From an uncultured Clostridia bacterium (GTDB lineage: Bacteria > Bacillota > Clostridia > Christensenellales > CAG-917), in NCBI GenBank assembly GCA_947165815.1, contig CAMVBZ010000002.1, positions 1 to 54,565 of the forward strand: a DNA stretch of 54,565 bases. The letters are read 5' to 3'. The notes beneath the pieces were generated by a model. The model was not told where the DNA came from and searched no databases. It saw only the letters and a program-made list of their open reading frames with translations. The number at the start of each line of letters is the position of its first letter. The first letter of the stretch is position 1. Below, piece after piece: positions 1 through 54,565 of this stretch. Made by a program: the position numbers and the translations under genes.

Positions 1-55
1 AAGCTTTAAAGATTTACGACAAGTTGCTATTGTATCTTTACAAGATGCTAATGTC
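1..55. repeat. Terminal direct duplication, copy 1 (identical to 54511-54565)
   Basis: aagctttaaagatttacgacaagttgctattgtatctttacaagatgctaatgtc is read at both window ends. This fits a circular or circularly permuted contig opened at an arbitrary point. Confidence 0.95.
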
Positions 56-405
56 TTTTTAGTAGAATTAATCCTTGCTTTAACCATAGTAATTTTATCA
101 TTAAGAAGGGTTTCAGCACATTCTATTACATTAGTAATTTCGTGACAGCTAAATACATTTCCAAAATTACGTAAAGCATTTATTACCTCATAATCTTTAA
201 CACCTTGAGATATATTTCTGTCAACAATATCCGATTTATGAAGATATTGTCCTGTAGATAGGTAAAGCCTATCGGTAGGAAATCTATCTATAGTAAGATG
301 TTCAGTGACTCTTACTTTTTTACATGTAAGCTTAAAATCACTTGATAAGGTATACATATATAATGTATACATTTTTGGTTTTGGAGTTTTACTTTGTTTT
401 TTCAT
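1..405 (-). CDS. Hypothetical protein: N-terminal 135 codons of a 152-aa ORF that crosses the circular junction (continues at 54510..54457)
   Basis: ATG at 405-403 is preceded by AAGAGG. I translated it by hand (MKKQSKTPKPKMYTLY...CRKSLKL). It is open to base 1 and in frame with the ORF end at 54457. It is absent from the ORF track because it is cut by the window edge. Confidence 0.7.
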   Translation of the reverse strand, partial: MKKQSKTPKPKMYTLYMYTLSSDFKLTCKKVRVTEHLTIDRFPTDRLYLSTGQYLHKSDIVDRNISQGVKDYEVINALRNFGNVFSCHEITNVIECAETLLNDKITMVKARINSTKKTLASCKDTIATCRKSLKL

Positions 406-460
406 ACAATACCTCTTTTAATTACGAACGAAAGTTTATAAAACGCACAATTCGTAATTA

Positions 461-730
461 TTACAAATCGCTTCCTGTAATGGCTTGTTTTAAAGTGTCA
501 AACTTAATATCGTTAGCACCTCTGTGCTCTACAATACTAATAATTTGACACTTATTAAATGCCTTTAATATTTTCTTAGAAAATATAAAGGCATATCCTT
601 TTTGAATTGTAAATAATGATGGTTTACTCCTATGCTTCTTTGCAAATTTAGGATAATATTGAATCTCAATGAGTTCAGTATTGTTCTCACAAAATTCAAT
701 TTCATAGGCTTTCAGTTTTCTAAACTTCAT
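461..730 (-). CDS. Hypothetical protein (89 aa)
   Basis: ORF track. ATG at 730 overlaps the stop of the upstream lipoprotein gene (ATGA). Lies in a co-oriented operon. Confidence 0.7.
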   Translation of the reverse strand: MKFRKLKAYEIEFCENNTELIEIQYYPKFAKKHRSKPSLFTIQKGYAFIFSKKILKAFNKCQIISIVEHRGANDIKFDTLKQAITGSDL

Positions 731-1083
731 GAGGATACCTCTGTTGATACAGTATATTTTGATGTTTCATTTAATCTAACAATACTTTCTTCAAAAAAGT
801 ATTCTGTTTCGTTATCACTAATTTGAAAAGAGTATATATCACCAATATTAAATTGGTCATAATCACCACCACTGACTTTTTTAACGTAAGGTTTTCGTTC
901 ATTAAATTGAAAATAATAATCGTGATGTGGGACAATTATTGTTGTCTTTCCTGTTCTAATTATTGATGACCAACGCCTGTCCCATTTATTTGTAATTAGA
1001 GATGAAACATAAATACCTGTACTGTTACAACTTGTAAGTAATAGCAATGGCAATATTAATAATGTTGTTAATAACTTTTTCAT
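727..1083 (-). CDS. Putative lipoprotein (118 aa)
   Basis: The N-terminus MKKLLTTLLILPLLLLTSC is a signal peptide plus lipobox cysteine. AGGAGG RBS lies upstream of ATG 1083. Confidence 0.8.
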   Translation of the reverse strand: MKKLLTTLLILPLLLLTSCNSTGIYVSSLITNKWDRRWSSIIRTGKTTIIVPHHDYYFQFNERKPYVKKVSGGDYDQFNIGDIYSFQISDNETEYFFEESIVRLNETSKYTVSTEVSS

Positions 1084-1102
1084 GATAATTCCTCCTTTGT
1101 CA

Positions 1103-1321
1103 TTACCTATCTCCTATCCACCAAACGATAAGCACGAATGAAAACAAAGTTAACAAGCCGCCTATTCCTGCACCTAAACCGACAAATCCAAGAATAAATA
1201 AAATCTCTGTTAGAGTGCTAATTTCACTCATATTATAAGAAATAATATGGCAAACAACACCACAAACAAACAAAGCAATTTGAATAAACAATAAGATAAG
1301 ACCAAAAATAATTCTTTTCAT
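1103..1321 (-). CDS. Small membrane protein (72 aa, two hydrophobic helices)
   Basis: Start trimmed to ATG 1321 (MKRIIFGLILLF...), which is preceded by AGGAG. The track ORF extends upstream to 1375 without an RBS. Confidence 0.7.
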   Translation of the reverse strand: MKRIIFGLILLFIQIALFVCGVVCHIISYNMSEISTLTEILFILGFVGLGAGIGGLLTLFSFVLIVWWIGDR

Positions 1322-1335
1322 TTTTCTAACTCCTC

Positions 1336-1542
1336 TTAATATAAATGCCATATAAGCATAAAAGGAATATAGCAAATTGCAATAGCTGTTAAAATAACAC
1401 TTACTAGCACATACCTACCACTTATAAAATCAAGTGGATGGGCATATTCTCTTAAGTATGCAAACCATATCCCAGCACTAACACAACCGTTTATAAATAA
1501 GGTTGTTAAAATACTTAATGTTATTTTTAAAAGTAGGCTCAT
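1336..1542 (-). CDS. Small membrane protein (68 aa, two hydrophobic helices)
   Basis: ATG 1542 (MSLLLKITLSILTTLF...) lies 5 nt after the DprA stop, with a GGGAG RBS. The track start at 1557 is GTG inside dprA. Confidence 0.65.
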   Translation of the reverse strand: MSLLLKITLSILTTLFINGCVSAGIWFAYLREYAHPLDFISGRYVLVSVILTAIAICYIPFMLIWHLY

Positions 1543-1547
1543 AATTA

Positions 1548-2339
1548 CTACTCCCACTTAAGATCTTCAAGAAGTGTTCGTCCATTTTCTATGACATTTG
1601 CACCCTCTTGAATTATCTCATTATTCACAGTCTTTTCAAAAATAGGTTGAGGAACAATGTATACAGGTTTGTTATTACCTACAGCAAGATTAACAGCAAT
1701 AGTTGTGCCACTAACATGAGAATTTACTTGTGGAACGATTAAAGCATTAGAAAGAGCTACTATTAATCTGTCACGCATTGGGAAATGTATCTTTTCAGCC
1801 TCAGAGATGTTTGGAAATTCACTGATAATTAGTCCTTCTTCCTTAATTTGATTATATAAAGGTTTATTCTTTGCAGGATAACAATAATCAATACCTGAAG
1901 GTAAAACTGCAATAGTTTTAATACCCTTGCTTAAAGCTTTTTTATGTGCAACGGTATCAATACCATTTGCTAATCCTGAAACTAAAACTTTATCCGTTCC
2001 TAATTCATCAATTAACTTTTCAGTTGCCATTTTACTATATTCACTACATTCTCTAGAACCGACAACAGCATAACGCTTCTTATCATCGTTCAATAAAGAA
2101 ATGTCACCATAATAGAACAACACTAAAGGTGGACGGAACATTTTCTTTAAAGTTTCTGGAAATTCCTTATCTAAATAAGTGATGACTTTACACTTAAGGT
2201 TATCACAGACTTTTTCTATTTCTTTATAAGGAACGTTTTCGTCCTCACGTAAACGAACAGCATTAATAATCTTAAATGGATCACCATTATATTTAACAGC
2301 TAAATAGATTAAAATCTTTTTGGAATCGTATTCCACCAT
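1548..2339 (-). CDS. dprA: DprA/Smf-family DNA-processing protein
   Basis: The Rossmann-like DprA core is readable: VVGSRECSEYS...VSGLANGIDTVAHKKAL...KTIAVLPSGIDYCYPAKNKPLY...GLIISEFP...HFPMRDRLIVALSNALIV...SGTTIAVNLAV...KPVYIVP. Confidence 0.85.
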   Translation of the reverse strand: MVEYDSKKILIYLAVKYNGDPFKIINAVRLREDENVPYKEIEKVCDNLKCKVITYLDKEFPETLKKMFRPPLVLFYYGDISLLNDDKKRYAVVGSRECSEYSKMATEKLIDELGTDKVLVSGLANGIDTVAHKKALSKGIKTIAVLPSGIDYCYPAKNKPLYNQIKEEGLIISEFPNISEAEKIHFPMRDRLIVALSNALIVPQVNSHVSGTTIAVNLAVGNNKPVYIVPQPIFEKTVNNEIIQEGANVIENGRTLLEDLKWE

Positions 2340-2351
2340 AATAAGTCCTCC

Positions 2352-2807
2352 TTACTTATAGTGAATGGCTTTTAACTTAGCAAATAAATCTTTGTCTTTA
2401 GCTAAACGTTGCTCAAAACGTTTAACTTCTTCACACGCTCTGGTAACAGCTGCTTCATCTCTATCAATAGCAGATGCAAAATCTAAAATGCGTTCATCAC
2501 AAATTTGATTTTTAGTTGCTCTATTAATAGGTTTAAGTGTATAAACACGCTTGTTCTCAAGGAGTTCATACATTAGTTTTGATACTTCAGAGCATCCTTT
2601 ACTGCCACTACGGTAACACTTTCTTGCTTCACTACCGTGTAAATCAACGATGTTATCAGTATCCACACGTGAACCATCGGCTAAAGACACATATCTAGAA
2701 TATTCTCTAGACACTTCTAATCTTTGTGTGTTGAATGTTAAATCTTCACCATTAAACATAGTTAAGTAAATATACTTAATGGCATTAGCGTTCTTTGTTT
2801 TAGACAT
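2352..2807 (-). CDS. Hypothetical protein (151 aa)
   Basis: ORF track. ATG with GGAGGA RBS. Confidence 0.75.
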   Translation of the reverse strand: MSKTKNANAIKYIYLTMFNGEDLTFNTQRLEVSREYSRYVSLADGSRVDTDNIVDLHGSEARKCYRSGSKGCSEVSKLMYELLENKRVYTLKPINRATKNQICDERILDFASAIDRDEAAVTRACEEVKRFEQRLAKDKDLFAKLKAIHYK

Positions 2808-2898
2808 ACTATTTTCCTCCTTCTTAAAACTACGAACATATTTTCACAGACTTTAGGCAATTAATGGAATATGGAGAATAAAATGGCCAGTCTGTATT

Positions 2899-3132
2899 TT
2901 ATAAAGGTAATTCTTTAGAATCTGTTTCTAACTGACAGTGCTCACAGTACCCTGTAATAAACCTGTCACGATCTACCAAACTATAATCTGGTAAAATATC
3001 TTGAATGAGTTCTTCATTTTCATGTCTATGTATAACTCTTTCTAATAAGTCTTTTGGCATATTATAAATGAAATGATGTATGCCACATCTTGGACATACG
3101 AACTCAACATTTACTAATGTTCTATCAGGCAT
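2899..3132 (-). CDS. Small zinc-ribbon protein (77 aa)
   Basis: Cys pairs CPRC...CEHC. Start moved to the second ATG (MPDRTL...), which has GGAGG 8 nt upstream. The first ATG (3147) has no RBS. Confidence 0.7.
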   Translation of the reverse strand: MPDRTLVNVEFVCPRCGIHHFIYNMPKDLLERVIHRHENEELIQDILPDYSLVDRDRFITGYCEHCQLETDSKELPL

Positions 3133-3157
3133 ATTCAAAGCCTCCATTAAATAAAAG

Positions 3158-3265
3158 TGCCTAAGATAGGATTTGAACCTATGACTACCGACTAGACATA
3201 TGTTGTCGGTCTATACCACTGTTTCAGGTAACACTCCGAACTCTACCAGACTGAGTTACTTAGGC
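3158..3265 (-). tRNA. tRNA-like gene with canonical acceptor, D and T arms but an oversized 57-nt central region; anticodon not assignable
   Basis: Minus-strand read: GCCTAAG-TA-ACTC-AGTCTGGTA-GAGT-[57 nt]-ATAGG-TTCAAAT-CCTAT-CTTAGGC-A. The acceptor stem is a perfect 7 bp. No CCA is encoded. Confidence 0.55.
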
Positions 3266-3293
3266 ATATACAAAGTCTTTTTAGGCTACGCTG

Positions 3294-3326
3294 TAAAAAA
3301 AGAGGACTACACGAAGTAGCCCTCTT
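3294..3326 (-). terminator. Rho-independent terminator downstream of the 3342..3701 gene
   Basis: On the minus strand: AAGAGGGCTAC-ttcgt-GTAGTCCTCTT (one mismatch) followed by TTTTTTT. Confidence 0.7.
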
Positions 3327-3341
3327 AAATTTAACTAATCA

Positions 3342-3701
3342 CTAGAACAAATCTGCGATACTGGCACGATTGTCTACACGTTCAACTGGTGTGCTGAATA
3401 AATCAGCAACTTCAACGTGCATATCATTGGCTAGATAGAACAAAGAGCCCTTATCATTCATTGTAAGAGTGATTTTAACTGGGTCGCCCGATTCCTTAGC
3501 GTCTAAAAGCTTTTGATAGCCTTCTTGGCCTAAGAATCTTAACTTATTGCTGGATGTGAACTCTTTTTCACCGACTTTGAAGTTAATTCTAACGAAAACT
3601 TCTTGAGGGTTAATAGCTTGTTCTTCTGCAATAGCTGCGATTCTGTTTGGACTTGTGACTGCTGTAATCACAACGTCTAATTCTGTTCTTTTCTTTTCCA
3701 T
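3342..3701 (-). CDS. Hypothetical protein (119 aa), monocistronic unit
   Basis: ORF track. AAGGAGG RBS. Flanked by a 305-bp AT-rich upstream region and its own terminator. Confidence 0.8.
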   Translation of the reverse strand: MEKKRTELDVVITAVTSPNRIAAIAEEQAINPQEVFVRINFKVGEKEFTSSNKLRFLGQEGYQKLLDAKESGDPVKITLTMNDKGSLFYLANDMHVEVADLFSTPVERVDNRASIADLF

Positions 3702-3979
3702 GGTCGTTAAACCTCCTTTTTTAAGAACTTTTTAGAAAATCAAATATTTTTTATTTAATTTCACAAAACGCGAAATAAAAAATAAATTTGGTTTTTAACA
3801 CTTTGTGTCAACACTATTTCTTAGGATACATCTCTATAATATATTCATATATTATATTATTCTAAAATCTATTTTTCTTACATATAATAGGTTTTCTCTA
3901 ATATGTATATATGTATGGAAAAATCTTCTCGTGTATACGCAGGAGATTTGACAATTTCTGTCAACTACGAACTGTATCC

Positions 3980-4004
3980 TAAAAAAAGAGGGAAAATCCC
4001 TCTT
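3980..4004 (-). terminator. Rho-independent terminator downstream of the 4008..4919 gene
   Basis: AGAGGGA-aaa-TCCCTCT 7-bp stem. T7 run on the minus strand and a TTCTTT tract on the plus strand. Confidence 0.75.
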
Positions 4005-4007
4005 TCT

Positions 4008-4919
4008 TTAATCTAGATAATCATCTGAATCTTCTTCGATTTCTGTATAACTGACGTTTTCTACATAAGAGCAAGCGTCTATACAGTTATTCGATAGAAT
4101 TTCATCTTCAAACAAGTCATACTCGTTGTGTATGGCTTCTCTATATTCTTCAAGATCTTCAGCTCTAACATCTGAAAGACTTCTTAGAACTTTTTGGTAT
4201 GTTTCAACATAATCTTCTCTGTCGAAAGACATGTCTGTAACACCTGTTTTAAGCCATTCGATGACTGTAGGATTTTCTAAAAGCTGTCTAATTTCAGCTA
4301 TTTTGGCATACATTGCTTCGTTGCTAGGCCCACAATTTACACCTAAGAAATAACAACCTAAGGCATTATTTAGAATGCCTGGAACTGTTTCTAGATTAAA
4401 CAACATTATATATCTTTGTCTTAAAGCCTTATGTAAGACTAAATATAATGTTTCTAAAGCTCCAAAGTCTAAAGGTTCTATACGTTTACGTCTATCGGCT
4501 TCAAACTCTAAAACTTCATCTTTATTAGACTTAAATAAATCTTCTTCATATTCATCTTGCATACTTTGCGTAGCAAATCTGTAATGTTCTAGATTATATT
4601 TATAACCTGCTAAACTAATATTCTTTTGAAAATCAAATTTCAAAGCAGCTTTAATGTCTTCTAATTTGATATTTTCAATATTACGAAAATATAAAAGATT
4701 TGCGTAATAACAATCTTGTCCATCTTTATTCTTGAAATACTTATTAAGTATGTAGTGATTGTCTTTAAACATATCTCTACCTAATTCACTAAATAACAAG
4801 ATATTGTTATCTCTCTCAACATTCTTAAACAAAATTACATGTTTATCATGTTCTTGCTTTAATTCATTACTCTCCATTTCTTTTAAGAGCTCGTTTGGAT
4901 TATCTAAAATCTTAATCAT
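4008..4919 (-). CDS. Highly acidic hypothetical protein (303 aa)
   Basis: ORF track. AAGGAGG RBS. D/E-rich throughout, ending in ...YTEIEEDSDDYLD. Confidence 0.8.
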   Translation of the reverse strand: MIKILDNPNELLKEMESNELKQEHDKHVILFKNVERDNNILLFSELGRDMFKDNHYILNKYFKNKDGQDCYYANLLYFRNIENIKLEDIKAALKFDFQKNISLAGYKYNLEHYRFATQSMQDEYEEDLFKSNKDEVLEFEADRRKRIEPLDFGALETLYLVLHKALRQRYIMLFNLETVPGILNNALGCYFLGVNCGPSNEAMYAKIAEIRQLLENPTVIEWLKTGVTDMSFDREDYVETYQKVLRSLSDVRAEDLEEYREAIHNEYDLFEDEILSNNCIDACSYVENVSYTEIEEDSDDYLD

Positions 4920-4985
4920 GTCTTAATCCTCCTTATAGATTTACGATAATTTTGATAAGATTTCATAATTTCGCATAAAGCAAAA

Positions 4986-5255
4986 TTATCTCATTCTAGA
5001 TAAAACCGGTTCGTAAGAAACGATATTATCTCTAATCTGGTTTCTAAAACGGTCTTCAATCTCTAGTGCAACTTTGTAATTATCATTACAAATGTTGTCT
5101 TCATGTTTACTACTAAGTAGTAAAACACCTAAAATCCTGTAGTCTGGGCTAAACTTGGCATGCTGGATTGCTTGTTCTGCATTTTCTGCACAAACGAGCG
5201 TTTGGAAAACGTGTGTTGACTCTTTTCCTTCATCATAAACAACTTGAAATAACAT
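4986..5255 (-). CDS. Hypothetical protein (89 aa)
   Basis: ORF track. AAGGAG RBS upstream of ATG 5255. Confidence 0.75.
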   Translation of the reverse strand: MLFQVVYDEGKESTHVFQTLVCAENAEQAIQHAKFSPDYRILGVLLLSSKHEDNICNDNYKVALEIEDRFRNQIRDNIVSYEPVLSRMR

Positions 5256-5340
5256 TGATATTTCTCCTTTCCTAGTTGTTATATAACTGCTCTAGCTTTC
5301 TAATAAATACGAAAGGTAGCAATTATTGCACCAAATAAGG

Positions 5341-5370
5341 ATAATGTGAATTTTGGACACAGTGTGTCAA
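5341..5370 (-). promoter_or_regulatory. Candidate sigma70-type promoter with an overlapping palindromic operator
   Basis: Minus strand reads TTGACA (5370-5365), 18 nt, then CATTAT (5346-5341). The palindrome GACACA-g-TGTGTC at 5356-5368 overlaps the -35. Confidence 0.3.
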
Positions 5371-5683
5371 AAATACACTTCAATAAATGCTGAATATTTC
5401 TAATATTCTTAATTGCTGTATAAGGGTTTTCTAGGAAGGTCGTGTAACGATAAATAGCAGAGTTCCCTATCTTGTCCCTTTTAAAAGAAAACCCTTCTTT
5501 ATTCTTAATTTCTTAGGAAAGTTCTAACTATAGTCTACAATCTATATGTGCCAAATAATTTTGACAATATATGTCTACAGAATTGATGTGTTGTGCAACA
5601 ATACATACAATAATAACACTATACACGCGTATATACTGTATACATACACACTATAAACTATATATCTTTACGATTAACAGCTC

Positions 5684-5711
5684 AAAAAAAGGACACGCCC
5701 GTAGGCGTGCC
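5684..5711 (-). terminator. Rho-independent terminator after the two early micro-ORFs
   Basis: Minus strand: GGCACGCC-tacg-GGCGTG(t)CC stem followed by TTTTTTT. Confidence 0.75.
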
Positions 5712-5721
5712 TATGTGATAG

Positions 5722-5853
5722 CTACTTACTATCTTTTTTGTCTGCAGCTTTGCCTTCGTGGTCTGCAACGTATTTCTTGCAATACTCAAGTTTGTTTTCT
5801 TGAGCTTGTTTTCTGAAGGCCTGGAAAGCTGCGATTAAAGCTGATTTACTCAT
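5722..5853 (-). CDS. Micro-ORF, 43 aa (MSKSALIAAFQAFRKQAQENKLEYCKKYVADHEGKAADKKDSK)
   Basis: Hand translation. ATG overlaps the upstream ORF stop (ATGA). GGAGAGGAG RBS lies inside the upstream ORF. A terminator follows. Below the 60-aa track cutoff. Confidence 0.5.
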   Translation of the reverse strand: MSKSALIAAFQAFRKQAQENKLEYCKKYVADHEGKAADKKDSK

Positions 5854-6017
5854 TTCTTAATCTCCTCTCCGACTTTAGGAAGTTTCTTAAAGTCTTCTTC
5901 ATTGAGGTATTTAACCCTTGTTGTTGTAAAACCTTTGAGGTCGATGACTGTAAACCAGCATTTGAATGTTGGCTTACCTTCGAGTTCGCCCTTTTGATAA
6001 CCAGTAAACTTTTCCAT
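5850..6017 (-). CDS. Micro-ORF, 55 aa (MEKFTGYQKGELEGKPTFKCWFTVIDLKGFTTTRVKYLNEEDFKKLPKVGEEIKK)
   Basis: Hand translation. GGAGAA RBS 4 nt upstream of ATG 6017. It is the first gene of the leftward arm, next to the divergent control region. Confidence 0.55.
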   Translation of the reverse strand: MEKFTGYQKGELEGKPTFKCWFTVIDLKGFTTTRVKYLNEEDFKKLPKVGEEIKK

Positions 6018-6053
6018 TTTATTCTCCATTGGGTTCTGCCCGTATAAGTTTAC

Positions 6054-6081
6054 GAAATCTATAAAGATTTCACTAAATCTT
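6054..6081. promoter_or_regulatory. Operator-like array: three AAATCT/AGATTT half-sites in alternating orientation at 10-bp spacing
   Basis: GAAATCTataaAGATTTCactAAATCTT. Half-sites start at 6055, 6065 and 6075. The region contains two overlapping inverted repeats with 7-bp arms. Confidence 0.4.
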
Positions 6082-6118
6082 AATAATGAGGGGCTAGGGT
6101 TTGAAATACTGAACGCTT

Positions 6119-6137
6119 GGTATATAAACTATATACC
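6119..6137. promoter_or_regulatory. Perfect 19-bp palindrome GGTATATA-aac-TATATACC, overlapping a TTGAAA-N18-TAAACT promoter candidate
   Basis: Read directly. 8-bp arms with a 3-nt spacer. Lies in the divergent intergenic region. Confidence 0.35.
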
Positions 6138-6184
6138 TATAGTGTTCACATCCCTAATGATTGTTTGACACGTACTGTCAACAC

Positions 6185-6212
6185 TTGATTGTTACCATAA
6201 CTATGGTATAAT
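6185..6212 (+). promoter_or_regulatory. Sigma70-type promoter with an extended -10, at the head of the rightward late arm
   Basis: TTGATT (6185-6190), 16 nt, then TGgTATAAT (6204-6212). Confidence 0.55.
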
Positions 6213-6422
6213 GTTCCTATCAACCTTCGGAGGCAAATTGGACAGTTGCAAAAGACTGTTCTTTTTGTTATATTAATGGTGCTAACAGTTCTGTTTGGTG
6301 TCACGCTAAACAACAGAAACCTCTACAGGATCTCCCGATTACAAGTATTCAGCCGTAGAGGTTTTTATTTGTCTTGCAAAAAGGATTTGCTTATAATGGA
6401 TATAAAGGAGCCCCTACACACT

Positions 6423-6893
6423 ATGAATAAGAAAAATGAAAAGGTTATACGTGTCGCCATACGTAATGGTGACGACACAAAAGTTAAAGTAGACTTCCAC
6501 GGTGGAGTCTTCTCTCCCGCTGAGTTCACCAGCTTATGGATGGCTGTATTAGAAACCTACACTAAAGGATTGTTAGAGAAAAACTCAAGAGAAGATGTTT
6601 TCAAACACTTCAACAATACTTTCGGTATCTTCCTAAACAAGCTTGTCCCAGAGAAAGAACACTACAAACTATCTAAAGCCCATAAGAAGTTTAAGAAAGG
6701 CGTAGACAAGACATTAGGTCGTAAAGAAACCGAAGAAGATAAAAAATATTCAGAAGATGTCAAACTTGCTGCATATATCCTAGCAGGTGACATCTTACAA
6801 AAAGAGGTTGGTATGACTGAGGAAACAGTTGAACTCCTCCTCAATAAACGCCTCAACTTAATTGAACCGGTGTTTAAAAATGAAAAGAAATAA
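6423..6893 (+). CDS. Hypothetical protein (156 aa); small-terminase candidate by position only
   Basis: ATG 6423 has AAGGAG 12 nt upstream. Its 3' end overlaps terL by 14 nt. The track ORF begins at TTG 6246, but that stretch contains a terminator-like hairpin. Confidence 0.6.
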   Translation: MNKKNEKVIRVAIRNGDDTKVKVDFHGGVFSPAEFTSLWMAVLETYTKGLLEKNSREDVFKHFNNTFGIFLNKLVPEKEHYKLSKAHKKFKKGVDKTLGRKETEEDKKYSEDVKLAAYILAGDILQKEVGMTEETVELLLNKRLNLIEPVFKNEKK

Positions 6894-8592
6894 TAATCTC
6901 AAAAACGTAATAGACGATATTGAAAAATTCCTAGAAACTCCAATAGGTGGCGAGCAGCAAGGCTATGATAATTCTCCTACAGCAACTCAGGACACTGCTT
7001 CCTCTAAAGGAGCTTTTGGACGTAGAATGACAAGATTCTTTGCTTTAGAGCCAGGAATGACTTGTCCACACTGCAAGTACGGGAAAATCGAGGAAGACCC
7101 ATCCTTTAACGGCACTCCTTGTGAATTTTTCGTTTATTGTCCAGTCTGTAACGCTCATATATGTACGTATGCACCTATGCCTCACCAAGAAGCTTTCCAT
7201 AAGGATGAGCATCTAAAGAAGTTATATGCGGGCGGATTCGGTAGTGCAAAGACCTATACTTGTGGTATGGAGGTCATTGCTCACGCCTTACAAATACCAA
7301 ATGCTGCAGTACTTATAGGTGCTGCGACCTGGGGCCAAGTTTCAGACACGTGTTTGAAGTTTATTTGTGATAATTTACCTTCTAGACTTGTGCAACGCTC
7401 TAACCAAGACAAAGTTAACTGGTATCTTCAACTGATTAATGGTACCCGTATTTCAGCTAAAGCGTTGGACAAAGAAGGTAAAATTCGTTCTGCGAACTTA
7501 ACAATGATTTGGGTAGAAGAAGCATCCGAAGTTGAATACCCAATCATTGCTTATATTGCTGCCCGTCTTAGAAATAAAGCGGCATTCTTCAAAGGGAAGT
7601 CCCGTTTAAGAATGCTATTATCTTCTAACCCAGACGTTGGCTGGCTAAATCAAAACTGGCTTATGTGCTCCGATGTTATTTATTACCACGGAGCTGTTAA
7701 AGATAGATATAACGTTCCTCCAGAAAAGCGTGATCCAGCCATTTCCACGCATATTTCTGCAACATCTGCAAATATCTATCTCCCACCAGATTACGAGGAA
7801 AATTTAGCCAGAAATAAAGAAGAATGGTGGGTCAATAGATACCTTAAAGGATCGTTCAAATACACTGAAGGTCTGGTTTATCCAAACTTTGTAGACTGGT
7901 TTTGCGAACCTTTCAAAATTCCAGCACACTGGCGTAGAATAACCGGCACAGACTTCGGTCGTAGAGATCCTACCGCACATGTTGTGGCGGCACTTGACCC
8001 AGTAAAAAAGATAATTTATGTATATAACGAAGTCGAGGAAGTTTTAGATGATAAACCCCTTGATTATATTATAAATAAAATCAAGGCTGCAGATGACTTT
8101 CCAAACCGCCTCCTGGCATTTCCTCATCAATGTGATCCTAGAGGACGTAATAAAGACCAAATTTCTGGTCAAAGTTGGATGGATGTCTATAGAGAACGTG
8201 GGATTATTTTCCAAACTGCACGTGATTGCGAGGGAAATTCTCTAGCTCCTACGATCCAAAAGCTCTATAACTACGCAAAACACGGCAGATTGAAGATTTT
8301 CAACACTTGTAGAAAGATATATAACGAGCTTTCCAAATACAAATACAAGGAAAGACAGACCGGTGATGATTCTAACCAAGGTGAAAAACCTCAAGATAAG
8401 AACAATCACCTCCCAGATGCTCTCCGTTATATGCTTTCACCATTCCCACAATTCCCAGAAGACCCATCAACCTTTGAGGACTTATGGAGGGAAATGTCCA
8501 TTAGACAAAATTCGTCAACACCATACAACTATTTGTCATCAGAGGATGAAAATTCCGAGTTAGTTGTTGAATATATGGACAACTTTGGCTAA
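6880..8592 (+). CDS. terL: Terminase large subunit with an N-terminal 4-Cys zinc-ribbon extension
   Basis: Walker A-like GGFGSAKT, Walker B MIWVEEASE and a nuclease-region motif GTDFGRRDPTAHVVAALD. Zinc ribbon CPHC...CPVC in the first ~110 aa. Start set to ATG 6880 (the track start at 6862 is TTG). Confidence 0.85.
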   Translation: MKRNNNLKNVIDDIEKFLETPIGGEQQGYDNSPTATQDTASSKGAFGRRMTRFFALEPGMTCPHCKYGKIEEDPSFNGTPCEFFVYCPVCNAHICTYAPMPHQEAFHKDEHLKKLYAGGFGSAKTYTCGMEVIAHALQIPNAAVLIGAATWGQVSDTCLKFICDNLPSRLVQRSNQDKVNWYLQLINGTRISAKALDKEGKIRSANLTMIWVEEASEVEYPIIAYIAARLRNKAAFFKGKSRLRMLLSSNPDVGWLNQNWLMCSDVIYYHGAVKDRYNVPPEKRDPAISTHISATSANIYLPPDYEENLARNKEEWWVNRYLKGSFKYTEGLVYPNFVDWFCEPFKIPAHWRRITGTDFGRRDPTAHVVAALDPVKKIIYVYNEVEEVLDDKPLDYIINKIKAADDFPNRLLAFPHQCDPRGRNKDQISGQSWMDVYRERGIIFQTARDCEGNSLAPTIQKLYNYAKHGRLKIFNTCRKIYNELSKYKYKERQTGDDSNQGEKPQDKNNHLPDALRYMLSPFPQFPEDPSTFEDLWREMSIRQNSSTPYNYLSSEDENSELVVEYMDNFG

Positions 8593-8609
8593 AATTGGAG
8601 ATAGAAATT

Positions 8610-8942
8610 ATGGAACACGAAGAAATTGAACAAAAATTGTCAAATATAGAGAAAAAACAGGATAAAATCCTAAATTTACTCACCAAAATCGCAAAAACAC
8701 TGCATCTTTTACCTGTTTCCGAAAAAGAAGAACGTGAAATTCAAATTCAGCAACGTGCAAACTTTGCAATGCAAGCAAAAGTTAACGATGATCTTGATAA
8801 GATGGAAAACAAAGAAGGTAAAGTTGATACCTCTCATGATTTAAGCAGTATCTATAATGATATTGCTGAACAGTCACCAGAGGCTGTCTATGAAGACGTT
8901 TTAGGAGCAGACATTTTGTCGGGTATGAAAGAGGAGGCTTAA
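8610..8942 (+). CDS. Hypothetical acidic coiled-coil protein (110 aa)
   Basis: ATG 8610 has GGAG 9 nt upstream (the track start at 8595 is TTG). Lies between terL and the portal gene. Confidence 0.7.
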   Translation: MEHEEIEQKLSNIEKKQDKILNLLTKIAKTLHLLPVSEKEEREIQIQQRANFAMQAKVNDDLDKMENKEGKVDTSHDLSSIYNDIAEQSPEAVYEDVLGADILSGMKEEA

Positions 8943-8945
8943 TCT

Positions 8946-10853
8946 ATGAACGAGAAAGACTACAATAAGCAACTTGCAGAATCTGTTGAAAAGATCACCT
9001 CTCAGGATATTTTAGACAAGTACAGTATTACCGAATACAATGTTGATGACATTATTCGTGATTTTGAAACAGCCTATCAATATAAGATTGAACAAGCTAG
9101 AATTTTCAAAATTTTAGATGCCGCAGACCATTCCGACATCTGGAAAACTTATAATCGTAAAATTCCTAGACACGTACAAACACCTACACATAACCCTATT
9201 ACAATTATTAAAGAAGCAACAAAAGCTTCCATTATGCCAACATCCTTTCAAGGGGAGTTTAGAGCTCTTACAAAAGAAGCTTGGCCAATCGCAAATGTTT
9301 GTAATAAGTATTTTGCTATGAAGTGGGAAGCCAGTGATATGGATCACCACAATAGCGAAGCCGCAGACTATGCTTTCCTCCACGGCACTTCCGGTGTTTT
9401 ATTTGGTTGGAATGGCAACATTATTGATAGTGCAGATGTTTCAAACTATTTTAATCCTGCTAAACATACACAATTCCAAGCCAAAGCCTGGCATCCATCA
9501 AATATTTTCCCAGACCCATCTGCTGAAACGGTAGAAGAAATGTCTTACTTATTCTTCGTAGAAAAGAAATCGAAATCTTTCCTTAAGACAATTTCAAGAT
9601 TTGCGGATGCATTATGGGCGATTGAGAATACTGCCGATGCTTATGGAAACCTAAATGCTAATGTAGTTGCAGATAAAGCAAAACAATCTTCTAATGAAGT
9701 CGTGACATTTATCACATGTTATAAGAGAGTTAACCGTGTTGTTCAAGACCCAGTGACTGGTCAAACAAGGATTGCTCCAAAAGTTGATGTTATTTATATG
9801 GCAGGTAAGAACATTTTAGATATTTCACCTAACATTGAACCTAACATCATTCCATTCGTCCCACTTTATGATGAAAAGATCCCAAATAACTTCTGGGGTA
9901 TCTCAAAATGCTATAAAGTGCTTTCTCTAGTACTTACCCTTAACCAAATCGATAGTATTGAAGCAACTGCTTACTTCAAAAATCAAAATCCAGCCGAGTT
10001 CATTAACTCTTTAGCCGGCATCAATGTTGCCCAATATCAAAACAAACGTGATAACCCAGATGCGGCATTCACTGTAAACTGTGATCCTAAAATCGTCCAA
10101 GCATTTGCCAATCGTCCAGAGTTACCAAAGACTATTGACAGTTTCCGTCAATACCTCTTACAAGAAATTGCCAACATCTCTGGTGTAGATGCAGCATACC
10201 TTGGTAGAAGTTATGGTTCTATCCAGACAACTGGTGGTGTTGAACAAGCCGTTGATCGTGCAACTATGCGTGATAGCAATAGAATCAAGATGATTGACAA
10301 ATTTGTTCGTAAAGAAATCGAAATCATGTGTCAATTCTACATTGCCAAAGGTTCAGTTGAAGATTTCCACGCTCCAGGATCAAAGGCTTCTCATGATGAA
10401 GCGGGGGAATCCTTACAATTTGATCCAACAGCTTTAATTGCTAGAGAAGACATCGAGATTACGGTGTCTAATGCTGCTCCACGTTCTAGCCAATCTTTAG
10501 AAGATGCAGCATCTGCCTTAATGGAACTTCAAATGAAGTACGACCCAGCTGCTCACGGATATGCTGATTTCATTACTCCAGAAGAATATATTGAATGGAT
10601 GAACATTCCAAAATCTCAAAAGAACATTCTCCAGGAGCGTATGAGAGCACAACAAGAGAATATGAAGATTGAAGAATACATGGCTGTCATCTCTGCCTTC
10701 GGGCAATTAGTTGATGGTGGTATGGATCCAGAACAAGCAGTACTCGAAGTTGCTAAACAGATTGAAGCAAGTAAACTGGGACAGTTACCAGCTACTACAG
10801 GGTTAGGAGCTACCAATATTAATGGTGAAATGCCACCTGCCCAACCACAATAA
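8946..10853 (+). CDS. Portal protein (assigned by position and size)
   Basis: 635-aa ORF just downstream of the terminase and upstream of scaffold and capsid. GAGGAGG RBS. No motif-level proof. Confidence 0.6.
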   Translation: MNEKDYNKQLAESVEKITSQDILDKYSITEYNVDDIIRDFETAYQYKIEQARIFKILDAADHSDIWKTYNRKIPRHVQTPTHNPITIIKEATKASIMPTSFQGEFRALTKEAWPIANVCNKYFAMKWEASDMDHHNSEAADYAFLHGTSGVLFGWNGNIIDSADVSNYFNPAKHTQFQAKAWHPSNIFPDPSAETVEEMSYLFFVEKKSKSFLKTISRFADALWAIENTADAYGNLNANVVADKAKQSSNEVVTFITCYKRVNRVVQDPVTGQTRIAPKVDVIYMAGKNILDISPNIEPNIIPFVPLYDEKIPNNFWGISKCYKVLSLVLTLNQIDSIEATAYFKNQNPAEFINSLAGINVAQYQNKRDNPDAAFTVNCDPKIVQAFANRPELPKTIDSFRQYLLQEIANISGVDAAYLGRSYGSIQTTGGVEQAVDRATMRDSNRIKMIDKFVRKEIEIMCQFYIAKGSVEDFHAPGSKASHDEAGESLQFDPTALIAREDIEITVSNAAPRSSQSLEDAASALMELQMKYDPAAHGYADFITPEEYIEWMNIPKSQKNILQERMRAQQENMKIEEYMAVISAFGQLVDGGMDPEQAVLEVAKQIEASKLGQLPATTGLGATNINGEMPPAQPQ

Positions 10854-10859
10854 AAGTAT

Positions 10860-10888
10860 TTGACACTTTACGTCCAACATTCTAAACT
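10860..10888 (+). promoter_or_regulatory. Sigma70-type promoter upstream of the scaffold and capsid genes
   Basis: TTGACA (10860-10865), 17 nt, then TAAACT (10883-10888). The -10 is part of the recurring TAAACTATA motif. Confidence 0.5.
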
Positions 10889-10913
10889 ATAAGTAAAAGG
10901 AGCCCTATATAAT

Positions 10914-11792
10914 ATGGATAACACAAACCAAAATGATTTCTCAGGCATTCCAGCACTTGGTGATACCCAAGGCTTGGAGAACTATTTAAACAACGCTGCT
11001 TTAGCTGCTCAGGGTTTACCAACTCCTGAACAATCAGCCCCAGCACCAGCACCAACCGCTCAACCAGCGGCTAATCCTGCTCAAGCAAATCCAGCTGAAC
11101 AACCAGCTGCCCAACCTGCAACACAACCAAGTGCTCAACCATTAGGTAATGCATCAGCCCCTCAACAAGGTTTCACAAGAGATCAAGTTGCTGCAATCGT
11201 TGCACAAGCAGATGCTATTAGAGCACAACAAGCCCAACGTCAGGCTGCTCCACAAGGCAATCCTCAACGTCAAACATTCCAATATACCGACCAAGAGAGA
11301 AACTTTGTGATCAATGCTATGCAACGTGGTTACTCACTTGAACAAATCAATCAAGTGATTATGCAACGTAGAGGCCAAGCAGGTAATGCTAACAATGCTA
11401 CAGAGCAACGTATTGCTGCTGTTGAAAATTACCTTCGTACACAAGAGTATAGACAAGCTGAAGAAGCCTTTGTCAATAAACTCTCAACATTCGGTAATAA
11501 GTTCGGTCTTTCAGAACAAGACCTTGTAACATTCGGTGATGCTGCTATGAAAAAAGGTATCAATATTGCTATGCCAAATGTGGACTTAGAAACTGTCTTC
11601 AAAGCCATTTATCCAGAGCAATATGCTATACGCCTCCAAAGAATGACACCTACAAACACATCTCAGATTTACGGTGGCACAAGTATTCCAGAGGGCAACA
11701 GAGCCGCAGCTTCAAAAGTTGAAGATGCCTATGTCGATGCTTTCTTGAAACAAGCTATGCCAAACCAATTCAGTATGTTGAACAAAAAATAG
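10914..11792 (+). CDS. Scaffolding protein candidate (292 aa)
   Basis: Lies between portal and capsid. P/A/Q-rich linker followed by a Q/A/R-rich helical sequence. Confidence 0.5.
   Translation: MDNTNQNDFSGIPALGDTQGLENYLNNAALAAQGLPTPEQSAPAPAPTAQPAANPAQANPAEQPAAQPATQPSAQPLGNASAPQQGFTRDQVAAIVAQADAIRAQQAQRQAAPQGNPQRQTFQYTDQERNFVINAMQRGYSLEQINQVIMQRRGQAGNANNATEQRIAAVENYLRTQEYRQAEEAFVNKLSTFGNKFGLSEQDLVTFGDAAMKKGINIAMPNVDLETVFKAIYPEQYAIRLQRMTPTNTSQIYGGTSIPEGNRAAASKVEDAYVDAFLKQAMPNQFSMLNKK
11019..11168 (+). repeat. Low-complexity P/A/Q-rich coding tract (imperfect CAACCAGC-type repeats)
   Basis: Encodes LPTPEQSAPAPAPTAQPAANPAQANPAEQPAAQPATQPSAQP... Locally more GC-rich than its surroundings. Confidence 0.8.
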
Positions 11793-11806
11793 GAGGATGA
11801 AAATCA

Positions 11807-13567
11807 ATGGATGATTTAACATTAATCAACAATACTTCGGTGTATCGTAATCCTGCACCTCAATCTCCACTTCAAGGCCCAAACGTGATGCAACCTGCTG
11901 TTGTGTACAGCAAGATTATGCTCAAAACCATTGAATTGGCAGAAAGCGATTACGTTTTTGATGGTTTAGCAACAGAAAGAACTATGCCATCTAACAATGG
12001 TGCTAACGAAATCGTCTTCAAGAGAATGCTTTCATTAGCAGCTCACACTCAACCATTAGTTGAAGGTATCCCACCAGCAAGTGATCAAGGCAGAATGGTC
12101 GCTATCAAAGGTAGTACCAAATCTTATGGTCGTGTTATGAAATTCACAGATAAAGTTAATTGGGCAGTTGTTGACCCACTTATCTCTGAATACACACGTC
12201 AACTTGCATTAAAGATTCCTGAAACAAAGGACATCTTAGCTCAAGAAGCTCTCTTATCTGAATGTCAAACATTCTATGCTCAACCAAAGAAAGTCTTCTC
12301 AAATGCGAGTGACCCAGATACCTTAGTGATTGACGCTGAAAAACCAATGGTTTCACACATCAGCCGCCTCTCACCACTCTGCAACCCAACTTTAGACGAG
12401 TTCCGTAAAATCGTCCTCAGTGAAGAAGCAGCTAAGGTTCGTCCATACTCCGGTGGTAACTTCTTAGGTCTTATCTCCAGTGCTGTTATGTTTGACTTAA
12501 TCACAGACAGACGTGTTAAGGAATATATGAAGTTTGCCGGTACAGGTGAAGCTTACAAGGGTGATGTTGTCGTTGACTTATTCTCCCTTACCTTCAAGAA
12601 AGCAAAAACAATTAAAACAGATAACACTTACATTAACGAAGATGGTGAAATCTGCTACATCTACAACAGTGCTTCCGCCAATAAAAACTTTGTCTTTATT
12701 GGTACCGACTATGCTAATTCCACAGCTGACACAATGATTATTGCTGTTAACCTTGCTACAGGTGAAGCTGCGGCAGCCGCTAAAAAGTCAACCTTCACAG
12801 GTGAATCTGCATTACCAGCCGATTTAGATGTTCTCAACGTTCACCACTCCTACGTTATCGGTGAAGAAGCTTTGTTCAGAATCGGTGTCGAAGGCCACAC
12901 AGCTCCTCAATTCATTAAGAAAGAATTAGGTTCTGCTGGTACTGAAGACCCATTGAACCAAAGACAATCCATCGGTTGGAAGATCGATAGCTTAGGCTAT
13001 AAGGTCGTCAACCCAGACGCAGTTGTAGACTATATGTCCATTCCTTCTCAATACAGAGTCAATGTCCACGCAAGACCAGACTTGAAAAACGAATTTACAG
13101 ATTACTACTACGGCTACGCTGAAAACCAAGATGGCTCTGGTGCTTACTATCACCCAGAACAAGTTAACGAATTTGGCGGTGTGCACTATGTTAAAGGTAC
13201 TTCCAAACAAGTCTACCCAATCAAAATGTCCAAACTCGTTAAGCCAATCAATGGTGGTCGTATCGATGCCAATGGCAAAAAGAATGTCGTCAAAGGTGAT
13301 GTTCCAACAATGCAATTTGCTCTTAAGTCTAATAAAGCCATTAGATTCCTTAAGGATCAAGTTGAACATGGTACATCTGGCAATGCCGCTAAGTGGTACA
13401 TCAAGGGCTTAGCCAACACAGCTGCTGCTGAAGTTGAAGCTATCGAACCAAATGGTGTTGTGTTTGATTCCACAGAAATTAAAGCTGATGGTACTGGCAC
13501 AGAATCCAGAAAAGCCTTAGTTGAACATGGCGATGTTAACAAGACAGGCGACGACAGAATTGACTGA
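11807..13567 (+). CDS. Major capsid protein candidate (586 aa)
   Basis: Large ORF directly after the scaffold candidate, with an AGGAGGA RBS. Assigned by synteny only. Confidence 0.55.
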   Translation: MDDLTLINNTSVYRNPAPQSPLQGPNVMQPAVVYSKIMLKTIELAESDYVFDGLATERTMPSNNGANEIVFKRMLSLAAHTQPLVEGIPPASDQGRMVAIKGSTKSYGRVMKFTDKVNWAVVDPLISEYTRQLALKIPETKDILAQEALLSECQTFYAQPKKVFSNASDPDTLVIDAEKPMVSHISRLSPLCNPTLDEFRKIVLSEEAAKVRPYSGGNFLGLISSAVMFDLITDRRVKEYMKFAGTGEAYKGDVVVDLFSLTFKKAKTIKTDNTYINEDGEICYIYNSASANKNFVFIGTDYANSTADTMIIAVNLATGEAAAAAKKSTFTGESALPADLDVLNVHHSYVIGEEALFRIGVEGHTAPQFIKKELGSAGTEDPLNQRQSIGWKIDSLGYKVVNPDAVVDYMSIPSQYRVNVHARPDLKNEFTDYYYGYAENQDGSGAYYHPEQVNEFGGVHYVKGTSKQVYPIKMSKLVKPINGGRIDANGKKNVVKGDVPTMQFALKSNKAIRFLKDQVEHGTSGNAAKWYIKGLANTAAAEVEAIEPNGVVFDSTEIKADGTGTESRKALVEHGDVNKTGDDRID

Positions 13568-13592
13568 TAATCAGTAGAAAGAGGAATGAACT

Positions 13593-14189
13593 ATGTCTAA
13601 CGAAATTTCAGAAAACAAAAAGGTTACTACTGAATCTGAGATAGGTAGTAATAGTGTAGGGCATTCCAAGATGCTAGGTGAATCAGGGGGAGCTCAAAAG
13701 GCTTCTCCTGAGGAACTTGAACTAGCCTTGGTTGCTTCTCAACAAACTATTGCTCGACTTCAAGCCGAATTAGACGCAAAGCGTGCTAACGAAGGCAACA
13801 GTGACAGTGTAAATAGATTAGCAGATCTTCTAGCTTCTGCTATCACAGGTAAAGTCGGACAAGGCCCAGCCGAATCCGATAATATCAACCGTACATCCGA
13901 CTTTAGGGAACGTACCCTCATTGATGGTACTAGCTTAATGGAAGCACAACAAACTATGATGATGTACAAGAATGAACCAAAGGAACCTATTTCCATTTCC
14001 AAAACGTTCCAAAACCAATTTGGGCCATCTCTCGTTGTCACAGTTAACGGTGTCCGTGTAGCGATTCCTGTTGATGGAAAAACTTACTACATTAACAAGA
14101 CACATTGTGTCCACGCTAAAGAACGTCTTGCAAAGGTTGATAGATTACTGTCCGATACAGAACCTCAAGTAATTGAAACTAATGCTTAA
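13593..14189 (+). CDS. Hypothetical head-module protein (198 aa)
   Basis: ORF track. AGAGGAA RBS. It is the last gene before a strong terminator. Confidence 0.75.
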   Translation: MSNEISENKKVTTESEIGSNSVGHSKMLGESGGAQKASPEELELALVASQQTIARLQAELDAKRANEGNSDSVNRLADLLASAITGKVGQGPAESDNINRTSDFRERTLIDGTSLMEAQQTMMMYKNEPKEPISISKTFQNQFGPSLVVTVNGVRVAIPVDGKTYYINKTHCVHAKERLAKVDRLLSDTEPQVIETNA

Positions 14190-14212
14190 AGAATCCTTCT
14201 AATAACCTTAAA

Positions 14213-14238
14213 GGCAGGTGAAAACCTGTCTTTTATTT
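14213..14238 (+). terminator. Rho-independent terminator ending the head module
   Basis: GGCAGGT-gaaa-ACCTGTC (7 bp, one G-T pair, GAAA tetraloop) followed by TTTTATTT. Confidence 0.75.
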
Positions 14239-14241
14239 ACA

Positions 14242-14270
14242 TTTACATTTCTATTTACATTATGTAAAAT
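14242..14270 (+). promoter_or_regulatory. Sigma70-type promoter inside a TTTACA repeat array
   Basis: TTTACA (14242-14247), 17 nt, then TAAAAT (14265-14270) with TG immediately upstream. Confidence 0.5.
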
Positions 14271-14290
14271 ATAAGAAAGAGGCTATAAGT

Positions 14291-15100
14291 ATGACTATCA
14301 ACGAAATGATCCAAAATATAAACCAAGCAGTTAACTATCCTGCTTTAGCATACTCTGATATTAGCTTATATTTTGATATGGCTATTGCAGAATTAAATAC
14401 AACCTTACACACAAGCATTCCTACGGTAACTCAAATGATTTCAGAATATGAACAAAGAATGTCAAAAGTTAAGAATAAGAGTATTCGTTTAGACAAAGAC
14501 CCTGAAGTTGTTAACTATGATATTCCATCCTTTGATACTTCTGCTAATGCCGCGACTGCTAAAACATTAGGATACAGATTCTATTTCGTATTTGAAACAA
14601 AGAAATTCTATGTTTTAAACAAAGTTACAAACACTTACTATGCTTGTGACAAACTTGATGGCTTCTATGTTAAAGAAGATGCTGATACCAAATACTATAC
14701 CAGTTGTATTATTGGTGATGAAGTTTTCTGGATTAAGAGCACAGTTGATAACATCTTAGAATGTGATCTAGCTGATTACCTTCCAGATGAGTGGGCATTG
14801 TTATGGATGATTCCATATATTTGCTATAAATATACCTGCAGGGATGGTGGTACTGCCACAACCTTTGCAGAAGAAATGACCCAAGGTTTCCAACAATTAC
14901 AGGAAACTTACGATGTCCCAGCTACTGTATGCCTCGCCACCTATGCAGATAGAGTTGCCTATACAAAGTTAGTTGAACAAAATTTGCCAAATTTGAATAT
15001 TAAAGTCCCAACCAGGGCCATCTACCAAGATATGAAACATAATCGTGTATCAAATGCAATCTTTGGTGGAATGTACGATAGAGGTGGTTTCGATGATTAA
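14291..15100 (+). CDS. Hypothetical virion protein (269 aa); head-tail connector candidate by position
   Basis: ORF track. AGAGG RBS. It is the first gene of the tail transcription unit. Confidence 0.75.
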   Translation: MTINEMIQNINQAVNYPALAYSDISLYFDMAIAELNTTLHTSIPTVTQMISEYEQRMSKVKNKSIRLDKDPEVVNYDIPSFDTSANAATAKTLGYRFYFVFETKKFYVLNKVTNTYYACDKLDGFYVKEDADTKYYTSCIIGDEVFWIKSTVDNILECDLADYLPDEWALLWMIPYICYKYTCRDGGTATTFAEEMTQGFQQLQETYDVPATVCLATYADRVAYTKLVEQNLPNLNIKVPTRAIYQDMKHNRVSNAIFGGMYDRGGFDD

Positions 15101-18100
15101 ACGAACTGCAAGCAGAGCAAACATGAGCCTTGTCAATGCTGCCCAAGAAGAACGTATCAACGTTTCGGGTGGTATCGTTTCTAATGTTCCTGTTACAAAC
15201 CTCCAAACTGTAAAGAAAAGTGTGAACTTTGAATTAGATGATGATGGTTCATATATCTTAAGAAAACCTTTAATCCTTAAAGAACGCATCATCAATCAAG
15301 ATACACACTATTTATATGACACAGAAACTAAAGTTACATTAGTCAATGGCTGTTTAGACATTACTGGCAAGTCCGGGATTACTTCCTATGTAAAGTTTTA
15401 TGACAAAAGTGTTAAGGAATACACTCTTACAAATACGTCTGGACTTAACTTTTTTGCTGAGCTCATTAACTCTTACAATGCTAATGATCACACACTTCTT
15501 ACCGTAAAAATCAACCACCAAGCTTTCTACACTGCCACTAATCATGATCTAGTTCACGCTCCTCGTGATAGAGTACTTTATAGATTTGTCAAAATTTATC
15601 AAAATTTCGATTTAGGAGATAATGCTTGGGTCATTGAGATTGTACATCCAGAGTTTAACACTATTACAGCATCTATGGACGAACAAGGTATTGATTTCAA
15701 TATGCTTTTAGACAATCCTTATGCAATCAGAGATTTGTACAACTATGGTGCTAATGGGACTACTAAAATCCTTGCTTACACATCCTATAACTATGACACT
15801 GATATGTTGAATGGCAACATTCCTGTACACAGACTTACAGAAGACAATCCTATCGAAGGTAAAGGATTTGTCATTCTTACGGCAGCAAACAGTAACAGTG
15901 CTCTTAATTTAATTTACTTAAAAGCTTTTATTACAAATACTATTAATAACCCTAACTTACGCTACTATTGTTGCTGGGAACGCTCTGCTACAGGTGCTGA
16001 ATGGAGTGTATGTCCAGAATTTTTAGAGAAATATGCTGCATCTTCGTACGTTGAAAAGAAAGTATCTGATATTACTTCAGAAGAATTTGAATCCTTACTT
16101 TTCGCAAATAAACTAACAGAAGCAGCATCATACCTTGTTACCAAGAAGCTTATTCCATTTGAAAATATAAATGATGAAAATGACCTAATTAAGAATCGTC
16201 CAGATGTCTTAAAGATTTCACGTACCAATATCGGTTACCACTATCGTTTCTGTATTTATGTAGATACTGGCAAAACACCTGCTCAAAAGTATTTAGACAA
16301 AAACGTTTCTAAAAACTATTTTACAAATGTCAATTTAGATACTGATACAAATAAAGACACTTTTGATACTAATGAAAGCTTTGAATATTCCACCTCTCGT
16401 GTTATGGGTGTTGATTATAATGACCCAGGACATGAAGGTGCAGATCCTAAAGTAGAAAATGGCATTATCACACTACGCCCTGGTAAAGTTGATAATGATA
16501 ATTTCTATTTAGGCAATTCATTAACTATTCAAGCTGACCCTTCCAAAAACATTAAAATTAAGAAGATTACACTTACTATTGCAGATGCTCTTGCTGGTGT
16601 TGATGAGAACCAACAACCTATTCAAACACAACAATCTTCAAATTTAGGATGGGTTGCTAATAGATATATCGACTATGGCACTTACGGAGGTACTGTAAGA
16701 ACAAGTGTTTCTATTATAGACACACTCCTAATGGGTGAAGATACTTCCCAAGCAATGCATGATAGATACGAAGAAGTATCTGAGGGCCCATGGTCAGGTT
16801 CTCGTATTGTTTTAACAAACTATGATCATGGCTATGAAGACCCAAGAGCTCAGGAATACCAAGGCTACGGCCCAACTAATGATGACTTATTCCTTGGCTA
16901 CCAAGACCTTGTAGGATGGTTCTTTGAATTTACAAGTTCCGGTATTGATTGGTGCGGTAACTCTGTAAATGCTGGTGACATAATTATCGCTACTCAATTA
17001 GGATGGGAATATGTTCAAAATCCACAATACTTTGACAGAACAAGCTCTAACCAACTTCTTGTGTCTAATATTGCTAATAGACGTTCTGTCTTTGCAGGTG
17101 AAAAAGTAACACTTTCCTTTGAAGGTTTAGATGTTCTTCCTAGTAAAGTAGTTATTTACAATACAGCATCAGCATACTATCAAGATCTTGAAAATCATAA
17201 TTTAAGATTTGCAGGTATTCGTATAGACTACGAAGAACCTTTAACAACTGCGGATACAACATCTACTTATGAAGTATCCTTCACTGGAAAGTTTAAGATT
17301 CAAGCAGATGCTAACGTAGTTACTGTTGAAGACCTTTCTAAACAACGTAGAGACATTTTCTATGGAGAAAAATTCTTTAAGGATGGCTCTTATAAGTTCT
17401 TTGCCCACGGCAATGTTTGGTATACAGATGTTGACTCAATGATCGTAAAAGCTTTAAATATTTTAAACTTCTCTACAGAAGTTACTAAAGTTCTTAGTTA
17501 TAGAAACTACTTCATTGTGTTCACACTTAAGGACATTTCTTTAGTCAAATTTAATCAAGACAACACTTACTCTATAAAACTTATTACTAGCACTTTAGGT
17601 CTTCCAAAGGTAGATGCTAAAACACCTGTTGTTATCTTGAACACAATATACTTTAAGTCTGGTGATAAAGTTTATAGACTTGTTCCAAACTTCTACGCTT
17701 CTAATGATGATAACTTAAATATTCACATTATTAGTACACCTATTGAAGAACTTTTCTCTCATACTGTAAATACTACATTTGAAAGCAATAACTTTGGGTA
17801 TACAGACACTCTCACATATAGAGTGTTTATCCCAACAAACGCTGGACAAACATATTGCTTCATTTACGATCTAGAAAGAAAAGCCTGGACGTTCCAAGAA
17901 TATCCACTTTCTCTTTTAGATACAGAAATCCTTGCGATTGATAAAGCTTATGTTAAATCTGGCAACGGAACATTCTTCTTCAAAGACAATCTCGAAGTAC
18001 TTCTTGAAAAAATCCGTTTACAACAATTCAGTGAAGTTGGATATATTGATGAGGTTGATGGTGAATCAGTTGATGTTTTTGTAGGAGGCTCTTATATAGA

Positions 18101-18695
18101 TGCTTTCTATAACGAAAACACACGCGTTATGGCATTCTTAACTTCTAAATACACTATGATTGACGCTAATGTAGTCTATTCAAAAATCCCATACGGGGAC
18201 TATGCACATAAAACACCTGAAGAACTTTATGAATATATCAATGAACAATCCTTAAAAATTGTTGCTGAAAATGATGTTAACTTTGAAGCTCTCAAAATTA
18301 CACCAATTTCATTTAGTATTGATTCAGGACAAAAGTCTTCAAACTATGCTCTAGATAAACAATTCCTAGAATCCAAGCTAATCTTTGCAACTTTACATCC
18401 AAAAGATATGTTCCCTGTTACTCTTGACATTATGACAGATGGTTCCCCACGCCCAATCCATTGGGATTGCAATACAGATAGTGCTCTTTGGAAAAACACA
18501 CTATCAGATATTGGGACACTCAACACAACGTTCCAGGATGTAAATGCTGATTACAATAGTATTTTAAGACAACTTATTGTAAAATATTCTGGTAAAGGAA
18601 AGACAATTAGACATGTTTTAACTGGCAAGTCAAAATATCGTTTCAAGTACATTTCCTTAAATACTAGATTTAGAGTTTTACCTAATAAACAATAG
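15093..18695 (+). CDS. Large virion/tail structural protein (1201 aa)
   Basis: ATG 15093 (MIKRTASRANMSLV...) has GAGGTGG upstream and overlaps the previous stop by 8 nt. The track start at 15045 lies inside the previous gene. Confidence 0.8.
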   Translation: MIKRTASRANMSLVNAAQEERINVSGGIVSNVPVTNLQTVKKSVNFELDDDGSYILRKPLILKERIINQDTHYLYDTETKVTLVNGCLDITGKSGITSYVKFYDKSVKEYTLTNTSGLNFFAELINSYNANDHTLLTVKINHQAFYTATNHDLVHAPRDRVLYRFVKIYQNFDLGDNAWVIEIVHPEFNTITASMDEQGIDFNMLLDNPYAIRDLYNYGANGTTKILAYTSYNYDTDMLNGNIPVHRLTEDNPIEGKGFVILTAANSNSALNLIYLKAFITNTINNPNLRYYCCWERSATGAEWSVCPEFLEKYAASSYVEKKVSDITSEEFESLLFANKLTEAASYLVTKKLIPFENINDENDLIKNRPDVLKISRTNIGYHYRFCIYVDTGKTPAQKYLDKNVSKNYFTNVNLDTDTNKDTFDTNESFEYSTSRVMGVDYNDPGHEGADPKVENGIITLRPGKVDNDNFYLGNSLTIQADPSKNIKIKKITLTIADALAGVDENQQPIQTQQSSNLGWVANRYIDYGTYGGTVRTSVSIIDTLLMGEDTSQAMHDRYEEVSEGPWSGSRIVLTNYDHGYEDPRAQEYQGYGPTNDDLFLGYQDLVGWFFEFTSSGIDWCGNSVNAGDIIIATQLGWEYVQNPQYFDRTSSNQLLVSNIANRRSVFAGEKVTLSFEGLDVLPSKVVIYNTASAYYQDLENHNLRFAGIRIDYEEPLTTADTTSTYEVSFTGKFKIQADANVVTVEDLSKQRRDIFYGEKFFKDGSYKFFAHGNVWYTDVDSMIVKALNILNFSTEVTKVLSYRNYFIVFTLKDISLVKFNQDNTYSIKLITSTLGLPKVDAKTPVVILNTIYFKSGDKVYRLVPNFYASNDDNLNIHIISTPIEELFSHTVNTTFESNNFGYTDTLTYRVFIPTNAGQTYCFIYDLERKAWTFQEYPLSLLDTEILAIDKAYVKSGNGTFFFKDNLEVLLEKIRLQQFSEVGYIDEVDGESVDVFVGGSYIDAFYNENTRVMAFLTSKYTMIDANVVYSKIPYGDYAHKTPEELYEYINEQSLKIVAENDVNFEALKITPISFSIDSGQKSSNYALDKQFLESKLIFATLHPKDMFPVTLDIMTDGSPRPIHWDCNTDSALWKNTLSDIGTLNTTFQDVNADYNSILRQLIVKYSGKGKTIRHVLTGKSKYRFKYISLNTRFRVLPNKQ

Positions 18696-18706
18696 GAGGC
18701 TAACTT

Positions 18707-19633
18707 ATGGCTGATAAATATGTACAAATGCATCCATTAAACGAAACAAAAACAGCATTAGATGAATCTGTTAATGTCTACCCATTGATTGGGCCAAATA
18801 GTTTTAAGAATTTTAATCCAGAAGCTGCAACAGAACCCGATGTGTTTAAACCCCAAGAAAAGCTTGTTTCAGGCGAAAATATCAAATCTCTGGCATTTAG
18901 TGAAAAGCAACCAGCAGCAAGTCTTCTTGGTAGTGGTGTTTTAAATCTTCCACTTTTAGACCTTCTTTATCCAGTTGGGTCTATCTACATGTGTGCAGAA
19001 GATAAATTTGACGGAATATGTCCAATACAACAACTATTAGGAGGTACTTGGGTACGTATTAAAGACAAATTTATGTATGCTGCAGGTGATAATGATGAAC
19101 TTGGTGCAACAGGCGGTTCAAAAGATGCTGTTATTGTAGCACACTCCCACGAAATGACAGAAGCCCATTTAGAAACAACTGCTAATAAAAACCTTAATAT
19201 TGAATATGGTATTGGTGACTGTATTTTTATCCAAGGATTGTGGGGAAAAGACCTAAAACCTAACATCGGTTCTAAAGCTCTGGATGGTGACCAAACTACT
19301 AAAGATTTTATGTATGGTATGCAAGACTATAGTGGCGGAAATCCTACCAATGTCCCAATGGATATGCAACTAGATACCTATGTAAAAATATCAAAAGTAT
19401 CTCTTAATACAGGATATTCTTTCACCCTTAGAGATATAAACTTAAACGGACTAATGGCAACTCATACGCGTCCTGGATATAAATTAAAAATGGAGCTTGC
19501 TCACGAACACACTATTCCAAATCATAAGCATACAATTACAGCTGAAGGTGTAGATGGTACAGGTAAAAATATGCCTCCTTATCTTGTTGTTTATATGTGG
19601 AAACGTGTTGAAGAAGTAGAAAGTGAGGAATAG
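18707..19633 (+). CDS. Receptor-binding/tail-fibre-like protein with a PVGSIY...GGTW and HxH-motif domain
   Basis: LYPVGSIYM...LGGTWVRIKDKF...GATGGSKDAVIVAHSHEMT...ELAHEHTIPNHKHT resembles the metal-binding HxH tips of T4 gp12/gp10-type fibre domains. Confidence 0.6.
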   Translation: MADKYVQMHPLNETKTALDESVNVYPLIGPNSFKNFNPEAATEPDVFKPQEKLVSGENIKSLAFSEKQPAASLLGSGVLNLPLLDLLYPVGSIYMCAEDKFDGICPIQQLLGGTWVRIKDKFMYAAGDNDELGATGGSKDAVIVAHSHEMTEAHLETTANKNLNIEYGIGDCIFIQGLWGKDLKPNIGSKALDGDQTTKDFMYGMQDYSGGNPTNVPMDMQLDTYVKISKVSLNTGYSFTLRDINLNGLMATHTRPGYKLKMELAHEHTIPNHKHTITAEGVDGTGKNMPPYLVVYMWKRVEEVESEE

Positions 19634-19634
19634 T

Positions 19635-20267
19635 ATGGAAGAATTAACGCCTTTAACTCCAGAAGAATTACAAAATGCTCTTAATGATTTCATTAACCAT
19701 TTTGATAATGATAATTTTTCAGAAACGGCTTTACTTTCTCTCAAGAAAACTTTCCAAACACACAACATTACAATTCAAGACTGGAATGCAGTCATAGAGT
19801 TCCTAGAACAAAATGTTAGAGATGTAGAAGCTTTACGATCATTACTTCACGAATTATCCGTATACGTAGTAAACGATAGTAACACTTATGTTTCTGTCTT
19901 ACCAGACGGTGATCCTATTCCTGTCATAACTAAAGATGGTCGCTTGATTCAAGGTAAAGTCTTTATTAAACCAATTACATCACACGAAAACGTAGAAGGT
20001 TTACAAAAAGAAATCACAGACAAACTTCCTATTGTTTCCGAGCAACAACCTCAATCCGGATTTGTCCAAAATCAAGTATGGATTGATATAAATCCTGGAG
20101 AAGGTAATAATGAATCCGAAGTTTTAGAACCTAATTATCCAGGATATATCAATCCAGTTCACGATGGTGTTATTCAAGAAACACCTCAAGAGAATTTGAT
20201 TGAAGATTTAGTCTTTGATAATGAGGAAAATAATGATAACATTATATTAATCGAAGGAGAAAATTAA
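19635..20267 (+). CDS. Hypothetical tail-module protein (210 aa)
   Basis: ATG 19635 lies 1 nt after the previous stop, with a GAGGAA RBS (the track start at 19623 is GTG). Confidence 0.7.
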   Translation: MEELTPLTPEELQNALNDFINHFDNDNFSETALLSLKKTFQTHNITIQDWNAVIEFLEQNVRDVEALRSLLHELSVYVVNDSNTYVSVLPDGDPIPVITKDGRLIQGKVFIKPITSHENVEGLQKEITDKLPIVSEQQPQSGFVQNQVWIDINPGEGNNESEVLEPNYPGYINPVHDGVIQETPQENLIEDLVFDNEENNDNIILIEGEN

Positions 20268-20269
20268 TA

Positions 20270-20701
20270 ATGGCACGCATCTTAGTAAACTACACTTATA
20301 ACAAAGCTAAGGACGAATACAAGATATTAGATTATACTTGTGGCGTTCTAGCAGATATGAAAGTCGCAATCTTAGAATTAGAGGAAGACATTAATGAACC
20401 TCTAGTTGTTCCTATTAATGACATGATGACAGTTGTTGACAGAGCTAGTTATGAACTTACACACAGAAAGTTCTGTTTAGTTGCTGATGAAACTGGAGAT
20501 GTTATCGAACATCCAAAAGGCAAAGTATTTTGGTTTCCTAAAGATACCGATGTTTCAAAACTCAGGCTTATCAATGGGCGTATCGTAATGGTTGAAGAAG
20601 ATCCTGTTGAAGAAACAGATGAACATCCTATTGAAGAACACCCCGTTGAACCAAAGAAAGTTACAAAACCTAGAAAACCAAAAATAAAAACGGAGGCTTA
20701 A
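20270..20701 (+). CDS. Hypothetical tail-module protein (143 aa)
   Basis: ORF track. AAGGAGA RBS. Acidic and proline-rich C-terminus. Confidence 0.7.
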   Translation: MARILVNYTYNKAKDEYKILDYTCGVLADMKVAILELEEDINEPLVVPINDMMTVVDRASYELTHRKFCLVADETGDVIEHPKGKVFWFPKDTDVSKLRLINGRIVMVEEDPVEETDEHPIEEHPVEPKKVTKPRKPKIKTEA

Positions 20702-20704
20702 TTT

Positions 20705-22114
20705 ATGGCAACAAACGCGGTATACAAAATATACAACGGATCATCTTGGGTAGAATACTACTTAAAGACAAGTGCAGCTCAGGTTGTAATGACTAATGCT
20801 AGAAAGTTCATTACTTCCGAAACTAAAGTTAACGGACAAGCATTTACGCTTGGGTCTAGTGACAACACAGCAACTGTTACAATCAACGGCACACACATCA
20901 CTGGTAGTGCTGCTGCTCCAAGTGGGCATACCTTAACTAATATTTCAGCAAGTGATACTGTTGCTGCTGCTCTTGGCAAATTAGATAAGGGTGTTCAAGA
21001 CGCAAAAGCAGCAGTGCCATCTGGAGTTTTAACTACAGACAATTATGCACAAACATTAGGTAGTGTTTATGCAGCTATTGGACACAATCACTCAGGTGTC
21101 TATCAACCTTTAGACGCTGACTTAACTGCTATCGCTAATATCTCTACAAATGGTTATCTAAAGAGAACAGGTGCTAACACTTGGGCAGTTGAAGACAAAA
21201 CTTTTGTTGAAACATCAAGAACTATCAATGGAAAGGCATTGTCCAGCAATGTTGTTTTATATGCAACTGATATTTATATGGATAACAGTGGATATAGTTC
21301 AACAATCAGTTCAGCAATGTTTGAAATTGAAAAACTTGCAAATGGTCACAATCTGACCCTCGTTTTAGATTACAATAGCAAAGACGGTAGCACAGCGATT
21401 GGCAACGGAGAGTTCAATTCTCAAGCAGATACAATCACACTACCATATAAATGGGTTAGTGGTGACCAAGATAGAAATAAAAGTCAAGTAAAAATTAGTG
21501 CTTCCAGTGATATGTATCACCATTCTCCTGTTATTGGGGTGGTTAAAAACTGGAACTACTTTAGTTTGAAAATAGGTGACGTTATTTATGTTAGCAACAG
21601 TGAAGTCCCAGACCGTTGGGTTTCTGCTGTTGACACTGATATGAATATGATTACATTTTCCAAATTAGAAACAGCGAAACCAGATATGAGTTGGAACGCT
21701 ATCACTGGCAAACCAACAACACTCGGTGGTTATGGCATCACAGATGCTAAGATTGAAAATGGTGTTATTACTTTAGGTAGCAACACAATCAAGCCTTTAA
21801 CATCTCACCAAGACATTAGTGGTAAAGCACCAAACAACCATGCTTCTAGTGCTACAACTTATGGTTTAGGTACATCAAGCGTTTACGGCCATGTAAAACT
21901 TGTTACTGGTGATTTGAATGGTAAATCTGCTGCTGATGGTATGGCAGCTTCTCAATCCCATACACACAGTCAATACTTAACATCTCACCAAAGCTTAGCA
22001 GGTTATGCTACTCAAACTTGGGTCGGTCAACAAGGCTATGTTAAATGTACAGCAGGTGGTTCCGCTCCATCTAGCCCAAACACAGGTGATATTTGGATTG
22101 ATACTAACAACTAG
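20705..22114 (+). CDS. Tail fibre protein (469 aa)
   Basis: Fibre-like G/S/T/A-rich sequence. HNHSGVYQPLDADLTAIANIS. Repeated LTSHQ-x-x-x-G motifs. The N-terminus MATNAVYKIYNGSSWV is shared with the next gene. Confidence 0.6.
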   Translation: MATNAVYKIYNGSSWVEYYLKTSAAQVVMTNARKFITSETKVNGQAFTLGSSDNTATVTINGTHITGSAAAPSGHTLTNISASDTVAAALGKLDKGVQDAKAAVPSGVLTTDNYAQTLGSVYAAIGHNHSGVYQPLDADLTAIANISTNGYLKRTGANTWAVEDKTFVETSRTINGKALSSNVVLYATDIYMDNSGYSSTISSAMFEIEKLANGHNLTLVLDYNSKDGSTAIGNGEFNSQADTITLPYKWVSGDQDRNKSQVKISASSDMYHHSPVIGVVKNWNYFSLKIGDVIYVSNSEVPDRWVSAVDTDMNMITFSKLETAKPDMSWNAITGKPTTLGGYGITDAKIENGVITLGSNTIKPLTSHQDISGKAPNNHASSATTYGLGTSSVYGHVKLVTGDLNGKSAADGMAASQSHTHSQYLTSHQSLAGYATQTWVGQQGYVKCTAGGSAPSSPNTGDIWIDTNN

Positions 22115-22129
22115 TAAAGGAGTCCCACT

Positions 22130-22759
22130 ATGGCAACTTTTAAATACTATAATGGTTCTCAGTGGGTTGCTTTAAATCCTGTATCAGGTGCCAATGACGG
22201 AACAAACTGGACATCCCTCACTATCAATGGTGTGACTAAAAGCATTCCCTCTAATGGGGGTACTGTTACAAGCGTTACTGCAGGAACTGGTTTGTCTATT
22301 GGTGGAACTGCTAGTGTTAACCCAACAGTTAATATCGCTTCTGGTTATAAACTCCCAACAACCACACAATGGAACAATAAGTCTAATCTACTTTATAGAC
22401 ATACTATAACTGTTGAAGGAATAAATGATGGATTTTATTATATGTTCTCATATATTTCATCATCATCAATCGAAGCAACAACACCTTCTCTTCTATATAA
22501 TCTCATAGCAAATAACCAAACTATAACAAATTCTGTTAAATATAAATATGGTGTTGGTGGTATGGCTTATGATGAGAATAATGACATGCAGTATCCGTTA
22601 TTAGGAATAGGAGTATATAAACCTACTAAATTATCAAGTAAAATTGTTTTTTCAATATTGCCAGATGACTGGACACATTTGACTCAAGAATATGCAGTTG
22701 AAGACAATAGCTTAAGAATTAGTGATAATGTAGAACCAATTTCTAACACAATGTTATAA
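22130..22759 (+). CDS. Second tail fibre/receptor-binding protein (209 aa)
   Basis: The N-terminus MATFKYYNGSQWV is similar to the preceding fibre. TVTSVTAGTGLSIGGTASVNPTVNIA is a fibre-repeat-like tract. Confidence 0.5.
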   Translation: MATFKYYNGSQWVALNPVSGANDGTNWTSLTINGVTKSIPSNGGTVTSVTAGTGLSIGGTASVNPTVNIASGYKLPTTTQWNNKSNLLYRHTITVEGINDGFYYMFSYISSSSIEATTPSLLYNLIANNQTITNSVKYKYGVGGMAYDENNDMQYPLLGIGVYKPTKLSSKIVFSILPDDWTHLTQEYAVEDNSLRISDNVEPISNTML

Positions 22760-22772
22760 CACAAACTATCAA

Positions 22773-22810
22773 AAGAGCCACGTACAACGTTAAGTATGGC
22801 TCTTTTCTTA
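22773..22810 (+). terminator. Rho-independent terminator ending the tail module
   Basis: AAGAGCCA...TGGCTCTT 8-bp stem (16-nt loop with inner TAC/GTA pairing) followed by TTCTTAAT. Confidence 0.65.
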
Positions 22811-22833
22811 ATCTAAAAGAAAACAAATGTATA

Positions 22834-22863
22834 TTGTTAATTTTTTGACAAGTATTGTATAAT
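22834..22863 (+). promoter_or_regulatory. Promoter (TTGTTA-N18-TATAAT, TG adjacent) carrying the conserved 24-nt motif TTTTTTGACAAGTATTGTATAATA
   Basis: Read directly. 21 of 24 bases match a second copy at 28756-28779. Confidence 0.5.
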
Positions 22864-22884
22864 ACTATTAAAAGGAGCATACGT

Positions 22885-23187
22885 ATGAATAAAGTTGAAA
22901 AAATTAATCCTGCAACAGGCAACGTTGCCTCAAACAGAGTAGTTGTTAACAATAAAATTTTTCAAGAGATTATTAACGCAGTTAATACTAATGCTGAAAC
23001 AACAAATAAAATTATTGACGTTGTAGCTCTTTTAGAACAAAAAATTACAGACTTAACTAAAGGTACAAATGATAAATTTGAAGAAGTCTTATCAGCTATT
23101 GATTCCATAAAGGCATCTGTATCAAAGAATGAAAACAATTTAACATCTTTAGCCAAGGCTGTAGCTACACTTCAAGGAATAAATTAA
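22885..23187 (+). CDS. Coiled-coil hypothetical protein (101 aa)
   Basis: ATG 22885 has AAAGGAG 7 nt upstream (the track start at 22855 overlaps the promoter). Confidence 0.7.
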   Translation: MNKVEKINPATGNVASNRVVVNNKIFQEIINAVNTNAETTNKIIDVVALLEQKITDLTKGTNDKFEEVLSAIDSIKASVSKNENNLTSLAKAVATLQGIN

Positions 23188-23198
23188 GGAGATCGTCT

Positions 23199-24083
23199 AT
23201 GTTCAAAATTCTATTTCTCACGGCTTTAGCCTCTGCAACCATTGCAAGCGGGCCAAACATCCAATTTACAAGTGATAGTGTATACACAAAGAATGACATT
23301 ATCTCCTGTGAAATTATCGAAATCCCAAATGCCGAAACTGGCGAAATTTCAAAAGACCTCATCATCAAAGAAAAACAACTCTTAGGTTATTCAATCTATG
23401 ACAACCAAGAAACCGATTATATCGATGGCTTAAAAATCGATGGTGAATGGGTCACTGGTTGGAGAGTTAAAAACTTTGATGATTCAGAAGATGCAGTGCA
23501 TACTTTCCAGGTAAAAACAGTATACACTGATGATGCTGCAGGTATGCTAATGGCAGCTAAAGATGGTGATTGGTCTAAACTTTTATCTAACCCATTAATC
23601 CTCTTACAAATGTTCTATTACATTTTAGCGGCATTCTCCATCTTATTTGGTATTATCTTTGGTACTAAACACAAAGGTAAGGCTATTAAGACTGCTAATG
23701 ATTTCGGTTTAGAATTGAATAATGTCTTCGCACAAAAAGTTGATGTGCTCGCCACCAATACAGAATCTGCCATTGAAAAATATGTAGATGCATTGCTTAT
23801 GCCAGTAATCGGTGAGATGCAAGCTCAAAATAAAGATTTACTTTCTGCACTTATTCTTTCACAATCTGGTGATGAAAAAGCAAAACTTGCATTAATCGAC
23901 TTATTAAAGAACTCTGCTAATAAAGACGTTAACTTAATGTCAGAACAAATTAAGAAAGCTATTAAAGATTTCAATCTTCAAAAAGAACTCTTAAAGGCTA
24001 CTGCAGAGAATACCATCAAAGAAATTGCAAACGGAAATTCTTCAGAGAACAAAGGAACAACGGATAACGGTACATCCATTTAA
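23199..24083 (+). CDS. Membrane protein with an N-terminal signal-like sequence, one central TM helix and a coiled-coil tail (294 aa)
   Basis: MFKILFLTALASATIASG at the N-terminus. Hydrophobic LILLQMFYYILAAFSILFGIIFG mid-protein. Confidence 0.75.
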   Translation: MFKILFLTALASATIASGPNIQFTSDSVYTKNDIISCEIIEIPNAETGEISKDLIIKEKQLLGYSIYDNQETDYIDGLKIDGEWVTGWRVKNFDDSEDAVHTFQVKTVYTDDAAGMLMAAKDGDWSKLLSNPLILLQMFYYILAAFSILFGIIFGTKHKGKAIKTANDFGLELNNVFAQKVDVLATNTESAIEKYVDALLMPVIGEMQAQNKDLLSALILSQSGDEKAKLALIDLLKNSANKDVNLMSEQIKKAIKDFNLQKELLKATAENTIKEIANGNSSENKGTTDNGTSI

Positions 24084-24086
24084 CTT

Positions 24087-24296
24087 ATGAAAAAGAAAAA
24101 CGCTACACTTATAATCTCACTTATCATTCTAGTCATTATAGCTATTGCTTTCCTCTTTATAGGGTATGCAATTTCAGGAGCAGATATTATAGCTTGGCTT
24201 AAATCTAAGTGGGCTATAACACTCTATGTTGCAATAACAGTATACGCACTTATTGTTGCAGGCATTCTTATAAGAGAAAGGATTAAAAAATTATGA
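24087..24296 (+). CDS. Small two-TM membrane protein (69 aa); holin-like topology
   Basis: Basic N-terminus MKKKN, two hydrophobic helices and a basic C-terminus RERIKKL. ATGA overlap with the next gene. Confidence 0.7.
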   Translation: MKKKNATLIISLIILVIIAIAFLFIGYAISGADIIAWLKSKWAITLYVAITVYALIVAGILIRERIKKL

Positions 24297-25267
24297 GTAG
24301 ATCACCAGAAGACCTCGTAAAGGCCGCTTCTAAATACGTTACGAAGAAAATCTTATTAGGTGTCACTGCCTTACTCATAGGTATGGCAATGATCGTCTTG
24401 TTCTCATTTGTTCCGTTTACCTGGGAACCAGATAACCTTAAATCAAATGAATTTATAACAGATACTCTTATCATCATAGCAATTACTATTCTAGGTATGG
24501 TGTGCCTGATATTCATTTCACAGGCAACTAATGCTAACAATCCAGCAAGTAGAATTGCCAAAGCTTCCGCAGCCTTTAAAGGTACGAAAGAACGTATCAC
24601 AGATAAGCACCGCTTTAAACAATGGATTAAAACTGTACAACAACCAAGAGATATTCTTGCGATTAAAGAGCGTACACTTTTCCAGGCAGGTATCGAAGAC
24701 ATCACAATCTTAAGTTTATCTGTTCCAGAAATACAATCCTTAACAAATCAAGCTCAGCTTATCAATGATACTCCTTATCCAGCATTATCTGAGGAGCAAG
24801 TAAAAGTCTGTCTTAAAGTAAAAGACGGATTAAAAGTCAAACTTCCTCCTCCAGAATATTACTTATCAGCAAAAACTATTTCTGATTCTAGAACACCATC
24901 AGAGCGTGCTAATAGTGAAGGTAGAAAGAAAAGAGATTTCGCTTTAGTTTCTATCGTTTCAAAAATCATTATAGTTATTGTAGTATCAATGATCTTCACA
25001 ATGTTTGCTAGAGATCTTGCTACTAAATTAGATGTCGGTAAAGCCTCTGCTAAATTTGCAGTTCGTATGATGAACTTATTCTCATCCATGTTTATGGGAT
25101 TCATTGTCGGAGGCCAGTTAAACGACATCGATGCAGAGTACGTAGAAATGCGTACTGAAATTCACGAAGAATATCTTGCAGACGATAAGTTTGAAACCAA
25201 ATCTATTAAGCAAGAAGCATTAGAGGAAATCAAACAACGTTCGCAACAAGATACGTTAGACAAATAA
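24293..25267 (+). CDS. Polytopic membrane protein (324 aa, about 4 TM helices around a soluble central domain)
   Basis: Hydrophobic segments LLGVTALLIGMAMIVLFSFVPF, LIIIAITILGMVCLIFIS, FALVSIVSKIIIVIVVSMIFTMFA and MMNLFSSMFMGFIVGG. Confidence 0.75.
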   Translation: MSRSPEDLVKAASKYVTKKILLGVTALLIGMAMIVLFSFVPFTWEPDNLKSNEFITDTLIIIAITILGMVCLIFISQATNANNPASRIAKASAAFKGTKERITDKHRFKQWIKTVQQPRDILAIKERTLFQAGIEDITILSLSVPEIQSLTNQAQLINDTPYPALSEEQVKVCLKVKDGLKVKLPPPEYYLSAKTISDSRTPSERANSEGRKKRDFALVSIVSKIIIVIVVSMIFTMFARDLATKLDVGKASAKFAVRMMNLFSSMFMGFIVGGQLNDIDAEYVEMRTEIHEEYLADDKFETKSIKQEALEEIKQRSQQDTLDK

Positions 25268-25305
25268 CGTCAAATAAACTATACTAAAGTAAAGGAGCTA
25301 AAATT

Positions 25306-25881
25306 ATGGCAGACGAATATACACTTCCACCAGAGGAAAACAATTCTTCAGCAGCCGCTAGAAAAGATCTTTTAATTTTCTGGCTCAGGATGTTTGGATG
25401 GGTAGCATCGGCTGTTGTTGCTCCTATTACTGTATTCTCCATTAAGTTTGGGCTATTCACAGAGTACGGTTACAAAGTCACAACAGATGACCTTGGTAAC
25501 GTTACAGGAATGAGAGTAGCTCTTAATGGATGGGGTATTGTTTCCATTGTCTTAGTCGCGTTTGCAGTCTTCTCCGTTTTGCACGAAGTCATAGATGCTT
25601 ACTCTAAAAAATATTCTTACGCAAAACAAATCCTTCTTGGATTGAAAAATAAAATTTTACCTATTGCTGTTGCTTTAGGTATTTGCTATTTCTTGAAAGG
25701 TGTTGTTGACCAAATTATATTCTGTCTATTTACAATCGGCATTTCACAACTGGCAGCAACATGTTTAAATCCTTTACCAAAATGGAAATCCGAAAAGAAG
25801 GGTGAAGAAGACTACTCCGACTTACTTTCAATGGTACCTAAGTACTTGAAAGCAAAGATGAAAAAGGAGGGAATTAAGTAA
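25306..25881 (+). CDS. Polytopic membrane protein (191 aa, about 4-5 TM helices)
   Basis: Hydrophobic segments are visible by eye. AAAGGAG RBS. The stop overlaps the next start (TAATG). Confidence 0.75.
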   Translation: MADEYTLPPEENNSSAAARKDLLIFWLRMFGWVASAVVAPITVFSIKFGLFTEYGYKVTTDDLGNVTGMRVALNGWGIVSIVLVAFAVFSVLHEVIDAYSKKYSYAKQILLGLKNKILPIAVALGICYFLKGVVDQIIFCLFTIGISQLAATCLNPLPKWKSEKKGEEDYSDLLSMVPKYLKAKMKKEGIK

Positions 25882-26855
25882 TGGCTTATATAACATTAAC
25901 TGCTGGTGCCATTGCCGCTATCATTGCAGCATTAGCTGCTGCAGGTGGGACAGCCACTGGTGTACAAGTTGGAAACGCTAATGCTTCAGCATCTAGTAAT
26001 AAAGCGTTAGCAAACTATTTACGTCAAAGCCATCCAGAGCTTTCTCAATCTCAAATAGAGGCATTAGTTGCTCAATATGGTGATGATGGTTTTAATTTAT
26101 TTAATGCAAACACCTGGACAGATAAAACTGACAGAGCCGGCTTAGAGAAAATGTTAGATGACATAAATAATGCCTATAATGATTTAGGCACTATGCCTGA
26201 ATTTTTATCTTTAGATGAGCTCACTAACATTGAAAACCAAGCTCGTGGAGAAATAGATGCTGAAAATCGACAAATCCTAGATTTATACGATCAAGCAGCT
26301 GGTAATGTAAATAATTTATTACAGCAACAATTTGACGAAAATAATCAAATGTTCGCTGATTATAGAAATCAAGCATTAACGAACGAAGCAATGCAACAAC
26401 AAGCTATTGCTGGTTCTACTCGTTATGAATTAGATCGTTCAAAACGTAATGCTATTATACGTGGGGCTAGTGCTGCCCAACGTTTGGTTGCTAACATTAA
26501 TACACAACTTGGAATGCAAGCAAAATCTGCACAGCAATCTCTAGACACATCCAATGCCCTTGCACAACAACTCCTTGCTCATAGACAAGCACAATCCAGT
26601 TTACGTCAAGATTATATGAATAATATGAATCAAAACCTTATGAATCGTGCTAACCTATTAAAAGGTGGTGCTGAACGTAAGTTAAGTTACGCTCAATCTC
26701 AAATGGATCATACATTGAATAGAAACCAATACGCTAGAGATGCCTGGAACAATCGTGTCAATGATTACTTCCAAGGTAATTCCTTAGGTGAAGGTATCTA
26801 TAGAAATAGATATGGCAGTGCTGCAAATAGAAATAATAACAACAATAGTTATTAA
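25881..26855 (+). CDS. Q/N-rich protein with an N-terminal hydrophobic Ala/Gly helix (324 aa)
   Basis: MAYITLTAGAIAAIIAALAAAGG, then long Q/N/A-rich helical sequence ending in ...NRNNNNNSY. Confidence 0.75.
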   Translation: MAYITLTAGAIAAIIAALAAAGGTATGVQVGNANASASSNKALANYLRQSHPELSQSQIEALVAQYGDDGFNLFNANTWTDKTDRAGLEKMLDDINNAYNDLGTMPEFLSLDELTNIENQARGEIDAENRQILDLYDQAAGNVNNLLQQQFDENNQMFADYRNQALTNEAMQQQAIAGSTRYELDRSKRNAIIRGASAAQRLVANINTQLGMQAKSAQQSLDTSNALAQQLLAHRQAQSSLRQDYMNNMNQNLMNRANLLKGGAERKLSYAQSQMDHTLNRNQYARDAWNNRVNDYFQGNSLGEGIYRNRYGSAANRNNNNNSY

Positions 26856-26869
26856 TAGGAGGAAATAGT

Positions 26870-27649
26870 ATGTATTACGATGATCTACTTCAAGAATTAA
26901 TGGCTGACAACTACTCTAGACAAGAAGCTATTAATATGATTAATACAGGTATGATTGGAGCCTCAAGTCTTAGTCCATCAGGCGGTGCAACTCCTGGAGT
27001 AAATCCTGGAGCATTGTCTGGTGTTAGAGCTTTCTTTAGTAAGTACTTTAATAAACCTGGAAGTAAAGAACCTTTATTTAAAGGTAGTGTTTCTTTACCA
27101 AGCTTAAAAGGACTTAGAGAACAACCTGTCTGGCAAGACGGCCCATCAGTTGGTGGTGTTGCAAGAACCGGTATGGGACTCTATCAAGGTGCTAAAGCCT
27201 TTAAAGGTCTTACTGAAAATGCTGGTAAAGACAGCGACTACAATTCCTTAAAGAATGACATTAATTTATCTATTGCCTCAAACCCAATGTACGATATGTA
27301 TCTAGACGCTGCTGATGAAAAACGTCTTCGTCAGATGCGTAATGGCAGCCTCAATAACGGTATGAATGGTGCGTTAGAAGGTGGTATGAAAGGCATTCCT
27401 CAAGCCCTATTGTCCGCTTTAATTGGTGGTGTTGTAGGTGGTGGTGCAGGTGCTGCTATCAATGGTATTGGTAGTTTAGTCAACTCTGGTATCCAAGGAT
27501 ATGGTAATTCTATGGACAAAGCCACAGGTGAACTTCAAGGTCTTTACAGTAAATTAAGACAAGCCGATTCCGAATACAAGACAATGAAGCGTCCTACTGG
27601 TTTAGGTAGAGCTGGTCTTTCCACACACTACTTCAATCAACTTTACTAG
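26870..27649 (+). CDS. Glycine-rich (glycine-zipper-like) protein (259 aa)
   Basis: LLSALIGGVVGGGAGAAINGIGSLVNSGIQGYG. AGGAGGA RBS. Confidence 0.75.
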   Translation: MYYDDLLQELMADNYSRQEAINMINTGMIGASSLSPSGGATPGVNPGALSGVRAFFSKYFNKPGSKEPLFKGSVSLPSLKGLREQPVWQDGPSVGGVARTGMGLYQGAKAFKGLTENAGKDSDYNSLKNDINLSIASNPMYDMYLDAADEKRLRQMRNGSLNNGMNGALEGGMKGIPQALLSALIGGVVGGGAGAAINGIGSLVNSGIQGYGNSMDKATGELQGLYSKLRQADSEYKTMKRPTGLGRAGLSTHYFNQLY

Positions 27650-27662
27650 GAGGGGATAGATT

Positions 27663-28160
27663 ATGGCAAAAATGATTAACGATTTATTCCAAAAGCTAAT
27701 GAGAAGTCCTTTCGGTATGGCAGCCTCTGAACAAATGTTCAATGCAGGGTCAGACAATTCAAGAGCTGATTTCCTAGCCAAGTACCCTGGCCCTGATGCA
27801 GATAAAGCTATTGGTGATATGAAAGACTACAATCCATTTGCTAGTGCAATGCAAGACTCAAATATTGGCCCGTCTGCTTTAGGATCATTAGCTTTAAATG
27901 CTGCAAAAGAACATCCATTTAAAACTGCTGGTCTTGTCGGTTTAGGTGCTGGCAATATTGGTGGTTTAATGGATAATAACAAATTCGGTGGTCAGTTAAG
28001 TGGTCTAGCCCTTGGTGGTTTAGGTTCTTATCTAATGGGAGCCAGTCCATACACTGCTGCAATAATGACAATGGGTGGTGGTGAGCTCGGTGCACTTTTT
28101 GACAAATTACGTGCAAAGAAAGAACAAGAACAAACTCAACCTTATTATGGAGGTAGATAA
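27663..28160 (+). CDS. Glycine-zipper-like protein (165 aa)
   Basis: GLVGLGAGNIGGLMDNNKFGGQLSGLALGGLGSYLMGASPYTAAIMTMGGGELGALF. AGGAGGG RBS. Confidence 0.75.
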   Translation: MAKMINDLFQKLMRSPFGMAASEQMFNAGSDNSRADFLAKYPGPDADKAIGDMKDYNPFASAMQDSNIGPSALGSLALNAAKEHPFKTAGLVGLGAGNIGGLMDNNKFGGQLSGLALGGLGSYLMGASPYTAAIMTMGGGELGALFDKLRAKKEQEQTQPYYGGR

Positions 28161-28162
28161 CC

Positions 28163-28732
28163 ATGGCAATTAATCCAATGTTATTAATGCAAGCATTACG
28201 AATGGCTCCACAACTTATGGGAGCTTTAAAATATGCTCTCGGTGGATACTCTCCTAACCCTAACGGTGTTGATACTTCTATTGAAGAAGCTATCAATAGA
28301 AACTATGACCCTAAACTTTTAGAAGACAAGTTCACATACAAAACGTATTTACAAGATTATCCAGATAACATAGCGTTACGCCAGTTAAATGATGAATATA
28401 GTAAATACATAAATAACTCTGATTTTACAAATACTGCACAAGGCTTTCCATCAGATTGGGCAGACAATTCAGATCTAGCCAACCTAGCCGATCGTATGTT
28501 AGGTAATCCTAATATTGTAGACACACCTGCTTTAACATCTGCGGCTGTAATGCTCAATAATGGATTATTAACAGATGATCCTCCAATTCCTGGTGAAGAA
28601 CCTCCTCATCCAACAGGTAGCCCAACATTTGCTAGTCATCTAGGTGAACTCTTACACGATACAGATGGCAGCCAAGATGAAGATGCCCGTAAGGCTTACC
28701 TAGAATGGTTTAGAACACACGGTTATAAATAA
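28163..28732 (+). CDS. Hypothetical protein (189 aa)
   Basis: ORF track. GGAGG RBS. It is the last gene before a strong terminator. Confidence 0.75.
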   Translation: MAINPMLLMQALRMAPQLMGALKYALGGYSPNPNGVDTSIEEAINRNYDPKLLEDKFTYKTYLQDYPDNIALRQLNDEYSKYINNSDFTNTAQGFPSDWADNSDLANLADRMLGNPNIVDTPALTSAAVMLNNGLLTDDPPIPGEEPPHPTGSPTFASHLGELLHDTDGSQDEDARKAYLEWFRTHGYK

Positions 28733-28761
28733 GACCTATTCCTTAGGTCTTTTTCTTTTTT
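28731..28761 (+). terminator. Rho-independent terminator
   Basis: AAGACCTA-ttcct-TAGGTCTT perfect 8-bp stem followed by TTTCTTTTTT. Confidence 0.85.
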
Positions 28762-28779
28762 AACAGTTATTGTATAATA
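28756..28779 (+). promoter_or_regulatory. Promoter-like conserved motif TTTTTTAACAGTTATTGTATAATA (second copy)
   Basis: TATAAT at 28773-28778 with TG adjacent. Lies 20 nt upstream of ATG 28799. 21 of 24 bases match 22841-22864. Confidence 0.45.
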
Positions 28780-28798
28780 AGCCCAGAGGTATCTGCTT

Positions 28799-29068
28799 AT
28801 GAATCCATTATTAAAAAGTCTATTTGCTACACTTAGTAGTATGTCATATCCAGAACAAATGAGAGTATCACAAGCATACACTGATTTAACTGACCCTTAT
28901 GACGCTTATCCAGATGCTTTAGAAATGGGACTTTTTGACCCTATAAGAAATCCAAATGAGGATATTATAGGAGGATTGCAACGTGAAAGAGAACATCTCG
29001 GTGATGACGATTACTTTGGAGAACTCTTAAGACAAGCAATTAATTCAAGAAATAAATATGGTAATTAG
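28799..29068 (+). CDS. Hypothetical protein (89 aa)
   Basis: ORF track. It is the first gene of the last late transcription unit. Confidence 0.7.
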   Translation: MNPLLKSLFATLSSMSYPEQMRVSQAYTDLTDPYDAYPDALEMGLFDPIRNPNEDIIGGLQREREHLGDDDYFGELLRQAINSRNKYGN

Positions 29069-29076
29069 GATTAAAT

Positions 29077-32000
29077 ATGGCAATCGGTAAATTTTTAGCT
29101 CCATTAAATGGACAAATGATACAACAACAAGTTAATAAGCCATACGTGGATGACATTTTTGATCCACTCTTTAATGCTGAAGTTACCAATTACTATAGAA
29201 AACTATATGGCCCACTGGGTGGAATTGGTGCCGGGTACGCATCTATGCTCGAAAATGCACTAACAGGCAGAAAAGGTATTCTTGGCCCAGGAATGGGAAT
29301 CCTTTCCACTTTCGGGCGTTCAATGGATAAGGCAGATGATTTCATACTTGGTGGTTTGACAGAAGGTGTCAACGCTTTAGGACAAGTCACTGGTGGAACA
29401 AACGAAGCTCCACAAAATCCTTTCCGTAGAATATTTGTAGATGACTATGATTACCAAGGTACAAAGTTAATGGCAGCCGCAGGCAATGCAATGGCAAAAC
29501 TTGCAGGTGTTAATACTCCATTAACTGAACAAGACTTTACCACAATGGGTGATAAAATTGCTGGTATGTCTTTAGATCTCGCCACCGACCCTGGTATTAT
29601 GGGTGGGCAATTAGCCAGACTTAACAAAGGTACGCCAGTTGGTCAAGTTGGACAGATTTTGAACACTTATGATGATGTCGTTGCTAATGTTGCAGGTAAT
29701 ATGGCATTCCCAGGTGGTAAAGCATTAATTGGTAAAGGGCTAACACGAATCCGTGATTTCCTAGGTGGAGCAAGCTCTACCTCTCCCATCGATATGGTGA
29801 CCAAACATGAAAAAACACCAATCATTGACTTTGATTCTGGTATCACATCCTATTCTGACCTTAACCCAGACACTCTAACAACCTTAAAGAAAATGTCTGA
29901 TGACATTACCTCAGACATTAACCCAATAGATGACCCAGAACTTTATGCCATCAAAGAAGAAATTGATGGTATGACTGGCTACCTTAATCCAAGTGAACTT
30001 GCTAAATATCAACAAGATTTAGCAGCTTTTAATACTGTTCAAGCAGAGAAACTTGCTGCTAAAAATGAAGCAGTACAACGTATTATAGATACTGCTAAAA
30101 AACAACGTGAAGACATTCTTAAATCTAGTTTTGAAGGTATGGAAAAACACTCTGCAGACTTCCAAAAAGGAATGCTTAACGGTGTTGATGACAATCCTGA
30201 AGTCGGTTTTAAACAATTTGATTTTGACTGGGATGTTCAAGAATACGAAAGAAACCATCCAGAACTTTCTCCTGAAGAAATACTCAATTATAAAAATAAA
30301 ATCCGTGACAATTACGTTGTTCGTTTAAATGACTTAGACGAAGACGATTTAAGCAACTTTGTAGCAGAACATTTTGCTGAAAACGGGCAAACTGATTATT
30401 ATGGAAATCCATTACCTTTAGGACAATTTTATGAAGATGTAATGTATCGTATGGAAAATGATGGTATTGAAGAAGCTCGTAATATGGTTCTAAATAAGTT
30501 AAGCCCAACAACTAGAAATCTTTCTAAAAGTAATTTTACCTTTGCTCCAAATAGAATGGGTTTCCAAAGTGGCATTGCTAAAGATAGCCTAGACGTTATC
30601 AACTACCATTTTGAAGACTTTTTAAGAAAACATCCTAAAGGACTCTATACTACTTACCTTAAAAAAGAACTTGGTGTCGATTATGTTCCAAATGATGTCT
30701 TTGAAAACCTAGTAAAATACAGCAGAGGTAAGCTTACTAACTCAAAAGGTATTGTTACAGGTGCTAAATTCCAAGAGTTATTAGATAGCCTATACTCTAG
30801 AAAATTAGATTTAGAAGATGAGTTCAGTGGAATCTCTCAAGAAATCAGTGATAAAAGTCACAGTTTCATTCCTTGGATCAGAGAGAATGCCGGTATATTA
30901 AGCAAAACAAAACTAGGTGAAGACCTAATTGACTTAGCAGATAACCTAGAAAAGGATGTTTTTGACAACAACCTATATGAAATGGCTTCCAAAAATTTAA
31001 GTACAGAAGACGTTTCTTATGATTCCGTTATTAATCCTGCACGTTTAATGAATCAGTATTTGTCAAAAGAAAACTTTACTCCTGAAGAACTTGCACAATA
31101 TGCGAAAGATTTCCCATACTTAGACTTAAAAGTTTCCCAAGAGTATATTAAAGACTCTCCTGAATATGCAGACTATATTTATGCCCGTAACTACTACAAT
31201 GAACAACTTGCAACTATGAGAAAAGATCCAACGTTCTTTAAAGATAAAATTGCAGAAGTTCAGAAGGAACTGGCTAACTTAAAACGAGCTCCTACAGACT
31301 TGGAAAAACAACTGGAGCAATATTATATTCCAGCAAAGAAAGAATACTGGAAAAAGCTCCGTGGAAGCCCTTACGCCTATGATTACACAAACTTAACACC
31401 ATCAAATATTTATGATGCTGCTAAAAAGGTAATGGTTGCCCCAAAACCAAAGGATTATTCCAAGATTGCTGAAGGGCTCGCCACCTTTAAACCTGATGCT
31501 TTCTCTAAAGAAATCACCAGTAATTTGTCATTCCAAGATAATATCGCATTAGACACTTATGAAAAGGTATTTGGCCAATTCAAAATGGACTGGGACTTAC
31601 CAGGAGATATGCCTTATTATAGTTTAGAACCTTATATTAAAAGGTTTGCAGATAAGCCAACAAAGACATTGTTCCAACAATGGAGTGCTGCTATGCAATC
31701 CAAAGTTAAGAATAAACTTAAGACCACACATGGAGCTTTACATGTTGACATTGTTAAAAAGTCAAAAGCTCATGTGGATGCTATAAAGGATAGTGGTAAG
31801 TATTCTATTGAACAAATTGAAGAATACATTTCCAGAAAAGACCTCGCAGCAGGAGTAACCATCTCTGGTGATAATTTCCTAGAGAGTATTTGGGCTTCTC
31901 AAGGTTTTAAGGAATTTCCTGTTCCTAAAAATATGACCCAAGCACAAGCCGATATGGTTGCTGCGGCTCTTAAACAAAATGTTGATGCTGTTAATAAAAA

Positions 32001-34335
32001 CGGTAACATTCTTAAATTCATCGATGTGACGGGTGAAGACAAAGTTAGAAGAATTGCCGTTGCCTTTGATATTGACAACCTAAATATTAAGAAAGACTTA
32101 AATAAAATTTATAGCCTATTTGGTAAAAAAGATTTAGGTTTAAAAGATGTTGTCTTAAGAGGCAAAGCTCTATCAAAGACAGCCTGGGACTCTACAGAGC
32201 TTGATGATGTTTTTAACGAAATTCGTCAAGGAACTGAAGAACTGGGTACTAAACTTGGCTTTAACAAGTTTGATCCAGACTACATTGCTCATGTTAGAAT
32301 CGAAAATAAAGATGTGGGTGATGCTTTCTCTGAAATCTATAAGACCTTAGGACTTGATAAAAAGAAACTAGAACAGGTATGTGATGCTTTACAACAACAA
32401 GACATTGCCTCAGGGAAACTGGCATTCGGGGCAATCCCAATGGAACGCAGTCACCTCGGTTACTTTGGACAATATAAAACAAAGTTTGGAGCAAGTATGT
32501 TCAGCACAGACCTTTCCAAGATCCACTCTGACGCATTTACTCAAGGGATGTTTGAAAATTCCAATGCTCAAACATTTTTCGATTTATTTGTCAGTGACAA
32601 CTTTAAAATCAAAAACAACTTCGATGATGTTGCTACCTTAAAGAAGGCTCTTAACCTTACAGAAGGTAACCTTAATAACTTATCTATAGTTAAACCAAGA
32701 TATAGTGATACAGGTAAACTTATCGGATTCACTAAATACGACAAATTCAGTGATGCAGCCCTTGCAAAGGCTTTTGCTGACCAAGATGCCATCCTAGTTC
32801 CTGATGCTGTAATAGGTTCTTTAGACAGAATGTGCAAAAAAGATGCACGTATGTCAAATAAAGTTTACGCCTTCATTAACAAGTACCTTACAGTCCCGTT
32901 CAAGTTTGGTACTCTAGCCAATCCTGGATTCCTTGCAGGTAACATCCAAGATGCTTACTTTAAGCAAGCCACTGAATTAGCCAAAAAGTATGGCACAACA
33001 GTTAGTGATGAGCTCACCAACGTGGCATTCTCAATGCGTCAAGTGACCCAACTCAATAACAATTTCAGTGACATCTTTGATGAATACAAACAATGGTTAA
33101 AAGACACTGACCTCTCCACTATCACCAGAAGTGATAGACCAGTGGACTGGTATCTTAACACATTCAAGAAATCCAAGAATACTGTAGATACTTTAACGAT
33201 TGACCAAATCGTTTCCAATCCAGAAATGTATGGAGCTTTTAAACAATACATCAGTCTTCACGTTCCTGCAGAGAAACAAAAAATGGCCAACCTATATCTC
33301 TACTTAAATAACAATCAAACCTCAACATTATTTAAGAATAACAATAGGGATTTAGAAAACGTTACAGACCTCATTACAGATAACCCATACGCTGTTCCAA
33401 ACAATATCTTTGAACGTATTATGTATGGTGACCCGTCAAAAATGAAAGTTGTTAACATTAATGGACAATTACGCCAAGTCCAAGATAGAGGATTCAACTC
33501 CTGGGGCTTGTTCTTAAATAATCCAGTTAGCAATAGAATTTTGAAAACATCAAATACGATCGAAAACTGGATGCGTTCCGCCACAATCTTAAATGATCTA
33601 CAACACCAAGGATACACAGTTGAAGATATTTGTGAAATCCTAGGTACTGATAAAACTGCTGAAAAAGCATTGCGTGCTAAATTCAACATGTCAATGAACG
33701 AAGCTCTTAATACAATGTATGCTGCTAACTTTGACTATGATAATGTTAGTGAGGTTATGAACAAAGCTTCTTACATCCTTCCATTCCCAACATTCTACTT
33801 AAAGAACTTGGCATTCTGGGCAGATATATTCACCAACAAACCACAATATATCGACAACGTGCTCAGTGTTCACGAAAATTTATGGGCAGGAAAAGATACC
33901 TCCAAAGATGAATTTACCGCGGAAGCCAAAGGTAGAGGTGCCGTCCCAATCGGACAACAAAATAAACATTTGACAGGTATTGTTAAACAAACACCTTACA
34001 ACTCAATGTTCGGTGCATTCAATGCAATTAATAACTTCAAAGAAGACTTTGCTTACAGAACCAATCCAGCGTTGCGTCCAATCGCTCGCCACCTTCAAAA
34101 GCCAGAAGATGTGAAATACCGTCCGTATAACACACAACAATTCCAAAAGAATATTAAACAAGGTGATAAAGATTTCTCTGAGTTAGCGTATATGTTCCAT
34201 CAACTTAACCCATACGAAAGATTTATTAACACCGGTTTAAGAACGCCAGGCAAAGTCGCAAATAATACATACCAAATGAGTGACTTCTTGCCAAGTATGT
34301 TCCAGCCAGATTTCAGCAAGAAGTCATCTAAATAA
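29077..34335 (+). CDS. Giant virion protein (1752 aa); candidate internal/ejection protein
   Basis: Uninterrupted 5.3-kb ORF at the end of the structural arm, after the membrane and glycine-rich genes. Gly-rich N-terminus (GPLGGIGAGYASM...GILGPGMGIL). No catalytic motif recognised by eye. Confidence 0.8.
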   Translation: MAIGKFLAPLNGQMIQQQVNKPYVDDIFDPLFNAEVTNYYRKLYGPLGGIGAGYASMLENALTGRKGILGPGMGILSTFGRSMDKADDFILGGLTEGVNALGQVTGGTNEAPQNPFRRIFVDDYDYQGTKLMAAAGNAMAKLAGVNTPLTEQDFTTMGDKIAGMSLDLATDPGIMGGQLARLNKGTPVGQVGQILNTYDDVVANVAGNMAFPGGKALIGKGLTRIRDFLGGASSTSPIDMVTKHEKTPIIDFDSGITSYSDLNPDTLTTLKKMSDDITSDINPIDDPELYAIKEEIDGMTGYLNPSELAKYQQDLAAFNTVQAEKLAAKNEAVQRIIDTAKKQREDILKSSFEGMEKHSADFQKGMLNGVDDNPEVGFKQFDFDWDVQEYERNHPELSPEEILNYKNKIRDNYVVRLNDLDEDDLSNFVAEHFAENGQTDYYGNPLPLGQFYEDVMYRMENDGIEEARNMVLNKLSPTTRNLSKSNFTFAPNRMGFQSGIAKDSLDVINYHFEDFLRKHPKGLYTTYLKKELGVDYVPNDVFENLVKYSRGKLTNSKGIVTGAKFQELLDSLYSRKLDLEDEFSGISQEISDKSHSFIPWIRENAGILSKTKLGEDLIDLADNLEKDVFDNNLYEMASKNLSTEDVSYDSVINPARLMNQYLSKENFTPEELAQYAKDFPYLDLKVSQEYIKDSPEYADYIYARNYYNEQLATMRKDPTFFKDKIAEVQKELANLKRAPTDLEKQLEQYYIPAKKEYWKKLRGSPYAYDYTNLTPSNIYDAAKKVMVAPKPKDYSKIAEGLATFKPDAFSKEITSNLSFQDNIALDTYEKVFGQFKMDWDLPGDMPYYSLEPYIKRFADKPTKTLFQQWSAAMQSKVKNKLKTTHGALHVDIVKKSKAHVDAIKDSGKYSIEQIEEYISRKDLAAGVTISGDNFLESIWASQGFKEFPVPKNMTQAQADMVAAALKQNVDAVNKNGNILKFIDVTGEDKVRRIAVAFDIDNLNIKKDLNKIYSLFGKKDLGLKDVVLRGKALSKTAWDSTELDDVFNEIRQGTEELGTKLGFNKFDPDYIAHVRIENKDVGDAFSEIYKTLGLDKKKLEQVCDALQQQDIASGKLAFGAIPMERSHLGYFGQYKTKFGASMFSTDLSKIHSDAFTQGMFENSNAQTFFDLFVSDNFKIKNNFDDVATLKKALNLTEGNLNNLSIVKPRYSDTGKLIGFTKYDKFSDAALAKAFADQDAILVPDAVIGSLDRMCKKDARMSNKVYAFINKYLTVPFKFGTLANPGFLAGNIQDAYFKQATELAKKYGTTVSDELTNVAFSMRQVTQLNNNFSDIFDEYKQWLKDTDLSTITRSDRPVDWYLNTFKKSKNTVDTLTIDQIVSNPEMYGAFKQYISLHVPAEKQKMANLYLYLNNNQTSTLFKNNNRDLENVTDLITDNPYAVPNNIFERIMYGDPSKMKVVNINGQLRQVQDRGFNSWGLFLNNPVSNRILKTSNTIENWMRSATILNDLQHQGYTVEDICEILGTDKTAEKALRAKFNMSMNEALNTMYAANFDYDNVSEVMNKASYILPFPTFYLKNLAFWADIFTNKPQYIDNVLSVHENLWAGKDTSKDEFTAEAKGRGAVPIGQQNKHLTGIVKQTPYNSMFGAFNAINNFKEDFAYRTNPALRPIARHLQKPEDVKYRPYNTQQFQKNIKQGDKDFSELAYMFHQLNPYERFINTGLRTPGKVANNTYQMSDFLPSMFQPDFSKKSSK

Positions 34336-34370
34336 AAAAAAAAGAGCAAGCTATTACACTTGCTCTTTTT
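34334..34370. terminator. Bidirectional rho-independent terminator at the convergence of the two arms
   Basis: A-run, then AAAGAGCAAG-ctattaca-CTTGCTCTTT, then T-run. It reads as a terminator on both strands. Confidence 0.85.
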
Positions 34371-34380
34371 AGCTGTAGCT

Positions 34381-34423
34381 ACCTCCCTGCTGGCTTATAT
34401 ACCTCGTCCAGGGATTCGGAGGT
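34381..34423 (-). other. Extra stem-loop immediately after the last leftward gene
   Basis: ACCTCC/GGAGGT and CCCTG/CAGGG stems enclose a 19-nt loop. Starts 1 nt after the stop at 34424. Confidence 0.4.
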
Positions 34424-34609
34424 TTAGTCTTTGTATAGTTTAGCTACAATAATTATTACGTCTTTATAAAATTGCATAACACTTTTATCTATGACTTGTT
34501 TTGCACACCATTCTCTACGTAATTGTTCTTTATACTCTTTAATAGCAATAAAGAACCAAATCATAAACTGAATAGCAAAATGTAATTTAAAGATTTCATA
34601 AATATCCAT
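34424..34609 (-). CDS. Small hydrophobic protein (61 aa)
   Basis: ORF track. One TM-like segment, FAIQFMIWFFIAI. Confidence 0.6.
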   Translation of the reverse strand: MDIYEIFKLHFAIQFMIWFFIAIKEYKEQLRREWCAKQVIDKSVMQFYKDVIIIVAKLYKD

Positions 34610-34611
34610 AG

Positions 34612-35331
34612 CTAATCCTCATCATCCTCGTCTTCATCTTCAAAGTCTTCGTCTTCGTCTAAATCTTCAAGATCATCTTCAGCATCTTCTTTTTTAGACT
34701 TAGCTTTAGATTTTTTAGGCATTTTACTTCTAGAAACTTTAACAGCGTCTTCTGGATCTTTAAAGATTTCCATACCTTTAAAAGGTTCTAGACTTGCCAT
34801 AGTTAATTCTGTTAATTCAGAGAACCCCCAGAATCCAGTTTTAGTACCTTTGGCTTTTAGGTTTGGGTCTAAAATTAAATCACTATGTTGATAGCGGTTT
34901 AAAGTATCCACAGAACCTAATCCACAGATATAAACTATTTCGTTTCTAGATGGATGACAGATACAAATAACTTGTGGATATTTGTTGACTTTAGGAATGA
35001 TTGGAAAATGTCCAAAGTCTACGGTTTTTACACCGACACCATACCCAGGAATGTCAGGGTAATCAAAATCGATTGATACACCGACATCTGGGTTGATGAT
35101 TTGCATTTTTAAGAACTTACCGACTGCTGCTTCACCTTTTAATCCGTTAATATAACGTTTAACGACTGAAGCACCATCTCTCTTGTAAGCTGTTTCACTT
35201 AACTTGCTTCTAGCAATAGCTGTAGCAGTTTCTGTGATGTACTTTAGTTCTAATGGGTTTAGAACTACTTTTACGAATTTAGCTGCATAATTAGAAACAC
35301 GTTGTTGATATAAATCTTTAAGGTCTAACAT
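34612..35331 (-). CDS. Hypothetical protein with a polyacidic C-terminal tail (239 aa); tentative PD-(D/E)XK-like core
   Basis: GLKGEAAVGKFL...DFDYPDIPGYGVGVKTVDF is nuclease-fold-like but not canonical. The tail is EDAEDDLEDLDEDEDFEDEDEDDED. Confidence 0.7.
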   Translation of the reverse strand: MLDLKDLYQQRVSNYAAKFVKVVLNPLELKYITETATAIARSKLSETAYKRDGASVVKRYINGLKGEAAVGKFLKMQIINPDVGVSIDFDYPDIPGYGVGVKTVDFGHFPIIPKVNKYPQVICICHPSRNEIVYICGLGSVDTLNRYQHSDLILDPNLKAKGTKTGFWGFSELTELTMASLEPFKGMEIFKDPEDAVKVSRSKMPKKSKAKSKKEDAEDDLEDLDEDEDFEDEDEDDED

Positions 35332-35333
35332 AA

Positions 35334-36341
35334 TTACTTAATAGTAAATCTTGGCGATTCACTATCCTCACAATATTGTTCATAAAGATCTGGATGATCT
35401 TCTTTGAACTTGGCTTGGTTAAACCTATTGCTTTTAACTGTAGATGATTTAAGCTTATGTGCTGGATCATCTGGATAAAAGCCTTTGGTATACATATCAA
35501 AAATGATATTCTTTAAATCTGATTGTGTTTCTTCTGCTGCTTTAATCTTAATTGCATTAGCTAAATACTTATCGATGTATTTAGATAACTTTTCACTAGG
35601 TGTTGTAGGTTCTACCGCATTCTTAACTGCTTCAGTAACTTCCTCTTTATCGATGTCATAATCAAGCTTTGGAGGCATTTTCATTAACATTTGATGTTGA
35701 TAGAAGTCTTCACCTTTTGCAATCATTGTGAGAATGAACGCTTCATCACGTGGAATTTCAAAGTAATTCATTTCCCAGTTTTTATCGAACAAGGCACATA
35801 CAACAGCTTTTCTAGCACCTGTTACTAACATATAGAGTTGTACTTGTGCATAATAGCTCGGTGGAATACCATTGTATTCTGGTTTATTCCAGTTAACTTC
35901 TGCCCAAGGACTAACCCATTTAATTTCAATGATGACATTATCTTTATATGTACCACCTGATTTATAAGCGATACCATCAACATTGGCTCTAAAATATGGA
36001 TAATCAGAGTTTATAATCATAAAGTCTGGTTTTCCGACTTCATAGCCTAATGTTTTAAGGTATGGTCTAACATAATTTTCTAGAATAACAGGTTCTAGAT
36101 CTTTACCTTTCTTAACGAAAGCGTTGTCAGACATATCTTCTTTAAAGTTTTCAACTTTTTGTTTATAAACTTTTAATGGAGAACTATGTTGATTAAGGCC
36201 CATAATGGCACCAATGTCACTACCACCGATACCTTTTTTCCTTAATTCTAACCAGTCTGCTTCATTTTCAAAGGTTAAAACAGACAAATTTAAATTATCT
36301 TGTAAGTTAAATAGAGCTAAAAGCTCAAATGTATTAAGCAT
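35334..36341 (-). CDS. YqaJ-like (lambda Exo-type PD-(D/E)XK) recombination exonuclease
   Basis: LRKKGIGGSDIGAIMGLNQHSSPLKVYKQK is the N-terminal signature. Catalytic-core-like DGIAYK...IIEIKW. Confidence 0.85.
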   Translation of the reverse strand: MLNTFELLALFNLQDNLNLSVLTFENEADWLELRKKGIGGSDIGAIMGLNQHSSPLKVYKQKVENFKEDMSDNAFVKKGKDLEPVILENYVRPYLKTLGYEVGKPDFMIINSDYPYFRANVDGIAYKSGGTYKDNVIIEIKWVSPWAEVNWNKPEYNGIPPSYYAQVQLYMLVTGARKAVVCALFDKNWEMNYFEIPRDEAFILTMIAKGEDFYQHQMLMKMPPKLDYDIDKEEVTEAVKNAVEPTTPSEKLSKYIDKYLANAIKIKAAEETQSDLKNIIFDMYTKGFYPDDPAHKLKSSTVKSNRFNQAKFKEDHPDLYEQYCEDSESPRFTIK

Positions 36342-36354
36342 ACTGATTATCCTC

Positions 36355-36462
36355 CTATTTGCCTATCCAAAATCCAAAAAATGCTGTTTCACCTTTTTTT
36401 GGAGTTTTCTTTTCTTTTTGTTCTTTTAATTGCTTCTTTTTAGCAGTTTTACGATTTGCCAT
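36355..36462 (-). CDS. Micro-ORF, 35 aa, very basic (MANRKTAKKKQLKEQKEKKTPKKGETAFFGFWIGK)
   Basis: Hand translation. It fills the only gap between the resolvase and exonuclease genes. Starts inside the resolvase 3' end, with AAAGGAA upstream. Confidence 0.35.
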   Translation of the reverse strand: MANRKTAKKKQLKEQKEKKTPKKGETAFFGFWIGK

Positions 36463-36991
36463 GTGGATTCCTTTCTGTTTTGTATTTAATGAAGTATAGA
36501 AGGTGCTTTAGAGCATCTCTAATGTGGTCGTTGATTTGCTTACCATTTAGATAATATCGGCCATTACTACGTTTTTCAAAATTTGGAATATAGGATGGTA
36601 AGGCTTCGTCTTTGAAACGGGACTTGGCTTGGGTTGGAGTTTGTAAAACGTAGTCAACTCCGATATTAGATTCTAAATAATATTCTAAAGCACCTATCAT
36701 TTGGATTGTTTCTGGCATTTTTCCCATTAAAAAACCTTGTGTTCTAATCATAAAGCTTTCAATGATTACCTTAGTATCTAGATTTGTTCTTGGTTCAGGA
36801 TCTATATAAAAAGTATGTAATCTAACTGTATTCATTACATCTGCCCAGTATTGTGTCCTGGAGTCATAATCTTTAGCAGCTAAACTAATGTGTTTTAATG
36901 TGCTCCAGTCATTATCTTTAATAATGACAATGCCTGTGTGTCCTTTACCTTCATTAAAACTGCCTGAAGGGTCTATAAAAATGTATTTCAT
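36449..36991 (-). CDS. RuvC-like Holliday-junction resolvase
   Basis: The N-terminus MKYIFIDPSGSFNEGKGHTGIVII matches the RuvC-fold first-strand Asp motif. ATG 36991 overlaps the upstream stop (ATGA). Confidence 0.55.
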   Translation of the reverse strand: MKYIFIDPSGSFNEGKGHTGIVIIKDNDWSTLKHISLAAKDYDSRTQYWADVMNTVRLHTFYIDPEPRTNLDTKVIIESFMIRTQGFLMGKMPETIQMIGALEYYLESNIGVDYVLQTPTQAKSRFKDEALPSYIPNFEKRSNGRYYLNGKQINDHIRDALKHLLYFIKYKTERNPHGKS

Positions 36992-37446
36992 AATACTAAC
37001 CACCTTTCTAGAGTTTCATCTGAGATGTTAACAAATCCTTTAACTTTATTTAGTTCATTAGGATTTTCATTTAGGATTTTACTACACGTAAATATTCTAC
37101 GTTTAGATATCCAAGTAGCTTCACCAAGAACTACACCAGCTTTAATTCTTTTTGAAGTATTATTACTTGCTTTTACTGAAATAATATCTTCTTTAGAAAT
37201 ATTATAAGCCTTAAACTTTGTAGTTAATGGGATAACTAACATTTTTTCTTGGGAAGGAACAGAATTTCTGAGACAGATAGCCAGATGTCTACCTGAAAAC
37301 TCTGTTCCTGGATTCATTCCGAAGTCTACCTCATAAATTTCACCTACTCTAGTAATAAATCTTGGAGAAGTTGGCGTGTTTAGATAAATTTTTAAACGTC
37401 TGAACCACGCTTCAATAGAGTTTTCTCTTTTTTCTTTAGGAGTCAT
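36988..37446 (-). CDS. MazF/PemK-like toxin-fold protein (152 aa)
   Basis: RVGEIYEVDFGMNPGTEFSGRHLAICLRN...KMLVIPLTTK follows the MazF/PemK pattern G-[DE]-[IV]-[YW]-x-[VA]-[DF]...G-x-E-x-x-G-x-R-[PH]...[VI]-P-[LI]-T. It has a 34-aa N-terminal extension. Confidence 0.5.
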   Translation of the reverse strand: MTPKEKRENSIEAWFRRLKIYLNTPTSPRFITRVGEIYEVDFGMNPGTEFSGRHLAICLRNSVPSQEKMLVIPLTTKFKAYNISKEDIISVKASNNTSKRIKAGVVLGEATWISKRRIFTCSKILNENPNELNKVKGFVNISDETLERWLVL

Positions 37447-37447
37447 A

Positions 37448-39550
37448 CTATGCTCCTTTCTTCTCTGCCCAGTTTGTATTACTGGTTGAAATTTCAGCGA
37501 CTAACGGAACAAATGTTTTGACTGTTGTTTCCATAATCTTCTTAATCATGTAAATTACATCGTGTTCACCTTCGGCAACACATATGCAAAGTTCATCGTG
37601 GATGCATCCTTGTAAGCGTGTTTTGTATTTATTACTTCTAAGGAAATCATCTACTCTGATAATAACTAGCTTAATGATGTCTGCTGCAGAGCCTTGGATT
37701 AAATAATTATTTAATTTATAGATACCTTTGGTATCGTCTAAATAATATCTACGTCCTAATAAATTAGTGACATACCCATTGTTTTTAACCCAGTTGTGAG
37801 CTACCCAGTTACTATATGTCTTAACGTCTTTGAATTTAGATTTAAAGCCGTTATAGAGTTTAGCAACGATATTAGGATCACAGTCTGCTAAGATCTCTTG
37901 GATTTTTCGTAAACTTGAACCATAGATTAATGCGAAATTAACGCGTTTACCAATGCTTCTCATTTTCTTAAATTCATCACTATGTACATCTAGGTCTGGG
38001 AATGCTTCTTTAGTTGATTGTGTATGCAAGTCTACACCTTGCCAATCTTCTAAATCATCATCGTGGATATATTTACCATTTAACAAATGACATTTGAATG
38101 GCATATATGCTCTAAGCATATTTATGTCGCCTGTACCCTTAGTAGCATAATAGGTATATTCAGCTTGTAAACGAAGTTCAACTTGTGAATAGTCTATAAA
38201 TGCCATTTCAGGATATTCAGGGTCTGTAATGAACATCTTCCTTGGATGGAAAAGTTCAAAATTTCCTAAGTGTGACATAATTGGATTCTTTGGAAATTGC
38301 TGGAAATTTGACGTAAATCGTCCAGAAATAGCTCCGTTTGGATTATACTGTGTGTAGACTTTAGTATCTTTTGTTGCATTTAACTTGTTAAGCATTGAAT
38401 TGACATACGTTGCCATCCATTTATAGAGTGTTCTTAAATAGATTACGTTGTTAAGATATTCCTTAACTACATCTGGCATTGTAGGGTCTGTTGCAATGTA
38501 AATCGATATTTGATTTTTGTCTGTAGACTTTAAATCATACCCAAATTTTCTTAATAACATTTCTTTAATGGCTTGGTGTTGGTTAGGAGAAATGCTTTCT
38601 CCACATAACTTTTCATTTGTCGCCTTAATTGTGTTAATTTCAAAAATAAGGGCTTGTTTACATTTGATAAGATACTTTTTATCTACTGTATAACCGGTAC
38701 GTTCCATACGGACTAGAGGCATAATTAAACGCTGCTCCCTTTTTAAGGTTACAAGTTGTTTTCTTTCAATTACGACTGGAAGCAATTTTCTTGCTAATTC
38801 TAAAATTAGAATAACATCAACAGCTCCATATTTGTGCATAAGCTCTTTAGGAACATCTGCGTATGTGATACGACTTGTTAATAACCAGGCTGCCCAAATG
38901 TTTTGGACATCTTCTGGAAATTCTTCTAAAGTACTCGTAACGTCTTTAAGCGTTTCAACAATTACGCGTCTAGAAATTCCGTATGGTTTTAATCTACGTG
39001 CTAAATCTTTTAATTTAGCGTCCCAAATTGCTTTCAAAGCTTCATCTATTTGGTGTCCTGCTTCTGCATATTCTTTACCTAGCAATCTACGTGCTAAAGG
39101 TTTTAATGCAATAGGCATACCACCTTCACGTTCGGACTTTGCTTCTAGAGCTAATCTACTGATTGCCATTTGGTCACATGCATTAGGAGTATGCCAAACA
39201 TATCCAATGTTACAAAGCATATTTATATCAAACTTGATATTTTGAGCGATTGCAAGCTTACTACGTTTGACTAAATCATCAAAACAAGTAAAAATTGCAT
39301 CTGCATCGTTAAAATCTCTAAAGTCGATAACATAAATGCTGTGGTTGTATCCAAATTGTAATAAAAATGGTAAATCGTGTTTGATATTAATTGTGTCTGC
39401 ATCTTTTTGTGTCATATCTATTTTGGAATTTGTTTCTGTATCAAATCCAAAAATAGTAATAACTGCAGGAGCAGCCTTTAAAGCTGCTTCGCAGTCCTCT
39501 TTAGATTCAATTAAATTAATATCATAACCTAACAATTTACCTGTTTTCAT
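37448..39550 (-). CDS. Family A DNA polymerase with a 3'-5' exonuclease domain
   Basis: Exo I FGFDTETN, motif A DYSQVELR, motif B RSIGKRVNFALIYG, motif C CIHDEL. Confidence 0.9.
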   Translation of the reverse strand: MKTGKLLGYDINLIESKEDCEAALKAAPAVITIFGFDTETNSKIDMTQKDADTINIKHDLPFLLQFGYNHSIYVIDFRDFNDADAIFTCFDDLVKRSKLAIAQNIKFDINMLCNIGYVWHTPNACDQMAISRLALEAKSEREGGMPIALKPLARRLLGKEYAEAGHQIDEALKAIWDAKLKDLARRLKPYGISRRVIVETLKDVTSTLEEFPEDVQNIWAAWLLTSRITYADVPKELMHKYGAVDVILILELARKLLPVVIERKQLVTLKREQRLIMPLVRMERTGYTVDKKYLIKCKQALIFEINTIKATNEKLCGESISPNQHQAIKEMLLRKFGYDLKSTDKNQISIYIATDPTMPDVVKEYLNNVIYLRTLYKWMATYVNSMLNKLNATKDTKVYTQYNPNGAISGRFTSNFQQFPKNPIMSHLGNFELFHPRKMFITDPEYPEMAFIDYSQVELRLQAEYTYYATKGTGDINMLRAYMPFKCHLLNGKYIHDDDLEDWQGVDLHTQSTKEAFPDLDVHSDEFKKMRSIGKRVNFALIYGSSLRKIQEILADCDPNIVAKLYNGFKSKFKDVKTYSNWVAHNWVKNNGYVTNLLGRRYYLDDTKGIYKLNNYLIQGSAADIIKLVIIRVDDFLRSNKYKTRLQGCIHDELCICVAEGEHDVIYMIKKIMETTVKTFVPLVAEISTSNTNWAEKKGA

Positions 39551-42363
39551 ACTGAAACACCTTCGGATGCTAAAGCTTCTTTAGCTTTCTTAATTCCTAT
39601 AATCAATTTTGGATTACAGAAAATCTTATCTCTTGTTAATGTGACTAAGTGATTCTTTGAGAGTTCTTGAATAACTCCATTGAAAATACTTTGATCCACA
39701 CCTGAGATAGTAAATAGTGTGTTTTTAGCTATGTTATTGTTATTTTCAAGATATTCCATTAAAACAGGGAATCTCTTAATTTTTTCTTTAATGAAATTGA
39801 CATCACCTAATTCACAGGTTAATGTTTTACGTTCTTCGTCAACAAATTCTTTAAGTTTGAAAATGTTGTTGTTGTAGATACTTTCTAAAAGTTTCACAGC
39901 TAAATCAACATGTTCTTTCTTAACGATGATTTGTGTGTAGTCTAGGTTCGTAGATACCATATAACCCGCGATAGCAATAGAAAGTCTGGCTAACTTTTTC
40001 CAAGTTTCAGTAGAGAAGATTTTAACACTACATAAGTATTTGGCATTGAGCTTTTTAGCTTCATCAACAATGTACTTTGTAACAGGATCTGTAATGATGA
40101 TTTGGTCTGTTTTTCTACTCCAAATCCAGCGGATTCTGGTTTGTAAATCTTCCACTGAAAAACCTGGTTTTGGTGTCCAGAGTGGGTCAATTTCGTTTGG
40201 GCCTTCACCCAAGATATAAATAAAGTCAAATCTTGCAATGTCCTCAACAGCTGGTATAAGAGGTTTAACGATTTCAATGCCGTTAGGATATGCTATAATT
40301 GGTCTAACTACACCTTCTTCTGTTGTCTTAGGATTTGTTAAAAAGAGAATACGCACACTAGCAGGTAACGTTAAGTCACCAGTACTCCTATTAATTCTAA
40401 CTAATCCTGAGGAACGTACGTCTGTAAGTTCTGGAATAAGGGTATATTTAGCTTTTGCCAATTCTTCAAAGATAATGGCTCTATTATGTTGTCGTGGGAT
40501 TAAACCTGGACGAATCTGGCTAGTACCGCTGCCTGCTTTAACTGAACCACCGATTAAACCTGCTGGAGTTGCTGCACTACCTGCAAGAGATGCAATAGCA
40601 CCTAATCCATAGATTTTAGATAGTTCTTGTGCAGTTGTGGATTTACCTACACGAGATTCTGTAACAATGAGGCCATCTAAATAGCCTCTAATGTCTTTAA
40701 AGAAACCAAAGTTAAAGGCTTTTGGTGTATGATACCAAAGGTCAATAAACTCAAGAAGACGTGTATCTACATTAAACTTAACGTAATACTTTTGACGTTC
40801 TGCTAATTCTTTGAACTTAAGCCCTTGGAAGTGCTTTAAACGTTCAATGTTAGTAGCGTTAACTTCAAAAGCTGTAACAACGTCATTACTTTCTTTAACT
40901 TCTAAAACGATAAGAACTTGTTGTTGGCCTTTATAAGGATGTGGAACAACTTTATAAATGATTTGGTAATTCTTACCAGCTTCAAGTTTAACATCTGTAT
41001 AGCAGATAAATTCTGTACGTTTGATATTGTCTTTAATTAAGACAGATTCTGTGCAGTCTGCTACGGATGCTTTAAAGATAGTCTTTGGATTAGACAATGT
41101 TACTTTAACATTTTCTTCTAATCCCCAGCCTAAAAGTTGTTTCATATTGTCCTTAATTTGAGGTTCTTTCAAGTTATTGTCTGTTAAGACTAAAATATCT
41201 TCAAAGTTATGTTTATTTAATGACCAGTATTCCGTATCGCCTTTACTTTTGGCGTTCTTATCTTTATTACCGCCTTGCTCAACTTTAGTAAGCATAGCAT
41301 ATGCTGGCACAGAATATTGTTCTTCAAAGGTTGCCATAACTTGAACGTTACTACGAACAATCTTACCAAGATATGTTGTAGAGGCTTCGTTTAAGGAAAC
41401 TTCTGGATAGTTATTTTTAATGAAAGCTTCTTGGGCATTGTTGTCAAATGGTTTAGCTTTGACAAGCATTTCTTCAAATTTTTCTTTAGGATAACCATAC
41501 TTAACAAAGAAGTCTGTAATGTCTTCTTTATTTTCAGTACAATATTCACTAATGTCTGCAATGTAAACTTCTTTAGTGACAGAATATAAAGCATTAGCTA
41601 ACTTTGTAGCACCTGCTTTACCTGCGTTATCGTTGTCATAAACGATATAAACTTTACGATCCTTGAATGTTTCAAGAAAGATATGTGGAATGTTATTACA
41701 ACCACCTAATGAAATGGCATTAAAACCATGCATTCTGGCAAATAACATATCTTTTTCACCTTCACAGATAATAGTATCTGACATGTCGTCACACCATAAA
41801 TGGTATGGAAGGATAAGTCCAGCTGGTACACCTACGTCTGATTTAGACTTTGGCATAACACCTTTTTCCATAGTATAAGCTCTATGGTCAATTACTCTAT
41901 TTTTCACAATGACTGGGAATACCAGACGTGTTGAGATTTCGTTTGGTTTAATTGTCACCATTCCAGAAGCATCTGTATCAGAATAAACTTCTAAACCGAC
42001 TTTACATTCATCTAATAGTTCTGCTGGGATTCCTAAATGTCTTAATTCAAGGTATGTATAATTTGTTGTATATGCTCCGCCATTTCTAGCGAATTGCTCG
42101 TAATCATCTACTGAGTCTGATTTAAGCAATAAATCTTTAAACTGACTGACTTGATCTCTACCGATTCCATAATACTGAATACAGAAATCATTTTCTGTAC
42201 CGTGGCTACCACAGCCGAAGCAGTGGTAGATTTTTTCCACGGTATTAATTTGCATTGATGGATTTATATCATGATGAAATGGGCAACAGACAGAGTTTTC
42301 ACCCATTACTAAGTCCGGAAAGACTAAATCAAATACAGTCAAACCTGAACCGTATTCTTTCAT
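39547..42363 (-). CDS. DnaG-type primase (zinc finger plus Toprim) fused to a P-loop helicase
   Basis: CCPFHHDINPSMQIN...YHCFGCGSHG zinc finger. Toprim ICEGEKD and VYDNDNAGKAG. Walker A ESRVGKST and Walker B-like IIFEEL in the C-terminal half. Confidence 0.85.
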   Translation of the reverse strand: MKEYGSGLTVFDLVFPDLVMGENSVCCPFHHDINPSMQINTVEKIYHCFGCGSHGTENDFCIQYYGIGRDQVSQFKDLLLKSDSVDDYEQFARNGGAYTTNYTYLELRHLGIPAELLDECKVGLEVYSDTDASGMVTIKPNEISTRLVFPVIVKNRVIDHRAYTMEKGVMPKSKSDVGVPAGLILPYHLWCDDMSDTIICEGEKDMLFARMHGFNAISLGGCNNIPHIFLETFKDRKVYIVYDNDNAGKAGATKLANALYSVTKEVYIADISEYCTENKEDITDFFVKYGYPKEKFEEMLVKAKPFDNNAQEAFIKNNYPEVSLNEASTTYLGKIVRSNVQVMATFEEQYSVPAYAMLTKVEQGGNKDKNAKSKGDTEYWSLNKHNFEDILVLTDNNLKEPQIKDNMKQLLGWGLEENVKVTLSNPKTIFKASVADCTESVLIKDNIKRTEFICYTDVKLEAGKNYQIIYKVVPHPYKGQQQVLIVLEVKESNDVVTAFEVNATNIERLKHFQGLKFKELAERQKYYVKFNVDTRLLEFIDLWYHTPKAFNFGFFKDIRGYLDGLIVTESRVGKSTTAQELSKIYGLGAIASLAGSAATPAGLIGGSVKAGSGTSQIRPGLIPRQHNRAIIFEELAKAKYTLIPELTDVRSSGLVRINRSTGDLTLPASVRILFLTNPKTTEEGVVRPIIAYPNGIEIVKPLIPAVEDIARFDFIYILGEGPNEIDPLWTPKPGFSVEDLQTRIRWIWSRKTDQIIITDPVTKYIVDEAKKLNAKYLCSVKIFSTETWKKLARLSIAIAGYMVSTNLDYTQIIVKKEHVDLAVKLLESIYNNNIFKLKEFVDEERKTLTCELGDVNFIKEKIKRFPVLMEYLENNNNIAKNTLFTISGVDQSIFNGVIQELSKNHLVTLTRDKIFCNPKLIIGIKKAKEALASEGVSV

Positions 42364-42374
42364 CTGACTACCTC

Positions 42375-42932
42375 CTAGAATGGATTGTCGTCATCTTCTG
42401 GAACTGGGCTTTCAATGTTTGATAAATCAACATCAAGTTCAGGTTCGTTTGCACCTACGTCTTCAGGAATGTTCATTTCTTCTTGAACTTTACCATCTAA
42501 CGTACCTGCTTTAACTTCAGGTTCGGTTGCAAAAGCTTCAGCAACTTCATCAATAGATGTTGTGCTGTCAGCTAATGGACTGAAACTTGTAACGTTGTTA
42601 TATTCGGTGCCTTGATAGGTTCTAGTACCCATATCAACCATGATAAATTTACCTTTGGCTGCGGCAAAACCGAATTTGTAAAGTTCTTCTTTTGTGTTAA
42701 ATTCACGATCGATATCGACTTTACAAGCCTTTAAGAAAGGCATTAACTTAAAGCTATACGCTTTTTCAGGAATGGTTTCCGTATGCACTCTCTTGGCATA
42801 AGGGCCTTCTGCGACTGTAAGTGTGACATTAATTGTGCTGCTACCTGGAGCAAACTTAATGTCTGTAACTTGCACTTTATATTTACCTAAAGGTAACAAG
42901 TTACTACATTCAGATTTGAAACTAAATGACAT
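42375..42932 (-). CDS. Single-stranded DNA-binding protein (phage DUF669-type)
   Basis: Lies directly downstream of the Sak4-like ATPase. The acidic tail ends in PVPEDDDNPF, the classic SSB C-terminal tip. Confidence 0.65.
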   Translation of the reverse strand: MSFSFKSECSNLLPLGKYKVQVTDIKFAPGSSTINVTLTVAEGPYAKRVHTETIPEKAYSFKLMPFLKACKVDIDREFNTKEELYKFGFAAAKGKFIMVDMGTRTYQGTEYNNVTSFSPLADSTTSIDEVAEAFATEPEVKAGTLDGKVQEEMNIPEDVGANEPELDVDLSNIESPVPEDDDNPF

Positions 42933-42947
42933 CTGTGTGTCCTCCTA

Positions 42948-43907
42948 TTACTGTAATACTTTGACAACCTGCATTAGGGTGTCGTACTTAAATTTTTTCA
43001 CATTTTCAGGAGTAAATTCAATCTTAAATTTTTCTTCAAGACGTTTCACAATTCCTGAATTGTGAGCTTTTGCATCAAGGATTTTTGAAATCAATGTTGC
43101 ACGTTTGCGTTGCTCAATTTCTTCTAAGGATAAACCTTCAGAAACAAGTTGAGCTAACATTTTTCCGTCTTCCACGGACAATGGACGTGTGGGGTTGTCC
43201 GAAGTTTCGCGAAGTTCTAAAAATCCGATACGATCCTTAACAACTTCAGCTTCGTGAGTGTCCTTATCGATAGATAACACAACATCAAATTCATAACGAA
43301 CGTCTGCTTGCATATCTTCTTTAAGACCTATTGCACGTGGTTGCTGTTTGCCATGACTATTAATTTCCAAAACATACTCTGTCTTAGCACGGAAACAAAG
43401 AATCATGTGGCATTGAGAGTTTGACATAAGGTTTTTAAGAATATTTTTCTTCTTAACAATCTCTTTCTCGCTCCAAGCACCATACAACTTCTTTTGAGTG
43501 CCTAACTCAACATCAAGTTCGGCTACTCTATCTAAAATGCCGTCAACTCCACTCCAGAATGCTGTATAACTATCAATCACAATGATTTTCTTGTGTTGAA
43601 CGTTAACTGCATAATTGACAAGTTCGGCAAGCTTATCAATATCAAAAGGTGGTTCAAAAGCATAAAGTTGTAAAGGCTCCAACACCTCGCCACCTATGTT
43701 TCTGCCTACAACTTTAGTTGAACTACGTCTTTCAGTGTCGATGTATAATCCGATGTCTGCAAGGTTTTCATCAGGATATAATTGCTCCTGAATACCTTTG
43801 GCAATCTTTAATGCAGAAACTGTCTTGCCAGCTCCTGATGGGCCATAGACTGCCACTGAAAGTTTTGACTGGGTTTTGTCCATTGGTTCAAATTCAAACG
43901 ATTCCAC
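42948..43907 (-). CDS. Sak4/AAA_24-like RecA-fold recombination ATPase
   Basis: Walker A GPSGAGKT, Walker B KKIIVIDSYTAFW. Typical phage pairing with the following SSB. Confidence 0.7.
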   Translation of the reverse strand: MESFEFEPMDKTQSKLSVAVYGPSGAGKTVSALKIAKGIQEQLYPDENLADIGLYIDTERRSSTKVVGRNIGGEVLEPLQLYAFEPPFDIDKLAELVNYAVNVQHKKIIVIDSYTAFWSGVDGILDRVAELDVELGTQKKLYGAWSEKEIVKKKNILKNLMSNSQCHMILCFRAKTEYVLEINSHGKQQPRAIGLKEDMQADVRYEFDVVLSIDKDTHEAEVVKDRIGFLELRETSDNPTRPLSVEDGKMLAQLVSEGLSLEEIEQRKRATLISKILDAKAHNSGIVKRLEEKFKIEFTPENVKKFKYDTLMQVVKVLQ

Positions 43908-43924
43908 AATGTATACCTCCTTTC

Positions 43925-44200
43925 TTAAAATGTTGATACACCTGGAATAATATCCTCAACAATGATTTGTATGTGAGAAATATGATATTCGGTACTTGAG
44001 TTATGATCTTCTGCAATTTTTTTAACAGCTTCTGCAGTTGTTAAATCAGATACCTTTATGGCATCATCAATATCGTTTGTTGTACTGGCACCACTACTAG
44101 AGATATTATAAACGTATCTACGTTTAGTTTCTCCTTTGCACCAAACAACATACGAATCTTTAAGAACTTTCTTTAGTTCTGATGGTGAATTGTCATCCAT
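43925..44200 (-). CDS. Hypothetical protein (91 aa)
   Basis: ORF track. Tightly packed between the SNF2 and Sak4 genes. Confidence 0.7.
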   Translation of the reverse strand: MDDNSPSELKKVLKDSYVVWCKGETKRRYVYNISSSGASTTNDIDDAIKVSDLTTAEAVKKIAEDHNSSTEYHISHIQIIVEDIIPGVSTF

Positions 44201-44201
44201 A

Positions 44202-45965
44202 TCATTTTCCTCCTTTTGGTTTAAATACCAAGTTCATTGCATCGATGGATTTCTTTTTAACTACTAAAGTGTTATATATTTCTTCTTCTTTAGTGTTTGT
44301 CATAACTAAATCAATAACATATTTTGTACAAGCAGTACCATCTACTGGTGTCATTCTGGCTTCTGCTTGTTCATTAAATCCTTGAGCAAAATCTCTATCT
44401 AAAAAGATAGTTGCTTGAGCCATAGGTAATGTTAGTGATTCTTTACCTGTATCAAATTGAAGTACCATTACTTTACAATCTGATTCAGATTCAAATTTTT
44501 CAAGTTGTGCTTTACGTTCTGTATTACTATAACTGCCTAAAAGACTGGCATATCCTACACTATAATACGTAAGCACTTTCATAAGATGTTTTAAAATTTG
44601 TGCTTTTTTGCAAGCTACAATAAACTTAATGTTGTTTTTCTTTGCAAACGCTACAATCCACTTTATCTTCGGGCTTAGGTGGTCATAAGTCGCAACAAGC
44701 ACCGAAGGATCAATGCATATTTGTTGCAAGCGTACAAGTTGTACTAACTTATTTTGGCAATCAATATCTTCATCGTACTCCATAGTATCATAGACTGAAG
44801 TGTAGATTTTTTCTTGTTCTTCATCCATTTGTAAATCAATCTTTACATACTCTTTTTTGTAGTACTTGAAGAAATCAAGTTCTTTTTGTTTTGTTTGGAC
44901 ACTACATGTTTGAATAATGTAGTTTATTTCGTGTTCACGTCTTAACGCTTTGGCAATCTTTCCAAATGACGTGTCTTCACAATAATAAAAATATTCTTTA
45001 AAACAATTAAAACTTTCATAATAAGGCCTAAATTGAATTTTAGAATCATTCATTAAACATAAAGTACCAAACACGTCAGTTTCTTCTTTGACGGATATTG
45101 TACCTGTTAAACCTATAATGCCTAAATCAACATTATCTTTTTCACAAAACTCTTTGAAAGCAAAAATTGCTTTACTTTGGTCAGTTTTAAAATTTCTTAA
45201 TCTATGAATTTCATCACCGATTAACATAATGTGTTTGTTTTTTGAGGTTAATTGTTTCAGTTGCTGAATAGTTAATCTCTTAAACAAATCATACGAAATG
45301 ATACGTACATTTATGGAATCAGTAGTGCATTCAAGCTTTTTTAAACATGTAATATTGTTAATTAAAGTTGCCGTAAAATCTTTACGGACACTATTTAGTT
45401 TATCAATTTCTGACATCCAGCCTAATTGAGCAGCTTTTGGACATACGATTAAGGCGACATCTCCGCCATGCATCATTTCTCCACACGCTGCAAGGGCTAC
45501 ACGGGTTTTACCTGTTCTAGGATCTGACAGAATTAAACCTCTATTATTTAAGGATTTATATTTAATAAGAAATTGTAATAAATCAAATGCCTGATAGTCC
45601 CTAAGCTGATACTTTAAGGTCATAGACACAACGTCCCTAGCGGTAATACGTGCTAACGCTCCTTTTAAAGTACAAAACTCTATACGAATTTGTTCTTTCA
45701 AGCGTTCTAGTATTTCTTGCCAATCCTTTATATATTCTGGATTTTCTTTTAAGTAAGCTAAAACTGCTTTCTCAAAGTCTAAACACCAGTACATGTTTCC
45801 ACAGGGATAACGAAGCATCACTGTTAATGTACTGGCGTATTCTTCTTTGTAAAATGAGATACTATAGAAATCAAATTCTTTTATAAGCTTTTTTACTTTG
45901 GAGTCTGTTAGCAAGTATGTTTGAAATGGAAGGTTATCTTTAATTTCTAACGTACTTAATAACAT
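44202..45965 (-). CDS. SNF2/DEAD-like superfamily 2 helicase
   Basis: Motif I LSDPRTGKT, motif II LIGDEIHRLRN, C-terminal helicase lobe with QAEARM. Confidence 0.8.
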   Translation of the reverse strand: MLLSTLEIKDNLPFQTYLLTDSKVKKLIKEFDFYSISFYKEEYASTLTVMLRYPCGNMYWCLDFEKAVLAYLKENPEYIKDWQEILERLKEQIRIEFCTLKGALARITARDVVSMTLKYQLRDYQAFDLLQFLIKYKSLNNRGLILSDPRTGKTRVALAACGEMMHGGDVALIVCPKAAQLGWMSEIDKLNSVRKDFTATLINNITCLKKLECTTDSINVRIISYDLFKRLTIQQLKQLTSKNKHIMLIGDEIHRLRNFKTDQSKAIFAFKEFCEKDNVDLGIIGLTGTISVKEETDVFGTLCLMNDSKIQFRPYYESFNCFKEYFYYCEDTSFGKIAKALRREHEINYIIQTCSVQTKQKELDFFKYYKKEYVKIDLQMDEEQEKIYTSVYDTMEYDEDIDCQNKLVQLVRLQQICIDPSVLVATYDHLSPKIKWIVAFAKKNNIKFIVACKKAQILKHLMKVLTYYSVGYASLLGSYSNTERKAQLEKFESESDCKVMVLQFDTGKESLTLPMAQATIFLDRDFAQGFNEQAEARMTPVDGTACTKYVIDLVMTNTKEEEIYNTLVVKKKSIDAMNLVFKPKGGK

Positions 45966-46349
45966 CTAACTATCTCCTTTATAAAATAAACTTTCTGGCA
46001 TCACAATAATTGTAGGTTTAACTTCTGTGTCAGAATTAATAATTTCTGTTCTAGCTTTTAACAAGTTAACAGATTCTTTATCACGTAAGCCACCTGCAAG
46101 AGCTTTATCGGTTTCTGTACTTGCTACAAGATTAACTTGTTTTGCTTTCCAGTTTGCAAAAGCTTGATGTTGTAAGAATTTTACCCAATCTTCATAGGTT
46201 GTACCCCTATACTTATTGGCCAAATCAAATTGATTTAAGTAAAAGTTTTCGGGAAGTTCGCTTACGTACGAAGAAAACATATTTTCAAACTTAGTCTTTT
46301 CTGTAGCATTTACAAACTTCATTGTTGCGAACAATTCTTCAAAAGACAT
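45966..46349 (-). CDS. Hypothetical protein (127 aa)
   Basis: ORF track. Its stop abuts the SNF2 start. Confidence 0.7.
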   Translation of the reverse strand: MSFEELFATMKFVNATEKTKFENMFSSYVSELPENFYLNQFDLANKYRGTTYEDWVKFLQHQAFANWKAKQVNLVASTETDKALAGGLRDKESVNLLKARTEIINSDTEVKPTIIVMPESLFYKGDS

Positions 46350-46351
46350 GA

Positions 46352-46894
46352 TTATTCCTCCACGGGCTTTATAACGCCTAAACTGAATAAAACGTCTACA
46401 AGTTTAGCGATGTCTACTTCATAAGTTCCACGAGATTTTAATTCTTTATCAATTAAATCCATAAGATCTGGAGTTCCTTTAATAGCATCTTCTTCTACAC
46501 TTGCAACCCACATTCTGTCTATTGCATTATAGCAATCCTTTAGAAGTTTTACCACATTTAATAGGCACTCTGGATTTTTAGAGATACTTTCATTAAGTCC
46601 AAATTCATATTCAGAACGTATTCCAGGGATAATCATAACTGGAGATACTTTAATTTTAAAAGCTAGTCTATCATAGTTAAGAGGATCTGCACCACCCATT
46701 GCGGTGATAACATTACAGAAGATCTTACAATATTTAGATATTTTTCTTATCTCATCCATGAGCTCTAGATGATGACTAAGGTCTTTTGTTTTTAAAGATA
46801 AAAAACCTATACTTCTATGAATATTTGGAAAACCTGGATATGGAAATTCCACTAAACCAGGTCTATAAAATAGGGTGTCCGTTGTCGCCATCAT
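46352..46894 (-). CDS. Hypothetical protein (180 aa)
   Basis: Start moved to ATG 46894 (MMATTDTLFY...), which has AAGGAGGG 5 nt upstream. The track start at 46927 has no RBS. Confidence 0.7.
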   Translation of the reverse strand: MMATTDTLFYRPGLVEFPYPGFPNIHRSIGFLSLKTKDLSHHLELMDEIRKISKYCKIFCNVITAMGGADPLNYDRLAFKIKVSPVMIIPGIRSEYEFGLNESISKNPECLLNVVKLLKDCYNAIDRMWVASVEEDAIKGTPDLMDLIDKELKSRGTYEVDIAKLVDVLFSLGVIKPVEE

Positions 46895-47480
46895 CTGTGC
46901 CCTCCTTATTAAATGGGTTTTCTGCATTTGATTTGTTATGTTCTTCTAAAACTGTACCAGAAGGTACGAAAAATCCTAATGCAAGAAGAATTTCTGCTGC
47001 TTTATCAGCATTAAGTATAAAATCACCTTTTTCAAGGATAGTTTTAGCTATCGTAGATACCATTGTACTAATGTATTCCGAATATACTAAAATCTCTCCA
47101 AGTTTATGTCCGTGAATTTCTACTATATGGTCTGAATTTGTACTTATTATAGGATGTTCTATAGATTTAAGTATTGGTTGAATATTTAATTTATGATTCT
47201 CAAAAGTACCCATTGTCGTATGTAATTCACTAATAGTAGTCATTAATCGAGATTTTACTTCTGTAAGAGAATGTTCTAAATCTTTAATGTTTGTAGTATT
47301 TGTAGCAATGTCAGCTAGATGATCATTTAAACTAGATTGAATAGAAGCAAGAGCTGGTCTTAAATTTTCAGCTAACTTTGTTACAAATTTAACACAACCA
47401 TCCACAGTACCTGCAAGTTCTGTGATTTTCTTTGACATATCTTCAAGAGATAATTTTTTAGGCTTTTCTTTTTTAGGCAT
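46863..47480 (-). CDS. Coiled-coil hypothetical protein (205 aa)
   Basis: ORF track. GGAGG RBS. Basic N-terminus MPKKEKPKK. Confidence 0.7.
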   Translation of the reverse strand: MPKKEKPKKLSLEDMSKKITELAGTVDGCVKFVTKLAENLRPALASIQSSLNDHLADIATNTTNIKDLEHSLTEVKSRLMTTISELHTTMGTFENHKLNIQPILKSIEHPIISTNSDHIVEIHGHKLGEILVYSEYISTMVSTIAKTILEKGDFILNADKAAEILLALGFFVPSGTVLEEHNKSNAENPFNKEGTDDGDNGHPIL

Positions 47481-47494
47481 AATAAAAGTACCTC

Positions 47495-47932
47495 CTAAAG
47501 TTTTTCTAAATCTTCTTTAGATATATTACCTAAAACACCGCCTATGTCATAAATCGCAAAGATAAAATCACGTATACTTTTCTTATACACAACATCTAAA
47601 AGATGACGTTTTATAACTGGAGGATTTATGGTAAATTCTTCAGCATATTGTTTTTGTTTTTGCCAATAGATACCAGAAATGGCTTTTATTGGACGTACTG
47701 TTAAGCCTAACTTATTCAATAAGTAATAAGTTTCTTTTTCATCTGGACAATTTTCGTTAGCTGTTAGGATTCTTGCAGATTGAACGATTGCTCTGCTATT
47801 GATACCATAAAGGGTACAAATTGCTGTAATTGTTTGCCAGAATAATGCACTGGCTAAAATCTTTGAGTCCTTATTATTGAAATACAAGTAGAATAAGACT
47901 TCAAAAAGTCTATCTTTTTCTTCTTGATTCAT
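47495..47932 (-). CDS. Hypothetical protein (145 aa)
   Basis: ORF track. AAAGGAAA upstream. Confidence 0.7.
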   Translation of the reverse strand: MNQEEKDRLFEVLFYLYFNNKDSKILASALFWQTITAICTLYGINSRAIVQSARILTANENCPDEKETYYLLNKLGLTVRPIKAISGIYWQKQKQYAEEFTINPPVIKRHLLDVVYKKSIRDFIFAIYDIGGVLGNISKEDLEKL

Positions 47933-48086
47933 TTGTATTTCCTTTTCTTGTGATCCTTACGAATACACGATTTTTACGTGGTTCGTTAACGCATGTGCAG
48001 GGTGTTAAAAAAGAACAACCTGTTCTAGAACATTCTCCTGCGGAATAATAAGGACATGATGTGTGTTCACGCATATATTTTTTCAT
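47910..48086 (-). CDS. Micro-ORF, 58 aa, Cys-rich and basic (MKKYMREHTSCPYYSAGECSRTGCSFLTPCTCVNEPRKNRVFVRITRKGNTNESRRKR)
   Basis: Hand translation. ATG overlaps the upstream stop (ATGA). It fills the otherwise non-coding 150-bp gap. Just below the track cutoff. Confidence 0.45.
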   Translation of the reverse strand: MKKYMREHTSCPYYSAGECSRTGCSFLTPCTCVNEPRKNRVFVRITRKGNTNESRRKR

Positions 48087-48313
48087 CTGTATTTCTTTGC
48101 CTCCTTATGCAATTCATCGAAATTGTCAGAGAACTTAACGACTTTATGACAATACGTTATAATCATTTGATGTGCGTAGTGGTCATACGTAACATACCAA
48201 TGGTTACCACGTTTTTCAAAGTTTCTTAAGCTTTCATCTGGAAAGTGTGTAGCTAGGATTCTTCCATTTTCTAGCAAACAATAACGTTTAGTATAACCTG
48301 GTGCTCTTGCCAT
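48083..48313 (-). CDS. Hypothetical protein (76 aa)
   Basis: ORF track. Starts 2 nt after the vWA gene stop. Confidence 0.7.
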   Translation of the reverse strand: MARAPGYTKRYCLLENGRILATHFPDESLRNFEKRGNHWYVTYDHYAHQMIITYCHKVVKFSDNFDELHKEAKKYR

Positions 48314-48315
48314 AG

Positions 48316-50586
48316 TTAAACCTCCTTCTTTTCAAGAACATAACGTTTCAAAATAGAAACAACAATGTTCGTCATTTCCTGTAAGTTTCTGCCATTTGCG
48401 TTATCTGGGTAGTATTCTTTAATTGATTCAAAGTTAATACCTACACCGATAACGTGTATGCCATTCTTTTCCATGTGACGAACTTGTTGCTTTAATTCAT
48501 CATCTGTACATTCTGTTGGTTGTCCATCTGAGAAAATAATAACAATTTTGTCTTTATTTTTCACATGTTTCATACAACTTTCCATATAATACAGAGAAGC
48601 ACTATCGCAATTACCACAATGGGCACGTGCTTGTGCTAAAGAATATGGTTTTGATAATGTAAATGTGTTTTCTTCTTTAAATTGAAAATACTTAAAGATT
48701 TTACTTTGATGAAAACCATCGCTAGTATGTCCAATGATACTATGATTGATACTTAAAGAAGTAAGAACTTCGTGTAACATAATCATAACAATACGGCCAT
48801 TTTTAACTTTTTCACCACTCATTGAACCTGATTGGTCTAAAATACATCCAAATGCTAAATCCATTTCTTTTAACTTGTAACTATTATTACAAAAGATATG
48901 TGGATCTGTTTTGTATTTATAGAGATTTTTCTTATCTAATTTACCTGTGAGTAAGCCACCTTGCTTACCACCGGTGTTATAAGTCTTAATCTCTTTAATC
49001 TGTTTAGTAAGAACACGTGTAAGCATTTTAATATTTGAAGCGATGGTATTGTAGTCTTCTTTATTACCTGTTTCAGTTTTTACATAACTAATGTCAAAAG
49101 AATACTTAGACTTAGATTTTGCTAAATCAGATTTTAAAGCATCCATTGGAGAAAGCATTGATGGTGTTTCTTTACGTTTTTTAGTTACTTCTTTTTCACT
49201 ATCAGCAAAGCTTCCTAACGAATCATCAGCACCATCGTATGAATCAAGACTTAAATCTAAAAATTCATCATTGTCATCATAATAGTCATCATCCTCATCG
49301 TCATCAGGATCTCCACTACCCATACCAGTTCCTGGCATACAGTGCCTAATAGCACTATCTTTATCAATAAGGCCTTTACTTTTAGCCTCATTATATAAAA
49401 ACATAGCATGTTTAATTCTAGATACCTGAAAAGCATAAGAATGCATAGACATAATAAGTTTTGCAAACATAATAGGTAACGCATAAAACTCTAAATCTGA
49501 AAGAGGATTTGTATTTAATTCAGGTGCTTTTAATAATGAAGCTAATAAATTTCTAAAGTTAGTAAATCTTAATAAAGTGTCATCGTCAAAACAAGACTTA
49601 ATATTACTATTAATGACAAGTTCTCCTGACGGACTGAATGAGTATAAAAATTTACTACAGAAGCTATCTTCTTGATATGTGCTAGATAGTAAGTCAGTTA
49701 AGACTTCTACCACAGCAGGGTCATCAATTTTTGATAAATGATAAAGGATTTCTGCACCATACACAATAGCGTAACTTAATCCTATTTTATAAACATCTGC
49801 ACCTAATTCTGGGAATTTACTAAATAACATACTTTCTACAGCTTCTTTTGGAAAGGATAACGCTGGTTTATAAAATAAAACATTTATACTTCCTAACATA
49901 CTTCTGCTTTCACATGGTTCAGCATAAACTGTTGAAGTATCCATATTATTAAATTCCCAAAGAGTTTGAAGAAGTGGGCATATATTTCTAGCCAAAGCTT
50001 CTTTAGCAAAAACAATATTTTCCATATCATCCAAGCTTCTGTTATAAAACTTTGTATTCAAATAAAATAAGTTTGGAATTAAACTACTTTTTGAATAACA
50101 TTTTTCTAATAATGTAAATAAAGCTTTCAAAAATCCTTGGTTTTCTAAGGCATTAATCAACGATGGATTTGTTGTAGGTGTTGTAAATGCTGGATACCTT
50201 AAACCAAGGTCAGTTAAAAGAGCTTCTTCATTTACTCGTAAATCATCATACTTAATAAAAGTTCCACAATATCCACAGTTGTTCATTAGCATACAAAGGT
50301 TTTGTAAACCTGTTTGATCATAAGAACAAATGTTAGGAATTTTTAAATCTGGATTTAATTCCATATAATCTGTTGCATTTGTTCCACCTAAACGGGTGGC
50401 TAAATCTAATTCAGTATTATTGGACTTAACGAATACATTAAAAGCTCCTGTAAATGTGTTGTTTTTATAAAACAATGCACGATCTTTAAGAACATAGTCA
50501 TGTGGATTAGCTAAAATTTTAGCAGTGTTGTAAATTGTTTGAATTTTTGTGGTACCTAGTACTCTTTCAACTTCGCTGCTTCCCAT
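48316..50586 (-). CDS. CobT-like protein: novel N-terminal domain, polyacidic linker and C-terminal vWA domain
   Basis: MIDAS motif in LAFGCILDQSGSMSG, with a downstream IIFSDG. The linker is GDPDDDEDDDYYDDNDEF. Start set to ATG 50586, with AGGAGG 8 nt upstream (the track start is TTG). Confidence 0.8.
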   Translation of the reverse strand: MGSSEVERVLGTTKIQTIYNTAKILANPHDYVLKDRALFYKNNTFTGAFNVFVKSNNTELDLATRLGGTNATDYMELNPDLKIPNICSYDQTGLQNLCMLMNNCGYCGTFIKYDDLRVNEEALLTDLGLRYPAFTTPTTNPSLINALENQGFLKALFTLLEKCYSKSSLIPNLFYLNTKFYNRSLDDMENIVFAKEALARNICPLLQTLWEFNNMDTSTVYAEPCESRSMLGSINVLFYKPALSFPKEAVESMLFSKFPELGADVYKIGLSYAIVYGAEILYHLSKIDDPAVVEVLTDLLSSTYQEDSFCSKFLYSFSPSGELVINSNIKSCFDDDTLLRFTNFRNLLASLLKAPELNTNPLSDLEFYALPIMFAKLIMSMHSYAFQVSRIKHAMFLYNEAKSKGLIDKDSAIRHCMPGTGMGSGDPDDDEDDDYYDDNDEFLDLSLDSYDGADDSLGSFADSEKEVTKKRKETPSMLSPMDALKSDLAKSKSKYSFDISYVKTETGNKEDYNTIASNIKMLTRVLTKQIKEIKTYNTGGKQGGLLTGKLDKKNLYKYKTDPHIFCNNSYKLKEMDLAFGCILDQSGSMSGEKVKNGRIVMIMLHEVLTSLSINHSIIGHTSDGFHQSKIFKYFQFKEENTFTLSKPYSLAQARAHCGNCDSASLYYMESCMKHVKNKDKIVIIFSDGQPTECTDDELKQQVRHMEKNGIHVIGVGINFESIKEYYPDNANGRNLQEMTNIVVSILKRYVLEKKEV

Positions 50587-50598
50587 AAGCAAATCCTC

Positions 50599-52605
50599 CT
50601 AAATCTTTGCAGTTAAAGACATTGCTGACAAGACTGTTGTCATAAAATGTTCAAGATGGTCAGGTTCTTCTACAAATGCTTGATAAAGCATTAAGTTAGT
50701 AACTGCTTCTTTGATATTCTTATAGTATTTACCTTGTCTAAAGACATTAAGTAATTGTCTAATAGACACGATAATACCTAAATTTTGTTCGTCACTATAT
50801 TTCTTAACAGCTTTATACACATCATAGACTCTATTAATGACATCTGTTTTTGTGTATCCTGTTCTACTTCTAATGACTTCTTTAGCTTCTTTTTCATCTA
50901 AGTCTACGAACTTATGACAAACTTCAAAACGGTTAACTAAAGCCTTATTTAACCTATTTGTGCCTTCATAGGCAATGTTTGTAGTTGCAATAAGCTTAAA
51001 GTTTTTATGTGCTTTAACGATTTCACCGTTTGGTAAATCGATTTGATGTGCTTCGTCTAACAAAGAATTAAGCTTCATTAAGACACCTGGTCTAGCACCA
51101 CCTAATTCTTCAACAATGGCAACATAACCATAACGAACTGCTTTTGTTAATGGGCCATCCTGCCAAATAAATTCTGGATCATCTGCAGACTTCTTGGTTG
51201 GATTTGGAATCATTGTTCCAAACATATCTGATTCTTCAATGTTTGTAGAGCAGTTGATTGCAACAAATGGTAAACCACATCTACTTGCTAAAACTCTAGC
51301 TGCTGTAGATTTACCTGTACCTGAATCACCTTCAAATAACATTGAATAGACATCACCTTTTGCCATACCTCTGACTAATCCAGTTAATTCTTTTAAATCA
51401 AAAGAAGCATAATAAGGTTGTACTTGTTTATAAAGTTCTTGTGCGTATGCATCTTTAGAATAATATTCTTCAAGAGTTTCTGTAGCACCTTCAAACTTAA
51501 TAGTACTACCTATAAAGTAACCTTTATAAAGGTCTTTATTTGTGTTTTCAGAAATAGTTGGATAAAGTTCTAGCAATGCCTCAAACTCTGTAGCATCATT
51601 AGAAATAATAACTTCTGGAGATTTACTTGAAAGTAACTTATCTAAAGGAACACATTTAACTTCATACTTATCAAGCTTTGGAGAGAGTTCTGCTAAATTA
51701 GAAACAAGATTAGGAATCCATTCTAAAATCTCGAACACGTTAAACTCTCTTAAAGAATTGTTTGTATAAACAACGCCTTTAGCTTTGTCGATAAGATAAT
51801 ATTCTTTACAAGTCACGTTAATAATACAGAGAACTTGTGCAGCTCCTGTCTTAATGACATTGTAAACAAATGTAGAACCATATTTAGTAGAACTTAAATC
51901 TTTAATAAATGGTGTATACATCGAATGTGTATACTGAACACTCTTAAAGAAAATTTCTTCACTTAATGGAATACATTCCACTCTCATAGTTTCAGGAGTA
52001 TCTCCGTAGTTATAAATTAAAGATTGTAAATCTGATTCTAAGATAGTAAGTTCGCCCGTATCCTTAGTTCCTAATACAGGACATATTTTATCGAAGGTGG
52101 CTAAAAATTTAGCTAAACAATAGAAGTACATAACGACTTCTTTACAGCTAGGGCCTACGTTATTCATATATTGTAGGATTTTCCTATCTAAAAATAACGT
52201 AATATCGGCAGGGTCTGTAGCGTTCTCACGAACACCATAGCCGATACGTAAATCTGTAATGGTAATACCCATACCTTTTAAAGGTTTGAATAAGAAGTTA
52301 GTATCCCTAATGTTCTTAAAGATATAGTAATTAGCTGAATAAACGTTACTATCATTACGTAGATTACCTACTAATTTCATAGAACGGTATGCCATACCTA
52401 CGTCTTTTTTAGTAACGATAGTTCTCATAAGTTCAAATAATGGAACTACATATTTTTCATTAAACCCTGAAAAACCTTCAAATGACAAACGGGTTAAATT
52501 AGTGGCTAAACCTGAAGCGTCATTGATTCTGACAATAGGTGTCATCATTCCGACATTGCCACTTGTTTCTAAAATAAGGTCTTTTTTCTCAATATCAATA
52601 AGCAT
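50599..52605 (-). CDS. AAA_5 (CobS/MoxR/dynein-related) ATPase with a ~400-aa uncharacterised N-terminal region
   Basis: Walker A GDSGTGKST, Walker B region YVAIVEELGGARPGV, then NFKLIATTN...LNKALVNRF. The pattern parallels CobS. Confidence 0.8.
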   Translation of the reverse strand: MLIDIEKKDLILETSGNVGMMTPIVRINDASGLATNLTRLSFEGFSGFNEKYVVPLFELMRTIVTKKDVGMAYRSMKLVGNLRNDSNVYSANYYIFKNIRDTNFLFKPLKGMGITITDLRIGYGVRENATDPADITLFLDRKILQYMNNVGPSCKEVVMYFYCLAKFLATFDKICPVLGTKDTGELTILESDLQSLIYNYGDTPETMRVECIPLSEEIFFKSVQYTHSMYTPFIKDLSSTKYGSTFVYNVIKTGAAQVLCIINVTCKEYYLIDKAKGVVYTNNSLREFNVFEILEWIPNLVSNLAELSPKLDKYEVKCVPLDKLLSSKSPEVIISNDATEFEALLELYPTISENTNKDLYKGYFIGSTIKFEGATETLEEYYSKDAYAQELYKQVQPYYASFDLKELTGLVRGMAKGDVYSMLFEGDSGTGKSTAARVLASRCGLPFVAINCSTNIEESDMFGTMIPNPTKKSADDPEFIWQDGPLTKAVRYGYVAIVEELGGARPGVLMKLNSLLDEAHQIDLPNGEIVKAHKNFKLIATTNIAYEGTNRLNKALVNRFEVCHKFVDLDEKEAKEVIRSRTGYTKTDVINRVYDVYKAVKKYSDEQNLGIIVSIRQLLNVFRQGKYYKNIKEAVTNLMLYQAFVEEPDHLEHFMTTVLSAMSLTAKI

Positions 52606-54441
52606 CTAAAACACCACCTTCTTTCTAATCGATGCTACTAACGGTGCTATGTCTTCAGCATACAGCACACGTTTAGACGATAATTGTTCAATTAATTTAG
52701 TTAGAACATTCTTATTTTCTTCTACATTAAACTCATCAAGTAGATCTTCATAAATTTTATGTATTCTATCTAATACGATTTGTTCTAACTTATCTGTTTC
52801 ATAAGGTTCTAAGTTATAATCTTTATAATAACTTTTTAAAATTGCTTTTGCTTTAGCTAAATCGTTACTAGCACCATTTGTGATATACCCACAAATAGTT
52901 TCTTCTGCTACACGTCCACCTAAAAGCATACGAATATGGTCAATGAACTTTTCTTTTGATAAAAGTCCTGTCATAACTGATGCTGTTTGTGTAAAACCCC
53001 CAGCATCTCCATAAGAATAATTAGTAACTTTAATTGGAATTGTGTCATTATATAACACTTCAGCAAGAACATGTCCGCATTCATGAGCAGTAACTAATTT
53101 TATAAATTCAGATTCACCATCTGGATGTCTGATATTCTTTGTAATAACTTTGTTTACTGCTTCATTAATGTTATCTAATGTAATTTCGGATTTACCTTGT
53201 CTAATAGTTAAGATACCTGCTTCATTAGAAATTTCTTTAATGTCTGCAGGAGTTAAACCTTTTGTTAAATCTGAAATTGTTTCATGTTTAACACCAGCTT
53301 CTAATGGCATTTTGATTTTATCAAAATAATACTTAACCATGTGTAAACGTTCAAAGTCATCAGGATAGTCAATCGTAATTTGTCTACCAAATCTACCTGA
53401 ACGCATTAATGCACTATCTAATCTTTCAGGGAAGTTTGTAGCAGCTAACACCATAATGTTTTCAGACTCTGTGAAGCCTGACATTTCAGCTAGAAGTTGA
53501 TTAAGTGTTCTATCTTCCTCGCCACCTGCACCTCCTGAACGATTTTGTCTATCACCAAAGCTATCTAATTCATCAATGAATAAGATAACACCTTTACCTG
53601 ACTTTTCAGATAATACTTTGGCAGCCTTGAAAATCATTCTAATATTTTCTGCACCTGAACCGATATACTGTCCTTGCAAAGCAGATGCTGTACATGTCAT
53701 AAAGAAACAATCTACAGTGCCTGCAATACAACGGGCTGCATAGGTCTTACCTGTGCCCCAAGGGCCTTTAAATAAAATACCTTTAGGGATATTTACACCA
53801 GCACTTTTGTATGTTGCAGAATGCTCAAAGAAATCTCTAATTTCTTCTAATTCTGTTTTTAATAAAGGATTACAGATATAATCTGCTAATGTTTCTTTAG
53901 GTTTTACAACCTCAGCCTTAGTATTCTTACTAATTTCTTCACAAAGCCTATCAATGTCTGTAGTTGGTGTACTACCTGTTGGCATTGTAGCACCTACAGC
54001 AGAAGCCATACTTGATAATGTTGCTGAAATAGTTTTAGCACTGCTTATTGTTCTCACAAAGATATCTGGAAGTTCTGCATGAATATTACCTATAATAGTA
54101 TCCACAGCAACTCTAGTATCTTTTGTAATAGTAGCTGTTGGATCTGTACTTGCTTCCATAAGGATTCCAGTCTTTCCTGGATCTATTGTTAAAGTGATTA
54201 CACAGAAATCTTTATCAAAGGTATCATAAATCCAAATAATTAAGGATTGTAATCCTCCATTAAGATAAATTTTTTCTATTGTATTAAGAACATTGTTCTT
54301 AACCCAGTCATAATCAACTTTATCAACGTCAGTAGTTGCCTTAAAAGTCTTACCAAAATCATTTGTCCAGGCTAAAGGTGTTAGAGTTTCGAGATATTCT
54401 TTCTTTACATTTGCTACTCTTACTGTAATTTGTTCTGGCAT
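52606..54441 (-). CDS. FtsH-family AAA+ zinc metalloprotease lacking transmembrane segments
   Basis: Walker A GPWGTGKT, Walker B ILFIDELD, SRH region LAATNFPERLDSALMRSGRF. M41 protease motifs TAHECGHVL, GGRVAEE and GASNDL. The N-terminal ~190 aa have no hydrophobic helix. Confidence 0.85.
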   Translation of the reverse strand: MPEQITVRVANVKKEYLETLTPLAWTNDFGKTFKATTDVDKVDYDWVKNNVLNTIEKIYLNGGLQSLIIWIYDTFDKDFCVITLTIDPGKTGILMEASTDPTATITKDTRVAVDTIIGNIHAELPDIFVRTISSAKTISATLSSMASAVGATMPTGSTPTTDIDRLCEEISKNTKAEVVKPKETLADYICNPLLKTELEEIRDFFEHSATYKSAGVNIPKGILFKGPWGTGKTYAARCIAGTVDCFFMTCTASALQGQYIGSGAENIRMIFKAAKVLSEKSGKGVILFIDELDSFGDRQNRSGGAGGEEDRTLNQLLAEMSGFTESENIMVLAATNFPERLDSALMRSGRFGRQITIDYPDDFERLHMVKYYFDKIKMPLEAGVKHETISDLTKGLTPADIKEISNEAGILTIRQGKSEITLDNINEAVNKVITKNIRHPDGESEFIKLVTAHECGHVLAEVLYNDTIPIKVTNYSYGDAGGFTQTASVMTGLLSKEKFIDHIRMLLGGRVAEETICGYITNGASNDLAKAKAILKSYYKDYNLEPYETDKLEQIVLDRIHKIYEDLLDEFNVEENKNVLTKLIEQLSSKRVLYAEDIAPLVASIRKKVVF

Positions 54442-54456
54442 AGTCTGCCTCCTTTC

Positions 54457-54565
54457 CTAAGGGATTACTTCTACTTTCATAGATTCTAACGTAGCTAACT
54501 TTTGTTCATAAAGCTTTAAAGATTTACGACAAGTTGCTATTGTATCTTTACAAGATGCTAATGTC
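54457..54565 (-). CDS. C-terminal end of the junction-spanning 152-aa ORF (see 1..405)
   Basis: Reading 54510 down to 54457 gives YEQKLATLESMKVEVIP-stop, in frame with codon 135 at base 1. Bases 54511-54565 duplicate 1-55. Confidence 0.7.
   Translation of the reverse strand, partial: TLASCKDTIATCRKSLKLYEQKLATLESMKVEVIP
54511..54565. repeat. Terminal direct duplication, copy 2 (identical to 1-55)
   Basis: Exact 55-nt match read directly. Confidence 0.95.

Follow-up and report, generated by a model that had tools for sequence, protein, structure and literature searches.

Four Membrane-Protein Genes Behind the Tail Fiber Genes

What purpose do four consecutive membrane-protein genes serve among the late structural genes of a tailed phage? 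This question is raised by the phage found in the window, the whole stretch of 54,565 nucleotides analyzed here. An earlier note had reported four membrane-protein reading frames, referred to below as A–D; all of them were present at the following coordinates, and hydropathy agreed with their assignment as membrane proteins.

23199 to 24083, plus strand: gene A, 294 aa (open reading frame list, hydropathy and alignment)
24087 to 24296, plus strand: gene B, 69 aa (hydropathy)
24293 to 25267, plus strand: gene C, 324 aa (hydropathy and AF2 model)
25306 to 25881, plus strand: gene D, 191 aa (hydropathy and AF2 model)

By hydropathy, A carries a signal-like N-terminal h-region (MFKILFLTALASATIA) and one TM at residues 131–157. 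Alignment revealed that its conserved parts are a cytoplasmic helical domain with an ALSQENTPESRxAILDxL-type motif and a C-terminal tail (...DGTSI), while the ectodomain is strongly variable among relatives and has shrunk to a short acidic linker in several of them. B is a hairpin of two very hydrophobic TMs with basic ends (MKKK... and ...RERIKKL), which gives it the shape of a class-II holin. In C, TMs were located at about residues 22–44, 55–78 and 218–240, and a fourth helix at about 255–275 is amphipathic; the protein starts with a TM pair, continues with a conserved cytoplasmic domain (about 135 aa) and two more membrane helices, and closes with a long helix at its C-terminus (pLDDT of the AF2 model, 77). 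D has four TMs, an N-in/C-in topology according to the positive-inside rule, a charged C-terminal tail and the conserved motifs FWxR, GWG, Q..G..K..LPL and NPxPxW (pLDDT of the AF2 model, 80). The mean TM hydropathy is 2.5–3.3 in B and C and about 1.9–2.5 in D.

The four genes are tightly packed. A and B are separated by 3 nt, B and C overlap in ATGA (24293–24296), the 38-nt gap between C and D contains an AAGGAG ribosome-binding site, and D shares one base with the next gene, E, in TAATG at 25881. Both overlaps proposed before were thus seen, and E opens with a hydrophobic Ala/Gly helix, also as proposed. In a genome-wide scan, A–D were the only polytopic late-strand membrane proteins, E and F having one hydrophobic segment each. 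The same scan also found, encoded separately from A–D, a lipoprotein and early small proteins with two TMs.

The Transcription Unit and Its Flanking Genes

The surroundings of the cassette contain the following features.

22772 to 22805, plus strand: hairpin AAAGAGCCA ... TGGCTCTTT with a 16-nt loop, then a T-rich run (read from the sequence)
22834 to 22863, plus strand: promoter-like TTGTTA-18-TATAAT with TG ahead of the -10 box (sigma-70-like match)
22885 to 23187, plus strand: gene Z, a 100-aa coiled-coil protein without TM; ATG at 22885 after AAAGGAG
25881 to 28732, plus strand: genes E–H, four proteins (three rich in Gln/Asn or Gly)
28731 to 28751, plus strand: intrinsic-terminator-like hairpin and T run, end of the unit (terminator scan)

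The first hairpin lies 3' of the last fiber gene and is a putative terminator-like end of the preceding unit; a simple terminator scan missed it because its loop is long. The promoter-like site has the top sigma-70-like score of the region (10/12, a consensus match only) and is the candidate start of the cassette's transcription unit. The earlier note had given the block a promoter of its own; a promoter-like site does exist, but it precedes Z and not directly A. The unit also extends beyond A–D, through E–H to the terminator at 28731–28751, which corrects the earlier description. A–D therefore lie on the same strand and in the same predicted unit as virion genes, between the promoter-like and terminator-like sites. 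Contigs from three metatranscriptome runs of bovine gut, in which DNA was possibly present, cover A–D, and one 995-nt piece spans A, B and C; these contigs carry no information on timing.

A small coiled-coil gene is also found 5' of the A-like gene at four other loci (L042, L013, L014 and L004), and small open reading frames of 77–141 aa precede the A-like gene at the remaining loci read, so Z may be a member of the cassette. E–H, of which F and G contain small-xxx-small runs, are probably internal or ejection proteins of the virion that flank the cassette and lie outside it.

Conservation and Novelty of the Cassette

Over 15 contigs of uncultured phages, 35–79 kb in length, preserve the order A–D. 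The same gene order recurs at 11 named loci (L001, L003, L004, L007, L010, L013, L014, L037, L042, L047 and L049), which places the unusual membrane block pointed out in the earlier note beyond chance. Identities to a 79-kb relative are 43% for B, 41% for C and 29% for D. Of the four families, D has the widest spread (72 representatives; 190 proteins), and B is missing from some cassettes (L037 and L042). At the loci read, the cassette always stands among tail, ejection-protein and giant genes: at L004 the late arm ends with its genes, and at L042 it sits between tail genes, with the Gly-rich gene not adjoining. The cassette was absent from 200 genomes of the host's order and from three congeneric genomes of the window's MAG. 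Searches of the region, of C and D and of two small membrane proteins of the related phage G223 against 50,697 GenBank phages (megablast, tblastn) returned nothing.

Neither A–D nor their neighbors matched Pfam or PHROG over threshold. With Pfam, the window's genes and four A-like proteins gave nothing over the cut-off, the sole match of A being a sub-threshold one to Relaxase_C (17.7 bits, cut-off 30), and 62 D homologs gave scattered single unrelated matches and no holin family. PHROGs yielded 0 real matches for 65 cassette members, and the family profiles of C and D found nothing among PDB sequences. Foldseek searches of the AF2 models against PDB gave best E values of 0.68 (C) and 3.6 (D) with TM below 0.3; against BFVD, C retrieved only three uncharacterized phage proteins of about 300 aa. 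A profile match to well-known holin families, which the earlier note had set against its own interpretation, was found for none of A–D. A T4SS-like channel (VirB3/VirB6/VirB8-like) was rejected for want of Pfam profile support, and spanins were rejected on two grounds: a sequence check found no lipobox in A–D, and the monoderm, Clostridia-type host lineage lacks wall polymerases. A–D are a conserved, previously undescribed cassette of membrane-protein families.

A Holin in the Same Slot of Sister Phages

One comparison comes from G223. Its 53-kb genome is complete and has DTR, its TerL shares 64% identity with that of the window phage, and the D family is missing. G223 encodes a 99-aa one-TM protein that scores over the cut-off of PF09682 (Phage_holin_6_1, Holin_LLH), and homologs of this protein at 60–67% identity carry precomputed PF09682 assignments. 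Its gene lies between the last fiber gene and an ortholog of E (35% identity), and the giant genes of the two phages are orthologous as well (5e-145). A further relative, G226 (TerL 69%), has the same order of fiber, LLH and E-like genes. PF09682 is absent from all 11 cassette-bearing records, the window phage included, and present in both cassette-free close relatives, G223 and G226. The cassette and Holin_LLH have a complementary distribution, and one replaces the other in the slot.

The two occupants share the slot, a predicted late operon, a membrane location and the lack of an adjoining lysin. However, Holin_LLH is a single 99-aa protein with one TM, whereas A–D are four proteins of 69–324 aa with one to four TMs, and there is no sequence similarity between them. 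The slot behind the tail fiber genes is a frequent insertion site for accessory genes; therefore, shared position alone is no proof of shared function.

Lysins and the Wall of the Apparent Host

The earlier note had remarked that no lysin lies next to the block. This was borne out: by Pfam, the window phage has no lysin either adjacent to A–D or anywhere else in its genome. The giant protein of the window and its 1216-aa and 303-aa proteins matched nothing among PDB sequences. No lysin was recognized in the complete G220 and G217 genomes among open reading frames of at least 100 aa, which brings to three the complete genomes of the group that show no recognizable wall hydrolase; no Amidase_2 was found in 7 records, and the 20-kb late region of a G223-type phage contained no lysin.

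The window's MAG and all four genomes of its genus are without PBP transpeptidase and SEDS (FtsW/RodA), both of which are present in the sister genera. A single weak match was obtained for Mur ligases. A second MAG, which holds the related phage G215, likewise lacks PBP and SEDS. The apparent host, assigned from binning only, thus appears to be a wall-less Clostridia genus that has lost its wall polymerases. No CRISPR-spacer-like exact phage–host matches of at least 22 nt were found, and we infer from binning that the MAG is the true host of the phage. The label 'Gemmiger formicilis' was considered as a sign of a walled host and rejected; the contig has 29% G+C and the 1.8-Mb MAG is without PBP and SEDS.

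A Candidate Holin-Function Module

Because the cassette occupies the holin slot of the sister phages, A–D are most likely a device for bursting the host. We give about an even chance to the specific proposal that they serve in a wall-less host as a holin-function module of several subunits, with no endolysin involved. A–D, possibly with Z, would form a late-expressed complex in the cytoplasmic membrane of the host, accumulate there while virions assemble and then breach the membrane to let the progeny out; no wall hydrolase would be needed, because the host would have no peptidoglycan wall. B with its two TMs and D with its four TMs and charged C-terminal tail, both compact and nearly all membrane-embedded, would be the likely lesion formers, and A and C, with their conserved cytoplasmic domains and in A also the variable ectodomain, the likely scaffold or timing (antiholin-like) subunits. 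Both the lytic function and this division of labor are what we infer from the combined evidence.

Lysis is favored because of the Holin_LLH slot, the complementary distribution, the lack of a lysin and the apparently wall-less host. Also counted in its favor are the fact that no other late membrane protein of the phage is polytopic, the holin-like size, topology and charged C-termini of B and D, the cassette that ends the late arm at L004, the separate holin-amidase-holin cassette of a cultured relative with a walled host (described below), and the metatranscriptome contigs covering A–D. Measured against typical holins, which are late membrane proteins of about 60–150 aa with at least 1 TM and a charged, mostly basic C-terminus, B fits (69 aa, 2 TM, ...RERIKKL), D is borderline (191 aa, 4 TM, charged tail), and A and C do not fit. 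Holins are also expected beside an endolysin, and none was found in the window phage, in G220, in G217 or in the G223-type phage's 20-kb late region. Counted against lysis are the four or five conserved subunits, two of them with sizeable cytoplasmic domains; to our knowledge, known holins need far fewer parts. Some cassettes lack B, the protein that most resembles a holin, there is no sequence or fold tie to any holin family, the cassette at L042 lies between tail genes, and the host is assigned by binning only, its three congeneric genomes having no cassette.

Multi-gene holin sets are known from phages of Gram-positive hosts, such as the XhlA-XhlB-type pairs of Bacillus PBSX/SPP1 and the two-holin systems of mycobacteriophages. 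The nearest cultured relatives of the window phage by head genes, Paenibacillus phages API480 and SV21, have a walled host; API480 carries a separate holin_BhlA-amidase-holin cassette and lacks A–D. Its multi-gene set consists of holin_BhlA and phage_holin_5 (PMC6937236). Such systems resemble A–D in combining at least two late membrane proteins, among them small ones that end in a charged C-terminus, with a coiled-coil partner (compare Z), and their members cooperate in lysis. However, they flank an endolysin and have subunits of <150 aa, whereas A–D lack a lysin, share no family with them and include two subunits that reach about 300 aa and have cytoplasmic domains.

Alternative Roles

The earlier note had offered three roles for the block, a lysis or egress device, a DNA-ejection conduit and late superinfection exclusion, of which we favor the first. 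Egress could differ from bursting. It is unlikely, in our judgment, that A–D are a membrane-anchored egress or assembly platform, with the cytoplasmic domains of A and C docking virions or hydrophobic Gly-zipper ejection proteins at the membrane for vesicle-type or gated release. Similarly low is the probability of a dedicated egress machine of tailed phages with wall-less gut and rumen Clostridia as hosts. In this machine, mature virions would be sensed or docked by the cytoplasmic parts of C and of A, including the DGTSI tail of the latter, and B and D would open or remodel the membrane, so that release would be coupled to maturation and might happen without the cell dying right away. A platform is consistent with the conserved cytoplasm-facing domains of A and C, with the constant place of the cassette among tail, ejection-protein and giant genes and with the apparently wall-less hosts, and Acholeplasma plasmavirus L2 provides a precedent of non-lytic budding from a wall-less host (PMC8440029). 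Both phages would leave a wall-less host across its single membrane with no lysin taking part, but L2 is enveloped and tailless, whereas the window phage is tailed, with an HK97-type head, portal and terminase. Budding tailed phages are not known, a 99-aa holin suffices for the sister phages in the same slot, and an ATPase or fission-type domain is absent. Late superinfection exclusion or receptor masking, by which A–D would block DNA entry of later phages or the loss of progeny on membrane debris, with the ectodomain of A facing the receptor, is distinctly unlikely. The known exclusion proteins (T4 Imm/Sp, HK97 gp15, P22 SieA and lactococcal Sie2009) are likewise small phage-encoded proteins of the cytoplasmic membrane, at times near tail genes; the cassette adjoins the fiber genes, and the ectodomain of A is highly variable while the remainder is conserved. 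However, that ectodomain is merely a short acidic linker in several relatives, and exclusion proteins are single genes with early or prophage expression, whereas A–D are a translationally coupled four-gene set in one predicted unit with late structural genes. The early small two-TM proteins and the lipoprotein of the phage fit exclusion better, and with A–D assigned to it the phage would be left without any lysis function.

Two further readings connect A–D with the ejection proteins. Producers of Gly-rich bacteriocins are protected by polytopic immunity proteins, and A–D could be a comparable immunity or chaperone set that keeps the glycine-zipper, Gln/Asn-rich proteins E–H from killing the cell before packaging. 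The predicted common unit with E–H and the small-xxx-small runs in F and G agree with this, but G223, G226 and API480 have E–H-like proteins without A–D and the Gly-rich gene at L042 is not next to the cassette, making such a role very unlikely. A virion-borne conduit, packaged and inserted into the target membrane at infection like T7 gp14–16, would suit the position of the cassette between tail genes and probable internal proteins. The ejection proteins of T7 (gp14-gp15-gp16) and P22 (gp7/gp20/gp16) also come from a podovirus late operon, where tail genes and the gene for a giant internal protein adjoin them; however, they are virion components that lack both a signal peptide and a polytopic structure. 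A bears a secretion signal, the classical TM helices of B–D would insert co-translationally into the membrane of the producer, and the sister phages and API480 keep ejection-type genes without A–D. We regard the conduit as very unlikely too and rejected it because A has a signal peptide and B–D are polytopic. Better candidates for this role are the Gly/Gln/Asn-rich proteins encoded downstream, together with the giant protein. Their positional counterparts in API480 are gp14–16 (gp14–15 for E–H), which are abundant in particle preparations of that phage (PMC6937236). E–H and the 1752-aa protein, rather than A–D, are more likely the counterpart of the T7 and P22 ejection proteins.

Implications

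Phage lysis is described in textbooks by a scheme of holin, endolysin and spanin. The phages studied here form a large, widespread uncultured gut and rumen group without a recognizable endolysin, in which one slot is filled in either of two interchangeable ways, by an LLH holin of 99 aa or by a cassette of four to five genes whose membrane-protein families are entirely new. Their apparent host, a Clostridia genus without wall polymerases, is of interest in its own right. If the lytic role of the cassette is confirmed, it would explain how tailed phages get out of wall-less cells beyond Mollicutes, and at least four new protein families would join the lysis repertoire. G223-type and window-type phages would then be a natural pair for asking what the extra subunits add.

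Genome Plan and the Membrane-Protein Cassette

The window constitutes the entire contig C2 of a 1.40-Mb MAG (119 contigs, 95% complete), and its terminal 55 bases are identical (1-55 and 54511-54565), which indicates that the phage genome (about 54.5 kb, G+C content 35%) is complete and was assembled as a circle. The late arm (6.2-34.3 kb, + strand) encodes the terminase and portal, a capsid protein of HK97 type, tail proteins and fibres, together with several low-complexity proteins and a giant protein of 1752 aa. Pol A, primase and helicase are encoded on the opposite strand, as are DprA, a RecE-like nuclease and the trio FtsH/CobS/CobT. Because tail tube, sheath and tape measure are all absent from the phage, its plan is that of a podovirus. 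An Rfam tRNA match of 44 bits covers 108 nt at 3158-3265 (-) and ARAGORN detected no tRNA anywhere in the window; this stretch may be an intron-containing or other unusual phage tRNA.

The four membrane-protein ORFs described in the earlier note (A-D) were all recovered, within the following unit:

22834-22863, +, promoter-like site TTGTTA-18-TATAAT, upstream of Z
22885-23187, +, Z, 100-aa coiled-coil gene, first after the promoter-like site
23199-24083, +, A, 294 aa
24087-24296, +, B, 69 aa
24293-25267, +, C, 324 aa
25306-25881, +, D, 191 aa
25881-28732, +, E-H, four genes for probable virion internal or ejection proteins
28731-28751, +, terminator-like hairpin, end of the unit running Z, A-D, E-H

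By hydropathy, A has a signal-like N-terminus and a single TM (131-157), B two very hydrophobic TMs and D four TMs. For C, about four TMs had been proposed, of which three are strongly hydrophobic and the fourth is only amphipathic. The proposed coupling overlaps were confirmed (ATGA shared by B and C, TAATG by D and E); the promoter attributed to the block does have a promoter-like counterpart, but ahead of Z and not directly ahead of A. A genome-wide hydropathy scan revealed that A-D are the sole polytopic membrane proteins of the late strand.

Near-identical sequence is present in bovine and sheep gut metagenomes, and A-D are covered by contigs of three metatranscriptome runs on bovine gut, one 995-nt piece containing the end of A, the whole of B and part of C. 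These contigs are consistent with transcription of A-D; they give no timing and may reflect DNA carry-over.

Conservation of the Cassette

The gene order [small coiled coil]-A-(B)-C-D is repeated in 35-79-kb contigs drawn from IMG/VR, Logan and MAGs, B being absent from the cassettes of two loci (L037 and L042). As a rule the cassette has the fibres on one side and the Gly-rich and giant genes on the other, but its location is not fixed: in locus L004 it closes the late arm, the giant gene lying upstream, and in L042 it is flanked by a 910-aa tail protein and fibres. Just upstream of the L004 cassette and adjoining tail genes is a reverse transcriptase (L004:7614-8555 (+); RVT_1, 2.7e-17), probably of a diversity-generating retroelement targeting a fibre gene.

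All that is constant in the A family is the TM, a helical domain on the cytoplasmic side (ALSQENTPESRxAILDxL-like) and the C-terminal ...DGTSI tail; the ectodomain is at one extreme a folded domain of roughly 100 aa and at the other a short acidic linker. The extreme C-terminus (...D-G-T-S-I-COOH) is kept across distant relatives in an otherwise variable tail (alignment A6), and looks like a docking peptide for some partner. In D, the motifs FWxR, GWG, Q..G..K..LPL and NPxPxW are conserved.

Among 5.8 billion proteins, C has 21 relatives, none of them named or carrying Pfam domains; D is the broader family, with 72 representatives after clustering at 50% and 190 proteins by profile. Pfam and PHROGs gave no above-threshold match for the cassette proteins of the window, nor for 62 D homologues or 65 cassette members. 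Profiles of C and D matched no PDB sequence and their AF2 models (pLDDT 77 and 80, respectively) no PDB fold, and in BFVD the C model matched three uncharacterised phage proteins only. Neither C nor D has a relative among GenBank phages.

Sister Phages with a Holin in the Same Slot

Relatives were gathered via the terminase and each was then searched for D. D was not found in G223, a complete 53-kb genome with terminal repeats whose TerL is 64% identical to that of the window and whose late arm is collinear with it (E 35% identical, 1e-30; giant 33-40% identical, 5e-145). Between its last fibre gene and E there is nothing but a one-TM ORF of 99 aa, which exceeds the cut-off for PF09682 (Phage_holin_6_1, Holin_LLH) and whose homologues (60-67% identity) have PF09682 in precomputed annotation. 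A second sister phage, G226 (TerL 69%), shows the identical layout of fibre, LLH and E-like gene, and PF09682 was detected in none of the 11 cassette-bearing records. Thus, within one phage clade, a recognised holin and A-D are alternatives for one slot and do not occur together. Apart from A-D, the phage that carries them offers no late membrane protein to act as a holin.

Two further late TM proteins of G223 are absent from the window: a 147-aa protein encoded just ahead of the giant gene and bearing an HExxH motif, HESGH (L131:13145-13588 (-)), and a 92-aa protein with a coiled coil and BhlA/XhlA-like shape (L131:15146-15424 (-)), which has a weak PF09682 match (E 0.003).

Lysin Search and Probable Ejection Proteins

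The lack of a lysin noted earlier extends to the whole phage, in which no recognisable wall hydrolase was found. The same was true of two complete relatives, G220 (41 ORFs) and G217 (70 ORFs), and of the 20-kb late region of the G223 type; Amidase_2 was absent from seven records. Judged by head genes, the closest relatives in culture are two Paenibacillus phages, API480 and SV21 (TerL 37%, portal 27%). API480 has the genome plan in common with the window, including a 1631-aa giant, but carries a separate holin_BhlA-amidase-holin cassette and lacks A-D. Particle preparations of API480 contain gp14-16 in abundance (PMC6937236), a finding in support of E-H and the giant being components of the virion.

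Gly-rich small-xxx-small proteins, among them F and G (25881-28160) and a 164-aa protein of a 38-kb relative (L042:2893-3387), turn up throughout this phage group, as well as in G223 and G226; they are likely membrane-active ejection proteins. Anti-Thoeris domains of Tad3 and Tad2-like type are encoded by the 62.7-kb G217 (loci L019-L022), along with two DNA methylases and a Sak annealase, so counter-defence genes occur in this phage group.

The Apparent Host and Its Wall Genes

No PBP transpeptidase (PF00905) or SEDS polymerase FtsW/RodA (PF01098) was found in the window's MAG, and Mur ligase gave one weak domain match only. PBP and SEDS are missing from all four genomes of its genus (G000, G201-G203) and from one other genus of the family; further genera of the family have 2-3 PBPs each, with one SEDS in the three genera checked (G036, G069, G212). 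Taken together, these genomes look like a wall-less lineage nested within walled small-genome Clostridia. The MAG is apparently the host by binning only, and no spacer-like matches linked the two.

Only one other MAG, G215, contains a contig of a related phage; its title is Gemmiger formicilis. Neither PBP nor SEDS was found in it, and given this and its low G+C (phage contig 29%, sampled contigs 29-36%), that label is probably wrong.

Interpretation

The best-supported reading, to which we give about even odds, is that A-D form an endolysin-free lysis module that fills the holin role and is adapted to a host with one bounding membrane. B and D would be the membrane-active parts, and A and C, whose cytoplasmic domains are conserved, may act as regulators or scaffolds. 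Our confidence goes no higher because the set is large and complex, B is dispensable and no link to holin families was found, and the same features leave room for other readings. One is a more elaborate egress or assembly platform in place of a holin-type module, which we regard as unlikely. Late exclusion, as suggested earlier, or receptor masking seems rather improbable: the early strand at 727-1557 (-), downstream of dprA, encodes a 118-aa lipoprotein (lipobox LLLLTSC) and a pair of small proteins of 90 and 73 aa with two TMs each, and as candidates for superinfection exclusion these are preferable to A-D. That A-D confer immunity against the phage's own Gly-zipper proteins is quite doubtful, and we give very little credence to the virion conduit also put forward in the earlier note.

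The function of A-D is probably a variant of the holin-type lysis system, which is itself already known; the cassette is built from new protein families, in an unusual architecture and an unusual biological setting.

Follow-up and report, generated by a model that had tools for sequence, protein, structure and literature searches.

What does a phage gain from encoding an FtsH-type protease directly beside a CobS-like ATPase and a CobT-like vWA protein? The three genes lie in a complete, circular phage genome of ~54.5 kb, which is the entire window (the whole stretch of DNA analysed, 54,565 nucleotides). They take up 11% of that genome and are thus likely to matter for infection. All three are on the minus strand: the FtsH-like ORF at 52606-54441 (611 aa), the AAA_5 ORF at 50599-52605 (668 aa) and the vWA ORF which, read from a TTG, spans 48316-50592 (758 aa). 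The vWA protein probably starts at ATG 50586 (48316-50586, 756 aa), upstream of which TAGGAGGA forms a strong Shine-Dalgarno sequence. An earlier sequence-only reading had described three minus-strand genes with particular junctions and motifs, and a check of ORFs, junctions and motifs recovered them all at the coordinates given. Specifically, the TAG stop of the FtsH-like gene lies directly against the AAA_5 ATG (52606/52605), and 12 nt (50587-50598) separate the AAA_5 and vWA genes. Related contigs show similar packing, with the trio genes overlapping or 4-12 nt apart.

Judged from its sequence, the 611-aa protein is a genuine FtsH-type unfoldase-protease. It matches Pfam AAA (2e-33), Peptidase_M41 (1.5e-15) and AAA_lid_3, which bears out the FtsH AAA and M41 assignment first made by eye from motifs; the Peptidase_M41 match reaches 58 bits against a cut-off of 29.9 and covers only profile positions 9-105 of 191. 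FtsH structures 2ce7 and 8vw9 match residues 196-542 at ~200 bits, and identity to FtsH is ~35% across residues 195-600. On the FtsH equivalog model TIGR01241 the protein scores 300.3 bits, below the cut-off of 600. A variable N-domain of ~130 aa and a Ser/Thr/Ala-rich linker (133-161) precede a classical AAA module (~196-440) and an M41 protease domain (~448-611). The AAA module carries GPWGTGKT (226-233), the pore loop YIG (259-261), FIDELD (288-293) and the SRH (335-350, RSGR present). The protease domain carries the zinc-binding/catalytic motif HECGH (453-457; 53071-53085, minus strand), GGRVAEE (508-514) and GASNDL (523-528; 52858-52875, minus strand). The last includes D527, which we take from the FtsH structural literature to be the third zinc ligand. 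Walker A/B, SRH and HExxH are kept in 118/118 FtsH-like homologues, the zinc-ligand Asp is kept in nearly all, and D527, Y259 and G261 are invariant in the FtsH-like alignment (A5).

Cellular FtsH is held in place by an N-terminal anchor of two TM helices with a periplasmic domain. Hydropathy, Pfam and PDB searches found no such membrane anchor in the phage protein. Its highest 19-residue Kyte-Doolittle mean is 1.19 (1.2-1.4 across the trio proteins), and its N-terminal 195 aa match neither Pfam nor PDB. With no TM segment, the protease is soluble, as had been claimed. The variable ~130-aa domain and flexible linker take the place of the anchor, so that a cytoplasmic hexamer is expected. Such a hexamer would thread substrates by its Y259-I-G pore loop into the M41 zinc site (H453, E454, H457, D527).

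The 668-aa protein combines an alpha/beta, family-specific N-module (1 to ~380) with a CobS-like ATPase (~385-668) that matches Pfam AAA_5 (3.4e-23). Its motifs are GDSGTGKST (426-434), IVEELGG (497-503) and LIATTN (538-543), and the invariant residues include K432, E499, E500, N543, R559 and R616. Walker A is present in all 103 long homologues and sensor-1 in 90 of the 103; nearly all homologues have the P-loop G(D/E)SGTGKS. PDB profile matches comprise midasin AAA domains, CobS (9ujv, at 3e-15 over chain residues 49-296 of 328), CbbQ and NorQ. The vWA protein opens with a mostly helical region (1 to ~420), from which a polyacidic linker (425-456, with the polyacidic motif at 425-442) leads to a vWA domain bearing DQSGSMSG (584-591; DQSGS 584-588) and SDG (686-688). 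Pfam matches are VWA (9e-6) and CobT_C (2.6e-5), and CobT 9uka_G is matched at 1.3e-13 over chain residues 246-597 in the PDB profile search. The MIDAS (DxSxS, SDG) is kept in 10/10 vWA homologues. The AAA_5/CobS/MoxR and CobT-like vWA/MIDAS assignments of the sequence-only reading therefore stand, the former as CobS/midasin-like. Degenerate catalytic residues, a concern it had raised, are not seen: ATPase, protease and MIDAS sites are intact in the window proteins, and Walker A/B, HExxH and MIDAS are kept in homologues.

Is the pair, then, what its names suggest? CobS and CobT are its best named relatives, its PHROG families are annotated as porphyrin or cobalamin biosynthesis, and a hijack has been proposed for viral cobST clusters (PMC8651126). 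The pair could thus be a true cobalt/metal chelatase motor that hijacks a host CobN-type subunit for cobalamin supply, with the FtsH gene unrelated. We rank this as the least probable of the readings considered, and highly improbable in itself. The ATPase scores 36.8 bits on the NCBIfam CobS equivalog TIGR01650 against a cut-off of 558.55, and the vWA protein has no NCBIfam match, the CobT models included. At 668 aa the ATPase is outsized beside the ~330-aa CobS architecture, since it has a 380-aa extra N-module that CobS lacks. It also appears at least as near to midasin, CbbQ, NorQ and GvpN as to CobS. Moreover, there is no CobN-like match among that subset of the window ORFs which was given Pfam and/or PHROG scans (some with one library only; the 1216-aa and 1752-aa proteins among them), and the sole hint of a host is an uncultured Clostridia bin.

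Evidence on whether the three genes belong together comes from relatives. The FtsH-like, AAA_5 and vWA genes are adjacent and in the same order in 11/11 related contigs with enough flank, an order that holds down to 28-43% identity and with which truncated contigs agree. The co-occurrence check suggested by the sequence-only reading thus turned out in its favour in all the relatives looked at. The three proteins also diverge together (their pairwise identity matrices correlate at r=0.97-0.98), and the trio forms a stable block whose immediate neighbours vary. Well over 100 distinct homologues come from metagenomes, many on contigs of ~52-56 kb. Across a large clade of uncultured tailed phages of ~54 kb the trio forms one conserved, tightly packed module, and by the same comparisons it is a core gene set that is inherited vertically and co-diverges with the genome. 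The adjacency is documented in this one phage clade only, with no second independent recurrence in viral, genome and metagenome scans.

Two small ORFs accompany the block. In seven related contigs (tblastn, 43-70% identity in L001, L002, L004, L005, L007, L008 and L010) a 145-aa ORF (47495-47932, minus strand, in the window) is found downstream of the vWA gene, and directly so where called genes or ORF lists exist; in the window a 76-aa ORF (48083-48313) lies between the two. It has no Pfam or PHROG match and is a candidate fourth component, adaptor or substrate. In most relatives a 119-aa ORF (3342-3701, minus strand, in the window; tblastn, 36-70% identity in 7 loci), also with no Pfam or PHROG match, lies directly upstream of the FtsH-like gene; inserted genes part the two in the window and L001.

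Gene order is also conserved through the replication arm, as far as the related loci reach, so that synteny alone is weak evidence for physical coupling. The adjacency could then be mere conserved phage synteny between two independent functions, that is, a CobS/CobT-like chaperone with its own client and a separately acting soluble FtsH-like protease (e.g. in proteostasis or host-regulator degradation). Homologous pairs of a long AAA_5 and a long vWA protein occur with no FtsH-like gene in L019, L035 and Rhizobium phage RHph_X66, where they sit in replication modules beside SSB, sigma or polymerase genes; the pair can thus do without the protease. Conversely, jumbo-phage FtsH homologues occur with no adjacent CobST pair, one of them in PMC7318152. 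We nevertheless consider two separate functions unlikely, if worth taking seriously. Throughout the relatives the trio genes touch or overlap, and the block stays intact though its immediate flanks vary. In addition, the three proteins co-diverge, and bacterial ternary systems bring together the same three domain families.

The N-terminal regions of the three proteins (~170-195, 380-405 and 425 aa) resist assignment, as noted at the outset. They have no Pfam match even at E<=10 (residues 3-425 in the vWA protein) and no PDB or Foldseek match, and by these searches are not known unrelated enzymes. The AF2 model of the AAA_5 N-module (pLDDT 93.5) has no fold match in Foldseek/PDB, and among 1.84 billion representative proteins the module is seen only in full-length family members or fragments. 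The vWA N-terminal region is modelled as mostly helical (pLDDT 72.5), and Foldseek against PDB, CobT structures included, returned nothing for it. Mean pairwise identity is ~20% in the N-termini and 61-64% in the enzymatic cores, with the former evolving at roughly three times the rate of the latter. In one close pair, dN/dS is 0.10-0.33 for the N-terminal regions and 0.01-0.07 for the cores, pointing to relaxed purifying rather than positive selection. Between phage clades the N-terminal modules are non-homologous. Such variable N-termini would be compatible with a role as specificity or docking modules.

This pattern bears on a further possibility, that the trio acts as a chaperone in assembling or maturing the phage's own virion, tail or replisome, the protease serving in processing/quality control. 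As a rule, MoxR-vWA pairs mature dedicated complexes, and PMC7159879 (section 8) cites a case from viral tail assembly; the analogue is the MoxR-type p618 with the vWA p892 of Acidianus two-tailed virus. In addition, the trio is a vertically inherited core gene set, and the outgroup pairs also sit in replication modules by SSB, sigma or polymerase genes. However, N-terminal modules that evolve far faster than the cores and are non-homologous between clades are unexpected for a conserved client. The trio also lies outside the structural arm, within the replication arm, and prohead-protease-like features were not found. On balance, we think an assembly role distinctly improbable.

The reading we prefer, tentatively and at a little under an even chance, is that the trio is an ATP-driven protein remodelling-and-degradation machine which couples a CobS/CobT-type remodeller with the soluble FtsH-type protease. 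On the pattern of CobS-CobT, RavA-ViaA, CbbQ-CbbO, NorQ-NorD and midasin, a target protein would be bound by the MIDAS site and the variable N-terminal modules, and remodelled or extracted by the AAA_5 ring. Degradation in the FtsH-like ring would follow, either of this target or of one made by the remodelling. The sequence-only reading had likewise suggested a capture-remodel-degrade pathway in an 'early operon', and both parts of that suggestion, like the target, are inferred. The coupling of the AAA_5/vWA pair with the protease is presumed here, the target may be a host or a phage protein, and a position heading the replication arm suggests early or middle expression. A more specific version seems to us possible but rather doubtful: a virus-encoded, three-component targeted-proteolysis machine whose lineage-specific N-terminal modules aim a CobS/CobT-type 'segregase' and a membrane-free FtsH at particular host proteins (defence or takeover targets). 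If true, the trio would be a viral counterpart of Cdc48-adaptor-proteasome logic.

Genes resembling cobS/cobT are common in phages, being core in cyanophages and present also in Vibrio, Rhizobium, Gordonia and haloarchaeal viruses. Their annotation as cobalamin biosynthesis is routine, to our knowledge with no experimental support. A CobS/CobT-type pair locked in a co-inherited block with an intact soluble FtsH-type protease leads to the testable hypothesis that the pair acts on proteins. If the targeted-proteolysis reading is true, the widespread phage 'cobS/cobT' genes would be protein remodellers, not vitamin-B12 enzymes. If the targets are host proteins, phages would have in the trio a new kind of tool for takeover or counter-defence, and it would offer a compact model of how MoxR-vWA remodellers feed AAA+ proteases. 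The trio also carries a confidently modelled domain of 380 aa with no known-fold match.

How does the trio compare with known systems? With cellular FtsH and the 'host-like' FtsH of jumbo phages (PA5oct, MIJ3), the protease shares the AAA module, the HExxH/Asp zinc protease and intact pore loop and SRH arginines. Unlike them, it has a variable soluble N-domain in place of a TM anchor and periplasmic domain, and its gene is paired with a CobS/CobT-like module. With RavA-ViaA, CbbQ-CbbO, NorQ-NorD, midasin/Rea1 and ATV p618-p892 the trio shares an AAA_5 ring and a client-gripping MIDAS adaptor, and the AAA_5 sequence is enough to detect CbbQ, NorQ and midasin. The clients of other MoxR-vWA pairs are rubisco, NOR, pre-60S particles and a viral tail; we know of none of these systems that is coupled to a dedicated AAA+ protease. 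With CobS-CobT, the motor of aerobic cobaltochelatase, it shares an AAA_5 ATPase and a partner with polyacidic linker and C-terminal vWA-MIDAS, and the best PDB sequence matches are CobS 9ujv and CobT 9uka. However, the phage ATPase scores far under the CobS equivalog cut-off and adds its N-module, while the vWA protein is unmatched by the CobT model and its N-terminal 420 aa are unlike CobT. Two-gene cobST clusters are widespread in tailed viruses (PMC8651126). Here, by contrast, the pair stands in one block with an FtsH-type protease. We know of no report of such a protease joined to viral cobST.

The nearest precedent is found in multicellular bacteria, whose 'FtsH ternary systems' combine MoxR and vWA components with an FtsH-type AAA+ protein (Kaur, Burroughs, Iyer, Aravind 2020, PMC7159879, section 21). 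The same three domain families in conserved three-gene linkage, and a large helical vWA N-terminal region recalling the large all-alpha domain of the simpler type, would fit a homologous phage-borne conflict system (superinfection exclusion or abortive infection). Even so, we consider this very unlikely. Of the two AAA+ domains in the bacterial FtsH component the N-terminal one is inactive, and no M41 peptidase is mentioned; the vWA is often degenerate, the MoxR P-loop reads GXXXTAKS, and effectors (e.g. caspase-like, radical SAM or Ubl) are encoded separately (PMC7159879). The phage protein lacks a second AAA, since the preceding ~170 aa (low-complexity linker included) are too short and have no AAA match, and PADLOC returned generic AAA matches only. 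The claim that no such pairing had been described must be narrowed: the MoxR-vWA-FtsH association is on record (PMC7159879), in a different architecture. Altogether, the phage trio differs from its bacterial counterparts in a single active AAA module (222-358) with intact M41, a normal GxxGTGKS P-loop, an intact MIDAS and a core-genome context, where it forms a fixed block co-diverging with the genome rather than a variable island.

The first 55 nt of the window (1-55) are identical to the last (54511-54565), which shows that the assembly is circular and complete, with ~54,510 bp and ~35% GC. The genome is that of a tailed phage. Its plus-strand structural arm encodes a large terminase (6862-8592, 37% identity to TerL of Paenibacillus phage API480), a portal (8946-10853), a major head protein (11807-13567) and a Gp10-like baseplate protein (18707-19633), along with proteins of 1216 aa (15045-18695) and 1752 aa (29077-34335) that have no Pfam or PHROG match. 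No tRNA genes were found in the window. The minus-strand arm holds the replication genes (SNF2 helicase, Sak4-like AAA_24, SSB, primase, family A polymerase and YqaJ exonuclease), and a trio of genes encoding an FtsH-like protease, a CobS-like AAA_5 ATPase and a CobT-like vWA protein stands at its head; its 6.1 kb make up 11% of the genome. A PemK/MazF-like toxin domain was detected in a 152-aa protein encoded between the DNA polymerase gene and the exonuclease gene (36988-37446, minus strand; Pfam 5e-5, PHROG mazE/MazF-like). Two further minus-strand ORFs, 46352-46927 (191 aa) and 46863-47480 (205 aa), share 65 nt; both are poorly conserved among relatives, which leaves it uncertain where they start.

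The sequence-only reading had placed the trio on the minus strand at 52606-54441 (611 aa), 50599-52605 (668 aa) and 48316-50586, and the ORF listing of the window agrees for all three. Both junctions are also as it described them. The TAG of the FtsH-like gene abuts the next ATG (…GTGTTTTAGATGCTT…), and 12 nt separate the AAA_5 and vWA genes. The AAA_5 stop TAG is embedded in the TAGGAGGA Shine-Dalgarno sequence of the vWA gene, followed by a 7-nt spacer and ATG 50586, which argues that the gap is real and that the third protein is 756 aa long. Scans for sigma-70 promoters and terminators gave nothing above shuffled expectation. All motifs quoted in that reading were found in the window proteins, and its domain assignments hold up against Pfam and PHROG for all three. 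The degenerate catalytic residues that it named as a ground for abandoning its proposal were looked for by alignment, and the residues are intact.

The first protein matches Pfam AAA (2e-33), AAA_lid_3 and Peptidase_M41 (1.5e-15), and its residues 196-542 align as a single stretch with FtsH crystal structures (~200 bits). A hydropathy scan found no stretch hydrophobic enough for a membrane helix, and the protease is therefore soluble. All 118 FtsH-like homologues keep Walker A, Walker B (DE[LI]D), HExxH and the arginines of the SRH, and in a 40-sequence alignment K232, D290, E291, Y259, G261, R347, R350, H453, E454, H457 and D527 are invariant. The protein thus looks like an active, soluble AAA+ zinc protease. 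Its N-region consists of a ~130-aa domain followed by a Ser/Thr/Ala-rich linker (133-161), and mean pairwise identity there is 0.20 versus 0.61 in the core.

The ATPase matches Pfam AAA_5 (3.4e-23) and the CobS-like phrog_249 ('porphyrin biosynthesis'). In the PDB, its family profile finds midasin AAA domains, CobS, CbbQ and NorQ, the CobS match (9ujv, 3e-15) covering nearly the full 328-aa chain. With K432, E499, E500, N543, R559 and R616 invariant in the family, it has the appearance of an active CobS/MoxR-clade enzyme. Mean pairwise identity drops from 0.64 in the core to 0.20 in the N-module, for which AlphaFold2 (residues 1-405, 97-sequence alignment) gives a confident alpha/beta model (pLDDT 93.5, pTM 0.89). 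Foldseek found nothing significant for this model in the PDB or BFVD: gelsolin-like repeats were rejected as its fold (best PDB match E 0.027, TM ~0.12, weak), and the best BFVD match had E 3.5e-3 and TM 0.11. A phmmer search against 1.84 billion representative proteins returned only 12 matches, all of them family members of ~620-670 aa or fragments, so that, at single-sequence sensitivity, the N-module occurs only within this architecture.

The third protein matches Pfam VWA (9e-6) and CobT_C (2.6e-5) and two CobT PHROGs (phrog_5298 and phrog_17276). Its family profile matches CobT (9uka_G, 1.3e-13) over chain residues 246-597 of 637, a span that takes in both the linker and the vWA domain. 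The MIDAS DxSxS and (S/T)DG are present in 10/10 homologues, and by its sequence the protein qualifies as a MIDAS-competent adaptor with an acidic linker. Identity again differs between the N-region (0.41) and the core (0.77); the model of the N-region (3-425), built on a shallow alignment, is mostly alpha-helical (pLDDT 72.5) and has no Foldseek match.

None of the three reaches equivalog level. The FtsH-like protein scores 300 bits against a cut-off of 600 for FtsH_fam, the ATPase 37 bits against 559 for CobS, and no CobT model (NCBIfam) matches the vWA protein. They belong to the FtsH type and the CobS/CobT type and are not orthologues of the cellular enzymes. A true chelatase motor, which the CobS and CobT likeness might bring to mind, is a weak reading of the pair: besides these sub-threshold scores, the ATPase carries an extra 380-aa module and resembles CobS no more closely than it does midasin, CbbQ, NorQ and GvpN, and no window ORF scanned has a CobN-like match.

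In all three proteins the N-terminal regions diverge much faster than the enzymatic cores. They had been called unassignable, and so they are: none has a match in Pfam at E<=10 or in the PDB by phmmer, and the two models searched with Foldseek had none either. All three are nonetheless real and structured. Comparison of the window with L029, a 97%-identical related contig, gives dN/dS values of 0.01-0.07 for the cores and 0.10-0.33 for the N-terminal regions. The sequences establish both purifying selection on the three genes and their joint inheritance.

When the 6.1-kb region was searched with Megablast, no nucleotide-level relative was found among GenBank phages, and tblastn found only distant FtsH (<=37%), CobS (21%) and CobT (<=28%) homologues, never neighbours of each other. 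In metagenomes the AAA_5 protein forms more than 100 clusters, and 1,473 matches include at least 118 full-length FtsH-like proteins, with many homologues on contigs of ~52-56 kb. Around 13 distinct related contigs were inspected. The order FtsH-like, AAA_5, vWA is the same in all 11 with enough flank to read it (11/11), the genes being adjacent, overlapping or a few nt apart, and incomplete contigs carry the expected portion of the block. Synteny holds down to 43% (FtsH-like), 33% (AAA_5) and 28% (vWA) identity. Pairwise identities vary in step across the three proteins (correlation between their matrices r=0.97-0.98): the trio is co-inherited as a unit. Outside the clade, the trio was sought in viral, GTDB-genome and metagenome contigs with degenerate peptide patterns, some of them very clade-specific; the matches listed were all to members of the clade or to short AAA_5 genes unrelated to the trio, which does not prove absence elsewhere. 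For the GTDB species genomes, the sole match listed is a stand-alone contig of 53.9 kb that had been binned with a MAG of uncultured Clostridia, no more than a hint of the host; no integrated copy was among the matches listed in this one genome scan.

The immediate flanks of the trio vary among relatives. Upstream of the FtsH-like gene, and separated from it by 15 nt, is a 152-aa ORF that runs across the circular junction (405..1 then 54510..54460) and has no homologue in the related contigs. The window and one relative (L001) carry extra genes inserted upstream of the trio, among them a DprA homologue (1548-2339, minus strand; Pfam DNA_processg_A, 1.8e-61). DprA proteins are recombination mediators of hosts, and the family has a link to natural transformation. 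The variable stretch holds a Macro-domain protein in L004 (3768-4202) and a SpoVG homologue in L002 (5336-5614), different small genes that suggest a hot spot for accessory genes. In most relatives the trio is flanked by two minus-strand ORFs (36-70% identity) for which neither Pfam nor PHROG gives a match, one of 145 aa downstream of the vWA gene (47495-47932) and one of 119 aa that precedes the FtsH-like gene (3342-3701). Their products could be further components or substrates.

Long AAA_5 and CobT-like vWA genes also stand in this order in two other uncultured phages, L019 (MT835792.1, human faeces; 1787-6048, 624 and 743 aa) and L035 (2296-6549, 641 and 758 aa). Both pairs adjoin SSB, neither contig has an FtsH-like gene, and within the AAA_5 domain of both ATPases a large insertion follows the MIPNP-equivalent position. 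In Rhizobium phage RHph_X66 the order is CobT(778)-CobS(431)-sigma70…PolIII (L040 4333-8072), again with no FtsH gene at the locus. All three pairs lie within replication or regulation modules, with SSB, sigma-70 or Pol III genes nearby. The N-terminal modules of these pairs bear no relation to those of the trio; for L019 and L035, hhalign of the window family's profile aligned the ATPase domain alone, and homology of the N-modules is not detectable. Pairs without FtsH and with non-homologous N-modules show the CobS/CobT-type pair to be the older and more widespread phage unit, with interchangeable N-terminal modules. The addition of the protease appears to be specific to the window's clade.

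FtsH rings unfold and degrade their substrates. In MoxR-clade rings, according to section 8 of PMC7159879, a vWA/MIDAS partner grips the client peptide and the ring remodels the client. The most economical reading, held tentatively and at a little under an even chance, would couple these activities much as the sequence-only reading proposed (capture, remodel, degrade). Client selection would be shared between the MIDAS site and the fast-evolving N-modules, the CobS-like ring would then remodel or extract the client, and the FtsH-like ring would finally degrade it. Besides the weak chelatase reading, the alternatives to this coupled model are that the genes are independent neighbours, that the trio serves as an assembly chaperone for phage complexes, or that it is a phage-borne conflict system. 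A known defence system was rejected, PADLOC giving only generic AAA matches, to IetA and TRIP13. Separately, L020 (MT836043.1, a human faecal phage-labelled contig) encodes a 386-aa AAA ATPase immediately followed by a 768-aa subtilase (Peptidase_S8; 7779-11252). This pair resembles the IetA/IetS-like ATPase-protease defence pair and is not the trio system.

How far does the trio, with its proposed select-remodel-degrade coupling, depart from systems already described? Viral MoxR/CobS-vWA pairs (PMC8651126 and PMC2147016) and isolated 'host-like' FtsH genes of jumbo phages (PMC7318152) are known. The claim that the pairing is undescribed stands in part: we found no paper on the joining of a soluble FtsH protease to a CobS/CobT-like pair in a phage, but bacterial 'FtsH ternary systems' that associate MoxR and vWA proteins with an AAA+ protein of FtsH type have been described computationally (PMC7159879, section 21). 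In them, one component carries two AAA+ domains, the first of which is inactive, the P-loop is GXXXTAKS, the vWA is often degenerate and effectors are encoded as separate genes; none of this is seen in the trio. Conversely, no M41 peptidase is mentioned for them in PMC7159879, whereas the trio protease carries a Peptidase_M41 domain.
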